From assembly GCA_049433485.1 (NCBI GenBank), contig JBMTEX010000001.1, forward strand, positions 2,688 through 66,687: 64,000 nucleotides of DNA. Reading direction: 5' to 3'. Each line of letters begins with the position of its first letter. Position 1 is the stretch's first letter. Shown here piece after piece: positions 1-64,000 of this stretch. Origin of the DNA: Ilumatobacteraceae bacterium (lineage in GTDB: Bacteria > Actinomycetota > Acidimicrobiia > Acidimicrobiales > Ilumatobacteraceae). The translations under genes and the position numbers were made by a program. A model generated the notes under the pieces. It was not told where the DNA came from and searched no databases. It worked only from the letters and a program-made list of their open reading frames with translations.

Positions 1-242
1 TCAATCACGGCTGTTCCTCGGTGCAAACGCCATTGCGCTTGAACAGGTGTGCCTAGTGGACCAGTGACCGTAGATGTTTTGTTCGCTCCACCCAGCACGG
101 CGAGAGTTCCCTCACCGCCATCAGCCATGGGAATTTCTGTGCAGTCAATATTAAGAGACCAACAAGCATGCCCAATTGCTGCGCACACTTGGGCAGCGGT
201 GGCGGTTCCTTTGAACTTGTCTGCCGCTGCAAGAACTCGCAT
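1..242 (-). CDS. glycerate kinase, N-terminal part (gene runs off the left window edge)
   Basis: Hand translation of the minus strand from ATG at 242 gives MRVLAAADKFKGTATAAQVCAAIGHACWSLNIDCTEIPMADGGEGTLAVLGGANKTSTVTGPLGTPVQAQWRLHRGTAVI. The DKFKG, ADGGEGT and VTGPLG blocks match glycerate kinase N-termini. An in-frame stop lies just upstream (252-254). It is absent from the ORF track because the frame is open at the edge. Confidence 0.6.
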   Translation of the reverse strand, partial: MRVLAAADKFKGTATAAQVCAAIGHACWSLNIDCTEIPMADGGEGTLAVLGGANKTSTVTGPLGTPVQAQWRLHRGTAVI

Positions 243-278
243 TCCGACACACTACGAGACACATATAAGGTTCCACTC

Positions 279-1724
279 ATGAGTGAAGAACTGACATCTC
301 TCGATGCCACCGCACAAGCCAACTTGATTGCACGGAAAGAGGTGTCGGCAACAGAACTTGTTGCAGCATCTATTGCGCAAGCAGAACGTGTAAACGGAAC
401 AATCAACGCAATCATTCATCCACGTTTCGAGAAGGCGCAACAAGAAGCGGCAACAGTTAAAGAAGGACCGTTTGCAGGTGTGCCATTGGTGTTGAAAGAC
501 CTCGGCGCATCAATGGCGGGCGAGCCGCATCACATGGGAACGCGATTTCTACAGAACGCCAACTACATCGCACCGCGCGATAGTTATCTCACGCAGAGAT
601 TCCGCAATGCCGGCTTCATTGTGATTGGCCGAACCAACACTCCAGAGTTTGGCAACACCATTACCACTGAACCACTGAGTTACGGACCATCACGCAATCC
701 ATGGAATACAGATCACTCCACTGGTGGATCATCCGGAGGGTCAGCAGCATCTGTCGCCTCGCACATTGTTTCTGTTGGACATGCAAATGATGGTGGCGGG
801 TCAATTCGAATTCCTGCAAGCGAATGCGGTTTAGTTGGACTAAAGCCATCGCGCGGCCGAGTGAGTAAAGGCCCAGACCTTGGTGAAAGCTGGATGGGTT
901 CCACCATTGATGGCTGTGTTACTCGCACGGTGCGAGACACCGCGGCAGTTCTTGATGTGATTTGTGGTTACGAAGCAGGCGACCCATACACAGCTCCACC
1001 ATTCGCACGACCATTAGTGGAAGAACTCACTGTGGCGCCCGGAAGATTAAGAATTGGAATTCTTGACCATCCATTGTTTGCGCATCAATTAGATGATGCT
1101 GAATCTCGGGAGAGTGTTCGTCGTACTGCAGATGTTCTGACTTCGCTTGGTCATGACGTGTCGGTTGCATGGCCAACAGCTCTTGAAAACGAAGAGAGCG
1201 CGGGAAAGTTCACAGCAATTGTGGCGGCGTGGACGCATACCGATGTGTCGTATTTTGAATCTGTGTTGGGCCGTGAATTGGGCGAGGGCGATTTGGAACC
1301 TGACAACATTTTGATGCGCGAACTCGGACGTCGCGTCACAACACACGATTACTTGGCAAACATGCAATGGCTGCATTCGTGGTGTCGCAGTGTGGTGGAG
1401 TGGTGGGAACCACGAGATGGTTCACGTGGCTTTGACATTCTTGTGACTCCAACGTTGGCTGGTCCACCGCCACCAATTGGTCGTCTTGCTGGCGAAAACG
1501 GTGGGCGCAATCTGCGCGAAATTCTCGCTTACACATCGCAATTCAATCTCACCGGTCAACCCGCCATCAGTCTTCCGTTGCATTGGAGCAAGAGTGGTTT
1601 GCCAATGGGTGTGCAGTGTGTGGCGGCTCCATTTAGAGAAGATCTCTTGATTCGATTGGCGGCGCAATTGGAAACTGCAATGCCATGGAATGATCGAGTT
1701 GCACCGTTGGTGGCGAATTCCTAG
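279..1724 (+). CDS. amidase (amidase-signature family)
   Basis: Carries the amidase signature GGSSGGSAA (HSTGGSSGGSAASVAS) and is family-typical in length. I chose ATG 279 (MSEELTSL) because the ORF-track start at 168 would overlap the divergent glycerate kinase start. Confidence 0.85.
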   Translation: MSEELTSLDATAQANLIARKEVSATELVAASIAQAERVNGTINAIIHPRFEKAQQEAATVKEGPFAGVPLVLKDLGASMAGEPHHMGTRFLQNANYIAPRDSYLTQRFRNAGFIVIGRTNTPEFGNTITTEPLSYGPSRNPWNTDHSTGGSSGGSAASVASHIVSVGHANDGGGSIRIPASECGLVGLKPSRGRVSKGPDLGESWMGSTIDGCVTRTVRDTAAVLDVICGYEAGDPYTAPPFARPLVEELTVAPGRLRIGILDHPLFAHQLDDAESRESVRRTADVLTSLGHDVSVAWPTALENEESAGKFTAIVAAWTHTDVSYFESVLGRELGEGDLEPDNILMRELGRRVTTHDYLANMQWLHSWCRSVVEWWEPRDGSRGFDILVTPTLAGPPPPIGRLAGENGGRNLREILAYTSQFNLTGQPAISLPLHWSKSGLPMGVQCVAAPFREDLLIRLAAQLETAMPWNDRVAPLVANS

Positions 1725-1744
1725 TGCATCGGTAGGGTTTCGGT

Positions 1745-2023
1745 ATGGCTGTGACCGTACGAATTCCCACAACAATGCGTCCAATCTCTGGCGGTGCTTC
1801 CACCGTTCAGGTGGATGGTTCCACCCTTCGTGAAGTTCTTGTTGCACTCAATACAGCGCACAACGGATTTTCAGAGCGTTTGTTTGATGATGCAGGTGAG
1901 TTGCACAAGTTCGTCAACATCTTCGTGTCCGACGACGATGTTCGTTACATGGACGGTCTCGAAACCGCAGTGAAAGACGGCGACACCGTGTCGATTATTC
2001 CGGCGGTTGCTGGCGGCTTTTAG
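1745..2023 (+). CDS. MoaD/ThiS/CysO-like ubiquitin-fold sulfur carrier protein
   Basis: 92 aa. The blocks IPTTMRPISGG, HKFVNIFVSDDDVRY and DGDTVSIIPAVAGGF closely resemble mycobacterial CysO. It has a C-terminal GG followed by one extra residue (F). Confidence 0.7.
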   Translation: MAVTVRIPTTMRPISGGASTVQVDGSTLREVLVALNTAHNGFSERLFDDAGELHKFVNIFVSDDDVRYMDGLETAVKDGDTVSIIPAVAGGF

Positions 2024-2180
2024 TCGAACCAATCCAGAACTAGTTAGTTCTGTGACATTGAGTGCGCACTAGTCGTTGTGCTTTGGCTCGAATTAACCAG
2101 TGCATGCGGAATCCAAATTCTTAATTAATTCTTATTTTTAATCGCGACGCGTCAAGAAGTTGTCACAGCAAAATTGAAAA

Positions 2181-3248
2181 GTGAACTTCCGACTTCGCCG
2201 CTCCACCGTCTTTGCCCTTGCGACTGTCACCACCCTCTTGGCGGGATGCACTCGCTTGACGGAATCGTCAACTACGACGGAGGTCAGTGATACCACCGCC
2301 GCTACGGTCGAGGGTTACATCGCCACGACACCGACAACAGATCAAGCAGCGGCCGGCAAAAGCATGACGACAACCACATTGAAGGAGTCGACGACAACCA
2401 CCGTGCGGTCCACCCCTACCACAGTTTCCCCAGCGAAGACTAAGGCGGCCCCCGGATGCGCTTCGACTTATGTGTTCCCAGACCTATCGAGTGCGCCCGG
2501 TGCCGGTGGTAGTTATCCCAAACCGTCTGTGACAGCGAGTTGCGGCAATGGGCTTCTCACTGTGAAATCGAATGGAATGATTGGCTATACGTTCGTGTCG
2601 AAAACACCGAATGGACTTCGTGCGCAGTCCTACACCTGGAGTGTGACGACGTCACCCAAAATTGCTGCTTCGACCACAAGCATCAGTAGTCAACTCGGAG
2701 CAGTTGGTTTCACCGTCAGTGGTATTCCGATCTATGGGCCAATGGAAGGGCCGGTTCCTCCGCAGGAAGCTTTTGGAGACCCGGTGTACAACAATTTGTT
2801 AGATAGCTGCAAAGGTCACACCGGTTACAACGCGGATTACCACTATCACGCAATTGTCGCAGAATCTGCGTGTTACCTAAATGAGACGATTGTTGGTTAC
2901 GCACTTGACGGGTTCCCGGTTTATTCGAACCCCGGTTACAAGTACAAATCAGGCTATGCAACAACTGGAAATCCACGATCAAATGCGTGGAGCGCATACA
3001 CCTACTCTTCAGGCGATGCAAACACATTGGATGCATGTAATGGACGCACAGATGCTGACGGTAATTATCGGTACTACGCCACAGAGGCATTTCCGTACAT
3101 CATCGGCTGTTATGCCGGAACGCCACGAACTCAGGTGGGGGCAGCTGGCGCACCCATGCCGCCAATGAATAACGCGGCTCAAACCTCGATCAGCAAGTTG
3201 AGCTCACCGCTGAAGGACACATGGTTGTGTGTTCTGACGAACATTTAA
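2181..3248 (+). CDS. secreted lipoprotein with YHYH-type domain
   Basis: Signal peptide with lipobox LLAGC, a Thr/Ser-rich linker, and a GYNADYHYHA motif typical of YHYH-domain proteins. GTG start at 2181, preceded by an AT-rich intergenic region. Confidence 0.6.
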   Translation: MNFRLRRSTVFALATVTTLLAGCTRLTESSTTTEVSDTTAATVEGYIATTPTTDQAAAGKSMTTTTLKESTTTTVRSTPTTVSPAKTKAAPGCASTYVFPDLSSAPGAGGSYPKPSVTASCGNGLLTVKSNGMIGYTFVSKTPNGLRAQSYTWSVTTSPKIAASTTSISSQLGAVGFTVSGIPIYGPMEGPVPPQEAFGDPVYNNLLDSCKGHTGYNADYHYHAIVAESACYLNETIVGYALDGFPVYSNPGYKYKSGYATTGNPRSNAWSAYTYSSGDANTLDACNGRTDADGNYRYYATEAFPYIIGCYAGTPRTQVGAAGAPMPPMNNAAQTSISKLSSPLKDTWLCVLTNI

Positions 3249-3691
3249 ACCGGTAGCTGGGGGTTTCTAGTTCGCGTTGTGAGTGTTGGTGCCACCCAAT
3301 GACGGCGCGCATCAACTGAGAACAATTCGTCGCGAGTCCAGAACTCAAGTGGTGCTGTTCGCGAGACCAATGCATCACCCACAATGTGCTCAGGGCTAAC
3401 ACCTTCTCGCAGTAGCTCATCAATCGCCCACACGTAATACACAGTCAATGTGTCGTGGTATCCACCGGTCTCTGTGTTGGGTGTATTCGTGCTGAGGTTG
3501 TACCGGGGGATGGCTTCGCGGAGTGTGGCCAGAGCGCGTGCAGCTCCCATTCGAAGAACGAGTGAGAGAGCAGCTTGGACGTGGGCGTCGTGGGTCCAGT
3601 CGGCCTTCGGAAGGCGGCATGCCGTCATGGCGACGGCGATGGCGTCAGCGGCCTTCACAGCGTTCATGGCGGGTGTCATTGAAGGATCCAC
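3245..3691 (-). CDS. hypothetical protein
   Basis: 148-aa ORF filling the gap between the lipoprotein gene and the groEL regulatory region. No motif recognised. Its stop overlaps the convergent gene by 4 nt. Confidence 0.4.
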   Translation of the reverse strand: MDPSMTPAMNAVKAADAIAVAMTACRLPKADWTHDAHVQAALSLVLRMGAARALATLREAIPRYNLSTNTPNTETGGYHDTLTVYYVWAIDELLREGVSPEHIVGDALVSRTAPLEFWTRDELFSVDARRHWVAPTLTTRTRNPQLPV

Positions 3692-3758
3692 CTCTCCAGT
3701 CTCGCCGAGGCCTTCGTCTCAGGCGGGATGAATATCCGCTGGGCTAGCTGGTGTTGGG

Positions 3759-5475
<1,717 letters not shown>

Positions 5476-5506
5476 GCGCCGTTCTTCATAGAACACACTG
5501 AATTCT

Positions 5507-5547
5507 CGCCGTGGCGACCGCTTGGTCGTCACGGCGATTTTCATTTC
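5507..5547 (+). terminator. rho-independent terminator after groEL
   Basis: 13-bp stem cgccgtggcgacc / ggtcgtcacggcg (one G-U pair), loop gctt, followed by attttcatttc. Confidence 0.6.
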
Positions 5548-5622
5548 ATCCTCCGTTCACAGCTGATGACTGTTTATCTGAACGGCGATTCATTACGCTC
5601 GGAGAAGCATTAGGGGAGATGT

Positions 5623-7287
5623 ATGAAACATTCAAAACTTGTACGTGTGGCTGCACTTGTCGCGGCAACATCATTAATCACTTCTTGTGGATCTGGTTCA
5701 GAATCATCGGACACCACAGTACGTACGCGCAATGTGTCAATTCCAGTTTCGGGACTTGCGACTGTCGCACTGATTGCTGGCATTGACTCGGGAGGAACGA
5801 TACGCATATCAACTGTTCCCCTCGCGACGGCTGGAACAGTCGCATCAACAGAATTGTTCACTGACACAGGGGGATACACAACGGCAGTGACTGGCCTGGT
5901 GTACGACTCCCAAAATCGAGTCGTGTACTGGGCAACTCAGGAACTAAGAGATTTGAAGATTCGAAGTCGACAACTAGATGGCGGATCTACAAATACGTTG
6001 TACTCAATACCAAACAGTTATCCGTCTGGAGGACTCGGTCTAGACGCCGCGAACAATCGCTTGGTGTGGTCGGGTACTGAGTCCTCCACAGGAAAAATTT
6101 GGATGGGCGATACAAGTGGTACTTCGTACTCAACTTTAGTCTCAACATACAATGCAAAAGGATTGACAGTTTCAACAAACAAAATCTACGGTCTTATTGG
6201 ACTCAACATTCGCACCATTTCTATTTCCCCTTTCTCGCGTCTATTGGTGGCTTCTGGAGTTGGTGCAGACGCACACACTGTGATGACAGATGAAACAAAT
6301 TCAAAGCTCTACTATGCCAACGGATACTCAACATCTCCACAGATTTATTTGGTCAACACCGATGGGCTGAGTAGCCCGGCTATCTATACAACTCCTAGCC
6401 GTGGAGTGGTATCGCTCGCGATGCGAACGGATGGTTCAGTTGTGTGGGCCGATGGTATAGCGCCCTTGACTACTCCAACAAGTTCTGCTTCTGGAATAAG
6501 CATTGTGGATCCATTGGATCCAATGGTGTCCCGAGTCTTTTACCCATCACCTGACGTCAGGTTGACCGCTATGTGGTTGGTAGAGCAACCGTCGACGAAT
6601 GTAGAGGCTGAACTTGACGGTGATGGGCTAGTCGGTAGTGAGCACTCATGCATTGATGCATCATGGAGTAGCGATTTACCAGCACAACGATTATCAAGGT
6701 CTCCAGAAGTTGGTCGAGAATATGCATGGTATGTCGACGGAGAGGTTGTCGCCGGAGCAGGCGATCGAGTATTCGTACCCACGTCACCTGGCTCATTGAA
6801 GTGTGTTGTGACTGCATCAAACCTTGCCGGTTCTACAAGTTCAGAATCCTTGGAAGTTGCTGTTGCAGATCCACCGTCAACAACACCATCAACACCGTCA
6901 ACAACACCATCATCATCAAGCGTCGTCACAACTGTTCCTAGTTCAAGTGAGACAGACGGGGGATCACTTTCAGGAGGAGGTGCTTCGCCTGTGGTTACCA
7001 GTCCAACAACAACGGTGGCTCCTCGATACAAGTCCATTTCAGTGAAGTGGAGTTACAACTCTTCAAGGAAACTCTTGACAGGTACGTTCAAGAAAGTGTC
7101 AGGTGCTCGCACGTACAGCATGACGATGACAGGTGCTACGAAGAAGACTGTGAAGTGCGCAACTTCTCGAACAAGAGTGACGTGTAAGGCAACTTTGAAG
7201 AAGGGCGTCAACGTCATTACTGTGAATGCGAAGAATGCATCGAAGGTCATCATCGCTCAGAAGAGGGCGTCTAAGACCGTCAGATAA
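5623..7287 (+). CDS. lipoprotein with YWTD-like beta-propeller repeats, PST linker and Lys-rich C-terminal domain
   Basis: Lipobox LITSCG. Recurring VYWAT / LVWSG / LYYAN / VVWAD motifs at roughly 45-aa spacing resemble LDL-receptor class B propeller blades. The PPSTTPSTPSTTPSSSS linker is followed by a basic C-terminal roughly 90 aa. Confidence 0.6.
   Translation: MKHSKLVRVAALVAATSLITSCGSGSESSDTTVRTRNVSIPVSGLATVALIAGIDSGGTIRISTVPLATAGTVASTELFTDTGGYTTAVTGLVYDSQNRVVYWATQELRDLKIRSRQLDGGSTNTLYSIPNSYPSGGLGLDAANNRLVWSGTESSTGKIWMGDTSGTSYSTLVSTYNAKGLTVSTNKIYGLIGLNIRTISISPFSRLLVASGVGADAHTVMTDETNSKLYYANGYSTSPQIYLVNTDGLSSPAIYTTPSRGVVSLAMRTDGSVVWADGIAPLTTPTSSASGISIVDPLDPMVSRVFYPSPDVRLTAMWLVEQPSTNVEAELDGDGLVGSEHSCIDASWSSDLPAQRLSRSPEVGREYAWYVDGEVVAGAGDRVFVPTSPGSLKCVVTASNLAGSTSSESLEVAVADPPSTTPSTPSTTPSSSSVVTTVPSSSETDGGSLSGGGASPVVTSPTTTVAPRYKSISVKWSYNSSRKLLTGTFKKVSGARTYSMTMTGATKKTVKCATSRTRVTCKATLKKGVNVITVNAKNASKVIIAQKRASKTVR
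6874..6912 (+). repeat. two copies of an 18-nt identical core at 21-nt period inside the PST linker
   Basis: ccgtcaacaacaccatca occurs at 6874-6891 and again at 6895-6912. Confidence 0.8.
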
Positions 7288-7333
7288 TTGGAGTTGGTCC
7301 GGCTGACGTGATTCCGAATCCAATGCCAATCTC

Positions 7334-7361
7334 TTGACAGACGGCCTGTAGTCGTTGTAAT
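7334..7361 (+). promoter_or_regulatory. candidate sigma-70-type promoter for the ATP-grasp gene
   Basis: TTGACA (7334-7339), a 16-nt spacer, then TGTAAT (7356-7361), about 80 nt upstream of the GTG at 7441. Confidence 0.3.
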
Positions 7362-7440
7362 GGTTTTTCAGTTGATAAATGTTTGATGCGTATGTCTCGT
7401 TTGCGGTTCAAAAGAACAAGCAGCGATAGTCTCTTCTGTT

Positions 7441-8325
7441 GTGCCGTCATCAGTTGCTTTAGTGTCGTGTGCGGAAGCTCGCGATTTCGACACAGATTTA
7501 CCGTTGCTGGTAAGAGCTTTCGGCGATCGTGGGATTGTGGCAGACATAGTCAACTGGGACGATGAAAATGTTGCGTGGAGTTCGTATCGCGCTGCCATTG
7601 TGCGTTCACCGTGGGATTATCACCGGCGGTATGCGGAGTTTTGTGTCTGGTTAGACAAGGCCTCAATTCAAACGACGGTTTTCAACTCTGCAGACATCAT
7701 TAAGTGGAACACCGACAAGGTGTACCTGCAAGAAATGATTGATACCGATATCCCAGTGATTCCCACCACGTATGTTCGTGGTGCTGAAGATCTTGTTCTT
7801 GCGAATGATCTCATCAAAGGCGATGTTGTCGTGAAGCCAACAATTAGTGCCGGCTCAAACAACACCGAGCGTCATGTCAATGTCCCGGCAAGTGCAGCGG
7901 CTCACATCACACAGCTTGTTGACAGGGGAATGGTTGCCATGGTGCAGCCCTATCAACGCTTCATTGATGACCGTGGTGAAACCGGGATGCTGTATTTTAA
8001 CGGCGAGTACAGCCATGCATTTCGAAAAGGTGCAATCCTGGCAACGGGCGACAATGTGAAAAACGGTTTGTACACCGAGGAAGACATTGGGCCACGCGAT
8101 GCATCTCGGGAAGAGCGAGAATTGGGCGATGATGTAATTGACTTCGTGATACAGAAGTTTGGTACCGCACCTCTGTATGCGCGCGTAGACGTTGTTCGTG
8201 GGTCTGGTGGATACCCAGTACTGATGGAACTTGAAATGGCAGAACCTTCTTTGTATCTGCACACTTCACGGGATTCTGCAACTCGATTCGTGAACGCATT
8301 ACTGCAACAAACTGCCTCGCTTTAG
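7441..8325 (+). CDS. ATP-grasp domain protein (RimK-like fold)
   Basis: 294 aa. The layout is typical of small ATP-grasp ligases (VVKPTISAGS, MLYFNGEYSHAF, ELEMAEPSL). GTG start. Confidence 0.55.
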   Translation: MPSSVALVSCAEARDFDTDLPLLVRAFGDRGIVADIVNWDDENVAWSSYRAAIVRSPWDYHRRYAEFCVWLDKASIQTTVFNSADIIKWNTDKVYLQEMIDTDIPVIPTTYVRGAEDLVLANDLIKGDVVVKPTISAGSNNTERHVNVPASAAAHITQLVDRGMVAMVQPYQRFIDDRGETGMLYFNGEYSHAFRKGAILATGDNVKNGLYTEEDIGPRDASREERELGDDVIDFVIQKFGTAPLYARVDVVRGSGGYPVLMELEMAEPSLYLHTSRDSATRFVNALLQQTASL

Positions 8326-8358
8326 CCATCGACGCCTTGGGTCGGTAGGTTGGGGATT

Positions 8359-9033
8359 ATGAGCGAACCCATGTCTCCATCTGTTGGACTTGCCGTAGTC
8401 CATCTTTTCTGCAAGCCCTTCCCAGACTTCGACGGTGAAGCACTTGTTCAAGCAGTGAAGAACGCAGAGAACAACGGAGTCACGGTTGTAACAGTCTCGA
8501 TGTTGGGACATAAGGCAGACGTTGCAGTGATGGGTCTTTCCTCCGATATGCGTGCCCTGAAGGCTTTGCAAACTGGTGTGCAGCATGCCGGTCTTGAAGT
8601 AGTGGACAGCTATGTGTCACTTACCGAGGTCAGCGAGTACGCGAAAGGCATGCCACAGGAAATGTTGAATGCACGTTTGTACCCACAGCTTCCACCAGCT
8701 GGAAAGAACGCATGGTGCTTCTACCCAATGTCAAAGCGCCGCAACGAGGGTCAGAACTGGTTCACGCTGGAGTATGACAAGCGCAAAGAGCTCATGGAAG
8801 AGCACGGCAAGAGCGGCCGTACTTTTGCGGGTCGTGTGATTCAGTTGGTGACTGGTTCTGCGGGACTTGACGACTTTGAATGGGGAGTCACATTGTTTGG
8901 CGTGCATCCAGATGACTTAAAAGAAGTGGTGTACACCATGCGCTACGACGAAGCATCTGCTGTGTATGCAGAATTTGGTGCGTTCTACGTGGGAATGGTG
9001 ACACCTGTCGAGGAACTCATTAACGAGATCTAA
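8359..9033 (+). CDS. hemQ: coproheme decarboxylase / chlorite dismutase-like protein (HemQ/ChdC)
   Basis: The blocks WCFYPMSKRR, NWFTLEYDKRKELMEEHG, GLDDFEWGVTLF and TMRYDEASAVYAEFGAFYVG are typical of actinobacterial HemQ. I prefer ATG 8359 over TTG 8350. Confidence 0.8.
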   Translation: MSEPMSPSVGLAVVHLFCKPFPDFDGEALVQAVKNAENNGVTVVTVSMLGHKADVAVMGLSSDMRALKALQTGVQHAGLEVVDSYVSLTEVSEYAKGMPQEMLNARLYPQLPPAGKNAWCFYPMSKRRNEGQNWFTLEYDKRKELMEEHGKSGRTFAGRVIQLVTGSAGLDDFEWGVTLFGVHPDDLKEVVYTMRYDEASAVYAEFGAFYVGMVTPVEELINEI

Positions 9034-9099
9034 CATGGCCACCGCGCTTCGCATTCTTGTTGTGCAGATTGCTCGGGCAATTTTTAGAAGGATGTCGCG

Positions 9100-9801
9100 A
9101 TGACCGAATTGTTGTTTCTCCGCGATGCGTACCAACGAGAGTGTACGTCAACCGTTGTCGATATTCGTGATAACGCAGTTGTTCTAGATAAAACCATCTT
9201 TTATTACACCGGTGGTGGACAACCCCATGACACCGGCGTGTTGGGCGGGAATGTTGTCGTCGATGTGCGAAAAGATGGGGACGATGTTCTTCACTATCTC
9301 ATTGAAGGGGCTGCACTGCCATCCGTAGGGGATGTTGTTGAATGCTCCATTGATTGGGATCGTCGTCATCAACTCATGCGCACACATACGGCGATGCATG
9401 TTTTATGTGGTGTCATCTGGAACGAATGGAAAGTTCCCGTGACTGGCGGCAACATGGAGCCGTTGTCTGCACGTATGGACTTTGAATTGCCAGAGGTGCC
9501 GGAAAGTTTCTTGCAACGTGTTGAGCAGTTGGTGAATGAAGCAGTGACTGCTGACTACCCGATTGAAGTGTCGTTCCTGCCGCGGGACACAGCCGTTGAA
9601 GACGAAGATCTCATCCGCACCAAAGTGTCACTCATTCCAGTAAATGTGAAGGAAATTCGCGTGGTGGACATTGTCGGCTTAGACAAACAAGCCGATGGTG
9701 GTACGCATGTGGCGTCAACAACGGAAGTTGGATCTGTGCGCGTCGTGAAGATGGAGAATAAAGGCAAAGGGTTCCGTCGCCTTCGAGTTGAAATCTCGTA
9801 A
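9100..9801 (+). CDS. alanyl-tRNA editing protein (AlaX-like)
   Basis: HTAMHVLCG and GGTHV zinc/editing motifs of the threonyl/alanyl-tRNA synthetase second additional domain. 233 aa. Confidence 0.7.
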   Translation: MTELLFLRDAYQRECTSTVVDIRDNAVVLDKTIFYYTGGGQPHDTGVLGGNVVVDVRKDGDDVLHYLIEGAALPSVGDVVECSIDWDRRHQLMRTHTAMHVLCGVIWNEWKVPVTGGNMEPLSARMDFELPEVPESFLQRVEQLVNEAVTADYPIEVSFLPRDTAVEDEDLIRTKVSLIPVNVKEIRVVDIVGLDKQADGGTHVASTTEVGSVRVVKMENKGKGFRRLRVEIS

Positions 9802-9806
9802 TCGGG

Positions 9807-10856
9807 CTACTTGCCAACCTCAAACATGATTTTCATAACGCCCTCTTCGCGCGCATCGAACATGCGATAACCCTCAGCACCATCTGCCAGTGTCATGCGG
9901 TGGGTGAAGATTCCATCGCCTTTCACACGACCACTTTGCAGAAGGGGTACAAGTTCTGGCCATTGCGCCACGACATTGGCAATGCCGGCTCGAACGGTGA
10001 GGTTTCGGTAGATGACGTCTCGCATAGGAATTGCTGTATCTCCTTGGGGCAGCCCAATGAATGATGCAGTGGCGCCGTGACGCGCTAACGAGGGAACAAG
10101 TCCAATTGCTGCCTTGGCACCAGATGCTTCGAAGATGGAATCGCAAGCGGCACCTTTAGTGATTTCACGGATCTGGTCACGTGCTTCATCGGGGTGCAAT
10201 GCCACAGCACCAACCGATTTTGCATGTTGGCGACGTGTTTCAACAGGGTCAATTGCAAAGACAGTTGCAGCACCGCGGGCAAAAGCAAGTTCAATCCCCA
10301 ACAATCCAATGGGGCCTAAGCCAACTATTGCTGTGTTCGAACCTGGCTGAATGTTTGCGCGAGAAACTCCAAAATGTGCGGTGGCAAGCGCATCGGTGAG
10401 GAGAATTGCTTGATCGAATGAGATGCCGTCGGGAATCTTCATAAGCGTGAGATCTGCATTGGGCACTTGTGCAAACTCTGCCTGGCCACCTTGTAGGCGA
10501 GTACTTAATCCGAATGCTGTGCTGCGCGAGCAACGACCAACACGGGACAAACACGCACTGCATTCCCCACATCCTGAACCACCTGCAGCAATGACATGGT
10601 CTCCAACTACGAATCGGTGTACGTCTTTTCCAGCGGCGACAATGACACCAATGAATTCATGCCCTACGCAAAAGGGCTCAACACCGGCGGAGTAGTCAGT
10701 TTTGCCGATCTTGTCTCCGTGATAGATGTGGAGATCGCTTCCGCAGATACTGCAGTGGCTCACTTGAAGAATGACGGAATGATCAAAGTCGAGTGACGGG
10801 TCTGGGTAGTCCTCACAGCGAATTTCGCGCGGACCTTGGAATACCAAAGCTTTCAT
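9807..10856 (-). CDS. zinc-dependent alcohol dehydrogenase (MDR family)
   Basis: MKALVFQGP, CSICGSDLH, GHEFIG and GLGPIGL Rossmann motifs. ATG at 10856 chosen (cat at 10854-10856). The longer ORF-track start would overlap the divergent gene. Confidence 0.8.
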   Translation of the reverse strand: MKALVFQGPREIRCEDYPDPSLDFDHSVILQVSHCSICGSDLHIYHGDKIGKTDYSAGVEPFCVGHEFIGVIVAAGKDVHRFVVGDHVIAAGGSGCGECSACLSRVGRCSRSTAFGLSTRLQGGQAEFAQVPNADLTLMKIPDGISFDQAILLTDALATAHFGVSRANIQPGSNTAIVGLGPIGLLGIELAFARGAATVFAIDPVETRRQHAKSVGAVALHPDEARDQIREITKGAACDSIFEASGAKAAIGLVPSLARHGATASFIGLPQGDTAIPMRDVIYRNLTVRAGIANVVAQWPELVPLLQSGRVKGDGIFTHRMTLADGAEGYRMFDAREEGVMKIMFEVGK

Positions 10857-10948
10857 TGTTCCCCCTTGTTGCTTAACCCTACTGATGTGGGGCCCGACAC
10901 GACCGCACGAGACGAGGTCACATACGATGACTTCAACAAGGGGAATGT

Positions 10949-12139
10949 ATGAGCGACGTTGTACAAGAAGCACGCGAATTCATTGAGAAGAACTGGACAC
11001 CAGGTTTAGATTTGGCGGCTTGGCGCGAATTGGTGGTGGACAACAACTGGGCTGCTCTACGTTGGCCAGTGCAGTGGTACGGCCGAGGTCTGTCAGATGA
11101 CAAGGCTGAAGAAGTAGAAAAAGTGTTCTTTGACGCAAGGGTTCCTGGGCCCGGTCAAGACAAGTGGAATTTGTGGGCAGGAACTCTTGTTGGTTTTGGC
11201 ACAGACGAGTTAAAGCGTCAATACCTGCGTTCGCTGTTACTAGATGAAGTTGCCATGTGTTTGTTGTATAGCGAACCAGGTGCGGGTTCAGATCTGGCAG
11301 GACTTCGCACCACTGCGGTTCGCGATGGTGACGAGTGGATCATCAACGGACAAAAAGTGTGGACATCTGGCGCACACGCTGCAGACATTGGCATGTTGAT
11401 TGCACGCACAGATTGGGATCAACCGAAACATCGCGGCATCACATTCTTTTGGTTTCCAATGAAGCAAGCCGGAGTCGAAGTTCGCCCATTGCGACAAGCA
11501 ACAGGAGACGCACGATTCAACGAGGTGTTCATCACCGATGCGCGTGTACCAAACGCGAACGTGTTAGGAGACTTGAATAAAGGATGGTGGGTGCTTCAAT
11601 CAGCGCTTGCGTATGAGCGAGCAGTAATGGGTGTGTCGCGTCGAGGCCCTAAAGGTCCTGGTGGCGCAACATCTGCTGCACATGGATCAATTCCATCACC
11701 GGATCTGTCTCTCGTCTCATTAGCGAGAGACATGGGGAAGTCAGATGACGCCGTGGTGCGCCAACATCTTGCACGTTTGTATTGCATGCGAATGGTGAAC
11801 GATTGGAATGGAGATCGCGCTAAGGCAGTCAGCGAGGCCGGTGGTTCGTCTCCACTTGCGTCACTTGGAAAGCTTGCGATGTCCGGGATTCTTCACTATG
11901 CAGCCCGAGTGCAGGGACATCTGTTGGGTGCTGAAGGAGCGCTAGATGGCGATGCATTCCCACGTTCGCGAGATGCCAACTACTCACAACTGAATGCATA
12001 CTTCACGTCGATTGGTGGCGGTACAGATCAAATCCAACGCAACATCATTGGAGAATTGATTCTGGGTCTTCCGAAAGAGCCGCAGACGGATCGAGACGTT
12101 CCTTTTAAGGCTGTTCCTGCAATGTCGGTGTCGCGTTAA
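10949..12139 (+). CDS. acyl-CoA dehydrogenase family protein
   Basis: LYSEPGAGSDLAGLRTTA, WIINGQKVWTSGA and a C-terminal GGGTDQIQRNIIGE block are typical ACAD motifs. Confidence 0.8.
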   Translation: MSDVVQEAREFIEKNWTPGLDLAAWRELVVDNNWAALRWPVQWYGRGLSDDKAEEVEKVFFDARVPGPGQDKWNLWAGTLVGFGTDELKRQYLRSLLLDEVAMCLLYSEPGAGSDLAGLRTTAVRDGDEWIINGQKVWTSGAHAADIGMLIARTDWDQPKHRGITFFWFPMKQAGVEVRPLRQATGDARFNEVFITDARVPNANVLGDLNKGWWVLQSALAYERAVMGVSRRGPKGPGGATSAAHGSIPSPDLSLVSLARDMGKSDDAVVRQHLARLYCMRMVNDWNGDRAKAVSEAGGSSPLASLGKLAMSGILHYAARVQGHLLGAEGALDGDAFPRSRDANYSQLNAYFTSIGGGTDQIQRNIIGELILGLPKEPQTDRDVPFKAVPAMSVSR

Positions 12140-14394
12140 TCGCGCGACATGGTTGCACGACTAGTGCCGCTGAAGTCCAGCACTTGGTCTGCATCAAGAT
12201 CAACAACAACTTTTGTGAGATGCCCAGTGAATTCAAATGGAGATTCATAAAGGCTCACTGGAGTTCCGCGGTCAAGTCCAATGTCGAGACCAGACCAGGA
12301 AATGAGAATCCAGAAGATGTTGTTTGTGGTCATTGTTCCAACAACAACATCGTCAATAAACATTGTCAATGTTCCTTCGTTACCGTTGCGCTTCATGCGA
12401 ACACCAACAATGTGGCGTCCAGGTGGAACGGGGCGGTCAGACTTCAATAACTGATGGGTTCCACCAATATTGAGGTCGTGTTCAAGGTGGCCATCTCGAA
12501 TGAACAGGCTGTATCCACTGGTGAGGTCACCGTGCGCAATGAGAACACCTTCGCAACCATCTTCTGGAACGTCGATGTACGCAGAGATGGTGTACGAGCG
12601 ACTACGAAGGTCTGGTGCAACATCTGACGGTAAATGGCCCATTCCTCGCCAGAACGTGAAGTTCTTTCGCTCGCCAGTATGACGGTCTGCATTTTCGGCA
12701 AAGCGCTGTGCAAATCGGTCATCTAATGGAAGAACTTTGTTTTTGTCTGCTTCTTCCCACCACTGCGCAATGAGTTGTTGTAGTCGTTCTGGTTCTTGCT
12801 CGGCCAAGTTGTTGCATTCATTGAAATCATTATCTAGGTGGTACAACTCCCACGTGTCATCATCAAACGGTGTACCCATTTGGTGAAACGCAACGGCCTT
12901 CCAGCCATCAACAACAATTCCGCGGTGACCAAACATCTCAAAATATTGAGGGCCTCGATTAACAGTTGCGCGCGGGTCTGAAATCAATGGAGCAAACGAT
13001 TCACCTTCAATTGGCATCTGTGAAACACCGTTAATGGTTGTCGGTGCTTCAAGATTCAACATGTCAAGAATTGTGGGCGCAATATCTACAACGTGACAGA
13101 AATTGTGTCGCAATCCACCTTCGTCTCGAACAACACCTGGCCAAGCGAGAACAAATGGATCTCGAATACCGCCCGAATGAGTGTTTTGTTTGTAACGGCG
13201 AAGCGGAGTGTTGGCTACCGATGCCCAACCCCATGGGAAGTTGGAGTGGGTGTCTGGCCCGCCAATGTCGTCGATGCGAGCGATTTTTTCTTCTATTGAT
13301 TCTTGAATGAGATTGAACGGACCCATTGCATTAATGAAACCAAATGCTCCACCTTCTTGACTTGCGCCATTGTCGCTCATGACGAGAACAACTGTATTTT
13401 CGAGTTGGCCCGAAGCTTCAAGATGTTGAATGACGCGTGCAAAGTGATCATCAAAGTGTTCCAACATGGCGGCATAGGCAGCCATTAAACGAATAGAGAG
13501 AGGTTTCTGTTCAGCGGGGATGTCTTCCCATGGAAACACAAAATCATTACGTGGCGGCATGGGCGTTCCCGGTGGAACAATCCCTAGTTCAATTTGACGA
13601 GCAAGTCGACGTTCGCGAACTGCATCCCAGCCATCTTTGTAATACGTCTCACATCGATTGATGTATTTAAGTGGCGCTTGATGCGGCGCATGGCACGCAC
13701 CTGGCGCCAGCATCATCATCCATGGTGCATCGGGTGCTCCTGCAGTGTGGTCTGCAAGGTAGGTGATGGCGTTATCGACGAGGTCTTCTGTGAGGTGGTA
13801 ACCAGTCCAGTACGTTCCTGGTGCGGTGACATGTGAGTTATCGCGCACAACTTCGGGGCTGTATTGATCTGTTTCTGCGTCGAGGAAACCATAGAAGCGG
13901 TCGTATCCACGACCAAGTGGCCAACCATCGAATGGTCCGGTGGGCCCGGTTTCCGTCAATGGCGTGACATGCCATTTGCCCACCATGTAGTTGCGGTACC
14001 CGTGTGGGCGAAGCATCTCTGCCAACGTTCCAGCCTCGTGTGTAATTTTTCCGCGGTATCCGGGGTAACCGCTGTCAAAGTTTGCGAGACAACCAACGCC
14101 AACTGAGTGATGATTGCGACCAGTGTGAAGTGCTGCTCGTGTTGTGGAGCACATTGCTGTGGTGTGAAATCCAGAGAAGCGAAGTCCACGTTGCGCGATG
14201 GCATCGATGGTGGGAGTTTTAATTTCAGATCCGTAACAACCAAAGTCGGCGAAGCCAACATCATCAAGTAGCACCATAAGGATGTTTGGTTTACTGCCTG
14301 CATTGTTGTGGTGTGGAAAATAGGGAGTCGATTCGGCAAGCGTGCGGCCAATTCGGCCAGGAAAACCTTGTGGAGTAGTTGGTCTGAACGTCAT
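12136..14394 (-). CDS. arylsulfatase (type I sulfatase family, large form)
   Basis: NILMVLLDDVGFADFGCYGS, FHTTAMCSTTRAALHTGRNHH and MSDNGAS are sulfatase blocks. The active-site pentapeptide reads CSTTR. Confidence 0.85.
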   Translation of the reverse strand: MTFRPTTPQGFPGRIGRTLAESTPYFPHHNNAGSKPNILMVLLDDVGFADFGCYGSEIKTPTIDAIAQRGLRFSGFHTTAMCSTTRAALHTGRNHHSVGVGCLANFDSGYPGYRGKITHEAGTLAEMLRPHGYRNYMVGKWHVTPLTETGPTGPFDGWPLGRGYDRFYGFLDAETDQYSPEVVRDNSHVTAPGTYWTGYHLTEDLVDNAITYLADHTAGAPDAPWMMMLAPGACHAPHQAPLKYINRCETYYKDGWDAVRERRLARQIELGIVPPGTPMPPRNDFVFPWEDIPAEQKPLSIRLMAAYAAMLEHFDDHFARVIQHLEASGQLENTVVLVMSDNGASQEGGAFGFINAMGPFNLIQESIEEKIARIDDIGGPDTHSNFPWGWASVANTPLRRYKQNTHSGGIRDPFVLAWPGVVRDEGGLRHNFCHVVDIAPTILDMLNLEAPTTINGVSQMPIEGESFAPLISDPRATVNRGPQYFEMFGHRGIVVDGWKAVAFHQMGTPFDDDTWELYHLDNDFNECNNLAEQEPERLQQLIAQWWEEADKNKVLPLDDRFAQRFAENADRHTGERKNFTFWRGMGHLPSDVAPDLRSRSYTISAYIDVPEDGCEGVLIAHGDLTSGYSLFIRDGHLEHDLNIGGTHQLLKSDRPVPPGRHIVGVRMKRNGNEGTLTMFIDDVVVGTMTTNNIFWILISWSGLDIGLDRGTPVSLYESPFEFTGHLTKVVVDLDADQVLDFSGTSRATMSRD

Positions 14395-14466
14395 GTGTGC
14401 CTCCAGGAGTGGTAACGCGAGTGTAGTTTCCTGTGGACCAGGGCTAAATAATGAGGTGCGTTCTAC

Positions 14467-15279
14467 TTAGCGAAACGCAGTGAGCCCTTGGCGTTTGCCA
14501 TGTTCGGCCGCAACACGACGAAAACGTGGATCGAGAGAATTTGGTCCCATTGCCGAAATGGCCTCGTCGTCCGTGACAACGATGTGAACAGTGGAACCAG
14601 AGGATCTGAGATCCTCAATTTCTTTCGTAATGAGGGGAGTGATTCCTTGCGTTAACGGAGCAATCACGTACACCTCTTTGTATCCAGCTGCAAGATGCGC
14701 ATTTGTGCTGGTACGAAGTCCGCCGTCGTAATACTTGGTGTTATTAATGGTGACGCATGGCCACACGCTTGGAACTGCACAACTGCTTGACACAGCGTCA
14801 ATCAAGGACACACCAGAGTCTTTGTTCCACGTGACGAATTCGCCTGACTCACTTTCGATCGCCGTCAGTACAAGGGGAGTCTTCGGCCAGTTGTGATTTG
14901 GTAATCGCATCTCTATGACGTGGCGCCGTTCTTTCTCTGAGATTGTTGGTGCGTGAAGGGCAATGTCACCAATTCGTTGACGTTGAAGATTGGAATCGGT
15001 TCCGCCTGCACCAAGTTCACCAAAGACTTTTGCAAGCAATTCCAGATCAATGTTTGGTGAGATCTCATGGTGTTCGTCCGAAATCTGGCGTTCGAACAAT
15101 TCCTCAATAGATAGTCCAGACAAAATTTGAGCGCCCACCGTGGCGCCCGCACTGGTTCCAATCACGATGTCAACGTTCTCGATTAGGCGTAGCCCTCGTT
15201 GATGAAGTCCCATGAGAACGCCGGTTTCCCATGCAATTCCAGTGACCCCACCGCCCGCCAAGACCAATGCAGAACTCAT
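14467..15279 (-). CDS. patatin-like phospholipase
   Basis: LAGGGVTGIAWETG oxyanion motif and GTSAGA nucleophile elbow. ATG at 15279 (MSSALVLAGGG) chosen over the 80-codon upstream extension. Confidence 0.75.
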   Translation of the reverse strand: MSSALVLAGGGVTGIAWETGVLMGLHQRGLRLIENVDIVIGTSAGATVGAQILSGLSIEELFERQISDEHHEISPNIDLELLAKVFGELGAGGTDSNLQRQRIGDIALHAPTISEKERRHVIEMRLPNHNWPKTPLVLTAIESESGEFVTWNKDSGVSLIDAVSSSCAVPSVWPCVTINNTKYYDGGLRTSTNAHLAAGYKEVYVIAPLTQGITPLITKEIEDLRSSGSTVHIVVTDDEAISAMGPNSLDPRFRRVAAEHGKRQGLTAFR

Positions 15280-15376
15280 AGAAATATGTCTAGTACAGGA
15301 ATTGGCCAAAGACTTTGTTGCATGTTTGTTTCGTAGTAGTTCCGTCGCAATTGCCCTCCATACAATCGCATGTGGA

Positions 15377-15832
15377 ATGGACCGTAACTCTGGACCCAGC
15401 ACTCTTGAGCCGTATGCGCAAGCGCTGCTAGATGCCGTCTTGGCAGCCATCTCGTTGTGGTTGACATCTCGAATTGCTTTAGTCGCTCCGGAAGTTGCCA
15501 TTGAAGAAAGTGTCATCTCACAGACCGAGGAGTTTGTTCGTCGCGAATTGTCAGCTTTGTTGGAAACCGATGTTGATGACCAACGCGCAAACCCTCTTCA
15601 AATTCTTCGCGAATCAACGCAATTTGCAACCAGCGTTCTCAAAGAAGCCGGCGTCGCCCCTGCACGGCGAGATGATTTTGACCGTCAATCAATGCCGAAT
15701 GACATCTACGCCTTAGGTCCGCTCACATGGAGAGACCTCTCTGAGGATGTTCATGACGCAGGAATTACATGGGGCGCGTGGAAGGCGGCATCAGTGCTCA
15801 CCAGACGTCGTGCAGAAGGGAAGTTGTCATGA
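15377..15832 (+). CDS. hypothetical protein upstream of glnD
   Basis: The ORF ends in an ATGA overlap with the glnD start. The start is uncertain. ATG 15377 is the first one clear of the divergent patatin gene. Confidence 0.4.
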   Translation: MDRNSGPSTLEPYAQALLDAVLAAISLWLTSRIALVAPEVAIEESVISQTEEFVRRELSALLETDVDDQRANPLQILRESTQFATSVLKEAGVAPARRDDFDRQSMPNDIYALGPLTWRDLSEDVHDAGITWGAWKAASVLTRRRAEGKLS

Positions 15833-18114
15833 GTGATCGTCACGACATCATTTCCGATGTTTCACGCCGCGGAATCGACATGTGCCACGCATTATCTGAT
15901 GCAACAGATGAATGGTTGTCGCAACTCTTTCACTCTGCAGTCAGCGGAGTAAAGAAAGCAGACGACATCGTTCTTCTTGCAGTCGGTGGTTATGGTCGGC
16001 GCGAGCTAGCACCGCAAAGCGACCTAGATGTTCTGCTTGTTCATCGGGGCGTAAAAAACATCAGCGATATTGCATCAAAGATTTGGTATCCCGTGTGGGA
16101 CACAGGCGTCAAACTTGGTCATTCGGTGCGAACACCAAAAGAAACACTGCAGTTGTGCGCATCCGATTTAGACACGGCAACTGCACTGGTGACGGCACGC
16201 GTTGTTGCCGGCAATGCGTCTCTTGGACAAGAAGTCATTTCTGGAAGTACAGATAGTTGGAAGAAACGTGGACGAGAATGGTTGGTAGAACTTCATTCGC
16301 GTGTGCTAGAGCGATATGAAAAAGATGGCGAGGTTGCGTTTCTATTAGAGCCGAATCTCAAAGAAGGAATGGGTGGCCTTCGCGACATTCATGCATTGCA
16401 GTGGGCCATTGAAGCGGGACTTGACTTATTGCCAGGCGATGAGGGCCAACTTTCTCGATGCAACGAGGTGTTGCTGAACGTACGCGTGGCACTCCACCGA
16501 CACATTGGTCGTCCCGTTGAAGTGCTACGCCTTGAAGACCAACGCGCCGTTGCTGAATTAGCAGGATTTGAATCCGACGATGCATTGATGAGATCTATAG
16601 CTGAAGTCGGCCGGCGAGTTGCATGGATTGCCGACGAAGTGTGGGCACGTCTTGACCCTCCCGCGCACAGTTCGTCAGTTCCGCAGTTGTTGGCGCCTGG
16701 TGTGCAGCTACTCAATGGTGAAATTGAACTGACAGACGATGTTGATGTTTCTAGCGACCCGACACTTCTGTTGCGCGTTGCGACTGCTGCTGCTCGACTG
16801 AATGTTCGCATTGACCGCTCGTCATTAGACAGGCTCGGTCAACAACTGCCAATTTGGCCAGATCCATGGCCCGCTGGTGCGAGCGACGAAGTAGTTGCGT
16901 TGTTGTTAGAGGGGGAGAACGCCATTCCAGTGTTGGAGGCAGTTGACCAGCGCAATTTGTTGGTGCGCGTCTTGCCAGAGTGGGCACCAGTTCGAAGCAA
17001 ACCACAGCGCAACGCTTTCCACCGCTACACGGTCGACAGGCATTTGTGGCAAACCGTTGCAAATGCCAGTGCTCTTGTGCATCGAGTATCGCGCCCTGAC
17101 TTATTGGTTCTTGGTGCGCTCTTCCACGACATTGGAAAGGGTTACCCAGGAGATCACACCGAAGTTGGTGTAGAGAAGTTCGCCGTTATTGGACAACGAA
17201 TGGGCTTGTCGACACAAGATCAAATGGTGGTCTCTTTATTGATTGAGCACCACTTGTTACTTGCCGACACCGCAACACGACGCGATTTATCTGATGACGC
17301 AACGATCTCTATGGTTGCGGAGAAAGTCGGAAGTGTTCAAGTGCTCGATTTATTGCACGCACTCACTGAAGCCGATTCATTGGCTACTGGGCCATCGGCG
17401 TGGAGCGATTGGAAGGCGGAACTCATTGCACTTCTGGTTGATCGAGTACGACATGTTCTCGGTGGTGGAGACATTGCAGACGTGACATGGAGACTGTTTC
17501 CCGATGCATCGGTTCTTGAATTGATGGCGACGGGAGATGTTGCAGTCAGAACTGAAAGTGACCGCGTCACAATTGTGAGCCCGGACAGGCCGGGAACATT
17601 CAGCAAAGTTGCTGGTGTTCTTGCACTAAGTGGACTTGATGTTCTTGGAGCAGAGGCGCACTCTGATGAACAAGGCATGGCTGCCTCTGAGTTCCGAGTC
17701 TCTAGCCCACATGGAGAAATCTATTGGGCTCCAATTGTCGACAATCTCACTCGAGCCCTGCAAGGCCGTCTTGCTTTGGAATCTCGTCTTGCAGATAGAG
17801 CGGCATCGGCCCGGCCAAAGCGCGCCATGTCAGCTATTGCACCCGCAGAACCAACAGTGCGTTTTGATGATTCGGCGTCATCAAATGCCACATTTCTTGA
17901 AGTGCGAGCACCAGACAAGGTGGGAGTTCTTCATCGCATCACAAAAGCAATTGCCGACCTTGGTCTCGATATTCGACATGCTCGTGTTCTGACCTTGGGT
18001 AATGAGGTTGTCGACGCCTTCTATGTCAGGGAGTCGGGTGGTGGTCGCATTACCGATGAGGAATACAAGAAAGAAATTTCGCGAGCAATTCTGTTTGCCC
18101 TGCAAGATCGCTGA
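15829..18114 (+). CDS. glnD: [protein-PII] uridylyl/adenylyl-transferase GlnD
   Basis: Nucleotidyltransferase block GGYGRRELAPQSDLDVLLV, HD domain LFHDIGKG, and two C-terminal ACT-like segments (FLEVRAPDKVGVLHRI). ATG 15829. Confidence 0.85.
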   Translation: MSDRHDIISDVSRRGIDMCHALSDATDEWLSQLFHSAVSGVKKADDIVLLAVGGYGRRELAPQSDLDVLLVHRGVKNISDIASKIWYPVWDTGVKLGHSVRTPKETLQLCASDLDTATALVTARVVAGNASLGQEVISGSTDSWKKRGREWLVELHSRVLERYEKDGEVAFLLEPNLKEGMGGLRDIHALQWAIEAGLDLLPGDEGQLSRCNEVLLNVRVALHRHIGRPVEVLRLEDQRAVAELAGFESDDALMRSIAEVGRRVAWIADEVWARLDPPAHSSSVPQLLAPGVQLLNGEIELTDDVDVSSDPTLLLRVATAAARLNVRIDRSSLDRLGQQLPIWPDPWPAGASDEVVALLLEGENAIPVLEAVDQRNLLVRVLPEWAPVRSKPQRNAFHRYTVDRHLWQTVANASALVHRVSRPDLLVLGALFHDIGKGYPGDHTEVGVEKFAVIGQRMGLSTQDQMVVSLLIEHHLLLADTATRRDLSDDATISMVAEKVGSVQVLDLLHALTEADSLATGPSAWSDWKAELIALLVDRVRHVLGGGDIADVTWRLFPDASVLELMATGDVAVRTESDRVTIVSPDRPGTFSKVAGVLALSGLDVLGAEAHSDEQGMAASEFRVSSPHGEIYWAPIVDNLTRALQGRLALESRLADRAASARPKRAMSAIAPAEPTVRFDDSASSNATFLEVRAPDKVGVLHRITKAIADLGLDIRHARVLTLGNEVVDAFYVRESGGGRITDEEYKKEISRAILFALQDR

Positions 18115-18152
18115 ATACGGCCATATCGGTTTCTGGAACTAGGGTTCGTGCC

Positions 18153-18860
18153 GTGAGTGACGCACAACCTCAAGACTTCACACGTGACCTCATTCGATGG
18201 AGCGAGACTCTCGCCGCAATCGCGCGAACGGGGATGGGCTTTACGCAAAGCCTCTATGAACGCGAACGATACGAAGAAGTTTTAAAGGTTGCAGCAGACA
18301 TCAAATCTGCGTCCGATGAAGCACTTGAAATACGTCGAGAACAAGATCACTTTGTTCAAGAGTGGATGGAATCGGTGGGCGAAGGTGTGCCTGGTTACGT
18401 CACGCCAAAAGTTGCAATTGGTGCCATCGTCGGGAATGACGAAGGAAAAATTCTTTTAGTGCAGCGCAAAGAAAGCGGCGTGTGGTTGTACCCAACAGGG
18501 TGGGCCGACGTGGGATATTCACCTGCGGAGGTTGCGATGAAAGAAGTGGAAGAAGAAACCGGGATTATCGCCGAGCCACTGCAATTGCTCGGTGTTGTAG
18601 ACGGAATGCGTATGGGTTTCTCGCGCTTTGGTATGTACATGTTGTTGTTTCATATGAAAGCAACTGGCGGCGAACTGAATCCACATCCGTTGGAGACTGG
18701 AGATGTTGGCTGGTTTGGTCCGGATGAACTGCCAACACCAACTGCGGGTGCGCAATGGTGGGGAAATATGGCGTTTGCCGCAATTAACGGTTCTGTTACG
18801 CCAGCAACTTTTGATGCACCACGCACTGAGTTGTGGCGCGGAAGCGCAGACAATCACTAA
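18153..18860 (+). CDS. NUDIX hydrolase with N-terminal Nudix-associated domain
   Basis: Nudix box GWADVGYSPAEVAMKEVEEETGI. GTG start. Confidence 0.75.
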   Translation: MSDAQPQDFTRDLIRWSETLAAIARTGMGFTQSLYERERYEEVLKVAADIKSASDEALEIRREQDHFVQEWMESVGEGVPGYVTPKVAIGAIVGNDEGKILLVQRKESGVWLYPTGWADVGYSPAEVAMKEVEEETGIIAEPLQLLGVVDGMRMGFSRFGMYMLLFHMKATGGELNPHPLETGDVGWFGPDELPTPTAGAQWWGNMAFAAINGSVTPATFDAPRTELWRGSADNH

Positions 18861-19772
18861 TTAGTTTGAGTCTTGGTCGCGCAAGAACTGTTCAACTTCA
18901 TCAACCAACGTGTCGATGTTTTCTTCTGCATCGTCGTCGGTGTCGTCATCTGAAAAATCAAACTCAAGTTGATTAGGAACATCTGTTCCAAATGGGTCAT
19001 CGCCCATGGTCTCTAAGCGCTCAACGTATTCACGGAGATCGTCGTCGTCTTCAATCATTTCTTCCACTTTGTTGTCGTAGGCGACAACTTGATTGTGGAG
19101 GACATGAAGTGGAGAGGGAGTGCCAATGATTTCACAAGCGCGAGCAATGAGGGCATTGGCTGCCTTTGGCGATGGAATTTGCGATGCAATAGCGGGAACT
19201 GCAGCCCACAAACTTGCAGACGGCAATGACGAGTGATTGCAGGCATCGTGGACAACACTGATGATCCCTGTTGGCCCTTCGTAGCGTGACCGTTGCAAGT
19301 CGAAGCGCTCGATGGTGTGGTCATCATTGGCAGTTCCCATTACCTGAACATCTGATCGATGCGACACGTCTGCAAGAAGTGCACCGAGAGTAAGAACCAG
19401 CGATGAATCAAATCGAGCTGCAACGCCCACTACTTGTTCTGTGAACAGTCTCCACTTCAAACTTGGCTCTGGACCAAGAACCAAGATGACATCGGACCCC
19501 GGCGTGCTTGCGTGCCACATGCTTACTTTTGGCCACACAATGCTGCGGGTGAGTCCATCTTTGAGGTGAACCGATGGGCGAATAGTTGCGAAGTCGGTGA
19601 ATTCTTCTGGGTCAATGTCGCACAAGGGCTCGGCGTTCCAAGCATCAATGAGAGTACGTACTGCAGTGCTCGCGGCGTCTGCGGCATCGTTCCAGCCACT
19701 AAACGCGGCAATCATTGTTGGGCTTTGAAGTCGTGGACTCGACAACCATCGGACATGATCTGCAGCCGTCAT
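18861..19772 (-). CDS. PAC2 (proteasome assembly chaperone-like) family protein
   Basis: The MIAAFSGWNDAADAAS N-terminal block and an acidic C-terminal tail are typical of actinobacterial PAC2-family proteins. Confidence 0.7.
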   Translation of the reverse strand: MTAADHVRWLSSPRLQSPTMIAAFSGWNDAADAASTAVRTLIDAWNAEPLCDIDPEEFTDFATIRPSVHLKDGLTRSIVWPKVSMWHASTPGSDVILVLGPEPSLKWRLFTEQVVGVAARFDSSLVLTLGALLADVSHRSDVQVMGTANDDHTIERFDLQRSRYEGPTGIISVVHDACNHSSLPSASLWAAVPAIASQIPSPKAANALIARACEIIGTPSPLHVLHNQVVAYDNKVEEMIEDDDDLREYVERLETMGDDPFGTDVPNQLEFDFSDDDTDDDAEENIDTLVDEVEQFLRDQDSN

Positions 19773-19822
19773 TACCTCTAAAACCTACCGTCTCCCAGGG
19801 GCGTGTGTGGCAAGGTGGAGGG

Positions 19823-20254
19823 ATGGCAGTTCTTGTGGAAAAAGCCGAGACAGTGACGGATGAACTTGTTGCCGCATTTGAAGTTCTGATTCCTCAGCTT
19901 TCGTCATCAAATCGACCCCCAAGCAGGGAATCATTAGAGGAAATTGTTAGTTCTCCCGCAACCGATTTGTTCATCGCGCGGGTTGATGGACAAATTGTTG
20001 GTTCGCTGACGCTGGCAACGTTTCGTATTCCAACTGGTCTACGTGCATGGATAGAAGATGTTGTTGTAGATGACTCAGCTCGCGGTCATGGCGTAGGTGC
20101 GGCTCTGAATGTGGCGGCACTAGATGAAGCACGTCAACGTGGTGCAGTCACTGTTGATTTAACGTCACGGCCTTCTCGTGAAGCAGCTAACAAGTTGTAC
20201 AAGAAACTCGGGTTTGTTGAACGTGAAACAAACGTGTATCGCTACACATTGTGA
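19823..20254 (+). CDS. GNAT family N-acetyltransferase
   Basis: RGHGVGAALNVAALDEARQRG acetyl-CoA binding motif. ATG 19823 chosen to avoid overlap with the PAC2 gene. Confidence 0.75.
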   Translation: MAVLVEKAETVTDELVAAFEVLIPQLSSSNRPPSRESLEEIVSSPATDLFIARVDGQIVGSLTLATFRIPTGLRAWIEDVVVDDSARGHGVGAALNVAALDEARQRGAVTVDLTSRPSREAANKLYKKLGFVERETNVYRYTL

Positions 20255-20281
20255 TTAGTGCGCACATGAGATAACGAGCGC

Positions 20282-20710
20282 CTAAGTCTCTTCGGCCACC
20301 ATCTGCAGCGACTCAATCTCTTTGGCGACAAACCCTCGAATTTTTCTTCGAAATACTGCCCAAACAGGTGCCGCAAGTGGACCAAACATTGAGATGGAGA
20401 ATTCAACAATTGTTTTTCCTGCTTGATCTAGCACAACGTGGCCAGCATCAACTGTTACACCGGGAGATTTTGTTCTCCATGTGAATGAATGTCCGTCGTC
20501 AAGGGCAGTAATGGTCCAAGTAGACAAAGGAAGTCCAGGTTGTTGGATGAGAACTGGTGCCCCAATTTCGAAACCCTTCTGAGTAGCAAAAGCCACCGAG
20601 GACATTGTTGGTGTCCACTTTGGCCAACTCTCTACATCTCGCAAAATATTCCATACAACTTGACGTGGGGCACTAATAGTGATTGAAGTCGAGTGTCCGC
20701 GGGAACTCAT
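20282..20710 (-). CDS. SRPBCC (polyketide cyclase/dehydrase-like) family protein
   Basis: 142 aa. The VWNILRDVESWPKWTP motif is typical of the SRPBCC fold. Confidence 0.6.
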   Translation of the reverse strand: MSSRGHSTSITISAPRQVVWNILRDVESWPKWTPTMSSVAFATQKGFEIGAPVLIQQPGLPLSTWTITALDDGHSFTWRTKSPGVTVDAGHVVLDQAGKTIVEFSISMFGPLAAPVWAVFRRKIRGFVAKEIESLQMVAEET

Positions 20711-20746
20711 GCTTCAAAGCTCATCAGTGCGCCAGCTCAAATTGCA

Positions 20747-22297
20747 TTACTGCGCAGATGTATTTTCCATTGCATCTGAGAGGCCCGCGCGTTGTTTCAG
20801 GGGTATCTCGGGTAACACCAGCGCAATAAAGAAACCAATCGCCATGATCGCAACGCAACACCAATAGATGCGACTAATACCCAGTGCAACGCTGTCAACG
20901 ACTGCTTGTCTCTGCACATCGACCAGCTTTTGAATGTCTGCCGGAGTACGAATCAGACTTGCTGCTTTTTCTGCAGCGATACCAGTGCGTGCTGGGATTT
21001 CACTTCGTATGGTCGAGTTCAGAATTGTTCCAAACACCGCCAAACCCAATGACCCGCCAAGTGAACGGAAGAACATCACTGTTGCAGTTGCGACCCCAAG
21101 GTCGTGAAACTCCACTCCATTCTGACTTGCAATTGAAGTAGACGAAAAAATCGATGCTGAACCAAATCCCATCATCACCATAGGAACAATCAGAAATAAA
21201 TATTTGGTATTGCCGTCAATTTGAGCAATCGCCACCATCCCTAGTCCAGCAACGAATGTTCCGATAATGGGAAATGGTTTGTACCGACCAGTACGAGAAA
21301 TCAAACGCCCAATTCCAAATGTGGCGGAAATAACGCCAACCATCTGAGGTAGTGACCTCAGACCAGATTCAGTGGGTGACAAGAATTGTGAGTCTTGAAA
21401 GAACAATGAGAGGAAGGAACCCGAGCCATAGACAACGGTCCCAGCACACATACCTAGCATTGCGCTTCGGAAGACGACCTTGTTGGAAAACAGTCGCAGA
21501 GGAATCATTGGTTCGGCTGCGCGATTTTCAACAAAAACGAAAACAATGAGCCCAACAATTGAAATCGCAAATAACAGCAACACATGTTGGTCGGTCCAGC
21601 CGGTTCGTCCTTCTTCAAGACCTACCATGAGACTTCCAATTGTGAGCGACAGCAAAGCAGCTCCTGCGTAATCAAGCTTTGCTTCCTTCTTTTTAAATGG
21701 AAGTCGCAATGCGAAGTGTGTGATTGTTCCCACAATGAGAATGAAGGGAACGTTGATCCAGAAGATCCACTTCCATGAATAGTTGTCGATGATGAATCCG
21801 CCTACTAGTGGGCCAAGTAGTGCTGAGCCCACAAATGCCAAAGTGAAATAACCGATGTATCGGCCACGATCACGTGGCGGAATGATGTCGCCGATGACGG
21901 CAAAACTCAAGGCTTGAATTCCGCCACCACCAAGACCTTGAAATGCGCGCGCAGCAATCAATTGCCCCATGGAGTTCGCGGCACCACATAAGAACGAGCC
22001 AATGAGAAAAACAAACATGGTGACTTGAAAAATTCGGCGACGACCGTAAAGGTCAGACAATTTTCCAAGAAGTGGTGTGGCAATGGCCGAGGTGACGATG
22101 TAGCTAGTGCCCACCCAGGCAAAGCTTTCAAAAGAGTTGAAGTCTCCAACAATCTTTGGAAGGGCAGTGGCGATGATGGACGTTTCCAAGTTGGCCAACA
22201 TGGTGGCAGTGGCCAATGCGCCAAGAACTGCCACGAGACGTCCACGCGTAAAGCCCGGAACGGTTGATTCTTGCCCCCAATACCCCATGTCTTTCAC
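20747..22297 (-). CDS. MFS transporter, DHA2 (EmrB/QacA-like, 14-TMS) family
   Basis: GKLSDLYGRRR motif A, many hydrophobic segments, 516 aa. Confidence 0.85.
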   Translation of the reverse strand: MKDMGYWGQESTVPGFTRGRLVAVLGALATATMLANLETSIIATALPKIVGDFNSFESFAWVGTSYIVTSAIATPLLGKLSDLYGRRRIFQVTMFVFLIGSFLCGAANSMGQLIAARAFQGLGGGGIQALSFAVIGDIIPPRDRGRYIGYFTLAFVGSALLGPLVGGFIIDNYSWKWIFWINVPFILIVGTITHFALRLPFKKKEAKLDYAGAALLSLTIGSLMVGLEEGRTGWTDQHVLLLFAISIVGLIVFVFVENRAAEPMIPLRLFSNKVVFRSAMLGMCAGTVVYGSGSFLSLFFQDSQFLSPTESGLRSLPQMVGVISATFGIGRLISRTGRYKPFPIIGTFVAGLGMVAIAQIDGNTKYLFLIVPMVMMGFGSASIFSSTSIASQNGVEFHDLGVATATVMFFRSLGGSLGLAVFGTILNSTIRSEIPARTGIAAEKAASLIRTPADIQKLVDVQRQAVVDSVALGISRIYWCCVAIMAIGFFIALVLPEIPLKQRAGLSDAMENTSAQ

Positions 22298-22350
22298 CGT
22301 AGTCCTCCATATGTGGTGAATGTCTAGGTGGAGGGGTGAGAAACTGAGAC

Positions 22351-22683
22351 ATGGCTGAATCCTCGTCTCATATAGTCACCATTTTTAGAAATCAACTTCG
22401 CGAAGGCGCAGAATCTACGTATTCAGCAGTTGCGCCACGTATATCTGAATTGGCTCGCCAGATGCACGGATTTGTCGATGCGAAGACTTTCGTTGCTTCG
22501 GATGGGGAGCGGGTCACTGTGGTCACGTTTGCAGATGAACAGTCACACAATGCATGGCGTGACCACCCCGAACATCGTGACGTGCAACAACAGGGGATTG
22601 CCGAGTTTTATTCTGAATATTCCATCCAGGTGGCCGCAGTGACGTACAGCAATCGCTTTGTGAATGGTGAGCATCAATCATGA
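22351..22683 (+). CDS. antibiotic biosynthesis monooxygenase (ABM) domain protein
   Basis: 110 aa with a ferredoxin-like ABM pattern (VTVVTFADEQSHNAWRDHPEH). ATGA overlap with tag. Confidence 0.6.
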   Translation: MAESSSHIVTIFRNQLREGAESTYSAVAPRISELARQMHGFVDAKTFVASDGERVTVVTFADEQSHNAWRDHPEHRDVQQQGIAEFYSEYSIQVAAVTYSNRFVNGEHQS

Positions 22684-23309
22684 CTACGGATTGGCTCCAG
22701 TCAGTTAACGCCGAATCGTTTCGCTGTTGGTGGCCCGGTGACGATGCGCCGTATCAGCACTATCACGACACGGAGTGGGGCCGCCCAGTTCATGATGACC
22801 AAAAACTATTTGAAAAATTGTGTCTCGAAGGTTTTCAAGCGGGACTGTCATGGCTGACAATTCTGCGTAAACGTGAAAACTTTCGATCGGCTTTTTGCAA
22901 CTTTGACTACACCGCTGTTGCTGAATTTGTAGAAGCAGATATTGAGAGATTGATGGGCGATGTAGGAATTGTTCGTCACCGCGGAAAGATTGAAGCAGTG
23001 ATCAATAATGCACAGCGCGTGCCAGAACTTATTGACGATGTTGGTTCGTTACACGAATATTTTTGGTCTTTTGCGCCGCTTACTCCTTTTGGCAGAGAAG
23101 AAGTTTCTCAACATCCATCTGGTGTGCCCAGTACGTCGCCATCGGCTACTCGACTATCAAGGGATTTGAAGAAACGTGGATGGAAATTTGTTGGACCAAC
23201 CACCATGTATTCGTTCATGCAATCTATGGGCTTAGTCAATGATCATGTTGAGGGTTGTTGGGTGCGTGAGGAATGTGAACAATTACGTCTAGCGGCGCAC
23301 GCAAGGTAA
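22680..23309 (+). CDS. tag: DNA-3-methyladenine glycosylase I
   Basis: YHDTEWGRPVHDDQKLFEKLCLEGFQAGLSWLTILRKRENFR is the canonical Tag block. Confidence 0.9.
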   Translation: MTTDWLQSVNAESFRCWWPGDDAPYQHYHDTEWGRPVHDDQKLFEKLCLEGFQAGLSWLTILRKRENFRSAFCNFDYTAVAEFVEADIERLMGDVGIVRHRGKIEAVINNAQRVPELIDDVGSLHEYFWSFAPLTPFGREEVSQHPSGVPSTSPSATRLSRDLKKRGWKFVGPTTMYSFMQSMGLVNDHVEGCWVREECEQLRLAAHAR

Positions 23310-23321
23310 TAGCCTCTTCTT

Positions 23322-23753
23322 ATGGGCAAAGAGATTTTTGATAGTTCTTCTGATTGGGTTGCTGACCACATCAAGCGATACGTGGCAACGAACGGAGAAG
23401 ACGGCCACGAATGGAACGGAACGCAGATTCTGCTCATCACAACGACCGGTCGCCAATCCGGAAAACTTCGACGCAGTGCACTCATCTACGGAAGAGACGG
23501 AGACGATTACGTCATTGTCGGATCACGCGGTGGCCACTCGCACCACCCGTCGTGGTATCTGAATCTTGACGCTGATCCGAATGTGACTCTCCAAGTAAAG
23601 GGCGATGTCTTTTCAGCAGTTGCGTCCACAATTGAGGACAAAAGCGATTACCAACGTTTATGGGATGTCATGTTGACGCACTGGCCCGCGTATGCCGAGT
23701 ACCAAGAGAAGACGTCGAGAAGAATTCCACTAGTTCGACTTCGTCGCGCCTAA
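23322..23753 (+). CDS. deazaflavin (F420)-dependent nitroreductase family protein (DDN-like)
   Basis: TTGRQSGKLRRSALIY and HPSWYLNLDADPNV motifs of the DDN/DUF385 family. Confidence 0.75.
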   Translation: MGKEIFDSSSDWVADHIKRYVATNGEDGHEWNGTQILLITTTGRQSGKLRRSALIYGRDGDDYVIVGSRGGHSHHPSWYLNLDADPNVTLQVKGDVFSAVASTIEDKSDYQRLWDVMLTHWPAYAEYQEKTSRRIPLVRLRRA

Positions 23754-24349
23754 TCGCGCGGGTTCAGCAAAATTTCAGCGTTCTGACGGACTTGCCAATC
23801 ACGATCCTCAAGCGCTGCATGTAGAGCAGCATCTACATCATCTCCGTCGAATGGAGCTAGGGCGAGAACTGCTCGTCGTCGCACGGCAGGTTTGTCGGTA
23901 CACGCAGTGAGAATGGCGGGCAGACCGCGTTCATCGCCCAATGAACCGAGTGCGGCTGCACATGCCTCGCGCACGACTGGCTCTTGGTGTTGTACGGCGG
24001 CATGAATGAGTGCCTCAATTTCTTGATTTGTGGGATCAGCTCGTTCACCAAGACACCACGCCGCCATTTCTGCAACGAAGACATCATCGTCGTTCAGAAG
24101 AGGGTGAATGTCGATGGACTGAAAAGGAACAGAAACTTCAACAGCGGTGCGGCGCACTTCTGGTGACGAATCGTTGAGGGCAGTCACTACCTCTACTTCG
24201 CTTACTGCGTTCAGGCGATGAAGTGACCGAAGCGCACTCGCTCGAACTGCATCGTTGTGGTGACGGAGAGCGGCAATAGCAGTGTCGACATCACCAGTGA
24301 ATCCGGCCCTGATGACAGCAAAGCGTTCTGCAGCAGCGTGGTGACTCAT
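23750..24349 (-). CDS. HEAT-repeat protein
   Basis: Repeated D..VR..A..AL units (PBS-lyase HEAT-like repeats) across 199 aa. Confidence 0.6.
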   Translation of the reverse strand: MSHHAAAERFAVIRAGFTGDVDTAIAALRHHNDAVRASALRSLHRLNAVSEVEVVTALNDSSPEVRRTAVEVSVPFQSIDIHPLLNDDDVFVAEMAAWCLGERADPTNQEIEALIHAAVQHQEPVVREACAAALGSLGDERGLPAILTACTDKPAVRRRAVLALAPFDGDDVDAALHAALEDRDWQVRQNAEILLNPRD

Positions 24350-24355
24350 ACCGAT

Positions 24356-24649
24356 TTAATTGCCAACAAGCCCGCCCAGCACTTCGAGTGCAATGGCGAC
24401 TGCAAACCCGAGCACACATGCAATGAGGGCGCCAAGAATGACGGCACCACCCGTGAGCCGGACAAATGCATGCCGACGCTGTTGCCGCTCAGGTTCTTGG
24501 TACAAAGGTGTTGGCTTTTGATCAACGCGCACAGGGATTGGCTTGCGCGGCGTGGCAGGCTTAAGGCGGTCGATAATCCATAGGGCCACGAACGCCAGTG
24601 CAATTGCCCACCCTGCGCGAACAGCGGTACCTGTAGATGACATCATCAT
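24356..24649 (-). CDS. small membrane protein (2 predicted TM helices)
   Basis: The MMMSSTG start at 24649 gives a 97-aa protein with two hydrophobic stretches. The longer ORF would overlap the divergent protease gene. It lies 6 nt upstream of the HEAT gene. Confidence 0.35.
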   Translation of the reverse strand: MMMSSTGTAVRAGWAIALAFVALWIIDRLKPATPRKPIPVRVDQKPTPLYQEPERQQRRHAFVRLTGGAVILGALIACVLGFAVAIALEVLGGLVGN

Positions 24650-24677
24650 TGTCGACAACAAAAAGACCGAGTTACCC

Positions 24678-25835
24678 ATGAATGACGACAGCGTACCCTT
24701 CCCACCGCCACAGAAAACTGCACGGGTCTCCACATTGCGGTGGGTGCTTCCTGTTATCACATTGTCGTGGACGATCATGTTGAGCGTTTTGGTCACGGCG
24801 GCTGTGCGAATTCAACGATGGGAACTGGCGCCTGGTGAAGCAATGGCTGTTTCTCCTCGCATTGGTTTCTCGCCAATAGCTGAAGGTGAGGCGGTTCCAA
24901 ACAGATTCACAGCCGACGATGGCATTCGATTTGTCACTGCATACGGCGGTCAACTTTCCATCTTGGATTCAATTCTCGGGTGGCTTGACCCATATGTACA
25001 GGTGAATACCTATACAGAGCAGTTCGGAGAGCGAACTCCAAGTTCGTCTCGTCGCTTGGGTTATCAAGCGATGTTCGGTGCAAAACAAGTTGCTGAATAC
25101 GTCGCAATGAAGAAACTTGGTCTAGATGCCAAGTTCATTGAAGGCGACATTGTGATTGAAGGACTGGTCTGCGATGGGGCGCCACAAGAGAAGTCGGCGT
25201 GTTCCGAATTAGAAGTGGGCGACACCATTGTTGAAGTAAACGGCACAAAAACGCCAACGTTGTCAGTGCTTTTGGAACTACTTCCAACTTTTTCAATTGG
25301 TGAGGAAGTGACGGTGACCGTGATCCCATATGCGCCACCCACTGGACAATCTCAAGCTCCGCAGAAACGAACAATTGAAATAATGGCAAGCCCGGATAAA
25401 GCTGATCGGCCAATCATCGGATTCATTCCAGCTGATACTCGCGAGGTGCAACTTCCATTTGAGGTCAACATCTCGACACCAGATATTGGTGGTCCATCGG
25501 CTGGGTTGGCTTTTACGTTGTCTCTCCTTGACGAACTCACCAAGGGAAACCTGATGGGGAAGAATAGGGTCGCTGCCACCGGTACGATTAATGAATTAGG
25601 CGCGGTGGGCGCCATCGGGGCGCTTGTTCAAAAGGCCGTGGCGGCGCGAGATGCGGGAATCACCGTGTTCCTTGTCCCGACAGGTCAGTCGGACGAAGAT
25701 GTAAGGAAGGCTCGTGCCGCGGCTGGCAAGGGAGTGGAGATTGTCCAAGTGGCCAGTCTGGATGACGCGCTGAAGGCTCTGCGTGCCCGCGGTGGGGATC
25801 CGCTGCCGGCCCCCCTGTCCGTAGATACCCCGTGA
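24678..25835 (+). CDS. membrane-anchored PDZ domain / Lon-like (S16) serine protease
   Basis: N-terminal TM segment, a PDZ-like segment (GDTIVEVNG) and a Lon proteolytic block DIGGPSAGLAFTLSLLDEL. ATG 24678 chosen. Confidence 0.75.
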   Translation: MNDDSVPFPPPQKTARVSTLRWVLPVITLSWTIMLSVLVTAAVRIQRWELAPGEAMAVSPRIGFSPIAEGEAVPNRFTADDGIRFVTAYGGQLSILDSILGWLDPYVQVNTYTEQFGERTPSSSRRLGYQAMFGAKQVAEYVAMKKLGLDAKFIEGDIVIEGLVCDGAPQEKSACSELEVGDTIVEVNGTKTPTLSVLLELLPTFSIGEEVTVTVIPYAPPTGQSQAPQKRTIEIMASPDKADRPIIGFIPADTREVQLPFEVNISTPDIGGPSAGLAFTLSLLDELTKGNLMGKNRVAATGTINELGAVGAIGALVQKAVAARDAGITVFLVPTGQSDEDVRKARAAAGKGVEIVQVASLDDALKALRARGGDPLPAPLSVDTP

Positions 25836-25912
25836 AATAAGGGGCAGCCAGCAGGCGACCCTGTGGATAATGCCACCATTGGGTCCCTTCAGGGTCGTAC
25901 TGTTGAGATGTC

Positions 25913-27847
25913 ATGGCTATTTCCTTTTCTCGACCCGACCCTTCGTCCCCGGCGGCGGTGGGCTCTGCCTCATTTCCCACGAACCGCCGTGGTTTCGACC
26001 AAGGCGAAGTTCGCGACTTCCTACGTATGGTTGCCGCCGAGTTGGCGCGACTTCAGGAGCGCGAGCGGTTTCTTGAGAATGAACTCCGCACGCTGCAGAC
26101 ACGTGGGATGTCTGCGCCAGGACGCCTCGATGAAGAAACCGTTACCACTCTTTTGGGTGAAGAAGCAGCACGCGTGTTGTCCACTGCGCGCGATGCAAGC
26201 ACACAAATTCGTGAACGCGCTGAAGAGTCTGCAACTCGTCTCGTAAAAGATGCAGCTGAAGATGCCGCGCGAATTCGGGAGTCAGCAAACATCGAGGCAT
26301 CACGCATTCGTGAAGATGCCGCGCATGATGCTGAAGCCGAAATTGAAATGGCCAAGCAACAGGGCCGCGACATGGTGAATGAAGCACGTGCATATCGAGA
26401 AAAGGTCTTGTCTGAATTGTCACGTCGTCGAGATGCTGCGCGTGGCCAAATTGAACAGTTGTTGCACGGTCGAGATCGTTTGTTGAATGCATTTGAACGT
26501 GCACGACTTGCAAGCGAAGATGTCATTAATGGATTAACAGAAGCTCACGATGAGCCTGAATTCATTGTGGATTTGTCGCCAACTACTGGTCCTATTCCAG
26601 TTATCAATCCGGAACATCCGTCTGTAAAACCATTCGATCATGAAGTAGCTGACGAAGAGATTGCAGTGGTAGAAGTTGCCATTGAAGAGCCAGTTATTTT
26701 TGATCACGAAACTGCTGTCATCACCGAAGATGTTCCCGAAGTTCCAACTGTTGAAGAAGTTGTTGAAGTAGAAGTTGAAGTACCTCCTGCAGTGAGCGAG
26801 CGTGAGGAATTCACAGCACCAACTGACACAACAACACATCCGGTTCACGACACTGTTTCTGACTCCACAGAACAAACAAATGTGGTGTCACTTTTCGGAC
26901 GTGGACGTCGTCATGAAGATGTTCCCGAAGTTCCAACTGTTGAAGAAGTTGTTGTAGCTGAACCAGTTGTGGTTGAGGTAGACATCGCAGTCGAAGAAGT
27001 CATTCAAGACCAGGTGGTGAAGCCCCGTACTGCCATTCCTGGTGTGGACGACATCTTTGCCAAACTTCGCGCTGGAAGCACCGCCGACGTTGCTGAAAAA
27101 GTTTCCGAAGCCGAGCCTGTAGTGGCTGAAGAAATCACAGCAGCTCCAGAAGTGCTTGTGCCTCATGTTGTTGAAGCTGACCCTGCTCGTTTCGCTGAAC
27201 GCAACGAAGTTCTTGCACCGTTGGTTGTTGCCATGGCAAGAAAACTCAAGCGCGTTCTCGCTGACGAACAGAATGAGGTGTTGCAGCATCTTCGTTTGAA
27301 GCGGTCTTCATTGGAGATGGATGCATTCCTTGGAAAAGTGGAAGAGCATGCTGCTCGCTACGCCACTGCAGTTGTGGAAGAAACCATGTCGGCCGCAGGT
27401 GCAGGCGCAAAGTCTGTGAAAGCTGCTGGCGGTTCATCAAAGCGAGTCACACAAAAAGCAGTGGCAGCACATGTTGCTGCAAGCGTGGCCGATGGCTTAG
27501 TGGCAGGTTTCCGCGAAGAAGCACGTATTGCAATTGGAGAGGCCGAGGGGGACCGAGAAATCTTGGCCAGCCTCATGCGCGATGTGTACCGCAAGTGGAA
27601 GATGGAACTCATCGACCAGCACGTGGACGACATTGCATATTCGGCCTATAGCAAGGGCGGATTCTTGGCGATGGAAAACACCAGCCGCTTGAGCTGGATG
27701 GTCGACCCAGATGCGCCTTGTTGCAGCGAATGTGAAGACAATTCACTCGCCGGAGCAGTGGCGAAAGGTGAAGCATTCCCCACGGGGCATCAACTTCCAC
27801 CAGCTCACCCAGGGTGCCGCTGTCTGGTTTGCCCAGTTCAGGACTAG
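25913..27847 (+). CDS. DivIVA-domain protein with acidic repeat region and phage Mu F / SPP1 gp7-like C-terminal motif
   Basis: N-terminal FPTNRRGFDQGEVRDFLRMVAAELARLQE (DivIVA), a coiled coil and an E/V/P-rich repeat region. The C-terminus reads LSWMVDPDAPCCSECEDNSLAGAVAKGEAFPTGHQLPPAHPGCRC. Confidence 0.75.
   Translation: MAISFSRPDPSSPAAVGSASFPTNRRGFDQGEVRDFLRMVAAELARLQERERFLENELRTLQTRGMSAPGRLDEETVTTLLGEEAARVLSTARDASTQIRERAEESATRLVKDAAEDAARIRESANIEASRIREDAAHDAEAEIEMAKQQGRDMVNEARAYREKVLSELSRRRDAARGQIEQLLHGRDRLLNAFERARLASEDVINGLTEAHDEPEFIVDLSPTTGPIPVINPEHPSVKPFDHEVADEEIAVVEVAIEEPVIFDHETAVITEDVPEVPTVEEVVEVEVEVPPAVSEREEFTAPTDTTTHPVHDTVSDSTEQTNVVSLFGRGRRHEDVPEVPTVEEVVVAEPVVVEVDIAVEEVIQDQVVKPRTAIPGVDDIFAKLRAGSTADVAEKVSEAEPVVAEEITAAPEVLVPHVVEADPARFAERNEVLAPLVVAMARKLKRVLADEQNEVLQHLRLKRSSLEMDAFLGKVEEHAARYATAVVEETMSAAGAGAKSVKAAGGSSKRVTQKAVAAHVAASVADGLVAGFREEARIAIGEAEGDREILASLMRDVYRKWKMELIDQHVDDIAYSAYSKGGFLAMENTSRLSWMVDPDAPCCSECEDNSLAGAVAKGEAFPTGHQLPPAHPGCRCLVCPVQD
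26726..26765 (+). repeat. 40-bp exact direct repeat, copy 1 (inside the DivIVA gene)
   Basis: gaagatgttcccgaagttccaactgttgaagaagttgttg is identical at 26915-26954. It encodes EDVPEVPTVEEVV. Confidence 0.95.
26915..26954 (+). repeat. 40-bp exact direct repeat, copy 2
   Basis: Identical to 26726-26765, offset 189 bp (in frame). Confidence 0.95.
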
Positions 27848-27858
27848 CGTCCTGATGC

Positions 27859-30780
27859 GTGCGTAACCCCTCAGATCTCCCACCCCGTGGCCCAGGCGGG
27901 CCGCAGTTCAAACTTCCAAAGATTGGCCGACCTTCACGGGGTCGCATTCTTGTCTCTGTCATCGTTGGATTAGTTCTGCTGCTTTCATTCTCTGCGCGTG
28001 GACTCTCAACGTTCTATGTGAATGTGCTCTGGTTCAACAGCGTTGGATTCAGCGATGTGTACTGGGGAATTCTGCGAAGCAAAGTGGAACTCGGTGTCAT
28101 TTTTACGCTTGGCTGTTTTGCATTTCTCTGGCTCAACTTGTTGATTGCAGACAAAGTCGCACCTTTGTCGCTTCCTAATACACCTGAAGATCAAACAGTG
28201 ATGCGAATTCGCGAAGCGACGGCAAAGAGCCGCGGCAAGTTGCGAATTGCACTCGCTTTGTTAATTGGTTTGATGCTGGGTCTTCCAGCAACAGCTCAAT
28301 GGCAAGACTGGTTGATGTTCCGCCATCGTCAAGCATTTGCGGTGGGTGACCCTCTTTACAAAGCGAATGTTGGCTTCTATGTATTCCGGCTTCCATTTGC
28401 ACAGTTCGTTGTTACTTGGGCATTTGGTGCGCTAGTCCTAGTCACCATCATTGTTACCGCATTCCATTTCATTAATGGAAGCATTCGTCCTCAAGATCGA
28501 GTACAGCGTGTTTCTCCGCAAGCAAAAGTACATCTGTCGGTGTTACTTGCTGGTGGAACGTTATTGCGTGCCGCCAATTACTGGTTATCAAAGTACGAGC
28601 TCACGTCGTCGGAGCGCGGAGTTGTTCGCGGCGCGCTTTACACAGACGTAAATGCACAATTGCCCGCACTGAATCTCATGATTCTTGTGTCTCTCGCAGT
28701 CACCGCTTTGTTGATGTGGAATATTCGCCAACGCGGCTGGCGTCTGCCAGCAATGGCAGTTGGCTTATGGGTTGTTGTTGCTCTTGTTGCCGGAACTGTG
28801 TATCCGGCCGTCATTCAGCGATTCGTTGTCCAGCCAAACGTCAGCACACGAGAGATTCCGTTCATTCAGCGAAATATTGAAGCAACAAAGGCTGCGTTAG
28901 GAATTGGAAACGTAGAGCGCGTAGACGCATCGTTCGGTGATATCTCTGCAGATGATGTCACTGTGGACGACGCAGCGTTGCGAGATGTTCGTCAGTTGGA
29001 CCCAGTTCAAATGCGTGATCGTTTCGCTCTTGACCAGGGCCAAACCTCGTTTTATCGCGTCACAGACCTTGACGTTGACCGCTATGCGATTGATGGTCGA
29101 ATTCAACAAGTACTTGTGGCGGCTAGAGAGTTGAACCCAGGTGGTATTCCGAACCGCACATGGGTGTCTCGTCACCTCATCTATACGCACGGTTGTGGAG
29201 TTATTGCAGCCCCAGCGAGCATTGCAACCGATGATGGTCGTCCCTCGTATGTCGATCTGAAGGTGACAAAACCACAGATTTATTTCGGGGACCGTCTTGA
29301 CGGTTATGCCGTTGTGAAAACGGCTCAACAAGAACAAGCCTGTCCAGATATCGCGAAGTCGACTTATTCTGAAAAAGCCGGAATTCGCTTTAATAGCTTT
29401 GTTCGCAAGTTGGCTCTTGCAGTGAACTTCGGCGAGTTCAACCTGTTTGGTTCAAGTTTGATTACAGACGATTCAGAGATTCTCTTGGAACGCGACGTTC
29501 GTGGTCGTCTACAAAAGATTGCGCCGTTCCTTCATTTTGATTCAGACCCATATCCGGTCGTTGTTGATGGTGCGGTCCAGTGGGTAGTTGATGCATTCAC
29601 CACAACAAATCGGTATCCGTATGCACAAACTGCAAATACATCACAACTGAGCGGTGAGAGTGGGTTGAACCATACGTTTAACTACGTGCGCAACAGCGTG
29701 AAAGCCGTGGTCGATGCATACTCAGGCAAAGTCACGCTGTATGTGATGGACACAAAGGATCCCATTATTCGTATGTGGGCCTCCGCGTTCCCGAAGATGT
29801 TCGCAAAGAAGTCGCAAGTACCACCTGCTCTTGCAGCACACTTCCGCTACCCAGAAGATCTCTTCCGAGTACAGACGAACGTGTTTGGTCGCTACCAGTT
29901 TGACGATGCAACTCTCTTCTTTAACCGCGACGCCGCCTGGAGCGTTGCTCAAGCACCCGCCACAGAACCAGAAGGCTCCAACGCAGGTGGCGCAGTCACA
30001 ACTGGTATTCCTGCAGCCGGCGCTGCAGACTCAATCGACGCTGCCGATTCAATTGCTCAAAGATTCAGCCCGTACTACAGCATTTTCCACGCGCCAAGTT
30101 CAGAGACCGACATCGGTGAGTTCTCAATGGTGCGACCTTTTGTACCGTTCTCCGCCGATGACAGTCGTAAGGAATTGCGATCGTTGATGGTGGTCTCGAG
30201 CGATCCGAAAACTTACGGAAAAATCACGGTATACGACGTCAAGACGCCATTGCCGCCTGGGCCTGCAACCGTGGCAGCCGAGTTTGAAAGTGAACCCACT
30301 ATTTCTCAGACCATCACTCCACTAGACCAGCGCGGTTCGCGCGTGAAATACGGAGATTTGCAGTTTGTCCCTGTTGGCAAAGGTCTCGTGTACCTACGCC
30401 CATTGTTCGTGTTGCCGGACAGCGAAGACTCAAAACAAATCTTTGTTCGAAAAGTGTTGGGTTCCTATAACGGTAAGTCTGTTATTGGCAACAGTCTCAC
30501 CGATGTGATTTCGCAATTATTCCCAGGATTCTCAATGAACCTCGGAGATCGTGTGGGTGGAACAACCAATACGGGTTCGACCACAACGATTCCAGGTTCA
30601 ACAGCAACCACGGTTCCATCCACCACTTTGACTCCTACTCAGATGTTGCAACAAGCTGACCGTCTATTTGCAGAAGCCGATGCGGCTCTGGCAAAGACCC
30701 CTCCAGACTTTGCGACGTATCAGTCGAAGACTCAACAAGCGCGTGCGTTGGTGCAAAAAGCACTTGCTGCTATCAGATAG
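27859..30780 (+). CDS. UPF0182 family integral membrane protein
   Basis: 973 aa with an N-terminal multi-TM region followed by a large extracytoplasmic domain. Size and layout match the actinobacterial UPF0182 family, as does its position next to the PDZ protease. GTG start. Confidence 0.8.
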   Translation: MRNPSDLPPRGPGGPQFKLPKIGRPSRGRILVSVIVGLVLLLSFSARGLSTFYVNVLWFNSVGFSDVYWGILRSKVELGVIFTLGCFAFLWLNLLIADKVAPLSLPNTPEDQTVMRIREATAKSRGKLRIALALLIGLMLGLPATAQWQDWLMFRHRQAFAVGDPLYKANVGFYVFRLPFAQFVVTWAFGALVLVTIIVTAFHFINGSIRPQDRVQRVSPQAKVHLSVLLAGGTLLRAANYWLSKYELTSSERGVVRGALYTDVNAQLPALNLMILVSLAVTALLMWNIRQRGWRLPAMAVGLWVVVALVAGTVYPAVIQRFVVQPNVSTREIPFIQRNIEATKAALGIGNVERVDASFGDISADDVTVDDAALRDVRQLDPVQMRDRFALDQGQTSFYRVTDLDVDRYAIDGRIQQVLVAARELNPGGIPNRTWVSRHLIYTHGCGVIAAPASIATDDGRPSYVDLKVTKPQIYFGDRLDGYAVVKTAQQEQACPDIAKSTYSEKAGIRFNSFVRKLALAVNFGEFNLFGSSLITDDSEILLERDVRGRLQKIAPFLHFDSDPYPVVVDGAVQWVVDAFTTTNRYPYAQTANTSQLSGESGLNHTFNYVRNSVKAVVDAYSGKVTLYVMDTKDPIIRMWASAFPKMFAKKSQVPPALAAHFRYPEDLFRVQTNVFGRYQFDDATLFFNRDAAWSVAQAPATEPEGSNAGGAVTTGIPAAGAADSIDAADSIAQRFSPYYSIFHAPSSETDIGEFSMVRPFVPFSADDSRKELRSLMVVSSDPKTYGKITVYDVKTPLPPGPATVAAEFESEPTISQTITPLDQRGSRVKYGDLQFVPVGKGLVYLRPLFVLPDSEDSKQIFVRKVLGSYNGKSVIGNSLTDVISQLFPGFSMNLGDRVGGTTNTGSTTTIPGSTATTVPSTTLTPTQMLQQADRLFAEADAALAKTPPDFATYQSKTQQARALVQKALAAIR

Positions 30781-30785
30781 TTAAT

Positions 30786-31163
30786 TCAGCGAACACGTTT
30801 CAACAATTCATTAGCCAAGGCTGCAAGATCTTGTCTAAAGGTGATCTCGTACCTGGCTTGTTCTGTTGCGAGACGTACCTGAGCTGACTTTAGAGATTTC
30901 ACTGTTTCAGAGACAGTGTCGTCATCAAGATGTTGCTGAAGTTTTTCAATGTCGGTGCCAAGTTCATGTAGTTGCCGCGAAAGTTCCGATCCCATTCCTG
31001 TGACACGCGATTCAATGGTGGCGACACGTTCAATGAGCGACGCCATGGACAACTTGTCTGAATGGGCTTGACGGGCATTCTTGTCCACCTGTATCTGCAA
31101 GGCAGTGACTTCTGCTCGAAGTGCATCTAGTGCCTGGCGAGTCTTTTTTGATCCTGAAAACAT
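30786..31163 (-). CDS. coiled-coil hypothetical protein
   Basis: 125 aa starting from ATG 31163 (MFSGSKKTRQALDALRAEV), with heptad-like composition. The longer ORF-track version overlaps the tRNA gene. Confidence 0.4.
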   Translation of the reverse strand: MFSGSKKTRQALDALRAEVTALQIQVDKNARQAHSDKLSMASLIERVATIESRVTGMGSELSRQLHELGTDIEKLQQHLDDDTVSETVKSLKSAQVRLATEQARYEITFRQDLAALANELLKRVR

Positions 31164-31228
31164 TGAAGTGGTGTGCCTGGTGGTTGTGAGAGAGGGATGA
31201 CCCTTGTACCGTAATGCTCCTACTACGA

Positions 31229-31305
<77 letters not shown>

Positions 31306-31311
31306 ATTACA

Positions 31312-31353
31312 AAAGCCTCGGTTTCTTCTACAGGAACCGAGGCTTTGTTGTTG
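31312..31353. terminator. bidirectional intrinsic terminator between the tRNA-fMet and the convergent GFA gene
   Basis: Perfect 12-bp stem aaagcctcggtt / aaccgaggcttt with an 11-nt loop. T-rich runs flank it on both strands. Confidence 0.55.
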
Positions 31354-31371
31354 ATGTGGTGTGTGAGGCGG

Positions 31372-31776
31372 CTATCCCTCGCGGTCGAGCGAGACGGCCA
31401 TGCCAGGCAGGGTCACCCATGGCTGACGGTCTACACACCAGACTTCCACTGCAGGCTTCACCGTCGACTTGTCGTCAAGCAGCCCGGCCTTGATTGCAAT
31501 AACACCATCACGTTTCATGAGTTCTGAGACAACAGATGAGCCACAGGTGGGACAGAAGCGACGTTCAACGTAAACATCGTCATTTTTCTCCCCACGCTCT
31601 TGATAAGTGCGTAATTCGCCATTCAATGTGAGTTGTGATTTGTGCGCCATGATGTTGACTGAAAATGCACTACCGCTTTGGCGCTGGCAATGTTCGCAGT
31701 GGCAAATGGCTGTGGCGATGGGGTCTCCCGCTAATTCAAAAGTGACTGATCCGCATAAACAATGTCCTGTTGTCAT
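31372..31776 (-). CDS. GFA (glutathione-dependent formaldehyde-activating / CENP-V-like) family protein
   Basis: Zinc-binding Cys pattern CLCGSVTFE ... CHCEHCQRQSGSAFS ... CPTCGS. ATG 31776 (MTTGHCLCG) chosen. Confidence 0.75.
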   Translation of the reverse strand: MTTGHCLCGSVTFELAGDPIATAICHCEHCQRQSGSAFSVNIMAHKSQLTLNGELRTYQERGEKNDDVYVERRFCPTCGSSVVSELMKRDGVIAIKAGLLDDKSTVKPAVEVWCVDRQPWVTLPGMAVSLDREG

Positions 31777-31887
31777 GAGGCGACAGTAGTGCACCGTTTC
31801 CATCATGGGGTCAGTTGGAGAATTGGCAGAAACATGACACATCGCTTGAGTTAGCGCCTACAGGTGCAGAACTGCGAACATGAACCA

Positions 31888-33045
31888 ATGAGTATTCGCG
31901 GCGCGGCTTATATTGCCGGAATTTATGAACACCCCGGTCGCGATCTCCCAGATCACACCATTTGGGATATCCACGCCGAATCTGCAATTGGGGCACTGGC
32001 AGACGCCGGACTTTCCATGTCCGACGTTGACGGATTGTTCTGTGACGGAACAGCTGGGTTTGGTGTCTTGACTTTGTGCGACCATTTGGGACTGCGCCCT
32101 ACATATGTCGACAACACGGAAACAGGTGGGTCATCGTATTTGGCACACGTTGGACACGCTGCAGCAGCCATTGCGGCGGGGAAGTGCTCGGTAGCGCTCG
32201 TGACTCTTGCAGGCAAGCCACGCACTGGGTCACCTGGCGTCAAGTGGGCACCTGGGCCAGAGAATGGATTTGAAACTCTCTGGGGCACAGCCAGTGCTGC
32301 ACACAGCTATGCGCTTGCAGCACAACGCCACATGTATGAGTTCGGGACCACTTCCGCGCAGTTGGCCGAGATCAAAGTGGCAGCCAGCATTCACGCGCAA
32401 TACAACCCGCATGCATTCCTGCAGAACGTGGTCACCGTTGATGAAGTCTTGGAATCACCGATGGTGTCAGACCCGTTGCACCGTCTTGACTGCTGCGTGG
32501 TCACCGATGGTGGTGGAGCACTTGTTGTTGTGTCGCCAGAAGTAGCGAAGAAGTTGGGCAAGACAAACGCAAAAGTTCTTGGCCATGGCGAAGCTGTTAA
32601 GCACACCAGCAATGGGCGCATTGACTTGACCTATACCGGAGCAGTCATGTCGGGCCCGCGCGCATTCGAAGAAGCTCGAGTATCTGTCGCAGATGTTGAT
32701 TACGCGTCCATTTACGACAGCTTCACCATCACTGTGTTGCAAACAATTGAAGACCTCGGGTTTTGCGAAAAAGGCAAAGGAGGGGAGTTCGTGATGGATG
32801 GTGGTCTTGTTGCACCCTTTGGAAAACTTCCGTTCAATACCGATGGTGGTGGGTTGTGCAACAACCATCCATCAAATCGAGGTGGCATTACAAAAGTGAT
32901 TGAAGCAGTTCGTCAATTGCGAGGTGAAGCGCATCCAGCTGTGCAGGTTCCCGATGTGCAGATTGCATTGGCACATGGAACCGGCGGAAGTCTTGGTTCG
33001 CGTCATGGCTCAGTCACTTTGCTTCTAGGTCAGGAGGACGCATGA
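31888..33045 (+). CDS. thiolase-like protein (SCP-x / lipid-transfer type)
   Basis: Thiolase fold blocks, a C-terminal GGGLCNNHP and GTGGSLG. It is paired with a DUF35 OB-fold gene. ATG 31888 (MSIRGAAYIAG) preferred over GTG 31864. Confidence 0.8.
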   Translation: MSIRGAAYIAGIYEHPGRDLPDHTIWDIHAESAIGALADAGLSMSDVDGLFCDGTAGFGVLTLCDHLGLRPTYVDNTETGGSSYLAHVGHAAAAIAAGKCSVALVTLAGKPRTGSPGVKWAPGPENGFETLWGTASAAHSYALAAQRHMYEFGTTSAQLAEIKVAASIHAQYNPHAFLQNVVTVDEVLESPMVSDPLHRLDCCVVTDGGGALVVVSPEVAKKLGKTNAKVLGHGEAVKHTSNGRIDLTYTGAVMSGPRAFEEARVSVADVDYASIYDSFTITVLQTIEDLGFCEKGKGGEFVMDGGLVAPFGKLPFNTDGGGLCNNHPSNRGGITKVIEAVRQLRGEAHPAVQVPDVQIALAHGTGGSLGSRHGSVTLLLGQEDA

Positions 33046-33452
33046 CATCGCTACCAAATCCGGCACCAATGGTTACAACAACTTCTGCTGCGTTCTGGCA
33101 AGCAACATCTGAAGGACGTTTCATTCTTCAACGTTGCGAATCGTGCGACATTGTGGTGTGGTTTCCACGAAAGCATTGTCCAGAGTGCTGGGCGGAAAGC
33201 CTCATAACCTTCGACGCATCTGGCAAGGGAACGGTGTACAGCTACACCATCATTCGCAAAGTTGCTAATGAATACAAACAGGTAACTCCATTTGTGGTTG
33301 CTTATGTTGAGTTAGCCGAAGGCCCGCGCGTAATGACGAACATCGTTGGGTGTGACGTTGAGGCGGTACGGGTAGGAATGCCTGTCGCAATGGAATTCCA
33401 TGACACGGGCGAAGGAAACGCTCTGTATCGCTTTCACCCAGCGGACAACTAA
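33042..33452 (+). CDS. Zn-ribbon / OB-fold protein (DUF35 family), thiolase partner
   Basis: CESCDIVVWFPRKHCPECW rubredoxin-like ribbon followed by an OB-fold segment. ATGA overlap with the thiolase gene. Confidence 0.75.
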   Translation: MTSLPNPAPMVTTTSAAFWQATSEGRFILQRCESCDIVVWFPRKHCPECWAESLITFDASGKGTVYSYTIIRKVANEYKQVTPFVVAYVELAEGPRVMTNIVGCDVEAVRVGMPVAMEFHDTGEGNALYRFHPADN

Positions 33453-33461
33453 TTTGTGCGG

Positions 33462-34037
33462 TTAACGACTGGCTTCTAATTGATACATAGGTACTCCATC
33501 GTGAGGAGTCCACAATCCTGCGCCAATCTGCGTGAAAGATTTTGTGAGGTGTTGGCGGTACCACGTTGCGCTGCGTTTATAGACCTGCATATCTGTTCCA
33601 CGAGAATCGACGACGTTCTCGTAGTCCCATTTCGTAGGCAATTCGAGGTACATCACCCACTTGGTGCCGGCCGCAAGGTTTTCTACTGCGGATGAAAATG
33701 ACGAGTTGTCTAGATATTGCAACACGCTGTGACACACCACAAGATCTGCTCTCCGAGTTGGTGTCCAGTCGGCAATATTGCGCAGTTCGTGATTCCATGT
33801 TTCGCATGCATGTTCACTGACATCAATTGATTGCACTGAAACCTCGGGGTGGTGTTCTGAATACCAATCTCGCCACATTCCCATTCCTGCGCCCACGTCA
33901 AGCACTGTGCGAATGTTGATTCCCCACCATGCGCACATGTTGTGCACTGCGGTTGCTAAGTGTGAGATCTTTTCTTCATCGTGTGCTCCATCTTTTCCAT
34001 AGAAGCGGGCGTAGTACGAAGAATCAAATGTGGGCAC
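33462..34037 (-). CDS. class I SAM-dependent methyltransferase
   Basis: VLDVGAGMGMW motif I, 191 aa. Confidence 0.65.
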   Translation of the reverse strand: MPTFDSSYYARFYGKDGAHDEEKISHLATAVHNMCAWWGINIRTVLDVGAGMGMWRDWYSEHHPEVSVQSIDVSEHACETWNHELRNIADWTPTRRADLVVCHSVLQYLDNSSFSSAVENLAAGTKWVMYLELPTKWDYENVVDSRGTDMQVYKRSATWYRQHLTKSFTQIGAGLWTPHDGVPMYQLEASR

Positions 34038-34046
34038 GGTGCAACG

Positions 34047-34850
34047 CTAGAGCGTGGTGCCACGCGATATCCACACATCTGCAGTCACTTCAGTGACTGG
34101 TGAGGCATCTGCGGCGGTTTGCCATTGAAGGGGCGTCATGGTGAACAGGTCTTGTGCGGCTTCGTTTGTAAGCGCAAGAGTGAACGTGACCCGCTCTGAT
34201 TCCTGCGCTTCAACTGGAGGATCAGCACGTTTGGCTTCTCGTTGAATGATGGCGTCGTCTTTCTTTGGTCGCATCTCTTCAAGATGTCGTGGTCCAGGCG
34301 TCACCGTGACCCAGGTTCCGCCCGATTGCAAAATCCTGTGGTATTCGCTGTGCGAATGCGGTGCAAATACGGTGAACACTGCACCACATGATTGCGTCAA
34401 CACAGGAAGTCGAAAGGAATTGCCCACCACAAACTGGGCATCAGGTAAGTACTTACTTGCCATCTGCACGGCGCGTTTTGAAATGTCGAGCCCGAATCGA
34501 TGGTGCGCAGCGATCTGGCCGAGATACCAGCCTTCGCCGCACCCAACATCGAGAAGAGCTCCATCCACTGTGCCGAGCGCATCGCTCAGTGCGTGGGCGA
34601 TGGGGGAGTACCAACCGGCATGGAGGAAACGTCGCCGTGCTTGAAGAGATTCTGCCGTATCGCCGGGAGTGGTTGATCCAGGCAGTCGGCCACTGGGAAG
34701 AAGATGAAGGTAGCCCTCGCGCGCCCTGTCAAATGAGTGTCCATTGGGGCATGTCACGCCCGATGGCGTGGGGCTGAATGGTGCACCACAATGCGGGCAG
34801 CAAAAGATGGAGACAGCGTCATCGGGGGCTTCTCCGCGGATGGACATCAT
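34047..34850 (-). CDS. rlmA: 23S rRNA (guanine-N1)-methyltransferase RlmA-like
   Basis: N-terminal Zn finger CPHCGAPF ... CPNGHSFDRAREGYLHLLP followed by the SAM motif LLDVGCGEGWY. The start is uncertain (34850 or 34883). Confidence 0.65.
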   Translation of the reverse strand: MMSIRGEAPDDAVSIFCCPHCGAPFSPTPSGVTCPNGHSFDRAREGYLHLLPSGRLPGSTTPGDTAESLQARRRFLHAGWYSPIAHALSDALGTVDGALLDVGCGEGWYLGQIAAHHRFGLDISKRAVQMASKYLPDAQFVVGNSFRLPVLTQSCGAVFTVFAPHSHSEYHRILQSGGTWVTVTPGPRHLEEMRPKKDDAIIQREAKRADPPVEAQESERVTFTLALTNEAAQDLFTMTPLQWQTAADASPVTEVTADVWISRGTTL

Positions 34851-34907
34851 CACAGTCTTGCGTATCTGACACCGAAGCCCCACCTACAGACGGCAGACTA
34901 AAGGGCA

Positions 34908-35573
34908 ATGTTGACCCCCCGGCGCCTCACCCTGTCTGTAGCTGCCCTTTTTCTAGTGGCGGCATTTATGACATGGCAAGTGGTGGCCTATGAATGGTTT
35001 GCACAAGCTGACTATCGCGCGGTGCAAACAGCACGCAGACTAGTCCCGGACAAAGGCATCTTTCGATACACCGTGCACTTTGGCTTACGCGGAACACTTC
35101 TCACCATTTTCATTCCGCTCTTGAGTTGGGTTTCGTGGAAGCGACGCTCGTGGGCTCCCATCGTTGGATTTCTTATCGTCTTGTTGTTTGAAACCGGCAT
35201 GACCGGCTCACTGAAGTTGTCCGTTGGACGCGAGCTCCCATGGCAATCGTGGCCCCTCATGGGAAGACTGGAAACAGGCGAGCTGGGTTTTCCATCGGGT
35301 CACGCCACAAATGTTCCATCCTTAATTGGTTACGTGGTGTGGTTCTTTACTCCACCGCGACGTGCAGTGCGTCGTGCGGGTTGGTGTCTCGTTGCATTCT
35401 TAACGGTGCTGGTGAATGTTTCGTCGTGGTTGATTCGAACTCATTGGCCCACCGACCTGTACGTAGGCAATGCAATTGGATTAATCGCATTAATAACCGT
35501 AATCGGATTTATGAATGCGTCGGGACTTAGTCCTTGGGCCACTGTTCAGCAGAAGCAAGAAGTTCATCTCTGA
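34908..35573 (+). CDS. PAP2 family phosphatase (membrane)
   Basis: KLSVGRELP, PSGHAT and a C-terminal HWPTD acid-phosphatase motif set, plus multiple TM segments. Confidence 0.65.
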   Translation: MLTPRRLTLSVAALFLVAAFMTWQVVAYEWFAQADYRAVQTARRLVPDKGIFRYTVHFGLRGTLLTIFIPLLSWVSWKRRSWAPIVGFLIVLLFETGMTGSLKLSVGRELPWQSWPLMGRLETGELGFPSGHATNVPSLIGYVVWFFTPPRRAVRRAGWCLVAFLTVLVNVSSWLIRTHWPTDLYVGNAIGLIALITVIGFMNASGLSPWATVQQKQEVHL

Positions 35574-36831
35574 ACTGCGGATGAGAAATCTGTGCCAATG
35601 CGCGTGATCTTTCGCGAATTGTTTTTCCTTCAAGTTCTGCAATTCCAAACTCTGTAATAACAACATCAATTTGGTGACGCGGCGTACTCACCACACTGCC
35701 AGATGGAAATTGCGGAAGAATTCTGCTGATGAGAGTTCCGTTCACCGTGCTGGTCGAAGGCAGACACACCAGGCTGCGCCCCTCAAGACGTAGTCCAGGC
35801 CCAGAAACAAAATCCTCGTGACCACCCACACCACTGAACTGAACACCATTAATGCTGTCGGCCATGACTTGTCCGGAGAGATCTATCGCGAGCGCGCCAT
35901 TAATGGTGATCATGTCACGATTACGAGAGATGATGTCTGGTGAATTCACGATCTTCACGGGTAGGAAACGAACGTGGTCGTTCTCATGCAGCCATGAATA
36001 CAGCTCAGGAATACCGGCTGCAAACGTTGTTGGTGAGAAACCATCGAAGTCGCTGCCTTTCCTGTTTGTGACTTTTCCAGCTTGATGAAGTCGCATCAAT
36101 CCAGTGGTGAACATCTCGGAATGTATTCCAAAATCCCCTAAGTCGCTGTTGGCTAAGAAAGTGGCGATCTGATTTGGAATCCCGCCTATTCCGGTCTGCA
36201 GTGTGCTTCCCGAGCGAATGAATGTGAGAGCAAACTGAGCAATTGCTAGGTCGTCATCGCTCGCTGGTGCGTCGGCGAGATTGAGCGGTTCTCTGTTTGT
36301 TTCAATAAGTGCATCAATGTTGTCGACATGAATTCGATGACCGTGTTCTGGCAATACACCAAACGTTCGTGGAAACTTTTCGCTGACTTCAACGATGACA
36401 ATTCGGTGTGGGTCTGCGGCGGCTCGGTGAAGTTCATCCACACTTGCACCAGCATGCACGGACAAACTGACCCAACCATCAACTGGTGGTGCACCAGCAG
36501 TTGCAATGACTCGCGGTTGTAAGAATTCAAGAATTGGTTCAAACCGTCGGAAATCTGCAGGCACATAATCAATCGACGCACCGCTGTCGCGAAGAAAGCG
36601 TTCTGCTGGTCCAAAGAAGCCACTGCGGTAGTGCACGCCTGGAAGCGCGAGAACGGCGTAGAGATCTGGCATCAAAGCACCAAAAATCTGCAGGTTGGTG
36701 AAATCGTTACGGGTACCCAATGCATGCATGAAGCCACCCGGAACGCCAGGGCCAAGTGGGACGGCAAGCGTGTCCTCCGAGCGAATAAGAGCAACGGCAT
36801 CTTCCACAGACATTTGGGCCATGTGACCCAT
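35527..36831 (-). CDS. acetyl-CoA hydrolase/transferase family protein (CoA-transferase)
   Basis: Family layout with a GIGGIPNQI block and a C-terminal DVVITEFGIAELEGKTIRER. I chose the ATG cluster at 36813-36831. The 60-codon N-terminal extension was rejected. Confidence 0.8.
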   Translation of the reverse strand: MGHMAQMSVEDAVALIRSEDTLAVPLGPGVPGGFMHALGTRNDFTNLQIFGALMPDLYAVLALPGVHYRSGFFGPAERFLRDSGASIDYVPADFRRFEPILEFLQPRVIATAGAPPVDGWVSLSVHAGASVDELHRAAADPHRIVIVEVSEKFPRTFGVLPEHGHRIHVDNIDALIETNREPLNLADAPASDDDLAIAQFALTFIRSGSTLQTGIGGIPNQIATFLANSDLGDFGIHSEMFTTGLMRLHQAGKVTNRKGSDFDGFSPTTFAAGIPELYSWLHENDHVRFLPVKIVNSPDIISRNRDMITINGALAIDLSGQVMADSINGVQFSGVGGHEDFVSGPGLRLEGRSLVCLPSTSTVNGTLISRILPQFPSGSVVSTPRHQIDVVITEFGIAELEGKTIRERSRALAQISHPQFRDELLASAEQWPKD

Positions 36832-36877
36832 GGTACGCAGGTAGATGTTCTTCGTGTTGGCTGGCAGGCTCAAAGCA

Positions 36878-38092
36878 ATGCAACGCGACTTACTCGTTAT
36901 TGGTGGTGGACCAGCCGGATCTGCTGCGGCCATTACTGCAGCACGTGCAGGACTGTCTGTCACCTTGTTCGAAAAAGGTTCGTATGGTCGAGACAAAGTG
37001 TGTGGAGATGGGCTCACCCCTCGCGCAATTGGTGCTCTCGACGAATTGCGAATCGATCACTCCGTTGCGCATCGCATCAATGGATTGCGAATGATTGCTG
37101 GAAAGAAAGAACGAGAGTTGCTGTGGCCAGCAACAGATCGTTTTCCTCATCACGGGGCTGTTTGGCCGAGACATCGATTTGACAATCATCTATTAGATGT
37201 CGCAATTGCCTCGGGAGTGGATGTTCGTTTCAACTGTGAGGCACTTCCCGTCATGGAAGGTGAGCGCTGTGTTGGTGTATCTGTGCAGAGTGACAAGTTC
37301 ACTGCGCCGTTCACGATCCTCGCTGCTGGTGCGCAGGGCCAAGCGGCGAAAATTCTTGGGGCGGTGCGCGACCCAAATGAAACATTTGGTCTTGCGATTC
37401 GTGCATACGTTCCAAGTCCTAGACATCAAGAGCGTCATCTTGAAGCGTGTCTCAGTCTGAGTGACGAGCATGGCACCGCGGTTCCTGGCTATGGCTGGAT
37501 GTTCCCCGCTGGCGATGGAACCGTCAACATTGGAGTTGGAGCCCTCAGCACGATGAAGGGCTTCAAGAAGCTCAACCTCAACACATTGCTCGATCAGTAC
37601 TACGCACTTGTTCGTGAGTCGTGGGGATTAGGCGAATATGTTGAAAAGCCACGTGCGTGGCGGCTCCCCATGAGTTGTGTGCGTCGCTCCGGGCAGGGCT
37701 GGGTTGCGGTTGGGGACTCTGCTGGATTTGTGAACCCAATGAATGGTGAAGGAATTGACTACGGCCTCGAGTCTGGAATGTTGGCCGCACAGAAATTCAT
37801 TGAGAACCCAACTACTGCATCGCAGGCATATGACACAGAAGTCGGAGAACGTTTCGATGCATTCCTGCGCACTGGGCGTCGCTTCAGTTTCATCATTGGC
37901 CATCCGTGGTTGTTGAAACCTGGCCTACGTGTTGCGGTGGGCACGCAAAAGGCTGCTGATATCACGCTTGCTGTCATGGGTAATCTCATTGATTCGTCAA
38001 CTCCTGGTGCAGCTGGACGTGTGATGCGAATTGCAGACACATCATTGCGTGTGGCAGACCCCGTGCTTCGTCGCACACGTGCCAAGGCCTAG
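36878..38092 (+). CDS. geranylgeranyl reductase family FAD-dependent oxidoreductase
   Basis: DLLVIGGGPAGSAAA dinucleotide motif, CGDGLTPRA, GYGWMFP and VGDSAGFVNPMNGEGI blocks. Confidence 0.8.
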   Translation: MQRDLLVIGGGPAGSAAAITAARAGLSVTLFEKGSYGRDKVCGDGLTPRAIGALDELRIDHSVAHRINGLRMIAGKKERELLWPATDRFPHHGAVWPRHRFDNHLLDVAIASGVDVRFNCEALPVMEGERCVGVSVQSDKFTAPFTILAAGAQGQAAKILGAVRDPNETFGLAIRAYVPSPRHQERHLEACLSLSDEHGTAVPGYGWMFPAGDGTVNIGVGALSTMKGFKKLNLNTLLDQYYALVRESWGLGEYVEKPRAWRLPMSCVRRSGQGWVAVGDSAGFVNPMNGEGIDYGLESGMLAAQKFIENPTTASQAYDTEVGERFDAFLRTGRRFSFIIGHPWLLKPGLRVAVGTQKAADITLAVMGNLIDSSTPGAAGRVMRIADTSLRVADPVLRRTRAKA

Positions 38093-38113
38093 TCAGCAGA
38101 TAGGTTGGGCTTC

Positions 38114-38482
38114 ATGAGCAAGCCCGTTGTTACTGTCCCCGCCGGAGATCCACCAGTAGATCTCGTCATCGAAGATCTCACCGTTGGTGACGGCAAAGAA
38201 GCGGTCAAAGGCGCAAATGTAGAAGTTCATTACGTGGGTGTTGCGTGGAGCACAGAACGTGAATTCGACGCTTCATGGAACCGTGGTGACACGTTCGAGT
38301 TTCGATTGGGCGCCGGTCAAGTGATTTCTGGATGGGACCAAGGAGTTGCTGGAATGAAAGTTGGCGGCCGTCGCGTTCTCACCATTCCTCCACATATGGG
38401 ATATGGCAATCAAGGAGCTGGCGGCGTCATCAAGGGTGGCGAAACACTCATCTTCGTTGTTGATTTACTGAATGTGAACTAG
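38114..38482 (+). CDS. FKBP-type peptidyl-prolyl cis-trans isomerase
   Basis: VHYVGVAW ... FDASWNRGDTFEFRLGAGQVISGWDQGVAGMKVGGRR ... LIFVVDLL is the canonical FKBP domain. Confidence 0.9.
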   Translation: MSKPVVTVPAGDPPVDLVIEDLTVGDGKEAVKGANVEVHYVGVAWSTEREFDASWNRGDTFEFRLGAGQVISGWDQGVAGMKVGGRRVLTIPPHMGYGNQGAGGVIKGGETLIFVVDLLNVN

Positions 38483-38484
38483 AG

Positions 38485-38955
38485 ATGTCTGATCTGAATT
38501 TCTTTACCGCAAATGCGCAACTAGCGGGTGTGAGCAAATTGGAAGTTCCGGAACTCACATTGATGTATCGCATCGAGATGGCTGGCGAGTTGTTCTACAA
38601 CAAACTTGCCGATCTTGTGAACAACGATGAGGCTGCATCTCTCCTGCGGAAGAATGCAATTGAGGAACGCGGGCATGCTCGACGTTTGGCTCGCATGATC
38701 AGCATCAAGATTGGTCACGAATGGCAACCAACTGCGGACGTGGAAGAACTATTGGAAGTGCCACTACCAGACTCCATCGATCCATCAATGTTTGCTGCCA
38801 TCGTGAAAGGTGAACTGAACGGTGATGCTGGCTATCAGAAATGGGCCGATGCAGAAGAAGATGGAGAAGTGGAACGTCTTCTGCGGTTAAACGGCCGCGA
38901 AGAAACAATTCATGCTGGGCGCGCTCAGCAAGTGTTCGAACTTCTCGGAGCGTAA
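38485..38955 (+). CDS. ferritin-like / rubrerythrin-like four-helix-bundle protein
   Basis: Two E..(E)xxH-type motifs (IEERGHARR and REETIHAGR) suggest a di-iron site. 156 aa. Confidence 0.5.
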   Translation: MSDLNFFTANAQLAGVSKLEVPELTLMYRIEMAGELFYNKLADLVNNDEAASLLRKNAIEERGHARRLARMISIKIGHEWQPTADVEELLEVPLPDSIDPSMFAAIVKGELNGDAGYQKWADAEEDGEVERLLRLNGREETIHAGRAQQVFELLGA

Positions 38956-38958
38956 GCA

Positions 38959-39309
38959 ATGTCTGCCGACGTTGTCGTTTATGACGGTGACTGCGGCATC
39001 TGTGAATGGTCAGCAACCTGGATAAAGAGCAATGTCCCTGGTGTCAAAGTGGTTTCGCATCGTGAATATGGAGTCTCGTACCTTCCATCTGTGTGGTTCA
39101 TCACGTGGTCAGGTCGATTCGAAGGCGCGGCCGCAGTCTCTGAAATCTTGAAACGTTCAGACAGTAAGCCTTCTCAGAAGTTTGGCTTTGTGTTGGGGCT
39201 TCCACTGGTACGCACTCTTGCAAAAGGCGTTTATTTTCTTGTTGCGAAGAATCGCCGCATAATCTCAAAACTCTTCAGACTTCGCGCCTGTTCGGTTCCT
39301 ACGAAGTAA
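38959..39309 (+). CDS. DCC-family thiol-disulfide oxidoreductase (DUF393)
   Basis: The N-terminal VVYDGDCGICEWS motif defines the DCC family. Confidence 0.65.
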   Translation: MSADVVVYDGDCGICEWSATWIKSNVPGVKVVSHREYGVSYLPSVWFITWSGRFEGAAAVSEILKRSDSKPSQKFGFVLGLPLVRTLAKGVYFLVAKNRRIISKLFRLRACSVPTK

Positions 39310-39912
39310 TCAGCGCACTTCTGCATTCTGAGGCAACATTCGTTTGCGTCGCCACCAACGCCGTATTGGCCCGGTTGCGTATTTGCTTGTGATGGCAACG
39401 ACAAACGTGGAAACCAAGACGCGAGGAATGACATCTAGTTTTGCAATATGTGGTGCAACTGCAATGGCGATAATGAGTGCCACCGGGTAGACCCACGCAA
39501 CATCTGCAATGAACTTGCCAAAAGCAGACCGATGCCGATCCACTTCACCTTGTGCTCGGAAAAATTCTTCTGTTCCCGCAGTAACGGTGACTCGTTCTGA
39601 CTCCACTAACTGGTCAGCGCGCTCACGAAGTTCCTGACGAATATCGGATCTCTCCCATTCGCGGAGATGTAGGGCATCTATAAAGCGAAATACCATGTGG
39701 TACACGTTGTTGTCCCGCTCTGGCAGCAACACCGTGGCTCCAAGGCAACCGGGCGCAGACTGCACTGAAGTTTGCATGTCATGACACCACTGATTGAACT
39801 CCTCGCGCTTGCCGGGTTTTGGGGTGCGTGAAATGGTGACTGTTACTGAGCCAGGTGCAATCTTTGGTAAGCGTCCAGTGTCAAAGTTGCCAGTGAGGTC
39901 GGACATACGCAT
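39310..39912 (-). CDS. ABM-domain protein with C-terminal membrane anchor
   Basis: From ATG 39912 the protein has a ferredoxin-like ABM segment (VTVTISRTPKPGKREEFNQW ... FRFIDALHLREWERS) followed by two hydrophobic helices. Confidence 0.5.
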   Translation of the reverse strand: MRMSDLTGNFDTGRLPKIAPGSVTVTISRTPKPGKREEFNQWCHDMQTSVQSAPGCLGATVLLPERDNNVYHMVFRFIDALHLREWERSDIRQELRERADQLVESERVTVTAGTEEFFRAQGEVDRHRSAFGKFIADVAWVYPVALIIAIAVAPHIAKLDVIPRVLVSTFVVAITSKYATGPIRRWWRRKRMLPQNAEVR

Positions 39913-39939
39913 TACGGTAGTCCCAGTTGATCTGTTCTT

Positions 39940-40527
39940 ATGCGTGCTGTTGTTGTTTATTGTCACCCCGTGGAGGGAAGTTTCTGCTCCTCTCTCCGTG
40001 ACGTCGCAATTCGCGGTCTTCAAACAGGCGGTCATGAGGTCACTCTCATAGATCTTGCTGCCAGCAACTTCAACCCAGTGATGAGTACAGACGAATGGGA
40101 GAAGTACTACCAATCAGCTACACACATTCCAGAAGATGTTGAAGATCATGTAGCCGCGGTGCGCGAAGCTGACGTTTTGGTATTCGTGTATCCCACGTGG
40201 TGGTCTTCGGTTCCTGCGCAATTAAAAGGATGGATGGAGCGTGTCCTTGTTCCTGGTGTGGGTTTTACGATGACGAAGAAGAACACACTTCGCCCGGGTC
40301 TTCGTTCACTAAAACACGTCGTTGTAATCACGACATTCGGATCACCACGTTTGTATGTGCGGTTAATGAACGACAATGGCTCGCGGCTATTTCACCGTAG
40401 CTTGCGGTCTACATCTCCACGATGGGTGAGAAACCGTCGCCTTGTGCACTACAAGATGGACAAGTCAACGCCAGAGAGCCGTGCAAAGTTTCAACGTCGG
40501 ATTGAGTCGAAGTTGGCACATCTGTGA
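39940..40527 (+). CDS. NAD(P)H dehydrogenase (quinone), flavodoxin-like fold (Flavodoxin_2), paralog 1
   Basis: MRAVVVYCHP ... LVFVYPTWWSSVPAQLKGWMERV are typical motifs. Confidence 0.7.
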   Translation: MRAVVVYCHPVEGSFCSSLRDVAIRGLQTGGHEVTLIDLAASNFNPVMSTDEWEKYYQSATHIPEDVEDHVAAVREADVLVFVYPTWWSSVPAQLKGWMERVLVPGVGFTMTKKNTLRPGLRSLKHVVVITTFGSPRLYVRLMNDNGSRLFHRSLRSTSPRWVRNRRLVHYKMDKSTPESRAKFQRRIESKLAHL

Positions 40528-41129
40528 AGGTTCTCGTCGTTTCAGCCCATCCTTCCCCGACGTCACATGTGGGAATCCTGCGGCAAAATTTGCTGTCGCT
40601 CCTAGAGGTCTCTGGCCACAGCGTTCGTCATCACGATCTTTATGCAGAATCGTTTAATCCGGTGTTCACGCCATATGAACGACTACATCACGTGGGAAAT
40701 ATTCAAGAGAAACTCCATCACCTTCCCGAACTTGCTCCATATGTTGAAGATCTTCAATGGTGCGACACATTGGTGTTGGTCTACCCAACGTGGTGGGGAG
40801 CACAACCAGCCATTTTGAAGGGGTGGATTGATCGCGTGTTTATGAACGAAGTGGCATGGGTTCTTCCTGCAGAAGAAGCTCGGATTCGCCCATTACTCAC
40901 TAATGTTCGGCGTCTTGTGGTGGTCACCACTCACGGTTCTAGCAAGTTCATCAACGCACTTCAGGGTGAATCTGGAAAGCGAATTGCCTTGCGGTCTATT
41001 CGCGCAATGTTTTATCCGCGTGTGCGTACAAAATGGATTGCCGTCTACAAACTTGATACGTCAAAAGATTCTCAACGTGAGAAGAAGTTCAAGAAAGTGT
41101 CTCGTCGTTTGGGTCGAGTGTTTCAGTAA
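40524..41129 (+). CDS. NAD(P)H dehydrogenase (quinone), flavodoxin-like fold, paralog 2
   Basis: MKVLVVSAHP ... LVLVYPTWWGAQPAILKGWIDRV. GTGA overlap with paralog 1. Confidence 0.7.
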   Translation: MKVLVVSAHPSPTSHVGILRQNLLSLLEVSGHSVRHHDLYAESFNPVFTPYERLHHVGNIQEKLHHLPELAPYVEDLQWCDTLVLVYPTWWGAQPAILKGWIDRVFMNEVAWVLPAEEARIRPLLTNVRRLVVVTTHGSSKFINALQGESGKRIALRSIRAMFYPRVRTKWIAVYKLDTSKDSQREKKFKKVSRRLGRVFQ

Positions 41130-42393
41130 GTGATTTCTTCGGAAGCGCGGCAATTAATGCCGTCAGGCCGAGTACCCGAATGATGACTGCCACAGTGCTG
41201 GAATGGCGTACATGTTCAATACCGCTCGTGTGAACGGTGGCAATATAAATCATTGTCGTGGTACACAGCATTCCAATAAGAAGAGCTGCGTGCCGTCGAG
41301 TGGAACGTTGAACTATGAGTAGAGCGCAGCTTGCCGCGAACACAATGACCCACATTTGCCAAGTGGACGCCACAGCCCACGGAATCATGGGGCCATTTTG
41401 TAACGGCAAGAAGTCTCCGTTCGGAGGATTCAATGTCGCGTTGACAAGGCGTGCTGAATGACTCACGGTGTCTGACGGATGCGTGATGAGATACAGAACA
41501 ACATTTCGCCAGCCATTGTCCTTCAGCCATTTTGCGAGTTCCACTCCACCAACTCGCATGAGTGATGGTGGCTGTTGACCTATTGGTAGTTGAACAATTG
41601 CAGCGATATCACCCGGCAGATCTTCTTTGTAGTCATAACCCGTGGCAGTACGCATTCCGTCCGATACGGGCATACCACGGTCAACAAACCAATCGAATCG
41701 CTGGTCATCTGAGATGACCCTGCTGGACACAACGGTGTAGAGATTCAATAACGACATGTGTTGAGACTGTTGAATAGTGAAGACACTGGAAAGAAGGAGC
41801 AGCAGTAACCCCACAGATCCAAGATTGAGGTTCTTTCCTCTAGAGGAGAGGAATTTCCACATCACTGGTGCAAGACAAGCGACAATGATGAGTGCATGAG
41901 TGGGGCGAGACATGGCACAAAGCATGAGTGAAAGAGCCCACCACACCGTTGCAAAAGTGGAACGGACCGCCAGTCGATACATGGTGGATGCCACAGCGAG
42001 CACCGCAAATGAAATGCTGAGCGATTCGGAAAGGATGACTACGTCGTATCGGATGACTTGTGGGGTCAGACCAAGTACCAGCACCGCTATAAACGCGGTT
42101 CGTTGCCATCGAACACCCCGTGACGCCACCCATGCAAGGGATCCCCAGGCAAGGGTTCCAATGATGACATGGGCAACAACCCGTGACGTATCGGACCCAG
42201 TCAACGCGTAGATGAATGGAATTGGCCACGGGCGATCTGTTGGTGAAAAAAATTTGAGTGTGTCGTATCCAACAGAATCTGGATAACGCTGGACTGTTTG
42301 ACCAACTGCGGCTATTCCACGAACGGCAAAAGACAGTACAAGTGCGACAACGCCAAACCATGGCATGTGCAGAGAACGAATCGCGCGCCGCAT
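41089..42393 (-). CDS. polytopic membrane protein (possible GT-C-like glycosyltransferase)
   Basis: Many TM segments with one extracytoplasmic loop domain and no diagnostic motif. The start is uncertain (42393 or 42366). Confidence 0.4.
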   Translation of the reverse strand: MRRAIRSLHMPWFGVVALVLSFAVRGIAAVGQTVQRYPDSVGYDTLKFFSPTDRPWPIPFIYALTGSDTSRVVAHVIIGTLAWGSLAWVASRGVRWQRTAFIAVLVLGLTPQVIRYDVVILSESLSISFAVLAVASTMYRLAVRSTFATVWWALSLMLCAMSRPTHALIIVACLAPVMWKFLSSRGKNLNLGSVGLLLLLLSSVFTIQQSQHMSLLNLYTVVSSRVISDDQRFDWFVDRGMPVSDGMRTATGYDYKEDLPGDIAAIVQLPIGQQPPSLMRVGGVELAKWLKDNGWRNVVLYLITHPSDTVSHSARLVNATLNPPNGDFLPLQNGPMIPWAVASTWQMWVIVFAASCALLIVQRSTRRHAALLIGMLCTTTMIYIATVHTSGIEHVRHSSTVAVIIRVLGLTALIAALPKKSLTETLDPNDETLS

Positions 42394-42450
42394 GAGAATA
42401 GACGGTACTCGCCTAGGTAGGTGATTATCGGGTCTAGTACCGTCAGGCTT

Positions 42451-43428
42451 ATGAAATCGTTGCAAGTTGAAGAACTGGGATCACTTGATGCACTCCATGC
42501 TGTCGAGAGTCCCGACATTGAGCTTCCGGAATCGCATATTCGAATTGATATTCGTGCATGTGGCTTGAATTTTGTCGATTCACTTCTGATTGAAGGTCGC
42601 TATCAAGTGAAGCCGCCAGTGCCGTTTCGTCCGGGTTCTGAAGTTGCGGGAGTAGTCACCGAAATTGCAGAAGGTGTCACCAATGTTGCGGTTGGCGATC
42701 GCGTGTTTGTTCCCATTGGAGTTGGTGGTTTTTCAGATTCCGCAGTGGTGCATTCCGCGCGTGCGCTACGTATTCCAAACAATATGACCGATGGTCAAGC
42801 CGCAACTTTTATGCAGAGTTATCTAACAGCGTGGTTTGCATTTCATCATCGCGCAGATGTTCGCGAAGGTGACACCATGTTGGTGCTTGGCGCTGGCGGT
42901 GGAATTGGTCTCGCTGCGGTAGATCTTGCAGTGTCCATGGGTGTGAAAGTCATTGCGGCTGCCTCGTCACAAGAGAAGCGCCAGTTGGCGATAGATGCCG
43001 GAGCGTTTGCCACTATTGACGTCCTCACTGAAGACCTAAAACTTCGCGCTCGCGAGTTAGCTGACGGGAAACTAGACCTGGTGTATGACCCCGTTGGTGG
43101 CGACCTTGCAGAACAAGCACTGCGTGCGTTGGGTTCGGGCGGTCAGTACATGGTGGTTGGTTTTGTAGCGGGAATCCCAAAACTTCCAGCCAACCTTGTT
43201 CTCTTAGTGAACCGTACTTTGGTGGGTGTTGATTGGGGCGCATGGGTTGGTAAGAACCAAGCAGCGCATGCACAGATGGTGGCTGAAGTGTTGAAACAAA
43301 TTGGCGAAGGTCGCCTTCACCCTGTTGAACCCGTGTCGTACCCCATGTCGAAAGCAGCAGATGCCCTTCGAGACATGCAGAACAGAAAGATTGCTGGCAA
43401 AGTTATCTTGGTGCCCGATTTCAATTAG
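42451..43428 (+). CDS. NADPH:quinone oxidoreductase (zeta-crystallin-like MDR)
   Basis: PFRPGSEVAGVV and VLGAGGGIGLAAVDLA motifs, with a C-terminal KIAGKVILVP. Confidence 0.85.
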   Translation: MKSLQVEELGSLDALHAVESPDIELPESHIRIDIRACGLNFVDSLLIEGRYQVKPPVPFRPGSEVAGVVTEIAEGVTNVAVGDRVFVPIGVGGFSDSAVVHSARALRIPNNMTDGQAATFMQSYLTAWFAFHHRADVREGDTMLVLGAGGGIGLAAVDLAVSMGVKVIAAASSQEKRQLAIDAGAFATIDVLTEDLKLRARELADGKLDLVYDPVGGDLAEQALRALGSGGQYMVVGFVAGIPKLPANLVLLVNRTLVGVDWGAWVGKNQAAHAQMVAEVLKQIGEGRLHPVEPVSYPMSKAADALRDMQNRKIAGKVILVPDFN

Positions 43429-43431
43429 ACA

Positions 43432-45474
43432 TCATGGCGTGCACGATGCCGAGCCGGCGTCGTATGTGAGATTGTCAACGGCGCTAATGAATCCCCACGA
43501 AAATGAGGTGGGAGTGAATGTCATTTGAACAACACCATGATCAGTATTCAACATGTACTCACTTCCTGGAACGGCTGTTCCTAATGGGTATACCTGTGCT
43601 CCACCAAGGCCCGAAATGAAGAGTGGTACTCCACCTGCCGCTGGTGCACCGCTGGCATCTAAGGGCGCGAAGCGCTCGTAATGATGGTCATGCGCCGTCA
43701 TCACTAGGTCGGCTCCGTTCGCAACGGATGCTTCCCACAAATGTCGTGCTGAAGGAGTTGCGTATCGGCCACTAGAGACAAATGGATGATGCATCATTAC
43801 AGCAGCGCATTTACCTTCAGATTGAGCACGTTGAAGTTCGCTGACGAGCCATGTGGTTTGTGCGGACGTTGCAGAACAGCCGGTGTACAACTGGCCTTGG
43901 CACCATGAATCAACAGCAATGATTCGCCACCCGCCTGCATCTGTTGTCCAATATGAGGCCGATAGTTCGCTGAAATATTCCACATACCCTGCAGCGCCAC
44001 TTGTGACGTATTCATGGTTACCGCGCACTGGGTATGTGATGTTCTTGAAAGCGCCCCATGTTGCTCCATAGAAATTTGTTAGATCGGAGATGCTGGCTGC
44101 TTCGTACTGGAGGTCGCCGAGCGCAATGACGCCATCGGGAGATAGCGAAGAAATGAGAGATGCAGTTGCTTGTTCACCACATTGACTGCCTGCTGGTCCG
44201 ATGCCGTATGCAGCGCGCCGAGTGGCGTTACATGCAATGTCTCCCGCAAGGATGATGCGCGCAGATTGGTCTGTGCCTATTGGCTCGAGACGAACTCCGT
44301 GGGGCCAAATTGCAATTCCGCTACGTCGAAGAGTCGTACTGGAGTCGCCCAATTGTCCAGTGCTATTGAGTCCCCAGCACCACATGCCAGAGTTACTTGC
44401 CGAAATTCCACAGGCATGCGTGTCTCCAGTTGCCACGGTACCCAGTAGGCCAACAGCTGACGACGGACGCACTTTTTGTGGAGTGGGTTTGGCAATGTAG
44501 CTTCCGTTTGCAAGCTGGCCGTACCTGTTGCGTCCCCAACACCATGTTGTACTCGCAATAGTTTGCGCACAGACAAACTCTGCACCGGCGTCAAGTGATG
44601 TGATGCCGGTGCGTCGACCAGTGACCGCTCTCGCGCGAGATGGACCCCATGGGGTGGCGAGTTGTCCGTAGTTATTGCGCCCCCAACATTGGGAGCGTGC
44701 GCTCGTAGACACAACACAGGTGAACGCTTCGCCAGTTGCAACACTGGTTGCTCTCACAATTGGCACATAGGTAGGTCGGGGGCGAGAAGAAGTCGGTTGT
44801 TGTCCCAATTGGTGAAAGTTGTTGCGTCCCCAGCACCACACAGATGTAGTTGTACGCACTGCGCATGTGTGGAGTTGCCCAACGTCTGCTTGAGCAACTT
44901 TTGAGATCAGTGCTCGCACTGGAATAGCAGAAGCTGCTCGATTGCCGTTGCCAAGTTGTCCGTATTTGTTTGCACCCCAGCACCACAGAGTTTCGTCACT
45001 CTTGCGAGCACAGATGTGATGAGCGCCGACGGAAACCGATGTCACCTGTGAAATGGGCATCTGTACAGGTGTTGGAGTCGGTGTTTTAGTGAGAAATGTC
45101 GGAGCATTAATTGGGTCGACGGCAATATCTAGAAGTCCCCAGCACCAGACGGATGTATCGGTAGAGACCGCGCACGTGCGTTGTCCACCAGCAGATACTG
45201 ACACCGCTGTGGCCATCAGGGATGGTGAGAATGCAATGGTGCGAACTGTGGTGCCAGTTCCAAGTTGACCAACGCTGTTGTCTCCAGTGCACCACACAGT
45301 TTCACTACGCACAATGCACGAGTGTCCGCTTCCTAACGATGGTGACGAAATGGATGGGGGAGTAATAACCGCTGGTGAATTAGTTCCCTGAGACGAGGCC
45401 GGTGAATAGACAAATAGAGCTGACACTGAGGCAACAACCACGATGACGATGTTCACGTGGGCTCGGCGAAGCAT
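43432..45474 (-). CDS. secreted RCC1-repeat beta-propeller fused to calcineurin-like metallophosphoesterase
   Basis: Signal peptide, then seven W(C)WG-x4-GQLG repeats, then the GDIAC / GDLQY / GNHEY / MMHHP / AHDHHYERF phosphoesterase motif series. Confidence 0.75.
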   Translation of the reverse strand: MLRRAHVNIVIVVVASVSALFVYSPASSQGTNSPAVITPPSISSPSLGSGHSCIVRSETVWCTGDNSVGQLGTGTTVRTIAFSPSLMATAVSVSAGGQRTCAVSTDTSVWCWGLLDIAVDPINAPTFLTKTPTPTPVQMPISQVTSVSVGAHHICARKSDETLWCWGANKYGQLGNGNRAASAIPVRALISKVAQADVGQLHTCAVRTTTSVWCWGRNNFHQLGQQPTSSRPRPTYVPIVRATSVATGEAFTCVVSTSARSQCWGRNNYGQLATPWGPSRARAVTGRRTGITSLDAGAEFVCAQTIASTTWCWGRNRYGQLANGSYIAKPTPQKVRPSSAVGLLGTVATGDTHACGISASNSGMWCWGLNSTGQLGDSSTTLRRSGIAIWPHGVRLEPIGTDQSARIILAGDIACNATRRAAYGIGPAGSQCGEQATASLISSLSPDGVIALGDLQYEAASISDLTNFYGATWGAFKNITYPVRGNHEYVTSGAAGYVEYFSELSASYWTTDAGGWRIIAVDSWCQGQLYTGCSATSAQTTWLVSELQRAQSEGKCAAVMMHHPFVSSGRYATPSARHLWEASVANGADLVMTAHDHHYERFAPLDASGAPAAGGVPLFISGLGGAQVYPLGTAVPGSEYMLNTDHGVVQMTFTPTSFSWGFISAVDNLTYDAGSASCTP

Positions 45475-45521
45475 GCATGCACGCTAGTGATGTTGCTGGG
45501 GTGATGTGCATCACCCCTTGC

Positions 45522-46871
45522 TTAGAGCGAAAAACGTTTGTAACCGGGCGCAGTGAGTGGCCAGGGTTGAATTTTTTCTAAGTGAGCGGCTAATCCAAGT
45601 GCGAGTCCGTCTTGAAAACGTGGCGCGACTACTTGTATTCCGCAGGGTACGCCGTGATGATCAACACCCATTGGAACACTGACTGCTGGATGACCTGTGA
45701 AGTTGTTGTCGGGGGTGTTCAACGTAATCATTGGATCATCGGTTGACCCTGCGCGTGTTGGAAGAGGACCTTCTGCGGGCCATGAACGCGCATTCGCCGT
45801 GGGAGTAACAAGAACTGCACCATTAACGAGAAGATCATCGAATCGTGCAGACACCTCGTGCCGGGAACGTTGTGCCGCGATGTACTGATCAATGGTGACC
45901 GTTGATCCAAATTTCAACTGTTGTTGTACGTAGTCAGACAATTGATCCCAACGGTGCTCTTCGTGACGTAAGCTTTGCGTGAGTTCTGCAGTAGAGATAA
46001 CAAACCAATTCCAAATTGTGTCGTTATTGCTCGGCGACTCAACACGCTCCACTGGAATACCTGAAGCCGCAATTGCTTCAAGAGTCTTCTCAAAGTTCGC
46101 TTCAATTTCAGGGTCAACATCTGTACGAAATGTGCGGCATGCCAACACTTTCGTTGGCTGTGTGGGTGTCAGTGTGATGCCCGATCGCGGCACGGAGAGA
46201 AAATCTCCGCGGGCCTCACCAAGGGTGATGTGTGCTTCATACAAAACATCAGCAACTGTTGAGTTAGTAGTCCCCTGAGTGGAGAATTCAATCCATCGGG
46301 GAAGGATGTTGCGCCCAATTGCTCCCATTGTTGGCTTGTATCCCACAAGACCTGCTGCTGCAGCTGGGCCCCGAACGCTTCCTCCACCATCGCTTGTCGT
46401 AGCAAGTGGTGTGAGACCAGCAGCAAGTGCTGCGGATGATCCGCCGCTTGAACCACCCGGCGATTTGTCAGTGTTCCATGGGTTGCGTGTGGCTCCGAAC
46501 ACTTGGTTACAGGTGTATGCGGTTGCTCCAAACTCGGGGCTATTGGTACGTCCAATCACGATGGCTCCTTCAGCTCGTAAGCGAGCCACCACCGTGTCGT
46601 CCGTGGGGTCAGCAGGACCGTTCGCATACAAGCGTGAACCACTTGTTGTGATGTGTCCCTTTACGCGTGCCATGTCTTTCACAAGAAGTGGCAGTCCGGC
46701 CAGTAAACCCTGCCTGTTGTGATTCTTTGCTAGTTCGAGTGCTTCATCCGCGTACAGAGCTACAACAGCATTGAGATTTTTTGCATCACTAATCCGGCTC
46801 AAGCTTTCGTTTATGAGGTCAACAGGGTCAATTGAACCGTCTCGGACACCAGTAGATAATTCTTCAAGCAT
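45522..46871 (-). CDS. amidase (amidase-signature family), second copy
   Basis: GGSSGGSSAALAAG signature and GRTNSPEFG. 449 aa. Confidence 0.85.
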   Translation of the reverse strand: MLEELSTGVRDGSIDPVDLINESLSRISDAKNLNAVVALYADEALELAKNHNRQGLLAGLPLLVKDMARVKGHITTSGSRLYANGPADPTDDTVVARLRAEGAIVIGRTNSPEFGATAYTCNQVFGATRNPWNTDKSPGGSSGGSSAALAAGLTPLATTSDGGGSVRGPAAAAGLVGYKPTMGAIGRNILPRWIEFSTQGTTNSTVADVLYEAHITLGEARGDFLSVPRSGITLTPTQPTKVLACRTFRTDVDPEIEANFEKTLEAIAASGIPVERVESPSNNDTIWNWFVISTAELTQSLRHEEHRWDQLSDYVQQQLKFGSTVTIDQYIAAQRSRHEVSARFDDLLVNGAVLVTPTANARSWPAEGPLPTRAGSTDDPMITLNTPDNNFTGHPAVSVPMGVDHHGVPCGIQVVAPRFQDGLALGLAAHLEKIQPWPLTAPGYKRFSL

Positions 46872-46905
46872 GGTGTGAGATTAGTGACTGGCGTGCAGCC
46901 GTTAG

Positions 46906-48099
46906 TTATGGAACAGGAACCCAGCGCCAGTCGAGTTTGCAGATGGTGGGATCCACAATTTCCACGATGGACAATCCGATTACTGACGCACGCGCAGAAA
47001 GACCAGTTTCAGGACGAATAGCTGCGTGCGCTGGTGCCTGTTGACTAGCGCGCAACAAAATCTCTTGGGTGTTCGTTGCGTAATTGCCGAGCTGAGATGC
47101 GATGGCGAATGAATGGCGAGCGGCAATGAGGCTCTCAAGTCGGAAACGGCGCCACTGGTTGTACGACGGGGACATGTACTGAGTGAGAATCTCCGTGACC
47201 ATGGCGCGTTGATCTGTAGTTGTGAATACTTGAGACCAACTCTTGCCGTCATTTGCAAGTTGCGGCGGAAAGAGAACCTCTAGACAATCCGCTACGAGAG
47301 CATCTTTATTCTCGTACAAGCCGTAGATAGCTCCGACGCTGACACCTGCGCGACGTGCAATGCGAGACACGGTGGCGCGATGAATACCGGAGCGTGCGAT
47401 GACGTATTCGCTTGCTGAAATGAGAGCATCTCGGATGTCATCGCGCGTGGACGGAAATGCGTAAGGGGGTGGAGAAATATTTACTCCAGTTGGCTTTGTT
47501 GGTTTCGATGCCGTGCGAACAGCTTTGGTGAACATCTCCAACAGTGCAGCTGGATTAATCGGGTTGACGTCGCCTTGTTCGTACACCGAATTCAGTAACG
47601 CTGCACCAAACAGAGTTGCAAGTGCCGATACAACAGCTTGTCTGTTGGCGCCATCTGTGGATGGTCCAACGCCGCGGTCATCTAATAGACCGAGAATGTC
47701 TCGCTGCACTACTTCAGCAATGACTTCATCGCGACGTGACGCAACGATAATTTCCATTGCACTACCCAAATCGGGAACGGCATCGTGTGCACTCGCTTTT
47801 TCAAAGAGAGAACTGATGTACGCAACTTGTGATGGATCATTGTTGAGAACGGCGTCAACGAGTGGAACCAAAATCTCCGACAACATTGGCCAGAAGCTCT
47901 TCTCCCAGGCGAGGACAACTAGTTCTGAACGATCATCACATCGTGCGTAAATAACGCCACTAGAAAATCCTGCGTCTGCAGCAACTCTGGTGAGTGCCAT
48001 CTGGTCAACTCCCACCGTGCGAACAGAACGCGCTGCGCTCTCGGCAACCTTGAGGTCTGTTTGACGAGACTTGTCGGATTGGCGTGCTGTGGGGGCCAT
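46906..48099 (-). CDS. TetR-family regulator with two fused TetR modules
   Basis: Two separate HTH segments: MALTRVAADAGFSSGVIYARCDDRSEL near the N-terminus and ATVSRIARRAGVSVGAIYGLYENKDAL near residue 240. Confidence 0.7.
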   Translation of the reverse strand: MAPTARQSDKSRQTDLKVAESAARSVRTVGVDQMALTRVAADAGFSSGVIYARCDDRSELVVLAWEKSFWPMLSEILVPLVDAVLNNDPSQVAYISSLFEKASAHDAVPDLGSAMEIIVASRRDEVIAEVVQRDILGLLDDRGVGPSTDGANRQAVVSALATLFGAALLNSVYEQGDVNPINPAALLEMFTKAVRTASKPTKPTGVNISPPPYAFPSTRDDIRDALISASEYVIARSGIHRATVSRIARRAGVSVGAIYGLYENKDALVADCLEVLFPPQLANDGKSWSQVFTTTDQRAMVTEILTQYMSPSYNQWRRFRLESLIAARHSFAIASQLGNYATNTQEILLRASQQAPAHAAIRPETGLSARASVIGLSIVEIVDPTICKLDWRWVPVP

Positions 48100-48152
48100 G
48101 TGGTCATTGTCTCACATGAGTCAATCAAGTTGATAGGCGTAAAGAACGCTCC

Positions 48153-48833
48153 CTATTCGTTTTCCCAATTGATCTCTTGTTGGCCGGAGTCAGATAACGC
48201 TGAATTAATTCTTGAGAATGGCCGGCTTCCAAAGAACCCGCGATGCGCTGATAGTGGTGATGGATGAGGTGCAGTGAGGACAACGTGGTGAGGTGCCGTA
48301 ATCAATTGTTGTTTCGCTTTCGCAGACTTTCCCCAGAGCACGAATACCACTCGAGTGGATTTTTGGTTTAGATGAGTAATGACTGCATTCGAGAAAGTTT
48401 CCCATCCAAAATCTTGATGTGATCCAGCTTCTCCCGCGCGAACAGTCAACGTGGAATTCAAAAGCAGGACTCCTTGCGTAGCCCACTTGGTGAGATTCCC
48501 GTGACGTGGAAATGGAATGTCAACATCGCTGTTGCGTTCCTTCATGATGTTTCGCAATGACGGTGGTAACGCAATGTTTTCTGGAACTGAAAAGGACAAT
48601 CCATGCGCTTGTCCGTCACCGTGGTATGGGTCTTGTCCCAGGATGAGAACAGAAGTTCTTTCGTACGAAGTCGATGTGAATGCGGTAAGCACATCTTGTT
48701 CTGCTGGATACACGGTGTGATGTTGGCGATCGTCGTTGACTGAGTTTTGTAATTCCAAGAAGTAGGGCTGTGCCATTTCTTGTGAAAGAAAGGGTTCCCA
48801 GTCGCCGAACATTGACGTCATCGTACGAGACAC
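48153..48833 (-). CDS. ung: uracil-DNA glycosylase (family 1)
   Basis: ILGQDPYHGDGQAHGLSFSV, GVLLLN and APHPSPLSA motifs. Confidence 0.92.
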   Translation of the reverse strand: MSRTMTSMFGDWEPFLSQEMAQPYFLELQNSVNDDRQHHTVYPAEQDVLTAFTSTSYERTSVLILGQDPYHGDGQAHGLSFSVPENIALPPSLRNIMKERNSDVDIPFPRHGNLTKWATQGVLLLNSTLTVRAGEAGSHQDFGWETFSNAVITHLNQKSTRVVFVLWGKSAKAKQQLITAPHHVVLTAPHPSPLSAHRGFFGSRPFSRINSALSDSGQQEINWENE

Positions 48834-48927
48834 GACCGTTTTGTTATTAGTAATAACACCACAAATAGGTCACTAAACAGCAAATTGTCAACGCTCGTGA
48901 CTGTGTGGTTGAGAGAATGGTGGTCCC

Positions 48928-49815
48928 ATGGACTTAGCACTCGCGATTGATATCGGTGGAACAAAATTCTCCGTTGGCTTGGTCACTCGAAACGGCGACC
49001 TCATTGATCGTGTCAATGTTCCCGTTGATCGCGGCGGCTCAGATGAGGAACTATTCGAAGATCTTGCAGACGCGGTGACCAAGCAACTTGAGCGAGCTAC
49101 TGATCATCATGGAGTGACGCCATCTGTGGTGGGTATTGCCTGCGCTGGTCCAATTCAACGCAATGTGGAGACTGTGTCACCACTCAATATTTTGCAATGG
49201 CGCGATTTCCCATTACGCGAACGCTTGGTGGGAATAACCGGACTTCCAGTTTTTGGCGATGGAGACGCGAAAGCGCTGGCACTTGCTGAAGGGTGGCTAG
49301 GCGCTGCGCGCGGTGTTGACAACTTCATGGCCATGGTGGTCTCTACTGGAGTGGGCGGTGGAATTGTTCTGAACGGCGAACTTCTTGATGGTGAGAGCGG
49401 AAATGCTGGACACATTGGCCACGTCATTGTTGAGCCGAATGGCCGTCGATGCACATGTGGTGGTCGTGGTTGTTTGGAAGCAGAAGCATCTGGCCCTGCA
49501 ATTGAGGCCATTACTGGCCGACCACCTACACAGCCAACCTACGAAATTATGGTGCGCACTGGCCGACTCGTTGGTCGCGGAGTTGCATCGGTGTGCAACT
49601 TGCTTGATTTAAAACTGGTGTGCGTTGCAGGCAGTGTTGCGCTGGGTTTTGGTGCAACGTTTTTTAACTCCGCTCAAAAAACTCTCGACGAGTTGTGCGG
49701 ACTTGAGTTTTCAAAAAATGCTCGTATTGTTCCTGCACGCCTTGCAGACGAAGGACCACTTGTGGGCGCATCTGCTGTGGGTTGGCGCGGACTAAACCGA
49801 ATGGTGAATGTGTAG
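48928..49815 (+). CDS. ROK family sugar kinase (glucokinase-like; no N-terminal HTH)
   Basis: LAIDIGGTK, GVGGGIV and the zinc motif GHIGHVIVEPNGRRCTCGGRGCLE. Confidence 0.8.
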   Translation: MDLALAIDIGGTKFSVGLVTRNGDLIDRVNVPVDRGGSDEELFEDLADAVTKQLERATDHHGVTPSVVGIACAGPIQRNVETVSPLNILQWRDFPLRERLVGITGLPVFGDGDAKALALAEGWLGAARGVDNFMAMVVSTGVGGGIVLNGELLDGESGNAGHIGHVIVEPNGRRCTCGGRGCLEAEASGPAIEAITGRPPTQPTYEIMVRTGRLVGRGVASVCNLLDLKLVCVAGSVALGFGATFFNSAQKTLDELCGLEFSKNARIVPARLADEGPLVGASAVGWRGLNRMVNV

Positions 49816-49828
49816 CAAGTAGTGCGAA

Positions 49829-50785
49829 CTACTTGATCCACTGAAGCAGATCAACTTGCACTCGAGTGAGTGGTTGTTGAACATCAATCCATTCACCAAT
49901 GCTTGGGCGGGGCCGGCCCCTGGCAACAAACAACATTGACGTATGCATATGCGGAGATTCCAGCATGTTCAAGCGTTGGCGCTGATAGTGAAATGGACTT
50001 CTGCCGTCTGGAAGCGGGAAAACTCCATGTGCAGTTCCACAACCAACAAGAACGATTTCGCCTGGCCCGTCCACCTTTACTTGTCGATATCCAGCGCGTG
50101 AACCAGACTCAATGGGGTGATGGTCAACAACATCTGCAGACAACTGCATCATTGATTTATCGCCGTGCCAGAGTGACGTGCCAAGACGAATACGAAAATC
50201 TACATCAGGATGATCTTGTCTCAATTTGGAATAGAGCTGTGCATTGAGGTGGCTGAGGTAAACGGGCACGTTCTTGTTGAGCAATGGTAACCACGCTTCA
50301 ATTTCTTTGATGTGCTGAAGTGGGTCACCCTCTAGTGGTGGATGAAGTGAAAACCCTCGAAGGCTGATGCGGGCTGCCGCAATGTCTGACAACAACGATT
50401 CCAACGTGTCAGGTGATACGCCGTACCTCATCATTGATGATTGAAGTTTCACAATGACGTCGCCCGTCCAGCCAGCGGTGGACAATGCCACGACGTGATG
50501 AGGTGAACCCACCGTGAGGATGGTGTTGAGCGGAAGATTCTTTGGTGGTGGAGTCAGCGTGGGAGTGAGAACAATGGGGGTGACATTCGGGGGAATGTCG
50601 CGAACCTCAAAAACTGTTCCCACAGCAAGTTCTCGCGATAATTGACCAGCCAGCGGCATGAGATTCCATCTGCGGAAGCCATAGCCGTTCCCCTTGACAA
50701 CTGGAACAAGACCTGGATGTTGCCGAGCAATGCCTTGAACATGAGAGAGCCACTTAGCTTCATGCACCGCGAGTCGAATTGTCAC
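49829..50785 (-). CDS. alanine racemase-fold (fold-type III PLP) protein
   Basis: VVKGNGYGF (PLP-lysine block), SSMMRYG, RLGTSLWHG and HMHTSM resemble Alr blocks. The GTG at 50785 lies 2 nt after the mftF stop. The 135-codon upstream extension in the ORF track overlaps mftF in another frame. Confidence 0.6.
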   Translation of the reverse strand: MTIRLAVHEAKWLSHVQGIARQHPGLVPVVKGNGYGFRRWNLMPLAGQLSRELAVGTVFEVRDIPPNVTPIVLTPTLTPPPKNLPLNTILTVGSPHHVVALSTAGWTGDVIVKLQSSMMRYGVSPDTLESLLSDIAAARISLRGFSLHPPLEGDPLQHIKEIEAWLPLLNKNVPVYLSHLNAQLYSKLRQDHPDVDFRIRLGTSLWHGDKSMMQLSADVVDHHPIESGSRAGYRQVKVDGPGEIVLVGCGTAHGVFPLPDGRSPFHYQRQRLNMLESPHMHTSMLFVARGRPRPSIGEWIDVQQPLTRVQVDLLQWIK

Positions 50786-50787
50786 CC

Positions 50788-52158
50788 CTATGACCGTAGT
50801 CGCAATGGAGACCTTGTAATTGTCGGAATGAGACAACGAAGCGAACGCAAACGTAGGGCACCCCACCACACGCCAGTTCCGTACGCGAGGTTGTCGAAGA
50901 TACGAAGTCCCATGTAACCGAAGATGCGTTCGGGCTTGTGCCGAACCAGCCCGTACACCGCAGGTATGAGAAGGCTGGCAAAAAGGGCGAAACCGGCACT
51001 GAACGAGAACAGAGCGAGGACAAAAAAGATTGGCCACCATGCGCGAGCGATTGCCGATGCGAGAAGTCTGATGGTGGATGCGAGGCCCTGCGTGGTGATA
51101 CGGGCTCGTTGATTCAGCGACAGCCCAGAACGACGAAGAGTGAGGAGGTACCACAGGTGAACAAGTGGCAAGAGTGGGAGAAAGACCCACACGTAGCCAA
51201 ACAAGAGCGCAATGGCCGGAAGCAACAGCACAATGTTTGCTCGAAGTGGAGAAACATATGAACGATGGGATGCGCTTAACGCAGCAGCACTTGAGCCGTA
51301 CCCGAATCGTTGTTTCAGTAATTCGCGCACCGTCATACGAGTTTCATGTGTGCAGGTCAGTGTGGGTTCGTATCGGCAGATGTGACCAGCATCTGTCATG
51401 CGCCATACGAAATCAACGTCTTCTCCCATGCGCATGTTGTCTGTGAATCCGCCGATGTGTCGAACTACATCAGTGCGACAGACGAGCGCCGCGGCCGGAA
51501 CATAAGGCACACGAGAAAATGGTCGGATGAGCGCAGGGTCGTTTCCTAAATCGAGAGGCGAGTGGTGCGCGTCGTATTCACCAGTGAGTCGACCATTGTC
51601 GGAACTAACGATGCGTGGTGCAACAAGTGAGACGCGTTCGTCATTCATTTGAGCTGCAAGTTGTCGTAGGCATTCAGATGTGATCTGCACGTCGTCATCC
51701 ACAAAGGCCACAAAAGGAGTAGTGACATGCTGTAATCCAGTGTTTCTTGCAACGCCAGGACCTTGATTGGAGTCGTGGCGAATCACTGTGGCACCACTAA
51801 TGCTGAAAGGCTCAGGTGAAGCATCATCTACAACGATGACGGTGAGTCCAATCAGTGACTGCACTAAGTGAACCAATCGATCAAGATCGCGGCTTTCCCG
51901 AAGAAATGTCGGAATGACCACGGTGATGTCAGTTGCAGGAACTGGCATATGCCACAGGGGGTGCGCGGCTCCCGTGGCAACAAGACGGCTGGTAAGAGCC
52001 TCATGCCCGTCGGGCAACAAGTCGTTATTTTGCACCAATGTCAAAATGTCTGCACCTTTTTCTGACACTTTGAAGAACGTCAACGGCGACCCAGCGATGA
52101 GAGATAACCCGTCTGTGGAGCGATTCCACTGAACGTCTGGTCGTAGGCGAATTGTCAT
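50788..52158 (-). CDS. mftF: mycofactocin-associated glycosyltransferase MftF (GT2 with C-terminal membrane domain)
   Basis: GT2 blocks VVIPTFLRE ... VIVVDDASPEP ... AFVDDDV, then a multi-TM C-terminus. It sits directly after mftE with an ATGA overlap (ATG 52158). Confidence 0.8.
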   Translation of the reverse strand: MTIRLRPDVQWNRSTDGLSLIAGSPLTFFKVSEKGADILTLVQNNDLLPDGHEALTSRLVATGAAHPLWHMPVPATDITVVIPTFLRESRDLDRLVHLVQSLIGLTVIVVDDASPEPFSISGATVIRHDSNQGPGVARNTGLQHVTTPFVAFVDDDVQITSECLRQLAAQMNDERVSLVAPRIVSSDNGRLTGEYDAHHSPLDLGNDPALIRPFSRVPYVPAAALVCRTDVVRHIGGFTDNMRMGEDVDFVWRMTDAGHICRYEPTLTCTHETRMTVRELLKQRFGYGSSAAALSASHRSYVSPLRANIVLLLPAIALLFGYVWVFLPLLPLVHLWYLLTLRRSGLSLNQRARITTQGLASTIRLLASAIARAWWPIFFVLALFSFSAGFALFASLLIPAVYGLVRHKPERIFGYMGLRIFDNLAYGTGVWWGALRLRSLRCLIPTITRSPLRLRS

Positions 52159-52859
52159 GTTGGAGAATGTAACCACTCAGCAGCACAAGACTGCAAACGT
52201 TGTACAAGGGAATGGACATAGAGATGAAGAACTGTTTCTCCGTGTCGAGCAGTTGCAGTGCTGGGGTCTCCAAGGACACCCGATGGCGAAACACCTTTCA
52301 CGCCCACATGACGAAGGTCATCAATGGTGGCGGCCGATGCTTGAACTGAACTAATCAGATCTGTTCGCACAGAGTGTGGGGCAATGTGCAGCATCAGAGA
52401 TGTTTCGGTATGGCCCGCATGCATGTCGCCACCGGCATATGACGGCAGCGTCCACACTGAGTGTGTGATGTGTTCATAGTCCAACGCAGAAGTGATCATC
52501 TGCAATCCGTCGTAGTTGCCACCATGCCCGTTAACAAGCAAGACGCCTGCAGACCAGGACGCCGCCGACCTGCAGATTGACACCACCGAAGCAGATAACG
52601 CATCTGTACCTGTGCTGAGTCCGCCCACAAATCCATCGTGTTCGTCGCTGGCAGTAATGGGTAATAGTGGGGCGCGCAGAAAGTCTTCGGTGTTGATATC
52701 AGGATGATTGAACGCATCATCAACAACTCGAGAAACAATCACGCTGTCTGTGTCCAACGGGAGATGTGGCCCATGTTGCTCCCATGAACCAAGTGCTAAG
52801 ACGAGAATCTTCTTTCCATGTGGAATCTCAATGGACGTTGGTGTCCGATTGTTAATCAT
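52155..52859 (-). CDS. mftE: mycofactocin peptidase MftE (creatininase family)
   Basis: LGSWEQHGPHLPLDTD, LLVNGHGGN and MHAGHTETS creatininase metal-site motifs. ATG 52859 overlaps the dedA stop by 8 nt. Confidence 0.8.
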   Translation of the reverse strand: MINNRTPTSIEIPHGKKILVLALGSWEQHGPHLPLDTDSVIVSRVVDDAFNHPDINTEDFLRAPLLPITASDEHDGFVGGLSTGTDALSASVVSICRSAASWSAGVLLVNGHGGNYDGLQMITSALDYEHITHSVWTLPSYAGGDMHAGHTETSLMLHIAPHSVRTDLISSVQASAATIDDLRHVGVKGVSPSGVLGDPSTATARHGETVLHLYVHSLVQRLQSCAAEWLHSPT

Positions 52860-53475
52860 GGTGCGATGGCGACTTTTTCCCGCGAACGTAACGAATGATT
52901 TCAAGAATAATGGTGGCACCTATTGCCAGTGAGAATGCAACCAAGAATGCCTTGGTGTGATTGTCTTCAAATGTGCGTCCACCAATGAAGCCAAGCATGG
53001 TGGCGTACGTTGCCCAAATGGCTGCTGCAATTGCAGACCACTTCATAAACCATTTCGTTGATTGTCCAGTGATACCGCATGTGAGTGTGACGATGGTGCG
53101 ACCACCAGGCACAAAACGCGCGGTAATGAGAAGTTCGCCACCGCGGGTTTCAATTTGTTTATGCGCCCACTGCAAGCGTTGTCGACCCTTGTTGCTCTTG
53201 TTGTATCTACGTTGTAGTCGTTCCGAAAAGAACACTCCAATGTGGTAGCTGAAGTTGTCACCAGCAAATGCGCCAAGACCTGCAAAAAGAATGACGAGCG
53301 ACCAATGAAGTTCATGTAGTCCGGCCGCGACGCCACCAATGATGACCATTGTTTCGCTTGGAACGATGGGAAAGAATGAATCGAGAAATGCGATAGACAA
53401 CAGCACTACATAGAACCATGGTGAGCTGGAGTAGTCCTTCAGCCAATCAAATGCGGAATTGACAAAATCCAGCAT
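52852..53475 (-). CDS. DedA family (VTT/SNARE-associated domain) membrane protein
   Basis: FLDSFFPIVPSETMVIIGG and ITARFVPGGRT blocks are typical of DedA. ATG 53475. Confidence 0.75.
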   Translation of the reverse strand: MLDFVNSAFDWLKDYSSSPWFYVVLLSIAFLDSFFPIVPSETMVIIGGVAAGLHELHWSLVILFAGLGAFAGDNFSYHIGVFFSERLQRRYNKSNKGRQRLQWAHKQIETRGGELLITARFVPGGRTIVTLTCGITGQSTKWFMKWSAIAAAIWATYATMLGFIGGRTFEDNHTKAFLVAFSLAIGATIILEIIRYVRGKKSPSHHD

Positions 53476-53479
53476 GTGG

Positions 53480-54070
53480 TTAGTGGGCGCTACCAGTGAC
53501 TGGTGGTTCGCTTCCGCTGAGAAGTCGTTTGATATTCGAGAGGTGGCGAATCTCAATGAGTAAGCCCAGCCCAACAAATGCGAGCACTTCCCATGCGGGC
53601 TTGTCGGTGATGATCAACAACACAACAACTAGCGGGACGATAGCGATGGAGGCAATGGACGCCTTCTTCGACAACATCATGATGGCAACCCAACTCACTG
53701 CAGCAATGATCATGATGACGGGGTGCAAAGCAAGTAGAACTCCGCCGCCAGTAGCGATTCCTTTGCCACCTTTAAAACTACGAGTGACAGGGAAGATATG
53801 ACCAACGATTGCCATCGCGCCGCAGATATATGCACTGGGGCGGTGGCCAATCAGCAGGAGAGTAGGGATAGCGCCTTTGGCGGCATCAAGAACGAACACC
53901 AGCGAGCCATATTTCCAGCCAAGTGCTCGTGCAACATTGCTGGCACCTGGATTACCAGACCCAAATGAGGTGATGTCCACACCTTTTGCACGAGCGATGA
54001 CAATTGCGCTTGGCAACATGCCGAGTATGTATGCGCCGACGATTCCCAGAACAAGATTCAGAACGTTCAC
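53480..54070 (-). CDS. plsY: glycerol-3-phosphate acyltransferase PlsY
   Basis: GSGNPGASNVARALG, LDAAKGAIP and HIFPVTRSFKGGKGIATGGG motifs. The GTG at 54070 shares GTGA with the mftC stop. Confidence 0.8.
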   Translation of the reverse strand: MNVLNLVLGIVGAYILGMLPSAIVIARAKGVDITSFGSGNPGASNVARALGWKYGSLVFVLDAAKGAIPTLLLIGHRPSAYICGAMAIVGHIFPVTRSFKGGKGIATGGGVLLALHPVIMIIAAVSWVAIMMLSKKASIASIAIVPLVVVLLIITDKPAWEVLAFVGLGLLIEIRHLSNIKRLLSGSEPPVTGSAH

Positions 54071-55182
54071 GCGTTGACCTTCTTGCGTGCTGGCTTTGAG
54101 TGGTCCATTGATGGGCGAGGAAGAATGGCAACGGGCGTAGATGCCAAATATTCTTCGCCATCTCCGCCAACGCATTCGGGGTCTGGGCCATCTAGTGGGA
54201 TGCCCGTGAAGAATTTCGCCGCCATGCATCCGCCTTGGCATGCATCAAACGAGCCACATGATGCGCATGCGCCAGCGCTTTGTGGTTCGCGAAGTTCAGT
54301 GAACAGAGCAGACTCTCGCCACACTTTTGTGAAACCACCGTTGTCGAGAACCGACCCGGCCTTGAACTGATCGTGAATGACGAATGGGCAGGCGTACACA
54401 TCACCAAGTGGATCAATGAGACATACCACGCGCCCTGCTCCACACATGTTGAGGCCAGGCAATGATTCCCCGAATGCATTTAGATGGAAGAAAGAATCTC
54501 CCGTGAGTACGTTCTCACCGTGTGCCAACAACCAGTCGTAAATCTGTCGTTGTTGTGCATTGGTGGGGTGTAGTTCATTCCATGTGTCTGCACCGCGACC
54601 TGCAGGTCGCAAACGCGTGATGCGAAGTTGTGCACCATATGAATCCGCAAGGGCTTTGAAATCGTCTAGTTGATCAACGTTGTGTCGTGTAACAACAACG
54701 GAAATCTTGAATTGACCAAATCCAGCATCACGCAAGTTCTCCATAGCGCGAATAGCGGTGTCGTACGAGCCGGCGCCACGCACTGCATCGTTCACTTCTG
54801 CCGTGGTGCCGTCCAAGCTGAGTTGAATGTCGAGATAATCCAATGCTGCGAGTCGCTCGGCATTCTTCTTGTCAATGAACGCACCATTTGTTGAGAACTT
54901 CACGCCGATTCCATTTGCAATGGAATGTTCCAGAATCTCAAAGAAGTCGCGACGAACCATTGGCTCACCGCCACCGATGTTGATGTAGAAGACTTGTAAA
55001 TCTCGCAACTCGTCGAGGACAGCTTTTGCTTGTTCCGTGGAAAGTTCTCGCGGGTCTCGCTGACCGCTACTAGACAAACAGTGGACGCACTCGAGGTTGC
55101 ATGCGTATGTCAGTTCCCATGTGAGACAGATGGGCGCATCGAGGCCCGACTTCATTTGTTGAACAAGTGATTCAGCGGACAC
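54067..55182 (-). CDS. mftC: mycofactocin radical SAM maturase MftC (SPASM domain)
   Basis: GLDAPICLTWELTYACNLECVHCLSSSG is almost identical to mycobacterial MftC. C-terminal Cys-rich SPASM region (CGAGRVVC ... CPF ... CASCGSFDACQGGC). Confidence 0.92.
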   Translation of the reverse strand: MSAESLVQQMKSGLDAPICLTWELTYACNLECVHCLSSSGQRDPRELSTEQAKAVLDELRDLQVFYINIGGGEPMVRRDFFEILEHSIANGIGVKFSTNGAFIDKKNAERLAALDYLDIQLSLDGTTAEVNDAVRGAGSYDTAIRAMENLRDAGFGQFKISVVVTRHNVDQLDDFKALADSYGAQLRITRLRPAGRGADTWNELHPTNAQQRQIYDWLLAHGENVLTGDSFFHLNAFGESLPGLNMCGAGRVVCLIDPLGDVYACPFVIHDQFKAGSVLDNGGFTKVWRESALFTELREPQSAGACASCGSFDACQGGCMAAKFFTGIPLDGPDPECVGGDGEEYLASTPVAILPRPSMDHSKPARKKVNA

Positions 55183-55438
55183 GAACTATCTCCGAGCTGG
55201 TAAGCGATGAAATTGCCTTCACAAAGGCGGGCCACCGAGACTCCTCAACACCTTCTGCCACGAGAGCATCGCGCAGGCTTGGGTGAGAGGCCATTGATCG
55301 CACAACGCGAACAATGTCTGGGTGGCGAAGAAACACCAATCGACGGTTGCCGTAGTGATAGGCAAGCGCACCGAATGGTTCTGGCCGCAGTGCGACCTGG
55401 GGGTGCATCTCGCACGCCGACTCAAGGGTGAGTGTCAT
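55172..55438 (-). CDS. mftB: mycofactocin precursor chaperone MftB (PqqD/RRE family)
   Basis: The HPQVALRPEPFGALAYHYGNRRLVFL block matches MftB. ATG 55438 preferred over TTG 55486, which lies inside mftA. Confidence 0.8.
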   Translation of the reverse strand: MTLTLESACEMHPQVALRPEPFGALAYHYGNRRLVFLRHPDIVRVVRSMASHPSLRDALVAEGVEESRWPAFVKAISSLTSSEIVRVR

Positions 55439-55460
55439 AGGGGCGTGTGAGAGAGACGGA

Positions 55461-55580
55461 TCAGTAGACGCCGCACATGCCGTCAATGGAGATTTCCTCT
55501 ACGAGAAGCTCTTCCGTGACGACTGCTTCGGTGGTGTCTGTCTGGCTGTCGGCGATGTCCTGGATGTTGTCTTGTTCCAT
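55461..55580 (-). CDS. mftA: mycofactocin precursor peptide MftA
   Basis: 39 aa: MEQDNIQDIADSQTDTTEAVVTEELLVEEISIDGMCGVY. It has the invariant C-terminal IDGMCGVY and an acidic leader. It is hidden inside the 75-aa ORF 55461..55688. Confidence 0.9.
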   Translation of the reverse strand: MEQDNIQDIADSQTDTTEAVVTEELLVEEISIDGMCGVY

Positions 55581-55687
55581 ATATACGACAGTACCCGCCA
55601 CGAGCCCCACTAGAGAAGGTTGGCGCAAGATGGGTAATGTCGGAGACATCCACCGGGTCGTCTGGTGGCCAACTAAAGGGGACTTCA

Positions 55688-56803
55688 ATGAAGACCAAGG
55701 CAGCCGTTCTCTGGGAAGTTAATGCTCCATGGAGTGTGGAGGAGATTGAACTCGACGCACCAGGCCCAGGCGAGGTTCTTGTAAAGATCGCCGCATCTGG
55801 AATGTGCCACTCAGACGAGCACCTCACCACAGGCGACCTTCCATTCGCACTCCCAATTGTTGGTGGTCACGAAGGTGCTGGCGTTGTTGAGCAGGTAGGT
55901 GAAGGTGTTAGCTGGCTTGCGCCTGGCGACCATGTTGTTTTTGGCTTCATCCCATCGTGCGGACGTTGCCCCAGCTGTTCCACCGGACACCAGAACTTGT
56001 GTGACCTCGGCGCTTTGATGGGTCTCGGAATGCAAATTTCAGACGGCACATCACGTCACCATGCACAAGGCAAAGATCTCACCTTGATGTGCATGTTGGG
56101 AACGTTTGCTCACCACACAGTGGTGAATGAGGCATCCTGCATCAAGATTGAAAAAGACGTTCCACTCGACAAGGCATGTTTGCTTGGTTGTGGCGTTGTC
56201 ACCGGATGGGGTTCGGCTGTGTATGCCGCAGACGTGGCTCCTGGCGACACCGTTGTTGTCGTGGGCGTTGGCGGTATCGGTGCAAATGCAATTCAAGGTG
56301 CAAAGTTGGCTGGCGCGAAGCGCATTGTTGCTGTCGACCCCATTGAGTTCAAGCGCGAAAAGGCGATGGAATTTGGTGCAACACACACTGCATCATCAAT
56401 GGCCGAAGCCTTGCCGCTTCTGCAAGACATCACATGGGGAACTATGGCGAACAAAGTCATCATGACCATGGGTGTTGGCGATGGTCAGGTCATGGGTGAG
56501 GCAATGGCACTTGCTGCAAAGCGCGGCCGTGTTGTTGTCACCAATATTCACCCAGCTTTTGAAACTGGTGGAGCAAACATGAGTCTTCTCGATCTCACAT
56601 TGATGGAGAAGCAAGTTGTTGGTTCATTGTTTGGTTCGGGTAACCCACGCGCAGACATTCCAAAACTTCTTGGTCTGTATCGCGAAGGTCAACTCGATCT
56701 TGATGGTCTTGTCACAAAGACATACCCGCTTGAAGGTATCAACGAGGGTTACCAAGACATGCGCGACGGCAAGAACATCCGTGGCGTTTTGGTCTACGAA
56801 TAA
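55688..56803 (+). CDS. Zn-dependent alcohol dehydrogenase, NDMA-dependent / nicotinoprotein-like (mycofactocin-associated type), paralog 1
   Basis: MKTKAAVLWE, GMCHSDEH, GGHEGAG and VVGVGGIGANAIQGA motifs. SD AAGGGGA lies upstream. Divergent from mftA. Confidence 0.85.
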   Translation: MKTKAAVLWEVNAPWSVEEIELDAPGPGEVLVKIAASGMCHSDEHLTTGDLPFALPIVGGHEGAGVVEQVGEGVSWLAPGDHVVFGFIPSCGRCPSCSTGHQNLCDLGALMGLGMQISDGTSRHHAQGKDLTLMCMLGTFAHHTVVNEASCIKIEKDVPLDKACLLGCGVVTGWGSAVYAADVAPGDTVVVVGVGGIGANAIQGAKLAGAKRIVAVDPIEFKREKAMEFGATHTASSMAEALPLLQDITWGTMANKVIMTMGVGDGQVMGEAMALAAKRGRVVVTNIHPAFETGGANMSLLDLTLMEKQVVGSLFGSGNPRADIPKLLGLYREGQLDLDGLVTKTYPLEGINEGYQDMRDGKNIRGVLVYE

Positions 56804-56842
56804 TCTCAACTCATAATAAGAAATTTCTCAGAGGGGGAAGAA

Positions 56843-57994
56843 ATGAAATCACGAGCAGCAGTTCTCTACGGGCTTGATCAACCTTGGGTTGTAGAAGAAA
56901 TTGAAGTTGATGAGCCCAAAGCCAATGAAGTATTGGTGAATTGGAAAGTGGCAGGCATGTGCCACTCAGACGAACACTTCGTGACTGGCGACATGGTTCC
57001 ACCAAAGGAATTGCTCGCCATGATGGGTGTTGACGATTTCTTCCCATTCATTGGCGGCCACGAAGGTGCTGGAGTTGTTGTGAAGTGCGGCCCCGGTGTT
57101 ACTTCATTGCAGCCCGGTGATCACGTGTCGGCAAGTTTTGTTCCATCATGTGGACGGTGCCGTTATTGCTCAACAGGTCGACAGAACTTGTGCAACATGG
57201 GCGCAGGAACTCTCACTGGTGGCATGATCACAGACGGCACGCACCGTCATCATGTGAAAGATGGTCGCCCTGTCAAGTTGATGGCAAAACTCGGAACATT
57301 CTCCGAGTACGCGACAGTTGCCGAGGCATCACTCATCAAGGTGGAGAAAGATCTTCCACTTGATTGCGTGGCACTTGTGTCATGTGGAGTTGCTACTGGT
57401 TGGGGTTCTGCAACAAATCGCGCAGATACACAACCTGGCGACACCGTTGTGGTTGTTGGCATTGGTGGCATCGGTATTAATGCAGTGCAAGGTGCCCGCA
57501 TGGCCGGTGCAAAGCGCATCATTGCAATTGATCCTGTTGAGTTCAAGCGCGAAAAGGCAATGGAAATGGGTGCAACGCACACGTTCTCATCTATGGCTGA
57601 AGCTATTCCTCACATCAATGAACTCACGTGGGGAGAAATGGCAGATCGCGTCATTATGACCCCTGGCGTTCTGCATGGAGACATGATGGGCGAAGGCATG
57701 GCCATGGTAGGTAAAGGTGGCACATGTGTTGTCACTGCAATTTCGCCAATGCATGAAACATCTGCAGACATCAACTTGTTCCAACTTGCAATGTGGAACA
57801 AGGAAGTAAAGGGAACAATCTTTGGCAGCTTGAACCCACGTGCAGATATTCCACGCTTGTTGGACATGTATCGCGTAGGTGATTTGAAGTTGGATGAACT
57901 CATTACACGTCGGTACACATTGGATGAAATCAACGAGGGTTATCAGGCCATGCGCGATGGTTTGAATATTCGCGGCGTCATTGTTAATGACTGA
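56843..57994 (+). CDS. Zn-dependent alcohol dehydrogenase, same subfamily, paralog 2
   Basis: Alignable end to end with paralog 1 (GMCHSDEH, GGHEGAG, VVGIGGIGINAVQGA, DPVEFKREKAMEMGATHT). A 22-nt identical DNA block occurs at 56343-56364 and 57537-57558. Confidence 0.85.
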   Translation: MKSRAAVLYGLDQPWVVEEIEVDEPKANEVLVNWKVAGMCHSDEHFVTGDMVPPKELLAMMGVDDFFPFIGGHEGAGVVVKCGPGVTSLQPGDHVSASFVPSCGRCRYCSTGRQNLCNMGAGTLTGGMITDGTHRHHVKDGRPVKLMAKLGTFSEYATVAEASLIKVEKDLPLDCVALVSCGVATGWGSATNRADTQPGDTVVVVGIGGIGINAVQGARMAGAKRIIAIDPVEFKREKAMEMGATHTFSSMAEAIPHINELTWGEMADRVIMTPGVLHGDMMGEGMAMVGKGGTCVVTAISPMHETSADINLFQLAMWNKEVKGTIFGSLNPRADIPRLLDMYRVGDLKLDELITRRYTLDEINEGYQAMRDGLNIRGVIVND

Positions 57995-58916
57995 TTCTTC
58001 AGCACTACGCCAAGCGCTCTCTACGCAAGTTGTTGGTCGTCGTCGCGAACTTGAATTAGTTCTCGCTGCGCTCGCAGCCGACCGCCATGTATTGTTGGAA
58101 GGTCCACCAGGGACCGGTAAGTCGACGTTGTTGCGTGCTGTTGCACAAGGTCTGGGCATTGGTTTTGAATTCGTGGAAGGCAATGCCGAATTAACTCCGG
58201 CACGCCTTGTGGGACACTTCGACCCTGCACGAGTCCTCAACGAGGGGTACGACCCATCTGTGTTTGTTGACGGGCCATTGGTCAGTGCGCTTCGTGACGG
58301 CTCTTTGTTGTATGTAGAAGAAATCAACCGCATCCCAGAAGAAACTCTCAACGTTCTCATCACCGTGATGAGCGAAGGCGAATTGAATGTTCCACGGCTT
58401 GGACGCATAGCTGCCTCTCCAGGTTTCCGACTTGTGGCGGCAATGAATCCGTTCGATGCGGTTGGTACTGCCCGAATTTCAGGTGCGGTGTATGACCGCG
58501 TATGTCGCGTATCAATGTCGTACCAATCTGCTGACGAAGAAGCTGCAATCGTTCGACGCAATCTTGACGATGCAGATGTATCAGACGATTGGTTAAACAA
58601 AGCAGTCTCTGTGGTTCGCCGTACCCGTTCGCACTCAGATTTACGCGTAGGTTCATCGGTTCGTGGCGCGGTGGACTTTTCAAAAGTTGCTGTATCTCTT
58701 GCATCACTACGCGAACTAACCATCAACGATCCAAGTGTTGGTGTTGACGCTGCACTAGTTGCGCTGTCTGGCCGTGTACGAGTTCGAGAGGGAAGTGTGC
58801 GCACTCCTGAAGAAATAGTCACTGAAATTTGGCAAGACGTCTTCGGCAGAGTGGAAGGCGAGGGCGGCGAGGGAAAAGCTGGAGCCCCGACGAACCGGGG
58901 CACGACCTCCCCGTAA
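57987..58916 (+). CDS. MoxR-like AAA+ ATPase
   Basis: Walker A LLEGPPGTGKST, Walker B LLYVEEINR and an AAMNPFD sensor block. The ATG at 57987 overlaps the ADH2 stop by 8 nt. Confidence 0.85.
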   Translation: MTDSSALRQALSTQVVGRRRELELVLAALAADRHVLLEGPPGTGKSTLLRAVAQGLGIGFEFVEGNAELTPARLVGHFDPARVLNEGYDPSVFVDGPLVSALRDGSLLYVEEINRIPEETLNVLITVMSEGELNVPRLGRIAASPGFRLVAAMNPFDAVGTARISGAVYDRVCRVSMSYQSADEEAAIVRRNLDDADVSDDWLNKAVSVVRRTRSHSDLRVGSSVRGAVDFSKVAVSLASLRELTINDPSVGVDAALVALSGRVRVREGSVRTPEEIVTEIWQDVFGRVEGEGGEGKAGAPTNRGTTSP

Positions 58917-59842
58917 CAAAGGAAGGCGAAGACGCCGACCAAGCAGTTGCAGAAGCTGGAAAACGAACAACATCGCGTCGTGACTTGTCGCGTAATGAGA
59001 ACTTTGAACAAATCTCTCCAGAAGTTGGCGAGCTAGATGAAGCGGCACTTGACGAAGCCATGCAGAACAGTCCCGATGAAACATTGGGCTTATTAGCAGA
59101 TCTCACTGGGGCAACAGATCCGAAACTTCGCGAACTAGCAAGAAAACTTGCCGGGCGTTTGATGCTGGAGTTAGGAAATCGTGGTCGAGCGCGTCCTCGA
59201 GGGATTGGCAAAATTGTTGAACAGCCGTATCGACCAGATGGTGGCGACATTGACATTGATGCAAGTTTGGAAGCAATCACCGAATCACGTCGCGGTCACG
59301 CAATAGACCCAGAACGTTTGCGACTTCGCGGATGGCAGAAGCCAGGTACAGCGTTTTGTTTGTTGTTAGACAGAAGCGGTTCTATGGGTGGTCAACCGCT
59401 GGCAACTAATGCTGTGGCCACTGCCGCTATTGCAAGTCGGAACCCGGATGATTACAGCGTGATCGCGTTTGGCAAAGACGTAGTGGTGACGAAGAGTCAA
59501 GATGTACCGAAATCGAGCGATCGGGTCATTAACGATGTGTTGACTTTGCGTGGGCATGGCACAACAGATTTGGCCGGCGCCTTGTTAGTAGCGCGTCAAC
59601 AATTGTCTCGATCACGTGCTGGTCGAAAAGTGGCCATTTTGTTGTCTGATTGCCGTGCCACCGTGGAGGGCGATGCGGAAAATGCGGCACACGGAATGGA
59701 CGAGTTAGTGGTGATTGCCCCTGTAGACGACCACGATGAAGCAAAAGCATTTGCCGCGCGCGTTGGCGCACGCTTGGCGTTAGTAGGTGGGCCAAGCGAC
59801 ATTCCAGAGGTCTTGGCCCGTGTGTTGGAGCCAATTGCTTAG
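58829..59842 (+). CDS. VWA domain protein (MoxR partner)
   Basis: MIDAS-like LLLDRSGSMGG, TDLAGAL and LSDCRA blocks. The start is uncertain. ATG 58829 overlaps moxR by 88 nt, and the next ATG is at 59060. Confidence 0.7.
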   Translation: MARRLRQSGRRGRRGKSWSPDEPGHDLPVTKEGEDADQAVAEAGKRTTSRRDLSRNENFEQISPEVGELDEAALDEAMQNSPDETLGLLADLTGATDPKLRELARKLAGRLMLELGNRGRARPRGIGKIVEQPYRPDGGDIDIDASLEAITESRRGHAIDPERLRLRGWQKPGTAFCLLLDRSGSMGGQPLATNAVATAAIASRNPDDYSVIAFGKDVVVTKSQDVPKSSDRVINDVLTLRGHGTTDLAGALLVARQQLSRSRAGRKVAILLSDCRATVEGDAENAAHGMDELVVIAPVDDHDEAKAFAARVGARLALVGGPSDIPEVLARVLEPIA

Positions 59843-59848
59843 GTAGTT

Positions 59849-61102
59849 CTAGTACTGGCAGTTTGAGTCGTTTGGCGGCACAACGCCGCGCGTGCTTTGC
59901 TCAATTAACACCTTCGGCACTGTGGTAGTTGTAATGCTTTGTGCCGGTTTTGTTGTTGGAGTTGATTTTGAAGCAACTGTTGTAGTTGTTGCGATTGCGG
60001 CAAGAGTTGTGGTGGTGACGGTATTTGTATCTGCGGGTGACGCGCCGGAGATTGTTGACTTCAAGCTTGCCTTTCCTTGGAATACAGCCAGAATCTTTTT
60101 CGATGTTTCGCTCTCGAGGTCAGGGAGTATGACGGCCATGTCGTCTATTAACGTTCCTGTACCTGGCATGGTGTAGCTGCCCATGGTGTCGGTATTGAAG
60201 TTCTTCATTGCTTGACCAAGTTGAAGAACTGTTAATGGAGACAATTTGTCATCCGTGATGATGTTCTTCAATGCGGCATTCAAGATTCCAGAGGCAACTC
60301 GCGGATTTTTCTTTGCCTTCTCAAGCGACTTACGAATAACTCGCTTCATAAAATCTTGTTGACGACTGATGCGACCCCAATCTGATGTGCCGTCTGAAGT
60401 CCACTTCTTTGTCTTTGGATTCAACCACTGGTAATGACGCGAGCGCATATAAGCCAATGCGTGATCACCTTGGAAGGTGTAACAGACGCGAGCACGAAGA
60501 ACTTTGAATCCAGTTTTCTTGTCTCGAGCTCTGTACATGAATGGTACGCGCACCCCGCCAACGGCGTCCACAATTCCCGCAAATGCGCAAAAGTCAACGT
60601 TGATGTAGTGATCAATGGAGATTCCGAAGTTCTCTTTGATGTTTCTAATTAGTCGATTCGGATTCTTCTTTTCAAAGTTTGCATTGATGCGATTGCTGCG
60701 ATTTGATTCAGCTTGCCTCACCCACATATCTCGGGGAAATGACAAAATTGCTGCTTGGTTGTCGATGGGGTTCACTCGCACCACCATTAACGTGTCGCTT
60801 CGTTCGCCGTAGCCACTGCGATTACTGAATCCGCCATAAAAGGGTGAATCTTTGCTGATGCATGCGTTGTTGTCAGAGCCGGTGATGAGGAAGTTCTTTG
60901 CGGTGCGGTCACCCTCAGGAAGGTCAAGATTTCCATCACCCAGAGCAACCGGGTCGATGGAGACCACTTTGCGATTACCCAACTTCCAGTTGGCGTACAG
61001 GAGTCCACTTCCTGCCAGCACTGTGACAACTGCAAGCGTGATATTGAAAATCACAAAAGCGCGCTGTTTTCCTGAATGCTTGTAGCGGGGCTGGGTGGAC
61101 AT
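59849..61102 (-). CDS. LCP (LytR-CpsA-Psr) family cell-envelope phosphotransferase
   Basis: N-terminal TM anchor, NFLITGSD, RSDTLMVVRVNP and FPRDMWV blocks, plus a Thr-rich C-terminal tail. Confidence 0.85.
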   Translation of the reverse strand: MSTQPRYKHSGKQRAFVIFNITLAVVTVLAGSGLLYANWKLGNRKVVSIDPVALGDGNLDLPEGDRTAKNFLITGSDNNACISKDSPFYGGFSNRSGYGERSDTLMVVRVNPIDNQAAILSFPRDMWVRQAESNRSNRINANFEKKNPNRLIRNIKENFGISIDHYINVDFCAFAGIVDAVGGVRVPFMYRARDKKTGFKVLRARVCYTFQGDHALAYMRSRHYQWLNPKTKKWTSDGTSDWGRISRQQDFMKRVIRKSLEKAKKNPRVASGILNAALKNIITDDKLSPLTVLQLGQAMKNFNTDTMGSYTMPGTGTLIDDMAVILPDLESETSKKILAVFQGKASLKSTISGASPADTNTVTTTTLAAIATTTTVASKSTPTTKPAQSITTTTVPKVLIEQSTRGVVPPNDSNCQY

Positions 61103-61144
61103 GCGAGTTCTACCGTAGTGGGGCAGAGGGGATTATTGAGGTCG

Positions 61145-63724
61145 TCACTGATCTTCAATGGGTGCTAGCGAGACGACCACAACAGGCTTTGCGGCATCGT
61201 CATCAACTGTGGATGTCCAGTTTTGGATTGATCCCGCATTGGCTAAGTCAACCCATGCATCGGTGACCACTGAAATTGTGCCCTCGTTACTCGTGATGTG
61301 AATGGTGTCTACCACAGCCTTCTGGCTGACCTTGGCTTCCGTCTTGGCGCGACGAACCTCTCCAAGAATTTGGCAGACAACATCGATAAATGAATCGGTA
61401 TGGGCTGCCCATCCCTCGTGTCGACGGAGTTCAGAGAAAGTTGGCCATGGTGCGGTATGTACAGAATCTGTGTTCCACCAACGCCACACCTCTTCGGTAG
61501 CAAACGGAAGGATTGGGGCGAAAAGTCTTTGCAGTGTGGAAAGTGCTCGTCGAAGGGCAACACGTGCAGAAAGCGATGCCACAACATCATCAGTTCCGTA
61601 TGCCCGTGTCTTCACAAGTTCTACGTAGTCATCACAGAACCACCAGAAGAAAGACTCTGTGCGTTCTAATGCGCGCGCGTAGTCGAAAGCCTCGAATGCT
61701 TCGGTTGCTTCATTGACGACTGCACCTAACTTCAACAACATAGAAATGTCGACAGAGTGTGTTGGTTCCACATTGTCGTCAGCATCTCCGAAGCCCAACA
61801 CAAACTTGCTGACGTTCAGGAGTTTGGTTGCAAGCTTGCGGCCAACTTTCATTTGGTCTTCGCTGAATGCTGTGTCAATACCAGGTCGTGCACCCGCAGA
61901 CCAGTAACGCACTGCGTCGCTTCCGTACTTCTCAAACAAATCGATAGGTGTTACAACATTGCCCTTTGACTTGGACATTTTTTTGCGGTCAGGATCAAGA
62001 ATCCAACCAGACAGCGCGGCGTTACGCCACGGAGCTTGTTGATGTTCGAAGTGTGAACGCACCATGGTGGAGAACAACCACGTACGAATGATGTCGTGTC
62101 CTTGCGGTCGCACATCGTATGGGTACACACGATTGAACAAATCTTGATTGTCCTCCCATTGACCAGCAATCTGTGGTGTTAGTGACGACGTTGCCCAGGT
62201 GTCCATGACGTCTGGGTCACCAGTAAAACCATTGGCCTGACCTCGCTGCGCTTCGGTGTATCCAGATGGGACATCGGTGCTGGGGTCGATAGGAAGTTGG
62301 TCTTCATTCGGTACGAGCGGGGAGTCGTACACAATTTCACCATTGGCGTCCAGTGGATACCACACGGGAACTGGAACGCCGAAGTAACGCTGACGGCTGA
62401 TGAGCCAGTCACCATTCAACCCTTCCACCCAGTTTGAATAACGGTGACGCATGTGATCGGGGTGCCACGTGAGTCCAGCACCGCGTGCAAGAAGTTCATC
62501 ACGTAAGGCAGCATCGCGACCGCCGTTACGGATGTACCACTGACGGCTTGTCACAATTTCAAGTGGACGGTCGCCTTTTTCGTAAAACTTCACCGGGTGC
62601 GTAATGGCACGCGGTTCACCAATCATTTCGCCGGAAGCCGCAAGCATCTCAGCAATGGCGGTTTGTGCTTGCTTAGCGGATTTGCCAACGAGTGATGCAA
62701 AGTGAGCAAGGCCCTGCGCATCAGTTAAACCGTTCGGTGCATCTGCAACTATGCGACCATCGCGACCGATGATGGCACGCATCGGTAATTGCAACTCACG
62801 CCACCACGTCACGTCTGTGAGATCGCCAAAGGTACAGCACATTGCAATGCCAGTTCCCTTATCAATTTGCGCGAGTGGGTGTGCAAGAACTGGAACTTCA
62901 ACGTTGAACAATGGTGTGCGCACGGTGTGGCCAAAATGTGGCTTGTAGCGGTCATCGTCAGGGTGCGCAATAAGTGCAACACATGCTGCGAGAAGTTCGG
63001 GGCGAGTGGTGTCAATCAGAATGTCACCTGAACCATCTGATTTGTGAAACGCAAGTGTGTGATATGCGCCTGGTCGGTCGCGATCTTCTAACTCTGCTTG
63101 TGCAACAGCAGTCTTGAAGTCAACATCCCAGAGCGTTGGTGCTTCTTGGGTGTAGGCCTCGCCACGTGACAGGTTGCGAAGAAATGCGCGTTGGCTTGCG
63201 CGACGTGATCGTTCGTCGATGGTGGTGTACAGCAATGACCAATCAACAGAGAGTCCAAGCGTGCGAAAGAGATCTTCAAATATTTTTTCGTCTTGTGCAG
63301 TTAACTCTTCGCACAACTCAATGAAGTTTGGGCGCGACACGGGAACTGCTTTGTGATCCCTTGGCGGGTCGCCGCGAAATGGTGGTTGCAGTCCTGCAAC
63401 GTAGGGAACTGAGGAGTCGCAGGAGACACCGAAGTAGTTCTGCACGCGACGCTCCGTGGGAAGACCGTTGTCGTCCCATCCCATTGGATAGAACACGGCT
63501 TTGCCACGCATTCTCCAGAATCGCGCGACAGTGTCTGTGTGGGTGTAAGAAAACACGTGTCCCATATGTAAAGAGCCGCTCACGGTTGGGGGTGGAGTGT
63601 CAATGGCGAACACGTTGTCCCTCATTGCAGAGCGATCGAAGGCATAGACACCCTCGCTATGCCAGACGCCAATCCACTTTGGCTCAATGTTCTCAAGAGA
63701 TGGCTTATCTGGCACAGCGGACAT
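61145..63724 (-). CDS. valS: valine--tRNA ligase
   Basis: HIGH-type motif SGSLHMGHVFSY, KMSKSKGN, the editing-domain block TTRPELL, and the 859-aa actinobacterial-type length. Confidence 0.97.
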   Translation of the reverse strand: MSAVPDKPSLENIEPKWIGVWHSEGVYAFDRSAMRDNVFAIDTPPPTVSGSLHMGHVFSYTHTDTVARFWRMRGKAVFYPMGWDDNGLPTERRVQNYFGVSCDSSVPYVAGLQPPFRGDPPRDHKAVPVSRPNFIELCEELTAQDEKIFEDLFRTLGLSVDWSLLYTTIDERSRRASQRAFLRNLSRGEAYTQEAPTLWDVDFKTAVAQAELEDRDRPGAYHTLAFHKSDGSGDILIDTTRPELLAACVALIAHPDDDRYKPHFGHTVRTPLFNVEVPVLAHPLAQIDKGTGIAMCCTFGDLTDVTWWRELQLPMRAIIGRDGRIVADAPNGLTDAQGLAHFASLVGKSAKQAQTAIAEMLAASGEMIGEPRAITHPVKFYEKGDRPLEIVTSRQWYIRNGGRDAALRDELLARGAGLTWHPDHMRHRYSNWVEGLNGDWLISRQRYFGVPVPVWYPLDANGEIVYDSPLVPNEDQLPIDPSTDVPSGYTEAQRGQANGFTGDPDVMDTWATSSLTPQIAGQWEDNQDLFNRVYPYDVRPQGHDIIRTWLFSTMVRSHFEHQQAPWRNAALSGWILDPDRKKMSKSKGNVVTPIDLFEKYGSDAVRYWSAGARPGIDTAFSEDQMKVGRKLATKLLNVSKFVLGFGDADDNVEPTHSVDISMLLKLGAVVNEATEAFEAFDYARALERTESFFWWFCDDYVELVKTRAYGTDDVVASLSARVALRRALSTLQRLFAPILPFATEEVWRWWNTDSVHTAPWPTFSELRRHEGWAAHTDSFIDVVCQILGEVRRAKTEAKVSQKAVVDTIHITSNEGTISVVTDAWVDLANAGSIQNWTSTVDDDAAKPVVVVSLAPIEDQ

Positions 63725-63750
63725 AGGTCTTAAATCGTAGGCTTGTCAGA

Positions 63751-64000
63751 GTGCTGAACCTCTATGACACCGCCACGAAGAGCGTGAAACCTCTCGCACT
63801 GCGCGAGCCAGGCAAGGTCAGCATCTACCTCTGTGGCCCCACGGTCTATGGGCCGCCTCACCTCGGCCATGGTCGAGCCACGTTGGTGTATGACATTCTG
63901 CGCCGCTACCTGGCGTACCGAGGTCTAGAGGTGCGGTTGGTCTCGAATATCACCGACATTGACGACAAGATCATCGACCGCGCCAACAAAGAGGGTCGTC
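63751..64000 (+). CDS. cysS: cysteine--tRNA ligase, N-terminal part (runs off the right edge)
   Basis: Hand translation from GTG 63751 gives VLNLYDTATKSVKPLALREPGKVSIYLCGPTVYGPPHLGHGRATLVYDILRRYLAYRGLEVRLVSNITDIDDKIIDRANKEGR. The HLGH motif and NITDIDDKII are typical of CysS. An in-frame TAG at 63724-63726 limits any upstream extension. Confidence 0.85.
   Translation, partial: MLNLYDTATKSVKPLALREPGKVSIYLCGPTVYGPPHLGHGRATLVYDILRRYLAYRGLEVRLVSNITDIDDKIIDRANKEGR

Follow-up and report, generated by a model that had tools for sequence, protein, structure and literature searches.

The window analysed here, a stretch of 64 kb, carries a bona fide mycofactocin gene set from an uncultured freshwater actinobacterium of the Ilumatobacteraceae type. 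All five mycofactocin (mft) genes and both neighbouring NDMA-dependent dehydrogenases exceed the curated NCBIfam cutoffs (HMM bit scores). The overall reading that we favour, with somewhat better than even confidence, is that of a working mycofactocin system whose mft genes occupy gaps in a backbone of envelope genes, would descend from an OYE/ETF-type cluster and would obtain their last step from an unlinked gene.

The mycofactocin genes and their neighbours

Curated HMMs and Pfam bore out the original prediction of an eight-gene run on the minus strand, consisting of mftA, mftB, mftC, plsY, dedA, mftE, mftF and an alanine-racemase-like (alr-like) gene. The precursor gene mftA (55461–55580, minus strand; TIGR03969, 51 bits, cutoff 25) encodes 39 aa with the C-terminus EEISIDGMCGVY. 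It is followed on the same strand by genes for the precursor-binding chaperone MftB (55172–55438; TIGR03967, 95 bits, cutoff 33), the radical SAM/SPASM maturase MftC (54067–55182; TIGR03962, 626 bits, cutoff 265), the creatininase-family peptidase MftE, which releases AHDP (52155–52859; TIGR03964, 207 bits, cutoff 172), and the GT2 glycosyltransferase MftF (50788–52158; TIGR03965, 337 bits, cutoff 280). MftB has 88 aa when read from the ATG at 55438, as it is called on identical contigs, and its reading frame is open up to 55486.

Every junction claimed in the original prediction matched exactly when read in the sequence: mftB and mftC overlap by 11 nt, mftC and plsY have GTGA in common (54067–54070), plsY and dedA are 4 nt apart, dedA and mftE overlap by 8 nt, mftE and mftF have ATGA in common, and 2 nt separate mftF from the alr-like gene. 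The interval between mftA and mftB, absent from that prediction, is 22 nt. Of the gene calls on four near-identical contigs, three have plsY starting from an ATG at 54019 instead; since the PlsY HMM already aligns from residue 7 of the product read from the GTG, the coupled start is favoured. Immediately 5' of mftA, an alignment of seven relatives revealed a conserved block (55588–55619, minus strand) in which CTTCTCTAGTGG and GTACT.TC are invariant. No inverted repeat was found in this block. A –10-like hexamer of the TANNNT type, TACTGT (55593–55588), ends 7 nt before the mftA ATG, and from its position the mftA transcript may be leaderless.

Two NDMA-dependent Zn alcohol dehydrogenase genes are located on the plus strand (55637–56803 and 56843–57994), scoring 558 and 556 bits against TIGR03989 (cutoff 440). 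The first is of the mycofactocin-dependent nicotinoprotein type, and its true start is likely the ATG at 55688, the TIGR03989 alignment beginning at residue 19. Co-directional with them is a gene for a MoxR-type AAA ATPase (57987–58916, plus strand; Pfam AAA_5, AAA_3, bpMoxR), which is found in mft-containing loci and missing from mft-less ones. It is followed by the gene for its VWA-domain partner (58985–59842, plus strand), assigned by synteny and by Pfam VWA and VWA_CoxE matches on the called gene.

For comparison, 80 related Acidimicrobiia loci were collected, 42 of which are window-like, with the order lcp-[vwa, moxR, ADH]-mftABC-plsY-(dedA)-mftEF-alr. In 38 of 39 related loci the last 12 residues of MftA are the same, so the mft system is under selection. 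It might be argued that the cluster is a decaying remnant which no longer yields a redox-active cofactor, considering that the island encodes no OYE, ETF or MftD function, that sporadic mft loss is known (PMC3023750) and that four relatives have lost mft. However, all open reading frames are intact in the 42 window-like species-level loci, where MftC is 76–99% identical and the two mycofactocin-type dehydrogenases are kept beside the cluster at 70–100% identity. Together with the invariant MftA core, this makes decay scarcely credible.

A conserved row of envelope genes

The plsY product, a glycerol-3-phosphate acyltransferase (53480–54070, minus strand; Pfam G3P_acyltransf, 151 bits), scores 134.5 bits against TIGR00023, just below the cutoff of 137.2; its orthologues at the same site in relatives devoid of mft genes pass that cutoff (138.8). 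The adjacent dedA (52852–53475, minus strand) encodes a DedA/VTT-domain membrane protein (Pfam VTT_dom, 72 bits). In four relatives the row lcp-plsY-dedA-alr-acyltransferase is intact without mft genes, and in an Alr tree these relatives branch among mft-bearing lineages. At its upstream end the row is bounded by lcp, for a LytR-CpsA-Psr glycopolymer transferase (59849–61102, minus strand; TIGR00350, 107 bits), which directly adjoins plsY in the mft-less loci L076 and L087. Whether plsY might be confined to one strain was answered by synteny: it is present here in every related locus in which the region is visible. Judged by synteny, plsY, dedA and the alr-like gene are thus housekeeping members of a conserved envelope backbone, valS-lcp-plsY-dedA-alr-acyltransferase, and not mycofactocin content. 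The gene set described in the original prediction as a non-canonical operon stands, but its view of these three genes as additional mycofactocin content does not, given their retention in the four mft-less relatives. Furthermore, dedA is dispensable at this site, being missing from 17 of the 42 window-like loci; it is present in mft-less loci.

Around plsY and dedA, mycofactocin-related genes fill three neighbouring positions. Such a pattern would be odd for chance insertion, and the two genes may accordingly have some functional link to mycofactocin. One such link would be the recruitment of PlsY and DedA to lipid-link glycosylated mycofactocin, or to move it or a lipid-carrier intermediate across the membrane. 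In each of the two architectures considered below, plsY and dedA have mycofactocin-associated genes to either side, MftF is a membrane-associated GT2 enzyme, and undecaprenyl-phosphate transporters are found among DedA relatives (weak UptA matches). We nevertheless regard recruitment as improbable, since both genes stay at the site in mft-less relatives, dedA is so often absent from window-like loci, and the Streptomyces, Haloterrigena, Mycolicibacterium and Thermomicrobium clusters contain neither of the two.

The last gene of the run (49829–50785, minus strand) encodes a compact, 318-aa PLP enzyme of the alanine racemase family (PF01168, 45 bits), which is probably the amino-acid (alanine) racemase of the lineage. 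A profile of the family matches alanine racemases in the PDB (E = 1e-10), and the Lys and Tyr motifs coincide in the alignment. The AlphaFold2 model (pLDDT 92) has the two-domain fold of Alr (PDB 1xfc, 2dy3, 1sft); its best 50 Foldseek matches (TM-score 0.70–0.79) comprise 49 alanine, serine, lysine or broad-spectrum racemases and one engineered protein, no other enzyme class being found among them. The PLP-lysine motif VVKxNxYG and the catalytic Tyr are kept, equivalents of Lys129, Arg136, His166 and Arg219 are conserved, and K31, Y35, K113, R120, H148, R200 and Y233 are invariant within the family. The protein differs from Alr in its length (roughly 360–390 aa in the latter), in sharing just 14–19% identity with solved structures, and in its NCBIfam alr score of 16 bits, far under the cutoff of 218.

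Could this enzyme stand in for MftD and, through a PLP-dependent half-transamination, turn AHDP, an alpha-amino lactam, into the keto-amide? Its gene lies directly 3' of mftF and comes after mftF in all mft-bearing relatives, alpha-amines are substrates of PLP enzymes, and MftD is absent. However, every two-base racemase residue is retained, including the carboxylate-binding Arg, whereas AHDP has no carboxylate, and fold-type III enzymes are not known to act as transaminases. The gene is also found at the same site in the four mft-less relatives, is lacking in the Streptomyces and Haloterrigena clusters that are themselves without MftD, and is separated from mftF by an opposite-strand DUF4395 gene in many relatives. 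A role as MftD substitute is thus very unlikely, and racemase activity remains the preferred assignment.

Relation to OYE/ETF-type clusters and the source of the last step

Compared with the canonical cluster (Mycobacterium tuberculosis Rv0691c–Rv0697 and plasmid NZ_CP108236.1 of Streptomyces sp. NBC_00080, where mftR and mftG lie beside mftABCDEF), the window has orthologous mftA, B, C, E and F above the curated cutoffs, an identical precursor end (IDGMCGVY) and, likewise, adjoining NDMA-dependent Zn dehydrogenases. It differs in lacking mftD, mftG and an MftR-class regulator, in having plsY and dedA between mftC and mftE, and in the racemase-family gene after mftF.

The predicted absence of mftD, of a GMC (MftG-like) gene and of mftR from the 64 kb was upheld by tblastn and, for MftR, by HMM. 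Escherichia coli LldD and BetA gave a best tblastn E-value of 1.4 against the window, and two annotated MftD proteins had no match there at E ≤ 1. None of the three genes was found in 7.9 kb further right of the window either, and no MftD-like match was present in the window, in locus L096 or in the 1.23 Mb of the 80 related loci. The claim that the 64 kb hold no adjacent TetR gene was incorrect: 1.7 kb downstream of the operon end there is a TetR-family gene (46906–48099, minus strand), syntenic only within the subclade of the window. Its 397-aa product has two TetR-like halves, with a TetR_N match at residues 226–271 (53 bits) and a second, weaker HTH match at residues 9–68. This protein was rejected as an MftR-class regulator (no match to TIGR03968; 19.8 against a cutoff of 285 for MftR2).

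The mycobacterial A-B-C-D-E-F(-G)/mftR cluster turned out to be the wrong yardstick, as OYE/ETF-type relatives are without mftD and mftG by design. In that architecture, covered by NCBIfam TIGR03996, TIGR03997, NF038209 and TIGR04503, mftABC is followed by FadH/OYE oxidoreductases 1 and 2, ETF alpha, FixC, FixX and ETF beta and then by mftE/F, with no mftD or mftG in any example. Colinear annotated clusters of this kind were confirmed by tblastn to lack both genes on the Streptomyces yangpuensis plasmid NZ_CP102515.1, plasmids of Streptomyces sp. NBC_00564 and NBC_00557, and Haloterrigena turkmenica pHTUR01; for Streptomyces these absences refer to the plasmids. MftD was found on just 4 of 12 mftC-bearing plasmids. 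At least 17 Ilumatobacteraceae relatives are of the OYE/ETF type, with the order ...(OYE2)-dedA-etfA-fixC-fixX-etfB-mftE-mftF-alr. The full view is provided by locus L090, valS-lcp-...-mftABC-OYE1-plsY-OYE2-dedA-etfA-fixC-fixX-etfB-mftE-mftF-alr-acyltransferase, the proteins of which exceed the cutoffs of the four models named above.

The window and the OYE/ETF clusters are alike in having neither mftD nor mftG and in the colinear order of their remaining genes; in same-family relatives the cluster is found at exactly this chromosomal location, and plsY and dedA take equal relative positions in it. Unlike these clusters (e.g. that of the Ilumatobacteraceae MAG GCA_964355165.1), the window has no OYE, ETF, FixC or FixX, which leaves mftABC, mftEF and the dehydrogenases. 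On balance, its mft set would thus be a stripped-down form of the OYE/ETF architecture from which the OYE and ETF genes have additionally been lost, colinearity with distant taxa and a single-protein neighbour-joining tree pointing weakly to loss and not gain. MftC sequence identity does not tell the two architectures apart.

Oxidation of AHDP to premycofactocin, the redox-active keto-amide, is not encoded in the island and would therefore have to come from an unlinked gene. A canonical FMN-dependent mftD (TIGR03966) elsewhere in the genome would reduce the locus to a standard pathway, merely rearranged and otherwise the same. The chemistry requires an oxidative deaminase, AHDP is the expected intermediate given canonical MftA, MftC and MftE, and MftD is the sole enzyme demonstrated for this step (PMC11778925); moreover, the visible part of the genome amounts to the 64 kb plus 7.9 kb. 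Against this, MftD, where present, is said to occur in one copy together with the cluster (PMC3023750), yet in the 80 related loci no MftD lies within ~10 kb, though ADH, OYE and ETF genes cluster there, and it is missing from the entire Streptomyces and Haloterrigena plasmids bearing OYE/ETF-type clusters. We consider an unlinked mftD a real but somewhat doubtful possibility, and lean slightly towards a genome without TIGR03966-type MftD, in which a non-homologous oxidoreductase would oxidise AHDP. MftD, MftE and MftR were reported in 2011 to be 'not universal' (PMC3023750). About 25% of mftC genomes are without mftG, among them those of Ilumatobacter, Iamia and Aquihabitans (PMC11778925 with supplement), and in cultured Acidimicrobiia with mftC it is mftG that is missing genome-wide (PMC11778925 supplement).

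A predicted pathway and its place in the lineage

By analogy with known mycofactocin systems, MftB would present the precursor MftA to MftC, which would decarboxylate and cyclise its Val-Tyr end; MftE would then release the lactam AHDP by cutting, and MftF would glycosylate the core. The presumed users of the cofactor are the two dehydrogenases, transcribed divergently from the mft genes and accompanied by the MoxR/VWA pair. As the mft genes appear to have settled in the gaps of the older envelope row, all eight genes can be read as one tightly packed unit that may be co-transcribed. Their OYE/ETF-associated ancestor would have lost its OYE and ETF genes within this lineage, the AHDP oxidation being supplied from elsewhere in the genome. 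Since the layout is common to dozens of related species, it constitutes a lineage-wide variant and not a one-off oddity.

Composition of the mycofactocin operon

The minus-strand run of eight genes (49829–55580) described in the original prediction is real, and its five mft genes all score above the curated NCBIfam cutoffs. These are mftA (55461–55580, −; TIGR03969, 51 bits against a cutoff of 25), the chaperone gene mftB (55172–55438, −; TIGR03967, 95 against 33), mftC for the radical SAM/SPASM maturase (54067–55182, −; TIGR03962, 626 against 265), the peptidase gene mftE (52155–52859, −; TIGR03964, 207 against 172) and the glycosyltransferase gene mftF (50788–52158, −; TIGR03965, 337 against 280). 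The MftA sequence ends in IDGMCGVY, with the CGVY terminus of the core-system definition (Haft 2011). The other three members of the run are a plsY-family gene (53480–54070, −; Pfam PF02660, 151 bits against 24), dedA of the DedA/VTT family (52852–53475, −) and a racemase-like gene (49829–50785, −) carrying an N-terminal alanine-racemase domain (Pfam). With TIGR00023 the PlsY protein reaches 134.5 bits, the cutoff being 137.2; its orthologues in two related loci lie above that value (L082, 142.6; L076, 138.8).

Every junction of the original prediction was reproduced by reading the sequence. The mftB and mftC genes overlap by 11 nt, GTGA is common to mftC and plsY, 4 nt separate plsY from dedA, the latter overlaps mftE by 8 nt, ATGA is common to mftE and mftF, and 2 nt lie between mftF and the racemase-like gene; the mftA/mftB gap, not included there, is 22 nt. 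Because the gaps are so short or are replaced by overlaps, the arrangement suggests that the eight genes would be read as one transcript. Upstream of mftA, a block at 55588–55619 (−) is invariant in seven relatives and contains a TACTGT motif that ends 7 nt before the ATG; this may be a −10-like element giving rise to a leaderless mftA mRNA. Scans for promoters, terminators and inverted repeats returned nothing informative.

Two NDMA-dependent alcohol dehydrogenase genes (TIGR03989; 558 and 556 bits against a cutoff of 440) adjoin mftA in divergent orientation. The core mycofactocin set, namely MftA, MftB, MftC, MftF and at least one linked nicotinoprotein dehydrogenase of family TIGR03989, TIGR03971 or PF00465 (Haft 2011 definition), is thus complete in the window. 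A third Zn-dehydrogenase (9807–10973) was considered as a further enzyme of the mycofactocin type and set aside, being Tdh/IolM-like and not a member of TIGR03989. The two NDMA-dependent dehydrogenases are followed by genes for a MoxR AAA ATPase and a VWA protein (57987–59842, +). In relatives this pair accompanies the mft module; a VWA/AAA pair is also found beside the mft cluster of Haloterrigena.

Genomic context in related loci

Searching with a profile of the racemase-like protein yielded relatives from 583 or more species-level genomes. The loci of the best 80 were fetched and all proteins of the window locus were mapped onto them; all 80 belong to Acidimicrobiia or to metagenome-assembled genomes (MAGs) of Ilumatobacteraceae type. 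The largest group (42 loci) resembles the window, with the order lcp–[vwa, moxR, ADH]–mftABC–plsY–(dedA)–mftEF–alr, where alr denotes the racemase-like gene and dedA is missing in 17. In a second group (17 loci), etfA, fixC, fixX and etfB stand upstream of mftE wherever the contig is long enough, two short contigs having etfB only; dedA, and sometimes an OYE-type gene, lies farther upstream. Four loci (L076, L084, L086 and L087) contain no mft gene and read lcp–plsY–dedA–alr–acyltransferase, with valS preceding lcp in L076 and L087, the two in which this was checked. The remaining 17 were too short or differently arranged to be classified.

The plsY, dedA and racemase-like genes keep the same relative order and the same flanks (lcp upstream, acyltransferase and uracil-DNA glycosylase (UDG) genes downstream) whether the mycofactocin island is full, reduced or absent. 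Therefore, these three genes belong to the backbone of the site, a row of cell-envelope genes, and are not cargo of the island. The non-canonical content ascribed to the operon is accordingly real as content, but plsY, dedA and alr are explained as ordinary backbone genes, and tight translational coupling alone does not make them members of the mycofactocin pathway. The island itself is well preserved: 38 of 39 loci share the last 12 residues of MftA without change and MftC identity across window-like loci is 76–99%, from which it follows that the mycofactocin system is kept by selection. The window locus also recurs at >99.7% identity on several metagenome contigs.

In most relatives (L022–L043, L048, L060 and L090), an oppositely oriented DUF4395 gene (167 aa) stands between mftF and the racemase-like gene; the closest subclade of the window lacks it, and only 2 nt separate the two there. 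Several MAG records with an Acidimicrobiia-type locus (L008, L011–L013, L026, L032, L034, L038, L039, L043, L062 and L086) are titled 'uncultured Bifidobacterium sp.', 'Bifidobacterium breve' or 'Ferrithrix thermotolerans DSM 19514', titles that look like mislabelled taxonomy.

The racemase-like protein (318 aa), whose gene is coupled to mftF, was considered as a substitute for MftD. Solved alanine racemases matched a profile of the protein (E = 1e-10), and both its PLP-lysine motif (VVKGNGYG; VVKANAYxHG in the racemases) and the motif of its catalytic tyrosine lined up with those of PDB 2dy3 and 1xfc. An AlphaFold2 model (pLDDT 92) has the two-domain Alr fold, and 49 of its best 50 Foldseek matches (E = 2e-17, TM-score 0.70–0.79) are amino-acid racemases, the other being an engineered protein. 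With the best NCBIfam alr model the score is 16 bits, the cutoff being 218. K31, Y35, K113, R120, H148, R200 and Y233 are invariant, K31 and Y233 across 15 homologues; from our reading of the alignment, we take the seven to be the counterparts, in the Geobacillus enzyme, of Lys39, Tyr43, Lys129, Arg136, His166, Arg219 and Tyr265. The conserved carboxylate-binding arginine points to an amino acid, and not the lactam AHDP, as the substrate. With the catalytic residues and this arginine kept, and with the gene persisting in relatives that have no mft genes, replacement of MftD by the racemase-like protein was rejected as the main explanation.

Absence of mftD, mftG and mftR from the region of the locus

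The usual account of mycofactocin biosynthesis follows the A-to-F cluster of mycobacteria, with MftD producing the redox-active centre and MftG recycling the cofactor. The original prediction found neither an LldD-like ORF nor a GMC oxidoreductase in the 64 kb, and both tblastn and family scans agree. Escherichia coli LldD and BetA have no tblastn match with E <1 in the window, and two annotated MftDs (from a Mycolicibacterium chubuense plasmid and from Thermomicrobium roseum) have none at E <= 1. The BetA search for MftG (TIGR03970 class) was likewise without a match in the window or in the related loci. No FMN_dh or GMC domain was detected in 47 of the ~60 window ORFs of at least 90 aa (Pfam, with NCBIfam for several); the family scans left out about a dozen short ORFs (92–209 aa), and tblastn covered the whole window. 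Three flavin-type candidates are all that the scanned ORFs offer: a MenJ-like geranylgeranyl reductase, an acyl-CoA dehydrogenase and an NAD(P)H oxidoreductase. They show no synteny with mft and were discarded as flavin oxidases that might deaminate AHDP.

Beyond the window, an MftD-like ORF occurs in none of the best 80 related loci (1.23 Mb). A near-identical metagenome contig contains no MftD in the 7.9 kb that it adds at the right end, and tblastn found no MftD of the TIGR03966/PF01070 type in L096. A look-up with the GroEL-like protein of the window, aimed at an extension to the left, gave no match.

The statement that no TetR gene exists anywhere in the 64 kb does not hold: the ORF at 46906–48099 (−) encodes a 397-aa protein of two TetR-like halves, with a strong TetR_N domain at residues 226–271 and a weaker HTH match at 9–68. 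Its gene has a uracil-DNA glycosylase gene on one side and an amidase gene on the other, and its conservation is confined to the window's own subclade. As MftR it was rejected, since it has no match to TIGR03968, scores 19.8 against 285 with the MftR2 model NF038211 and is syntenic in that subclade only. Scans of 46 other window ORFs (Pfam or NCBIfam) revealed no TetR_N domain, about a dozen short ORFs lying outside the scan. With the single TetR found in the window failing both models, no MftR-class gene is visible, as had been predicted. The absence of mftD, mftG and mftR near the locus is a trait of the lineage and not a peculiarity of one strain.

Among other features of the window, a tRNA-Met gene (CAT; 31229–31305, +) is the sole Rfam/ARAGORN match in 64 kb. 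A 680-aa protein (43432–45474, −) has both RCC1/WD40-like repeats and a metallophosphatase domain (Pfam) and matches no NCBIfam model. Three ORFs have no Pfam match, those of 458 aa (41089–42465, −), 554 aa (5623–7287, +) and 294 aa (7441–8325, +), the first having no NCBIfam match either.

Relationship to OYE/ETF-type clusters and possible function

The absence of the three genes is tied to a second mycofactocin architecture that is recognised in databases but little studied. In the Ilumatobacteraceae MAG GCA_964355165.1 (L090), the gene order is valS, lcp, [vwa, moxR, ADH], mftA, mftB, mftC, an AAA_14 gene, OYE1, plsY, OYE2, dedA, etfA, fixC, fixX, etfB, mftE, mftF, [DUF4395], alr, acyltransferase and UDG. 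This OYE/ETF-type cluster (L090:7462–16096) includes FadH/OYE oxidoreductases 1 (TIGR03996, 692 bits against 628) and 2 (TIGR03997, 965 against 793) together with mycofactocin-associated ETF alpha (NF038209, 339 against 240) and ETF beta (TIGR04503, 209 against 200). The AAA_14/DUF4143 ATPase gene (L090:6124–7377), inserted between mftC and OYE1, was seen in this one Ilumatobacteraceae MAG.

The same components, in the order mftABC, OYE1, OYE2, ETF alpha, FAD oxidoreductase, 4Fe-4S protein, ETF beta and mftF/mftE, are annotated in RefSeq on plasmids of Streptomyces yangpuensis and of Streptomyces sp. NBC_00564 and NBC_00557, which contain neither mftD nor mftG (checked by tblastn). Haloterrigena turkmenica pHTUR01, one of the founding examples of the mycofactocin system (PMC3023750), has them as well, with one OYE gene. 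In L090, L092, L094, L097 (the NBC_00557 plasmid) and L098, two FadH/OYE Fe-S flavoenzyme homologues are paired with ETF alpha/beta and FixC/FixX. On the NBC_00557 plasmid, a 'type III PLP-dependent enzyme' is encoded ~3 kb downstream of mftE (L097:30024–31104), next to genes for an AMP-binding enzyme and a monooxygenase; tblastn shows no homology between it and the racemase-like protein, and it probably belongs to another cluster.

In the canonical, mycobacterial-type form, as in Streptomyces sp. NBC_00080, mftR and mftG stand beside mftABCDEF. The window has the MftE of this form and lacks its co-clustered MftD, MftG and MftR. With the OYE/ETF-type clusters, it shares the lack of both mftD and mftG (L090, L092, L094, L097 and L098), and MftD is found on only 4 of 12 mftC-bearing plasmids. 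Neither OYE oxidoreductases 1 and 2 nor ETF alpha/beta, FixC and FixX have a match in the window (tblastn for the former), whereas ETF alpha/beta with FixC/FixX is present in 17 related loci. Given the colinear OYE/ETF-type clusters in relatives and on plasmids, the window is best read as a reduced form of the OYE/ETF-type island. In a weak, single-protein neighbour-joining tree built from the racemase-like protein, the mft-less loci fall within a clade that also contains reduced and full forms; this lends some support to the reading and suggests that the mft-less state arose by secondary loss and that the OYE/ETF module dropped out two or more times. The two architectures cannot be told apart by MftC identities or by the MftC tree.

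If the proteins act like their homologues in the characterised pathway (summarised in PMC11778925), MftB and MftC would turn the Val-Tyr end of MftA into a lactam, MftE would release AHDP, MftF would glycosylate the core and the two nicotinoprotein dehydrogenases would use the finished cofactor. The oxidative deamination that forms the keto-amide is not encoded in the island and must be supplied by an unlinked gene, possibly a canonical mftD. Since both window-like clades drop OYE and ETF yet keep all else, the products of the OYE/ETF genes more probably use or recycle the cofactor than act as its sole deaminase. According to Graca et al. (2025), mftG is missing in ~25% of mftC genomes, and what substitutes for it was left as a question (PMC11778925); the cultured Acidimicrobiia Ilumatobacter coccineus, Iamia and two Aquihabitans strains are among those with mftC and without mftG (supplementary table therein). 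In the ~25% of mftC genomes without mftG, OYE, ETF and FixC/FixX together could provide the connection between mycofactocin and the quinone pool that is otherwise missing. In the searchable literature, we found no paper linking mycofactocin to ETF/OYE genes or to Acidimicrobiia, Ilumatobacter included.

A large freshwater and marine clade of Acidimicrobiia thus retains the precursor, maturase, peptidase, glycosyltransferase and dehydrogenases of mycofactocin under strong selection, in loci without MftD, MftG or MftR nearby. Its relatives tie the locus to the OYE/ETF-type architecture, which is present in annotation databases and of which no discussion was found in the searchable literature. 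What stands in for MftD, and for MftG where the latter is missing, is thereby made testable; with the reduced form, lacking both MftD and OYE/ETF, conserved in dozens of species, the question of premycofactocin without MftD becomes concrete. Tentatively, and with somewhat less than even confidence, we consider that an entire actinobacterial family, abundant in the environment, and the OYE/ETF-type clusters of Streptomyces and haloarchaea may make functional mycofactocin without any MftD-family enzyme. If so, a non-homologous premycofactocin synthase would exist and be still to be discovered, and in the fuller clusters FadH/OYE and ETF-FixCX would stand in for MftD and/or MftG, in oxygen-independent formation or re-oxidation of the cofactor with electrons passing to quinone. 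The minimal linked set would then be mftABC and mftEF with a dehydrogenase.

Follow-up and report, generated by a model that had tools for sequence, protein, structure and literature searches.

Probable housekeeping plsY and dedA genes within the mycofactocin gene cluster of Ilumatobacteraceae

The canonical mycofactocin (mft) cluster of Mycobacterium has the gene order mftA-B-C-D-E-F, and the mft gene list of Haft (2011) includes no acyltransferase and neither plsY nor DedA (PMC3023750). According to a report on M. smegmatis (PMC8728441), mft expression in this organism responds to long-chain acyl-CoA via MftR. Another type of mft cluster carries OYE and ETF genes, namely, OYE1 (TIGR03996), OYE2 (TIGR03997), etfA (NF038209) and etfB (TIGR04503). 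The acyltransferase PlsY belongs to the PlsX/PlsY/PlsC pathway. PlsX is the partner enzyme that supplies the acyl-phosphate used by PlsY. Every gene type described below was already known; undescribed in the literature that we searched is the family-wide presence of plsY behind mftC and of dedA before mftE.

The stretch of DNA analysed here (64,000 nucleotides, hereafter the window) comes from an Ilumatobacteraceae MAG of 1.85 Mb (118 contigs, 86% complete, 52% G+C), in which it forms part of a 97-kb contig. As in the canonical Mycobacterium cluster (PMC3023750), mftA, mftB, mftC, mftE and mftF are found in the window in the same relative order. Unlike the Mycobacterium cluster, the window carries plsY and dedA between mftC and mftE, mftD is located on another contig, an alr-like gene follows mftF, and no adjoining mftR or mftG was seen. 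Compared with the OYE/ETF-type clusters, the window resembles the layout of its relatives minus the OYE and ETF genes, and the OYE/ETF-type layout occurs even in genera that also hold compact forms. The differences from this type are that the window genome has mftD and lacks OYE2, and that the OYE/ETF clusters of other families contain neither plsY nor dedA. The plsY of the window also differs from that of other orders in adjoining mft genes and dedA.

The features of the window are listed in Table 1. On the minus strand, the gene order is mftA-mftB-mftC-plsY-dedA-mftE-mftF-alr-like, and the five mft genes, all clustered, all exceed the equivalog cut-offs of NCBIfam. The pair of alcohol dehydrogenase genes, which is divergent from mftA, likely encodes mycofactocin-dependent partner enzymes.

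Table 1. Genes of the mycofactocin cluster and its surroundings in the window
Feature	Coordinates	Strand	Evidence
mftA, mycofactocin precursor, 39 aa, C-terminus IDGMCGVY	55461..55580	-	TIGR03969, 51 bits (cut-off 25)
mftB, chaperone	55172..55438	-	TIGR03967, 96.1 bits (cut-off 33)
mftC, radical SAM/SPASM maturase	54067..55182	-	TIGR03962, 626.3 bits (cut-off 265); PF04055 and PF13186
plsY, acyl-phosphate:glycerol-3-phosphate acyltransferase, 196 aa	53480..54070	-	PF02660, 150.6 bits (gathering score 24.1), residues 13-183
dedA, DedA/VTT-domain membrane protein, 207 aa	52852..53475	-	PF09335, 72.4 bits (gathering score 33.9)
mftE, peptidase	52155..52859	-	TIGR03964, 206.7 bits (cut-off 172)
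mftF, GT2 glycosyltransferase	50788..52158	-	TIGR03965, 337.5 bits (cut-off 280)
alr-like gene, alanine-racemase fold	49829..50785	-	PF01168
Two nicotinoprotein-type alcohol dehydrogenases	55637..57994	+	TIGR03989, 558 and 556 bits (cut-off 440)
417-aa protein gene, called 'LCP' (label given without a family search)	59849..61102	-	ORF list

The original prediction placed plsY and dedA between mftC and mftE, with stop and start codons overlapping at both outer junctions, and the coordinates agree exactly. At the mftC/plsY junction (GTGA), the GTG start codon of plsY (54070-54068) overlaps the TGA stop codon of mftC (54069-54067). At the dedA/mftE junction (ATGATTAA), mftE starts with the ATG at 52859, and the TAA of dedA occupies 52854-52852. 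Between these two junctions, a gap of 4 nt separates the TAA of plsY from the ATG of dedA. The remaining junctions are similarly close: the 3′ end of mftB overlaps the start of mftC by 11 nt, the mftE stop and the mftF start at 52158 share an ATGA overlap, and 2 nt lie between the mftF stop and the GTG of the alr-like gene at 50785.

Such gene order could in principle be produced by an artefact of assembly or binning, in which a chimeric contig joins mft genes with unrelated housekeeping genes. Fragmentation of the MAG into 118 contigs would be compatible with such an artefact, but we regard it as improbable in the extreme, because more than 60 independent assemblies show the same gene order, among them three of a single contig (G087, G127 and G135) and one of two contigs (G055). 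In addition, the junctions consist of overlapping codons within the 97-kb contig.

To place these junctions in context, the spacing of same-strand neighbours was analysed across the genome. A 4-nt overlap is possible in about 19% of the pairs, a 1-nt overlap in about 7% and an 8-nt overlap in about 2%, and gaps of 15 nt or less account for a further 23%; the overlap percentages, obtained with a crude ORF-based gene caller, are upper bounds. As start/stop overlaps are common genome-wide, they provide no argument for a shared function of plsY or dedA with mft. No promoter-like or terminator-like site isolating plsY-dedA was found at the junctions, where a sigma-70 consensus, which is weak for Actinomycetota, was used; promoters inside the coding sequence remain compatible with this result. 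The overlaps had been read as a mark of obligatory co-translation rather than of chance neighbours. The two genes indeed appear as true operon members, with no isolating site and with overlaps recurring in the genus (see below), but such overlaps are routine in this genome and give no sign of shared function. What they indicate is that the genes belong to an operon and that the genome is compact.

Next, we considered the identity of the two inserted genes. Compared with the solved PlsY of Aquifex aeolicus (5XJ5, 201 aa), the PlsY of the window aligned end to end (E 1.5e-34; residues 10-188 on 8-190), and the blocks GSGNxGAxN, D..KG, GH..PV..FKGGKGxAT and RH..NI.RLL.G.E were conserved. In the TIGR00023 profile, it scored 134.5 bits over the full length, narrowly short of the cut-off (137.2). 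No PF02660 match other than the cluster plsY occurs in the assembled 86% of the genome, and each of four congeners that are 97-99% complete likewise holds one PF02660 gene. The search for a second, housekeeping plsY, which had been proposed as a check, accordingly found none, either in the assembled part of this genome or in near-complete congeners. As in the PlsX/PlsY/PlsC pathway, the genome also carries plsX (one copy on contig 66; PF02504, 318 bits) and four plsC-like PF01553 acyltransferase genes away from the cluster, with open frames of 258-477 aa; no PlsB-sized enzyme was present among the PF01553 matches in the assembled 86%. At the level of sequence, these results establish the cluster PlsY as the single acyl-phosphate:glycerol-3-phosphate acyltransferase of the assembled genome, with its motifs intact.

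The TIGR00023 score slightly below the cut-off, together with divergent extra PF02660 paralogs in larger genomes of the family, could be taken to suggest neofunctionalisation, in which the cluster gene would be a paralog dedicated to mft as an accessory, with a substrate different from glycerol-3-phosphate. We consider this very unlikely. The gene is the sole PF02660 member here and in near-complete congeners, with plsX present; it is the best-scoring canonical-type copy where genomes have several; it aligns fully with the solved PlsY and keeps the motif blocks; and its orthologs are retained in genomes that lack mft.

The DedA of the window resembles the DedA family (the E. coli DedA/YqjA type) in its size of about 200 aa and its VTT/DedA domain. 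It scored 62 bits with NF008102, under the cut-off, and it is unlike the UptA undecaprenyl-phosphate transporters, as its scores with the UptA equivalogs NF052604 and NF052605 (45.8 and 41.7 bits) were far below the cut-offs of 250 and 300, respectively. No solved structural relative of this DedA was found. The genome encodes three DedA paralogs, including that of the cluster, and the other two are located on contig 3.

Within the genus, which has small genomes lacking the OYE and ETF genes and carrying mftD on a separate contig, plsY is directly downstream of mftC at all 25 mftC loci. An (A/G)TGA overlap between the two genes was detected at 17 of these loci; at the others, 1 to about 24 nt separate them. 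The position of dedA is less constant: dedA lies between plsY and mftE at 15 of the 25 loci, mftE directly follows plsY with no dedA between them at eight, and the remaining two loci stop at a contig edge. Five congeners with such mftC-plsY-mftE clusters, one of them 99% complete, carried no ortholog of the cluster dedA elsewhere in the genome, and only DedA paralogs of 22-28% identity were detected in them.

To extend the comparison to the family, we searched 121 Ilumatobacteraceae genomes of 61 genera for mftC, PF02660, mftD, the dedA ortholog, mftE and OYE2, counting as canonical plsY any PF02660 match of at least 130 bits. We identified mftC in 107 genomes, canonical plsY in 80 and the dedA ortholog in 93; these counts refer to related genomes and are not phylogenetically independent. 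Linkage was counted where both genes of a pair were present. Of 70 genomes with mftC and canonical plsY, 61 have the two no more than 15 kb apart, 48 of these no more than 0.5 kb apart, and seven of the remainder have them on different contigs. With the 15-kb limit, mftE and dedA were linked in 45 of 72 genomes, plsY and dedA in 21 of 69, and mftC and mftE in 20 of 91; OYE2 and dedA lay within 6 kb in 40 of 56 genomes. The neighbourhood of plsY and mft is not a local accident but is common to most of the family.

The layout of the cluster varies within the family. Many genera carry a longer cluster, mftABC - OYE1 - plsY - OYE2 - dedA - etfA - fixC - etfB - ... - mftF. In large genomes, the cluster occurs as two separate blocks, mftABC-plsY and dedA-mftE-mftF-alrL, the latter with dedA between mftD and mftE in one genome (mftD-dedA-mftE-mftF-alrL in G057). 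In the genus of the window, both blocks are joined and the OYE and ETF genes are gone, giving mftABC-plsY-dedA-mftE-mftF-alrL with overlaps of 4 and 8 nt.

Presence of the two genes did not follow that of mft. Eight genomes of four genera lack mftC, mftE and mftD altogether, yet retain canonical plsY and the dedA ortholog. Three of these genomes were inspected. Two of them (L086 and L087) show the order LCP-plsY-dedA-alrL-...-ung, that is, the window's own backbone genes, and the third has LCP-plsY with dedA on another contig. By tblastn, the LCP ortholog was located directly upstream of plsY in L086, L087 and L088, and beside an alcohol dehydrogenase gene in L081. The alr-like gene, which also follows dedA in L086 and L087, is likewise a backbone gene. 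As to the order of events, mft may have entered an LCP-plsY-dedA-alrL backbone, or these backbone genes may have entered the mft cluster. The PlsY tree groups the mft-less genera g27 and g38 as sisters of the mft-bearing genus g32 (support 100/99), which makes a secondary loss of mft the more economical interpretation; owing to the shortness of the protein, the tree does not resolve the deeper branches, its bootstrap had not converged, and this grouping alone was used. Genus g32 includes clusters of the long OYE type as well as compact ones, which shows that flanking genes associated with mft can be lost precisely.

Co-occurrence was also absent in the opposite direction. Among mftC-positive genomes of the family, about one-third have no canonical plsY, and 27 of 107 have no dedA ortholog (both dedA and mftC, 80 genomes; dedA only, 13; neither, one). 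In at least seven other families of the order, none of 23 mft clusters had plsY or dedA nearby, and mftC was followed by mftD, mftE or OYE1-OYE2-etfA-fixC. In a survey of 251 genomes of the class, plsY was detected in 211 and mftC in 46, every one within this order; plsY was commoner without mftC (184 of 205 genomes) than with it (27 of 46). Furthermore, 11 plsY loci of other families and orders had no mft, dedA, 'LCP' or other Ilumatobacteraceae neighbours.

These results do not bear out the expectation that dedA and plsY co-occur with mft, as both are kept in mft-less relatives, dedA is missing from 27 of 107 mftC-positive genomes, and class-wide plsY is commoner in genomes without mftC. Compared with what is expected of accessory genes of a pathway, the two genes are not lost when mft is lost (both being kept in the eight mft-less genomes), their presence does not track mft, and their mft neighbourhood is conserved within Ilumatobacteraceae only. 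A simple rearrangement had been foreseen if this were the sole plsY and related clusters lacked the insertion: plsY is indeed single and the insertion is absent from the 23 clusters of other families, but it is conserved within the family.

Taken together, the observations are probably best explained by plsY and dedA being housekeeping genes that were captured in an ancestral Ilumatobacteraceae mft supercluster, co-transcribed, translationally coupled and packed tight by streamlining. Both would be ordinary genes of membrane biogenesis that entered the mft cluster in the ancestor of the family, and we propose that they stayed there because they were transcribed with it. Judging from the spacing, the whole gene string would form one transcript, and ribosomes would re-initiate at the mftC stop codon to translate plsY, possibly assisted by an AAGG-type motif located 7-8 nt upstream in many congeners. 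With plsY on the mft transcript, the mft promoter would have to give at least basal, growth-linked expression; since an essential lipid gene would depend on the mft operon, at least basal expression of this operon would be expected in growing cells of these organisms. The tight junctions would result from deletion-driven compaction, with plsY and dedA pressed against mftC and mftE as the OYE and ETF genes disappeared from this streamlined genus. PlsY and DedA would then have no part in mycofactocin chemistry.

Some of the linkage data run counter to such a capture of housekeeping genes. The linkage of plsY to mftC (61/70) is far more faithful than that of the true pathway gene mftE to mftC (20/91), and dedA, whose linkage to mftE is likewise closer than that among these pathway genes, keeps with mftE or OYE2 even in split clusters. 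Such persistence across about 30 genera seems too great for neutral passengers and may reflect selection for co-expression. In addition, as plsY and dedA occupy two separate positions in the long cluster, more than one rearrangement is needed.

The same linkage is the main support for a functional tie, in which PlsY and/or DedA serve mycofactocin, either through a DedA-mediated lipid-carrier step for the membrane-anchored GT2 enzyme MftF or through phospholipid synthesis co-regulated with mft redox metabolism. The mftC-plsY, mftE-dedA and OYE2-dedA linkages outlast the splitting of the cluster, dedA adjoins mftE in differing contexts such as that of G057, and the junctions are tight throughout the genus. 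A link between lipids and mft also has a precedent at the regulatory level in M. smegmatis (PMC8728441). We nevertheless regard a functional tie as rather unlikely, since plsY and dedA persist in mft-less relatives, many mft-positive genomes lack the cluster-type dedA or canonical plsY, the mft clusters of other families and of other described mft-bearing taxa do without both genes (Haft 2011, PMC3023750), and positive co-occurrence is absent at the class level. In the searched literature, moreover, no link of mycofactocin with plsY or with DedA was found. The proposal of a membrane- or lipid-linked step in mycofactocin glycosylation or export, including one at MftF, stays pure speculation, because co-occurrence fails in both directions.

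A related reading is that mftA-B-C-plsY and dedA-mftE-mftF are themselves selected units, PlsY and DedA being co-expressed with or used by the mycofactocin system, perhaps around the GT2 enzyme MftF. Such selection would account for plsY remaining beside mftC more consistently than mftD or mftE, but we consider this reading improbable. If a functional reading were true, mycofactocin biology would have a membrane component that nobody has suspected.

An entire family of abundant freshwater and marine Acidimicrobiia has its only (or main) plsY hard-wired after mftC and a dedA before mftE. For annotators and neighbourhood-based predictors, the locus is a warning that close coupling and synteny throughout the family are here no sign of a common pathway, because both genes survive the loss of mft and mft works elsewhere without them.

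Finally, plsY and dedA had been described as occupying the slot of mftD. This holds in so far as the mft cluster of the window contains no mftD, and none lies between mftC and mftE; the gene has not been replaced, as a bona fide copy (TIGR03966, 704.8 bits; cut-off 470.85) is present on contig 26, isolated among unrelated genes. The alr-like gene was considered as a substitute for MftD and rejected as unnecessary, given that the genome has mftD and that genomes without mft still carry the alr-like gene. No OYE2 was found in the window genome. Among 110 mft-positive genomes of the family, 27 had mftD only, 75 had OYE2 only, eight had neither and none had both, and the two genes are thus perfectly mutually exclusive in this set.

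We surveyed 110 Ilumatobacteraceae genomes positive for the mycofactocin (mft) system with model TIGR03966 for mftD and model TIGR03997 for OYE2, the mycofactocin-system FadH/OYE oxidoreductase 2. The two genes were perfectly mutually exclusive: mftD without OYE2 was found in 27 genomes and OYE2 without mftD in 75, while none of the 110 carried both. The remaining eight genomes, mostly incomplete assemblies, had neither gene. Four genera each contained both mftD-type and OYE2-type genomes. This exclusivity, together with the occurrence of both types inside four genera, suggests that they represent two interchangeable versions of the mycofactocin system. The MftD step might be replaced by the OYE/ETF module (the OYE, etfA, fixC and etfB genes of the longer mft cluster in relatives), or the two versions might yield different end products.

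Genes located at the operon end and outside the window
Gene	Position	Strand	Feature
alr-like	49829-50785	-	PLP-fold gene, coupled to operon end
mftD	contig 26:7300-8475 of source genome		TIGR03966; outside window

The source genome itself carries mftD away from the operon, and the alr-like gene is thus probably not a substitute for MftD. This gene followed mftF in all six genomes of relatives in which the mftF junction was visible, and directly followed dedA in two mft-less genomes (loci L086 and L087). Based on its retention in both settings, the alr-like gene is a backbone gene.

No match to PF02660 (PlsY) was detected in several near-complete Acidimicrobiales genomes of families f17, f18 and f19, including single-contig genomes, and many Ilumatobacteraceae (approximately one-third of family f1) carried only divergent PF02660 paralogs scoring about 100-125 bits. 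In genus g71 (genomes G094 and G133; loci L043 and L044), mftC and plsY were located on separate contigs, and the PlsY of this genus clustered in the PlsY tree with that of other families, f21, f22 and f28 (support 95/92). The g71 plsY may be a replaced or differently inherited copy.

In one relative (G057, contig C15, locus L153), the tblastn match to dedA between mftD and mftE (6213-6817) was split into two segments that overlapped but lay in different reading frames, suggesting a frameshift or sequencing error. More than 20 mftE matches in the family were reported with one in-frame TGA, likely because the profile alignment extends upstream through the stop codon of the gene before mftE, which overlaps it. 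Several public MAG records with the Ilumatobacteraceae-type cluster (L089-L092 and L099) were titled 'uncultured Bifidobacterium sp.', evidently a taxonomic mislabel.

Follow-up and report, generated by a model that had tools for sequence, protein, structure and literature searches.

A probably frameshifted AAA+/VWA gene beside two mycofactocin-type alcohol dehydrogenase genes in an Ilumatobacteraceae bacterium

In an Ilumatobacteraceae bacterium, two alcohol dehydrogenase (ADH) genes next to the mycofactocin precursor gene are followed by an AAA+ ATPase gene and a VWA reading frame. How are these last two related, and what could they do for the dehydrogenases? A preliminary description had taken them for a MoxR-VWA chaperone dedicated to the ADHs. 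We explored this issue in the window, that is, the whole analysed stretch of 64,000 nucleotides (contig JBMTEX010000001.1), and in related loci of other genomes. All positions refer to the window.

The locus and its products

The features discussed below are as follows.

55463..55582, minus strand: mftA, mycofactocin precursor of 39 aa with the C-terminus IDGMCGVY, read directly from the sequence
55688..56803, plus strand: ADH1, Zn-dependent alcohol dehydrogenase of 371 aa, TIGR03989 clade (558 bits), Pfam ADH_N and ADH_zinc_N
56843..57994, plus strand: ADH2, paralog of ADH1, 383 aa, TIGR03989 clade (556 bits)
57987..58916, plus strand: AAA_5-type AAA+ ATPase in the MoxR class, zero-frame product of 309 aa
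58871..58877, plus strand: slippery heptamer G_GGA_AAA on zero-frame ATPase codons 296-297, followed by G58878; proposed -1 frameshift site
58871..59842, plus strand: VWA reading frame, 323 codons from GKSWSPD to the stop, in frame -1 relative to the ATPase
58884..58901, plus strand: hairpin GCCCCG-ACGAAC-CGGGGC, 6 nt past the heptamer; proposed frameshift stimulator
59369..59383, plus strand: MIDAS motif D-R-S-G-S (DxSxS), with a further MIDAS Thr at about 59564 and Asp at about 59648

The two ADHs, the ATPase and the VWA frame were all found where the preliminary description had placed them. As it had proposed, the ADHs are tandem Zn-ADH paralogs divergent from mftA (59% identity, BLASTP), and both are of the mycofactocin type, scoring above the curated TIGR03989 cut-off of 440 bits. 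They are the only recognised mycofactocin-coupled dehydrogenases in this 1.85-Mb genome. A 105-nt intergenic region separates mftA from ADH1, and beyond mftA follow mftB, mftC, mftE and mftF; mftB and mftC, directly downstream of mftA, exceed the TIGR03967 and TIGR03962 cut-offs, respectively. The ATG of ADH1 is preceded by the ribosome-binding site AAAGGGGA, and the ribosome-binding site of ADH2 is AGAGGGGGAAG. The previously described 8-nt overlap between the ATPase ATG (57987) and the ADH2 TGA (57992-57994) lies within ATGACTGA.

The ATPase matched PF07728 (AAA_5, 3.8e-25) and, more weakly, AAA_3. Its Walker A (GPPGTGKST) and Walker B (LLYVEEINR) motifs were invariant across 10 diverse orthologs. 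The nearest solved chains were midasin AAA modules, NorQ, CbbQ, MoxR (2r44) and CobS; in sequence it is closest to the first three, with midasin as the best match (137 bits summed). The earlier label "MoxR-like" is thus right for the class in the broad sense, but the protein belongs to the AAA_5 branch of NorQ, CbbQ and midasin and not to MoxR proper. Midasin (Rea1) also carries AAA_5 modules and a MIDAS domain in one polypeptide, like an AAA-VWA fusion; however, it is a eukaryotic ribosome-assembly factor of 5000 aa with six AAA modules per chain, and the resemblance is at the domain level only.

The VWA frame matched the Pfam families VWA_2, VWA_CoxE and VWA. It comprises a helical N-domain (residues ~20-102) and a VWA/MIDAS domain (~113-320), and its AF2 model (pLDDT 91, pTM 0.84) has a confident fold for residues 11-110. 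A sequence search of this frame against the PDB gave no match; the best fold matches of the model were the NorD VWA domain in NorQD complexes and the MIDAS domain of Rea1/midasin. The MIDAS residues D167, S169, S171, T232 and D260 (counting the G of GKS as residue 1) were invariant in 49 orthologs.

Conserved linkage to mycofactocin genes

The ADH-ATPase-VWA arrangement recurs in more than 100 genomes, far beyond chance. A check of its conservation had been suggested with the preliminary description, and we found the order kept well outside this genome, in Acidimicrobiia, several families of Actinomycetes, one Chloroflexota MAG and one Dormibacterota MAG. Alloactinosynnema, an Oscillochloridaceae MAG and a Dormibacteraeota MAG have an ADH followed by a fused AAA-VWA gene. 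In 62 of the 77 evaluable species loci, the gene directly upstream of the ATPase encodes a TIGR03989-like ADH. Nine more adjoin mft genes without an ADH; their gene orders include mftE-AAA-VWA-mftF (L093, L106, L109, L120) and AAA-VWA-mftE-mftF (L124), and one of the nine (L112) has a mycofactocin-coupled SDR directly upstream. Such an SDR also directly precedes the ATPase/VWA pair on two Rhodococcus plasmids, and L094 has an upstream gene for a mycofactocin-associated ETF beta subunit. A few homologs (L122, L133, L134; Pseudonocardia) have neither a dehydrogenase nor an mft gene nearby. An ADH is therefore the commonest neighbour, but because the pair also stands beside SDRs and within mft clusters, "dedicated to ADHs" is too narrow.

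The expected co-occurrence with mft genes was also observed, since the orthologous ATPase tracks mftC. Within the order it was present in 7/9 mftC-positive and 0/31 mftC-negative families, and among Actinomycetota genomes in 29/46 and 3/355, respectively. The other 17 of the 46 mftC-positive genomes, including a mycobacterial-looking family with large genomes, lacked a close homolog (E <= 1e-50); the AAA+/VWA gene is thus not a universal requirement of the mycofactocin system.

Gene context and phylogenetic profile together point to mycofactocin-dependent dehydrogenases as the probable clients. That the AAA+/VWA protein instead serves mycofactocin itself, in biosynthesis, trafficking or loading, and for example replaces a missing biosynthetic step, seems unlikely. 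This would suit the nine mft-adjacent loci and a distribution nested within mftC-positive genomes. However, a dehydrogenase is by far the commonest neighbour, often with overlapping stop and start codons, and the gene is absent from many mftC-positive genomes. Among carriers, some have mftD above the cut-off and others do not, and no biosynthetic step is missing here, as mftD lies on another contig of the same genome (TIGR03966, 705 bits). Moreover, mycofactocin biosynthesis has been reconstituted with Mft proteins alone, which also counts against this reading.

The junction of the ATPase and VWA frames

Of the 78 named loci in which a VWA was detectable, 75 have it in the -1 frame. The heptamer stands in register in all 41 split loci, which come from the genus plus six further families, and in 58/80 named species loci. 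In other relatives its position is taken by G_GGG_GAA, G_GGG_GGA, A_AAA_AAA or C_CCA_AAA, and a GC hairpin accompanies each of these as well. Heptamer and downstream GC hairpin were both kept in the 99 heptamer-bearing loci examined (99/99). At the heptamer site the VWA frame reads GGG-AAA in 99/99 loci, whereas in the rest of the same genes AAA accounts for 35% of Lys codons and GGG for 17% of Gly codons. The codon choice at this site is fixed against local codon usage, and peptide conservation in the VWA frame starts exactly at GKS (GGG AAA AGC).

The hairpin was assessed by MFE comparison and by counting. One with at least 5 G-C pairs, 3-9 nt past the heptamer, was present in 87 of 87 distinct sequences, compared with 9% of control positions within the same loci. 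These sequences hold 29 different arm pairs; thus, the two arms change together. Natural single-ORF ATPase-VWA fusions of ~600-650 aa are abundant in relatives, and joining ATPase codons 1-297 to the VWA frame gives a conceptual 618-aa fusion, which aligned colinearly with single-ORF homologs of 608-668 aa.

Because the -1 frame is usually startless, the heptamer and hairpin are conserved, and relatives have other heptamers or a fused ORF, the ATPase and VWA frames are most likely one recoded gene with a programmed -1 frameshift. Ribosomes on the ATPase frame would stop at 58914-58916 and release the 309-aa AAA_5 ATPase. Those that slip back one base on the heptamer would continue in the -1 frame to an ATPase-linker-VWA(MIDAS) fusion of ~618 aa, and the GC hairpin may aid this slippage. 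The VWA product bears a MIDAS, as had been described, but the frameshift signal had been missed, and it is probably not encoded by an ordinary separate gene.

It is improbable that this is an ordinary two-gene MoxR/VWA pair, in which the VWA protein is independently initiated (at TTG 58829 or a downstream TTG or ATG) and translationally coupled, and the heptamer is kept only since both frames encode Gly-Lys. The weak TTG 58829, 42 nt 5' of the heptamer, is the sole candidate VWA start in the window and makes independent initiation possible for this one genome taken alone, but it is absent in most relatives. Some start codon lies upstream of the heptamer in 37/95 loci, and in RefSeq, related Rhodococcus loci are split into two genes. 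The GK[SG]xSP motif also recurs in some in-frame fusions, so it may be conserved partly at the protein level. However, the -1 ORF has no ATG, GTG or TTG upstream of the heptamer in the other 58 loci, and some loci have a stop in the -1 frame directly next to it. In 38 of those 58, the first downstream start lies past the conserved TTSRRxL motif, and downstream starts would cut off a conserved, confidently folded N-terminal segment. The invariant site codons, the covarying hairpin at canonical spacing and the common single-ORF fusions also argue for a recoded gene.

The principle of such frameshifting is already known from the chlD genes of Mg/Co chelatases (fs-chlD; Antonov et al. 2013, PMC3711429; Kuznetsov et al. 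2022, PMC9227772). There, as proposed here, a single gene gives rise to two products, a short AAA+ subunit and, through programmed -1 frameshifting at a slippery site with a downstream structure, a long AAA+-linker-VWA subunit. Relatives have in-frame fusions there too, and annotation splits the locus into two neighbouring genes of ~1 kb each. The present gene differs in its AAA_5/NorQ-like ATPase, which is not ChlI (PF01078), in its G_GGA_AAA or G-rich slippery sequence instead of poly-A, and in its mycofactocin-dehydrogenase context. A 2020 MBE paper by Antonov is also said to treat fs-chlD.

A possible helper of mycofactocin-dependent dehydrogenases

The NorQ/NorD and CbbQ/CbbO systems likewise combine an AAA_5 ATPase with a VWA-MIDAS protein, and of the bacterial proteins with solved structures, NorQ and CbbQ are the nearest homologs of the ATPase here. 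In NorQD, a VWA protein held by the ring is moved by ATP hydrolysis and remodels the client (PMC13036017). Just as norQD adjoins norCB and cbbQO adjoins the Rubisco genes, the gene here adjoins its presumed client; its VWA part resembles NorD in fold and has an intact MIDAS. However, identity to NorQ is low (53 bits), the putative clients are soluble mycofactocin-dependent dehydrogenases and not NOR or Rubisco, and the adaptor, at ~320 aa including a small helical N-domain, is short and would be covalently tied to a motor subunit through a frameshift or fusion, while theirs is a separate protein.

By homology with these systems and midasin, the ATPase would form a hexameric ring, and the VWA/MIDAS part would be an adaptor which grips the client and remodels it when moved by ATP hydrolysis. 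We infer that the AAA+/VWA protein remodels or matures "nicotinoprotein" dehydrogenases that depend on mycofactocin: the two TIGR03989 ADHs in this genome and mycofactocin-coupled SDRs in others. Its likely job would be maturation or reactivation, through loading or exchange of the non-dissociating NAD(P)(H), loading of the active-site metal, or both, although the kind of remodelling (NAD, Zn or assembly) is a guess. Speculatively, the frameshift frequency could set the ratio of plain motor to adaptor-bearing subunits (cf. one NorD per NorQ hexamer).

A zinc insertase for the Zn-ADHs, analogous to chelatases, NorQD (FeB) and CoxDE (Cu), is a doubtful alternative. Metal-centre assembly is the role of most known MoxR/VWA pairs (PMC13036017, PMC4240915), most neighbours are Zn-ADHs, and the MSMEG_6240-6242 operon of Mycobacterium smegmatis responded strongly in zur/zinc experiments (PMC7174638). 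However, the gene tracks mycofactocin and not Zn-ADHs at large, and its close homologs coupled to mycofactocin SDRs argue against a purely zinc-related role. These SDRs are metal-free enzymes, and we know of no need for an insertase in Zn-ADHs generally. Very improbable is a class I (Mg/Co) chelatase motor of the fs-chlD type that stands beside the ADHs by chance. Layout and recoding match fs-chlD (PMC3711429, PMC9227772), fused homologs carry the JGI label "magnesium chelatase subunit D", and there were weak hits to TIGR02031 and TIGR02442. However, AAA_5 is the best-scoring family and the PF01078 signal is faint, a CobN/ChlH partner was not found in this genome (86% complete), and neighbourhood and profile indicate mycofactocin.

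The literature gives some hints of such a helper. MSMEG_6242, MSMEG_6241 and MSMEG_6240 of M. smegmatis are co-regulated (PMC7174638), the first two rise together in mft mutants (PMC8406134), and a MoxR/CoxE/ThcE operon of Rhodococcus has been mentioned in passing (PMC13689224). Going by their descriptions, these resemble the present locus in that an AAA ATPase and a third protein share their regulation with an alcohol dehydrogenase that depends on mycofactocin, but the dehydrogenase there is of the Fe type (group III; Mdo/Mno/ThcE). None of the three papers studied the function of these genes, and our literature search found no paper on an AAA+/VWA helper of mycofactocin-dependent dehydrogenases. 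The adjacency itself had been noted in passing in these papers.

We consider it fairly probable that ADH1, ADH2 and the AAA+/VWA gene form one operon-like module of the mycofactocin system, with recoding and the dehydrogenase-helper role included in this judgement. The locus points to an unstudied helper machine for mycofactocin-dependent dehydrogenases.

The two alcohol dehydrogenases and the mycofactocin genes

The preliminary description placed two alcohol dehydrogenase (ADH) genes divergent from mftA, followed by an ATPase gene and a VWA gene. Our analysis confirmed this arrangement at the following coordinates.

Features of the locus
55463-55582, minus strand: mftA, with the C-terminus ...IDGMCGVY
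Same cluster as mftA, minus strand: mftB, mftC, a plsY-like gene, a dedA-like gene, mftE and mftF
55688-56803, plus strand: ADH1, TIGR03989 at 558.1 bits
56843-57994, plus strand: ADH2, TIGR03989 at 555.8 bits
57987-58916, plus strand: ATPase of 309 aa, its ATG inside ATGACTGA, overlapping the ADH2 stop by 8 nt
58871-59842, plus strand: VWA frame, −1 relative to the ATPase; a convergent LCP-family gene is reached 6 nt beyond it

The overlap between the ATPase ATG (57987) and the ADH2 stop was verified in the sequence, and the gap between the divergent mftA and ADH1 genes is 105 nt. A scan of 55300-60200 gave no promoter or terminator above shuffled expectation.

The typing of both ADHs as NDMA-dependent, mycofactocin-linked enzymes was borne out, as their TIGR03989 scores exceed the NCBIfam cut-off of 440 bits. 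The two proteins share 59% identity. Both contain the Pfam domains ADH_N and ADH_zinc_N, and the zinc-ligand motifs GMCHSDEH, GGHEGAG and a C-x2-C-x2-C-x7-C cluster of four Cys are present in both translations. As members of the TIGR03989 class, both would be nicotinoproteins, with tightly bound NAD(P)H that mycofactocin re-oxidises. Haft (2011, PMC3023750) reported that TIGR03989 is confined to mycofactocin genomes and is often encoded close to mft genes. The source genome, a MAG of 1.85 Mb that is 86% complete and has lake Ilumatobacteraceae (Acidimicrobiia) as its nearest named relatives, is a mycofactocin genome: mftA, mftB and mftC are divergent from the ADH pair, mftE and mftF belong to the same cluster, and mftD is found elsewhere.

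The cluster in the window has no mftD. The genome carries this pre-mycofactocin synthase gene (TIGR03966, 705 bits, cut-off 471) on contig C26, at 7321-8469 (L142:4801-5976, minus strand), where it stands alone, flanked by genes for a haloalkane-dehalogenase-like protein and a HAD phosphatase. Across the 101 genomes searched, mostly of the same genus, mftD scored above cut-off in 53. The idea that the AAA/VWA gene substitutes for a missing MftD was ruled out by the C26 gene. Because a genome-wide search found ADH1 and ADH2 as the only TIGR03989 members, and no SDR reached the TIGR03971 cut-off in this 86% complete genome, the entire mycofactocin system of the source genome appears to serve the ADH-AAA/VWA module.

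Two further features of the window were observed. The plsY-like and dedA-like membrane-protein genes lie between mftC and mftE (52852-54241); plsY occupies this position in most of the inspected genus and family relatives, and dedA in some only. In the 397-aa protein encoded at 46906-48099, two HTH regions of the TetR type span residues 9-68 and 219-308 approximately, and the protein thus looks like a fused double TetR.

The junction of the ATPase and VWA frames

The VWA protein had been taken for the product of an ordinary downstream gene. This view very probably does not hold, as the VWA part lies in the −1 frame, a predicted recoding signal stands at the junction, and a start is usually absent in relatives. 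A slippery heptamer of the X_XXY_YYZ type in the zero frame, G_GGA_AAA, is located at the frame junction (58871-58877), in register with ATPase codons 296-297 and 43 nt before the ATPase stop. A G comes next on its 3' side, and after a spacer of 6 nt the hairpin GCCCCG-ACGAAC-CGGGGC. The sequence is best explained, by a wide margin, if the VWA part is made by programmed −1 ribosomal frameshifting, which we consider very probable; the gene would then give a 309-aa ATPase and an ATPase-VWA fusion of about 618 aa.

We compared this junction with homologous loci. Each of the 41 split loci, which come from the genus itself and six other families of the order (ATPase identity 56-99%), has the heptamer in the same register, and its flanks diverge; the seventh other-family locus, L049, lacks the heptamer and encodes both parts in a single ORF of 679 aa. 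For counts of frames, heptamers and neighbours we retrieved 80 named species loci across Actinomycetota. The VWA frame was −1 in 75 of them, in frame in 2 and +1 in 1, and the other 2 had no VWA match. The heptamers were G_GGA_AAA (58 loci), G_GGG_GAA (12), G_GGG_GGA (3), A_AAA_AAA (1) and C_CCA_AAA (1). For the G-rich variants, the distance to the ATPase TGA is mostly 10-13 nt, and the accompanying hairpin is often of the form GCCCGCC-nnn-GGCGGGC.

GGG-AAA is found at the site in 99 of 99 loci, whereas elsewhere in the same genes AAA encodes 35% of Lys and GGG 17% of Gly. Conservation of the peptide in the VWA frame starts exactly at GKS, encoded by GGG AAA AGC. A hairpin with at least five G-C pairs starting 3-9 nt past the heptamer was detected in all 87 distinct sequences, compared with 9% of control positions, and 29 different arm pairs occur among these sequences, as expected of compensatory change. 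This count comes from an anchored search against in-locus controls, the MAFFT alignment being ungapped and, with its differing loop lengths, unfit for RNAalifold. The MFE downstream of the heptamer is also lower than the gene background. Shortly before the heptamer (58830-58870), the sequence has a purine-rich, SD-like stretch, GAAGGCGAGGGCGGCGA. Of 99 loci, only 44 have a similar pentamer 4-20 nt upstream, and it therefore does not belong consistently to the signal.

In the source genome taken alone, the VWA protein could be initiated independently, at a TTG at 58829. Such initiation would leave the family-wide pattern unexplained. In 58 of 95 loci, no ATG, GTG or TTG precedes the heptamer within the −1 ORF; a −1-frame stop abuts the heptamer in several, and in 38 of the 58 the nearest start downstream is already past the conserved TTSRRxL motif.

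The frameshift reading was also compared with natural fusions. A conceptual fusion of ATPase codons 1-297 to the VWA frame, 618 aa long, is colinear with natural single-ORF homologs of 608-668 aa. A fused query matched over 2,000 proteins at E ≤ 1e-30, and the best 120 of these are nearly all about 600-660 aa long; among the matches listed, some fused proteins come from genomes recorded under a strain or species name, in Alloactinosynnema, Pseudonocardia and Blastococcus. The in-frame fusions at L114 and L128 could be homopolymer errors, and the argument was therefore based on the many other fused proteins. From the prefix of their sample names, the MAG assemblies behind L114 and L128 are presumably long-read based.

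Other variants of the gene were also seen. On two Rhodococcus plasmids, NZ_AP023173 (L135:5700-6000) and NZ_CP145320 (L136:5800-6100), the VWA part is in the ATPase frame with a single TGA between them (...CCC GGT TGA AGA GC...). The conserved peptide KPLRRxPKxLTExP follows the TGA in both, and in NZ_CP145320 the VWA start is annotated downstream of this peptide. Judged by sequence, this junction could be a version of the same motor/motor-adaptor scheme that works by stop-codon read-through. In an Oscillochloridaceae MAG (Chloroflexota), two fused AAA-VWA paralogs (L139:1-1936 and 5001-6899) flank an mftB-mftC fusion gene and a Zn-ADH gene, and two OYE-type flavoproteins and an ETF come next. 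One Actinomycetota genome has two tandem ATPase homologs (G185:C1:1779523-1781282) and a third copy elsewhere; for two of these three, the surrounding open frame has 664 and 723 codons respectively, suggesting that these two copies are fused forms. Taken together, the interchangeable solutions, namely different heptamers, in-frame fusion and possibly stop read-through, suggest selection on the subunit ratio.

Protein affiliation and linkage to mycofactocin enzymes

The ATPase belongs to AAA_5 (PF07728, 89 bits, cut-off 22, 3.8e-25; AAA_3 and bpMoxR are weaker) by its domain score and by its Walker A, Walker B, sensor and Arg-finger motifs. Ten orthologs with 56-76% identity to it all share GPPGTGKST (Walker A), LLYVEEINR (Walker B), AAMNP and GSSVRGA without change. 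Its closest solved relatives are midasin AAA modules, then NorQ, CbbQ, MoxR 2r44 and CobS. No named NCBIfam equivalog (NorQ, CbbQ, GvpN, CoxD, RavA, MoxR proper) was reached: the best match, to GvpN, scored 78 bits where 267 are required, and the others were far below cut-off.

A VWA part directly follows the ATPase in 78 of the 80 species loci, or is fused to it. The predicted MIDAS is intact, since D167, S169, S171, T232 and D260, counted from the G of GKS, are invariant in a 49-sequence alignment. The VWA frame had zero sequence matches in the PDB. An AlphaFold model built from the same alignment (pLDDT 91, pTM 0.84) has a helical N-domain followed by a VWA fold, with residues 11-110 confidently folded, and its best Foldseek matches are the NorD VWA of the 2026 NorQD complexes and the MIDAS domain of Rea1/midasin. 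The assignment as a VWA/MIDAS protein thus stands, and the term MoxR-VWA pair is right in the broad sense; more exactly, the ATPase and VWA form an unnamed NorQ/NorD-like clade of the MoxR class, in the AAA_5 branch.

We then surveyed gene neighbours and co-occurrence. The ATPase is present in 55 of 60 genomes of the same genus, and ADH, ATPase and VWA are colinear in 5 of the 7 other-family loci inspected. A TIGR03989-like ADH gene ends at or just before the ATPase start in 62 of the 77 evaluable loci among the 80 named ones. Nine of the remaining evaluable loci adjoin mft genes without an ADH (for example mftE-AAA-VWA-mftF), and six have neither. Among loci without the ADH, one has a mycofactocin-coupled SDR gene upstream (TIGR04504, 323 bits, cut-off 250), one has the gene for the mycofactocin-associated ETF beta subunit, and two have plain SDR genes. 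RefSeq gives the order mycofactocin-coupled SDR, MoxR family ATPase and vWA protein on two Rhodococcus plasmids. Fused homologs follow a Zn-ADH gene in Alloactinosynnema (divergent from mftA-B-C), the Oscillochloridaceae MAG and a Dormibacteraeota MAG, and one Pseudonocardia fused copy has no preceding Zn-ADH. A match on the Thermomicrobium roseum megaplasmid was rejected, being a generic MoxR-DUF58 system and no ortholog.

In 40 other families of the order, an orthologous ATPase was found in 7 of 9 mftC-positive and 0 of 31 mftC-negative genomes. Among 401 high-quality Actinomycetota genomes it was found in 29 of 46 mftC-positive genomes (about 60%) and in 3 of 355 mftC-negative ones; at least 10 families contribute to this profile, and no p-value is attached to it, the genomes being related to one another. 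The linkage of AAA/VWA to mycofactocin enzymes is real. It is conserved beyond the source genome, contrary to one refuting outcome named in the preliminary description, and the ATPase co-occurs with mftC. A chaperone for mycofactocin dehydrogenases fits this linkage, but a client range limited to ADHs does not, given the SDR neighbours and the loci with mft genes only.

Known systems and proposed function

MoxR/VWA chaperones are well known as a kind, and AAA-VWA genes fused by frameshifting are also known; the two kinds would be combined here. Frameshifting has been published for 'magnesium chelatase' or chlD genes, with poly-A slippery sites and proof by reporter assay, and the function of these frameshifted genes is unknown in some hosts (PMC3711429; PMC9227772). 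The window gene differs from them in its G_GGA_AAA site. Its match to the ChlI-type AAA+ domain (PF01078) covers residues 16-55 only, with none passing the threshold alone, and the BchD/ChlD equivalog TIGR02031 gives 45 bits against a cut-off of 500. A search for the partner CobN/ChlH gave no PF02514 match in the 86% complete source genome. On these matches and within this 86% complete genome, a chelatase role was rejected.

The mycofactocin paper of Haft (2011, PMC3023750) mentions neither the ATPase nor the VWA protein. Passing mentions exist of a MoxR/CoxE/ThcE operon (PMC13689224) and of co-regulated MSMEG_6240-6242 (PMC7174638, PMC8406134), whose ATPases are possible orthologs of the one described here. 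Searches on mycofactocin or nitrosoaniline with MoxR and on mycofactocin with von Willebrand returned passing mentions at most, and those on frameshifting with VWA and AAA+ nothing relevant. In the literature searched we found no paper on this clade, its frameshift or its function, so the earlier statement that such a chaperone is not known to be described holds apart from those passing mentions.

By homology to NorQD (PMC13036017), CbbQO and midasin, a hexameric AAA_5 ring would hold the VWA protein. The MIDAS site and N-domain would grip a client, and ATP hydrolysis would move the adaptor and so remodel the client. Gene context points to mycofactocin-dependent dehydrogenases as the clients, and their remodelling is a function to which we give a slightly better than even chance. 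A role in mycofactocin biosynthesis is disfavoured, because mftD is present elsewhere in the source genome and many mftC-positive genomes lack the AAA/VWA gene.

Fe-type Mdo/Mno enzymes are described in the literature as having a tightly bound nicotinamide cofactor. The common property of Zn-ADH and SDR clients, and of Fe-type Mdo/Mno, would be this bound cofactor rather than a metal; for this reason our guess favours cofactor loading, exchange or reactivation over zinc insertion. The frameshift may set the ratio of plain to adaptor-bearing subunits, though this is speculation. A more specific proposal, which we put forward tentatively and think less likely than not, is an activase for nicotinoprotein dehydrogenases. 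It would pry apart ADHs and SDRs that depend on mycofactocin, so that their otherwise non-dissociating NAD(P)(H) can be loaded, exchanged or reset, in the way that CbbQO frees inhibited Rubisco, and the frameshift frequency would fix about one adaptor-bearing subunit per hexamer.

Mycofactocin is required for alcohol metabolism in mycobacteria and their relatives. To our knowledge, its published parts are the biosynthesis genes, a regulator, MftG and the client dehydrogenases, without a chaperone. The AAA/VWA system would be ATP-driven, was almost never found without mftC in the Actinomycetota sampled and is usually coupled to a client dehydrogenase gene, which makes it a concrete candidate for the maturation or repair of enzymes with a tightly bound cofactor. 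It would carry the principle of one gene giving a motor plus a motor-adaptor by frameshift from the chelatases to the NorQ/CbbQ-like branch of MoxR. In genome annotation the gene is cut into two, and the VWA start is often arbitrary. If the activase proposal is true, the mycofactocin system would gain an accessory part that it has lacked so far, and the proposal could explain the difficulty of obtaining some such enzymes active outside their hosts.
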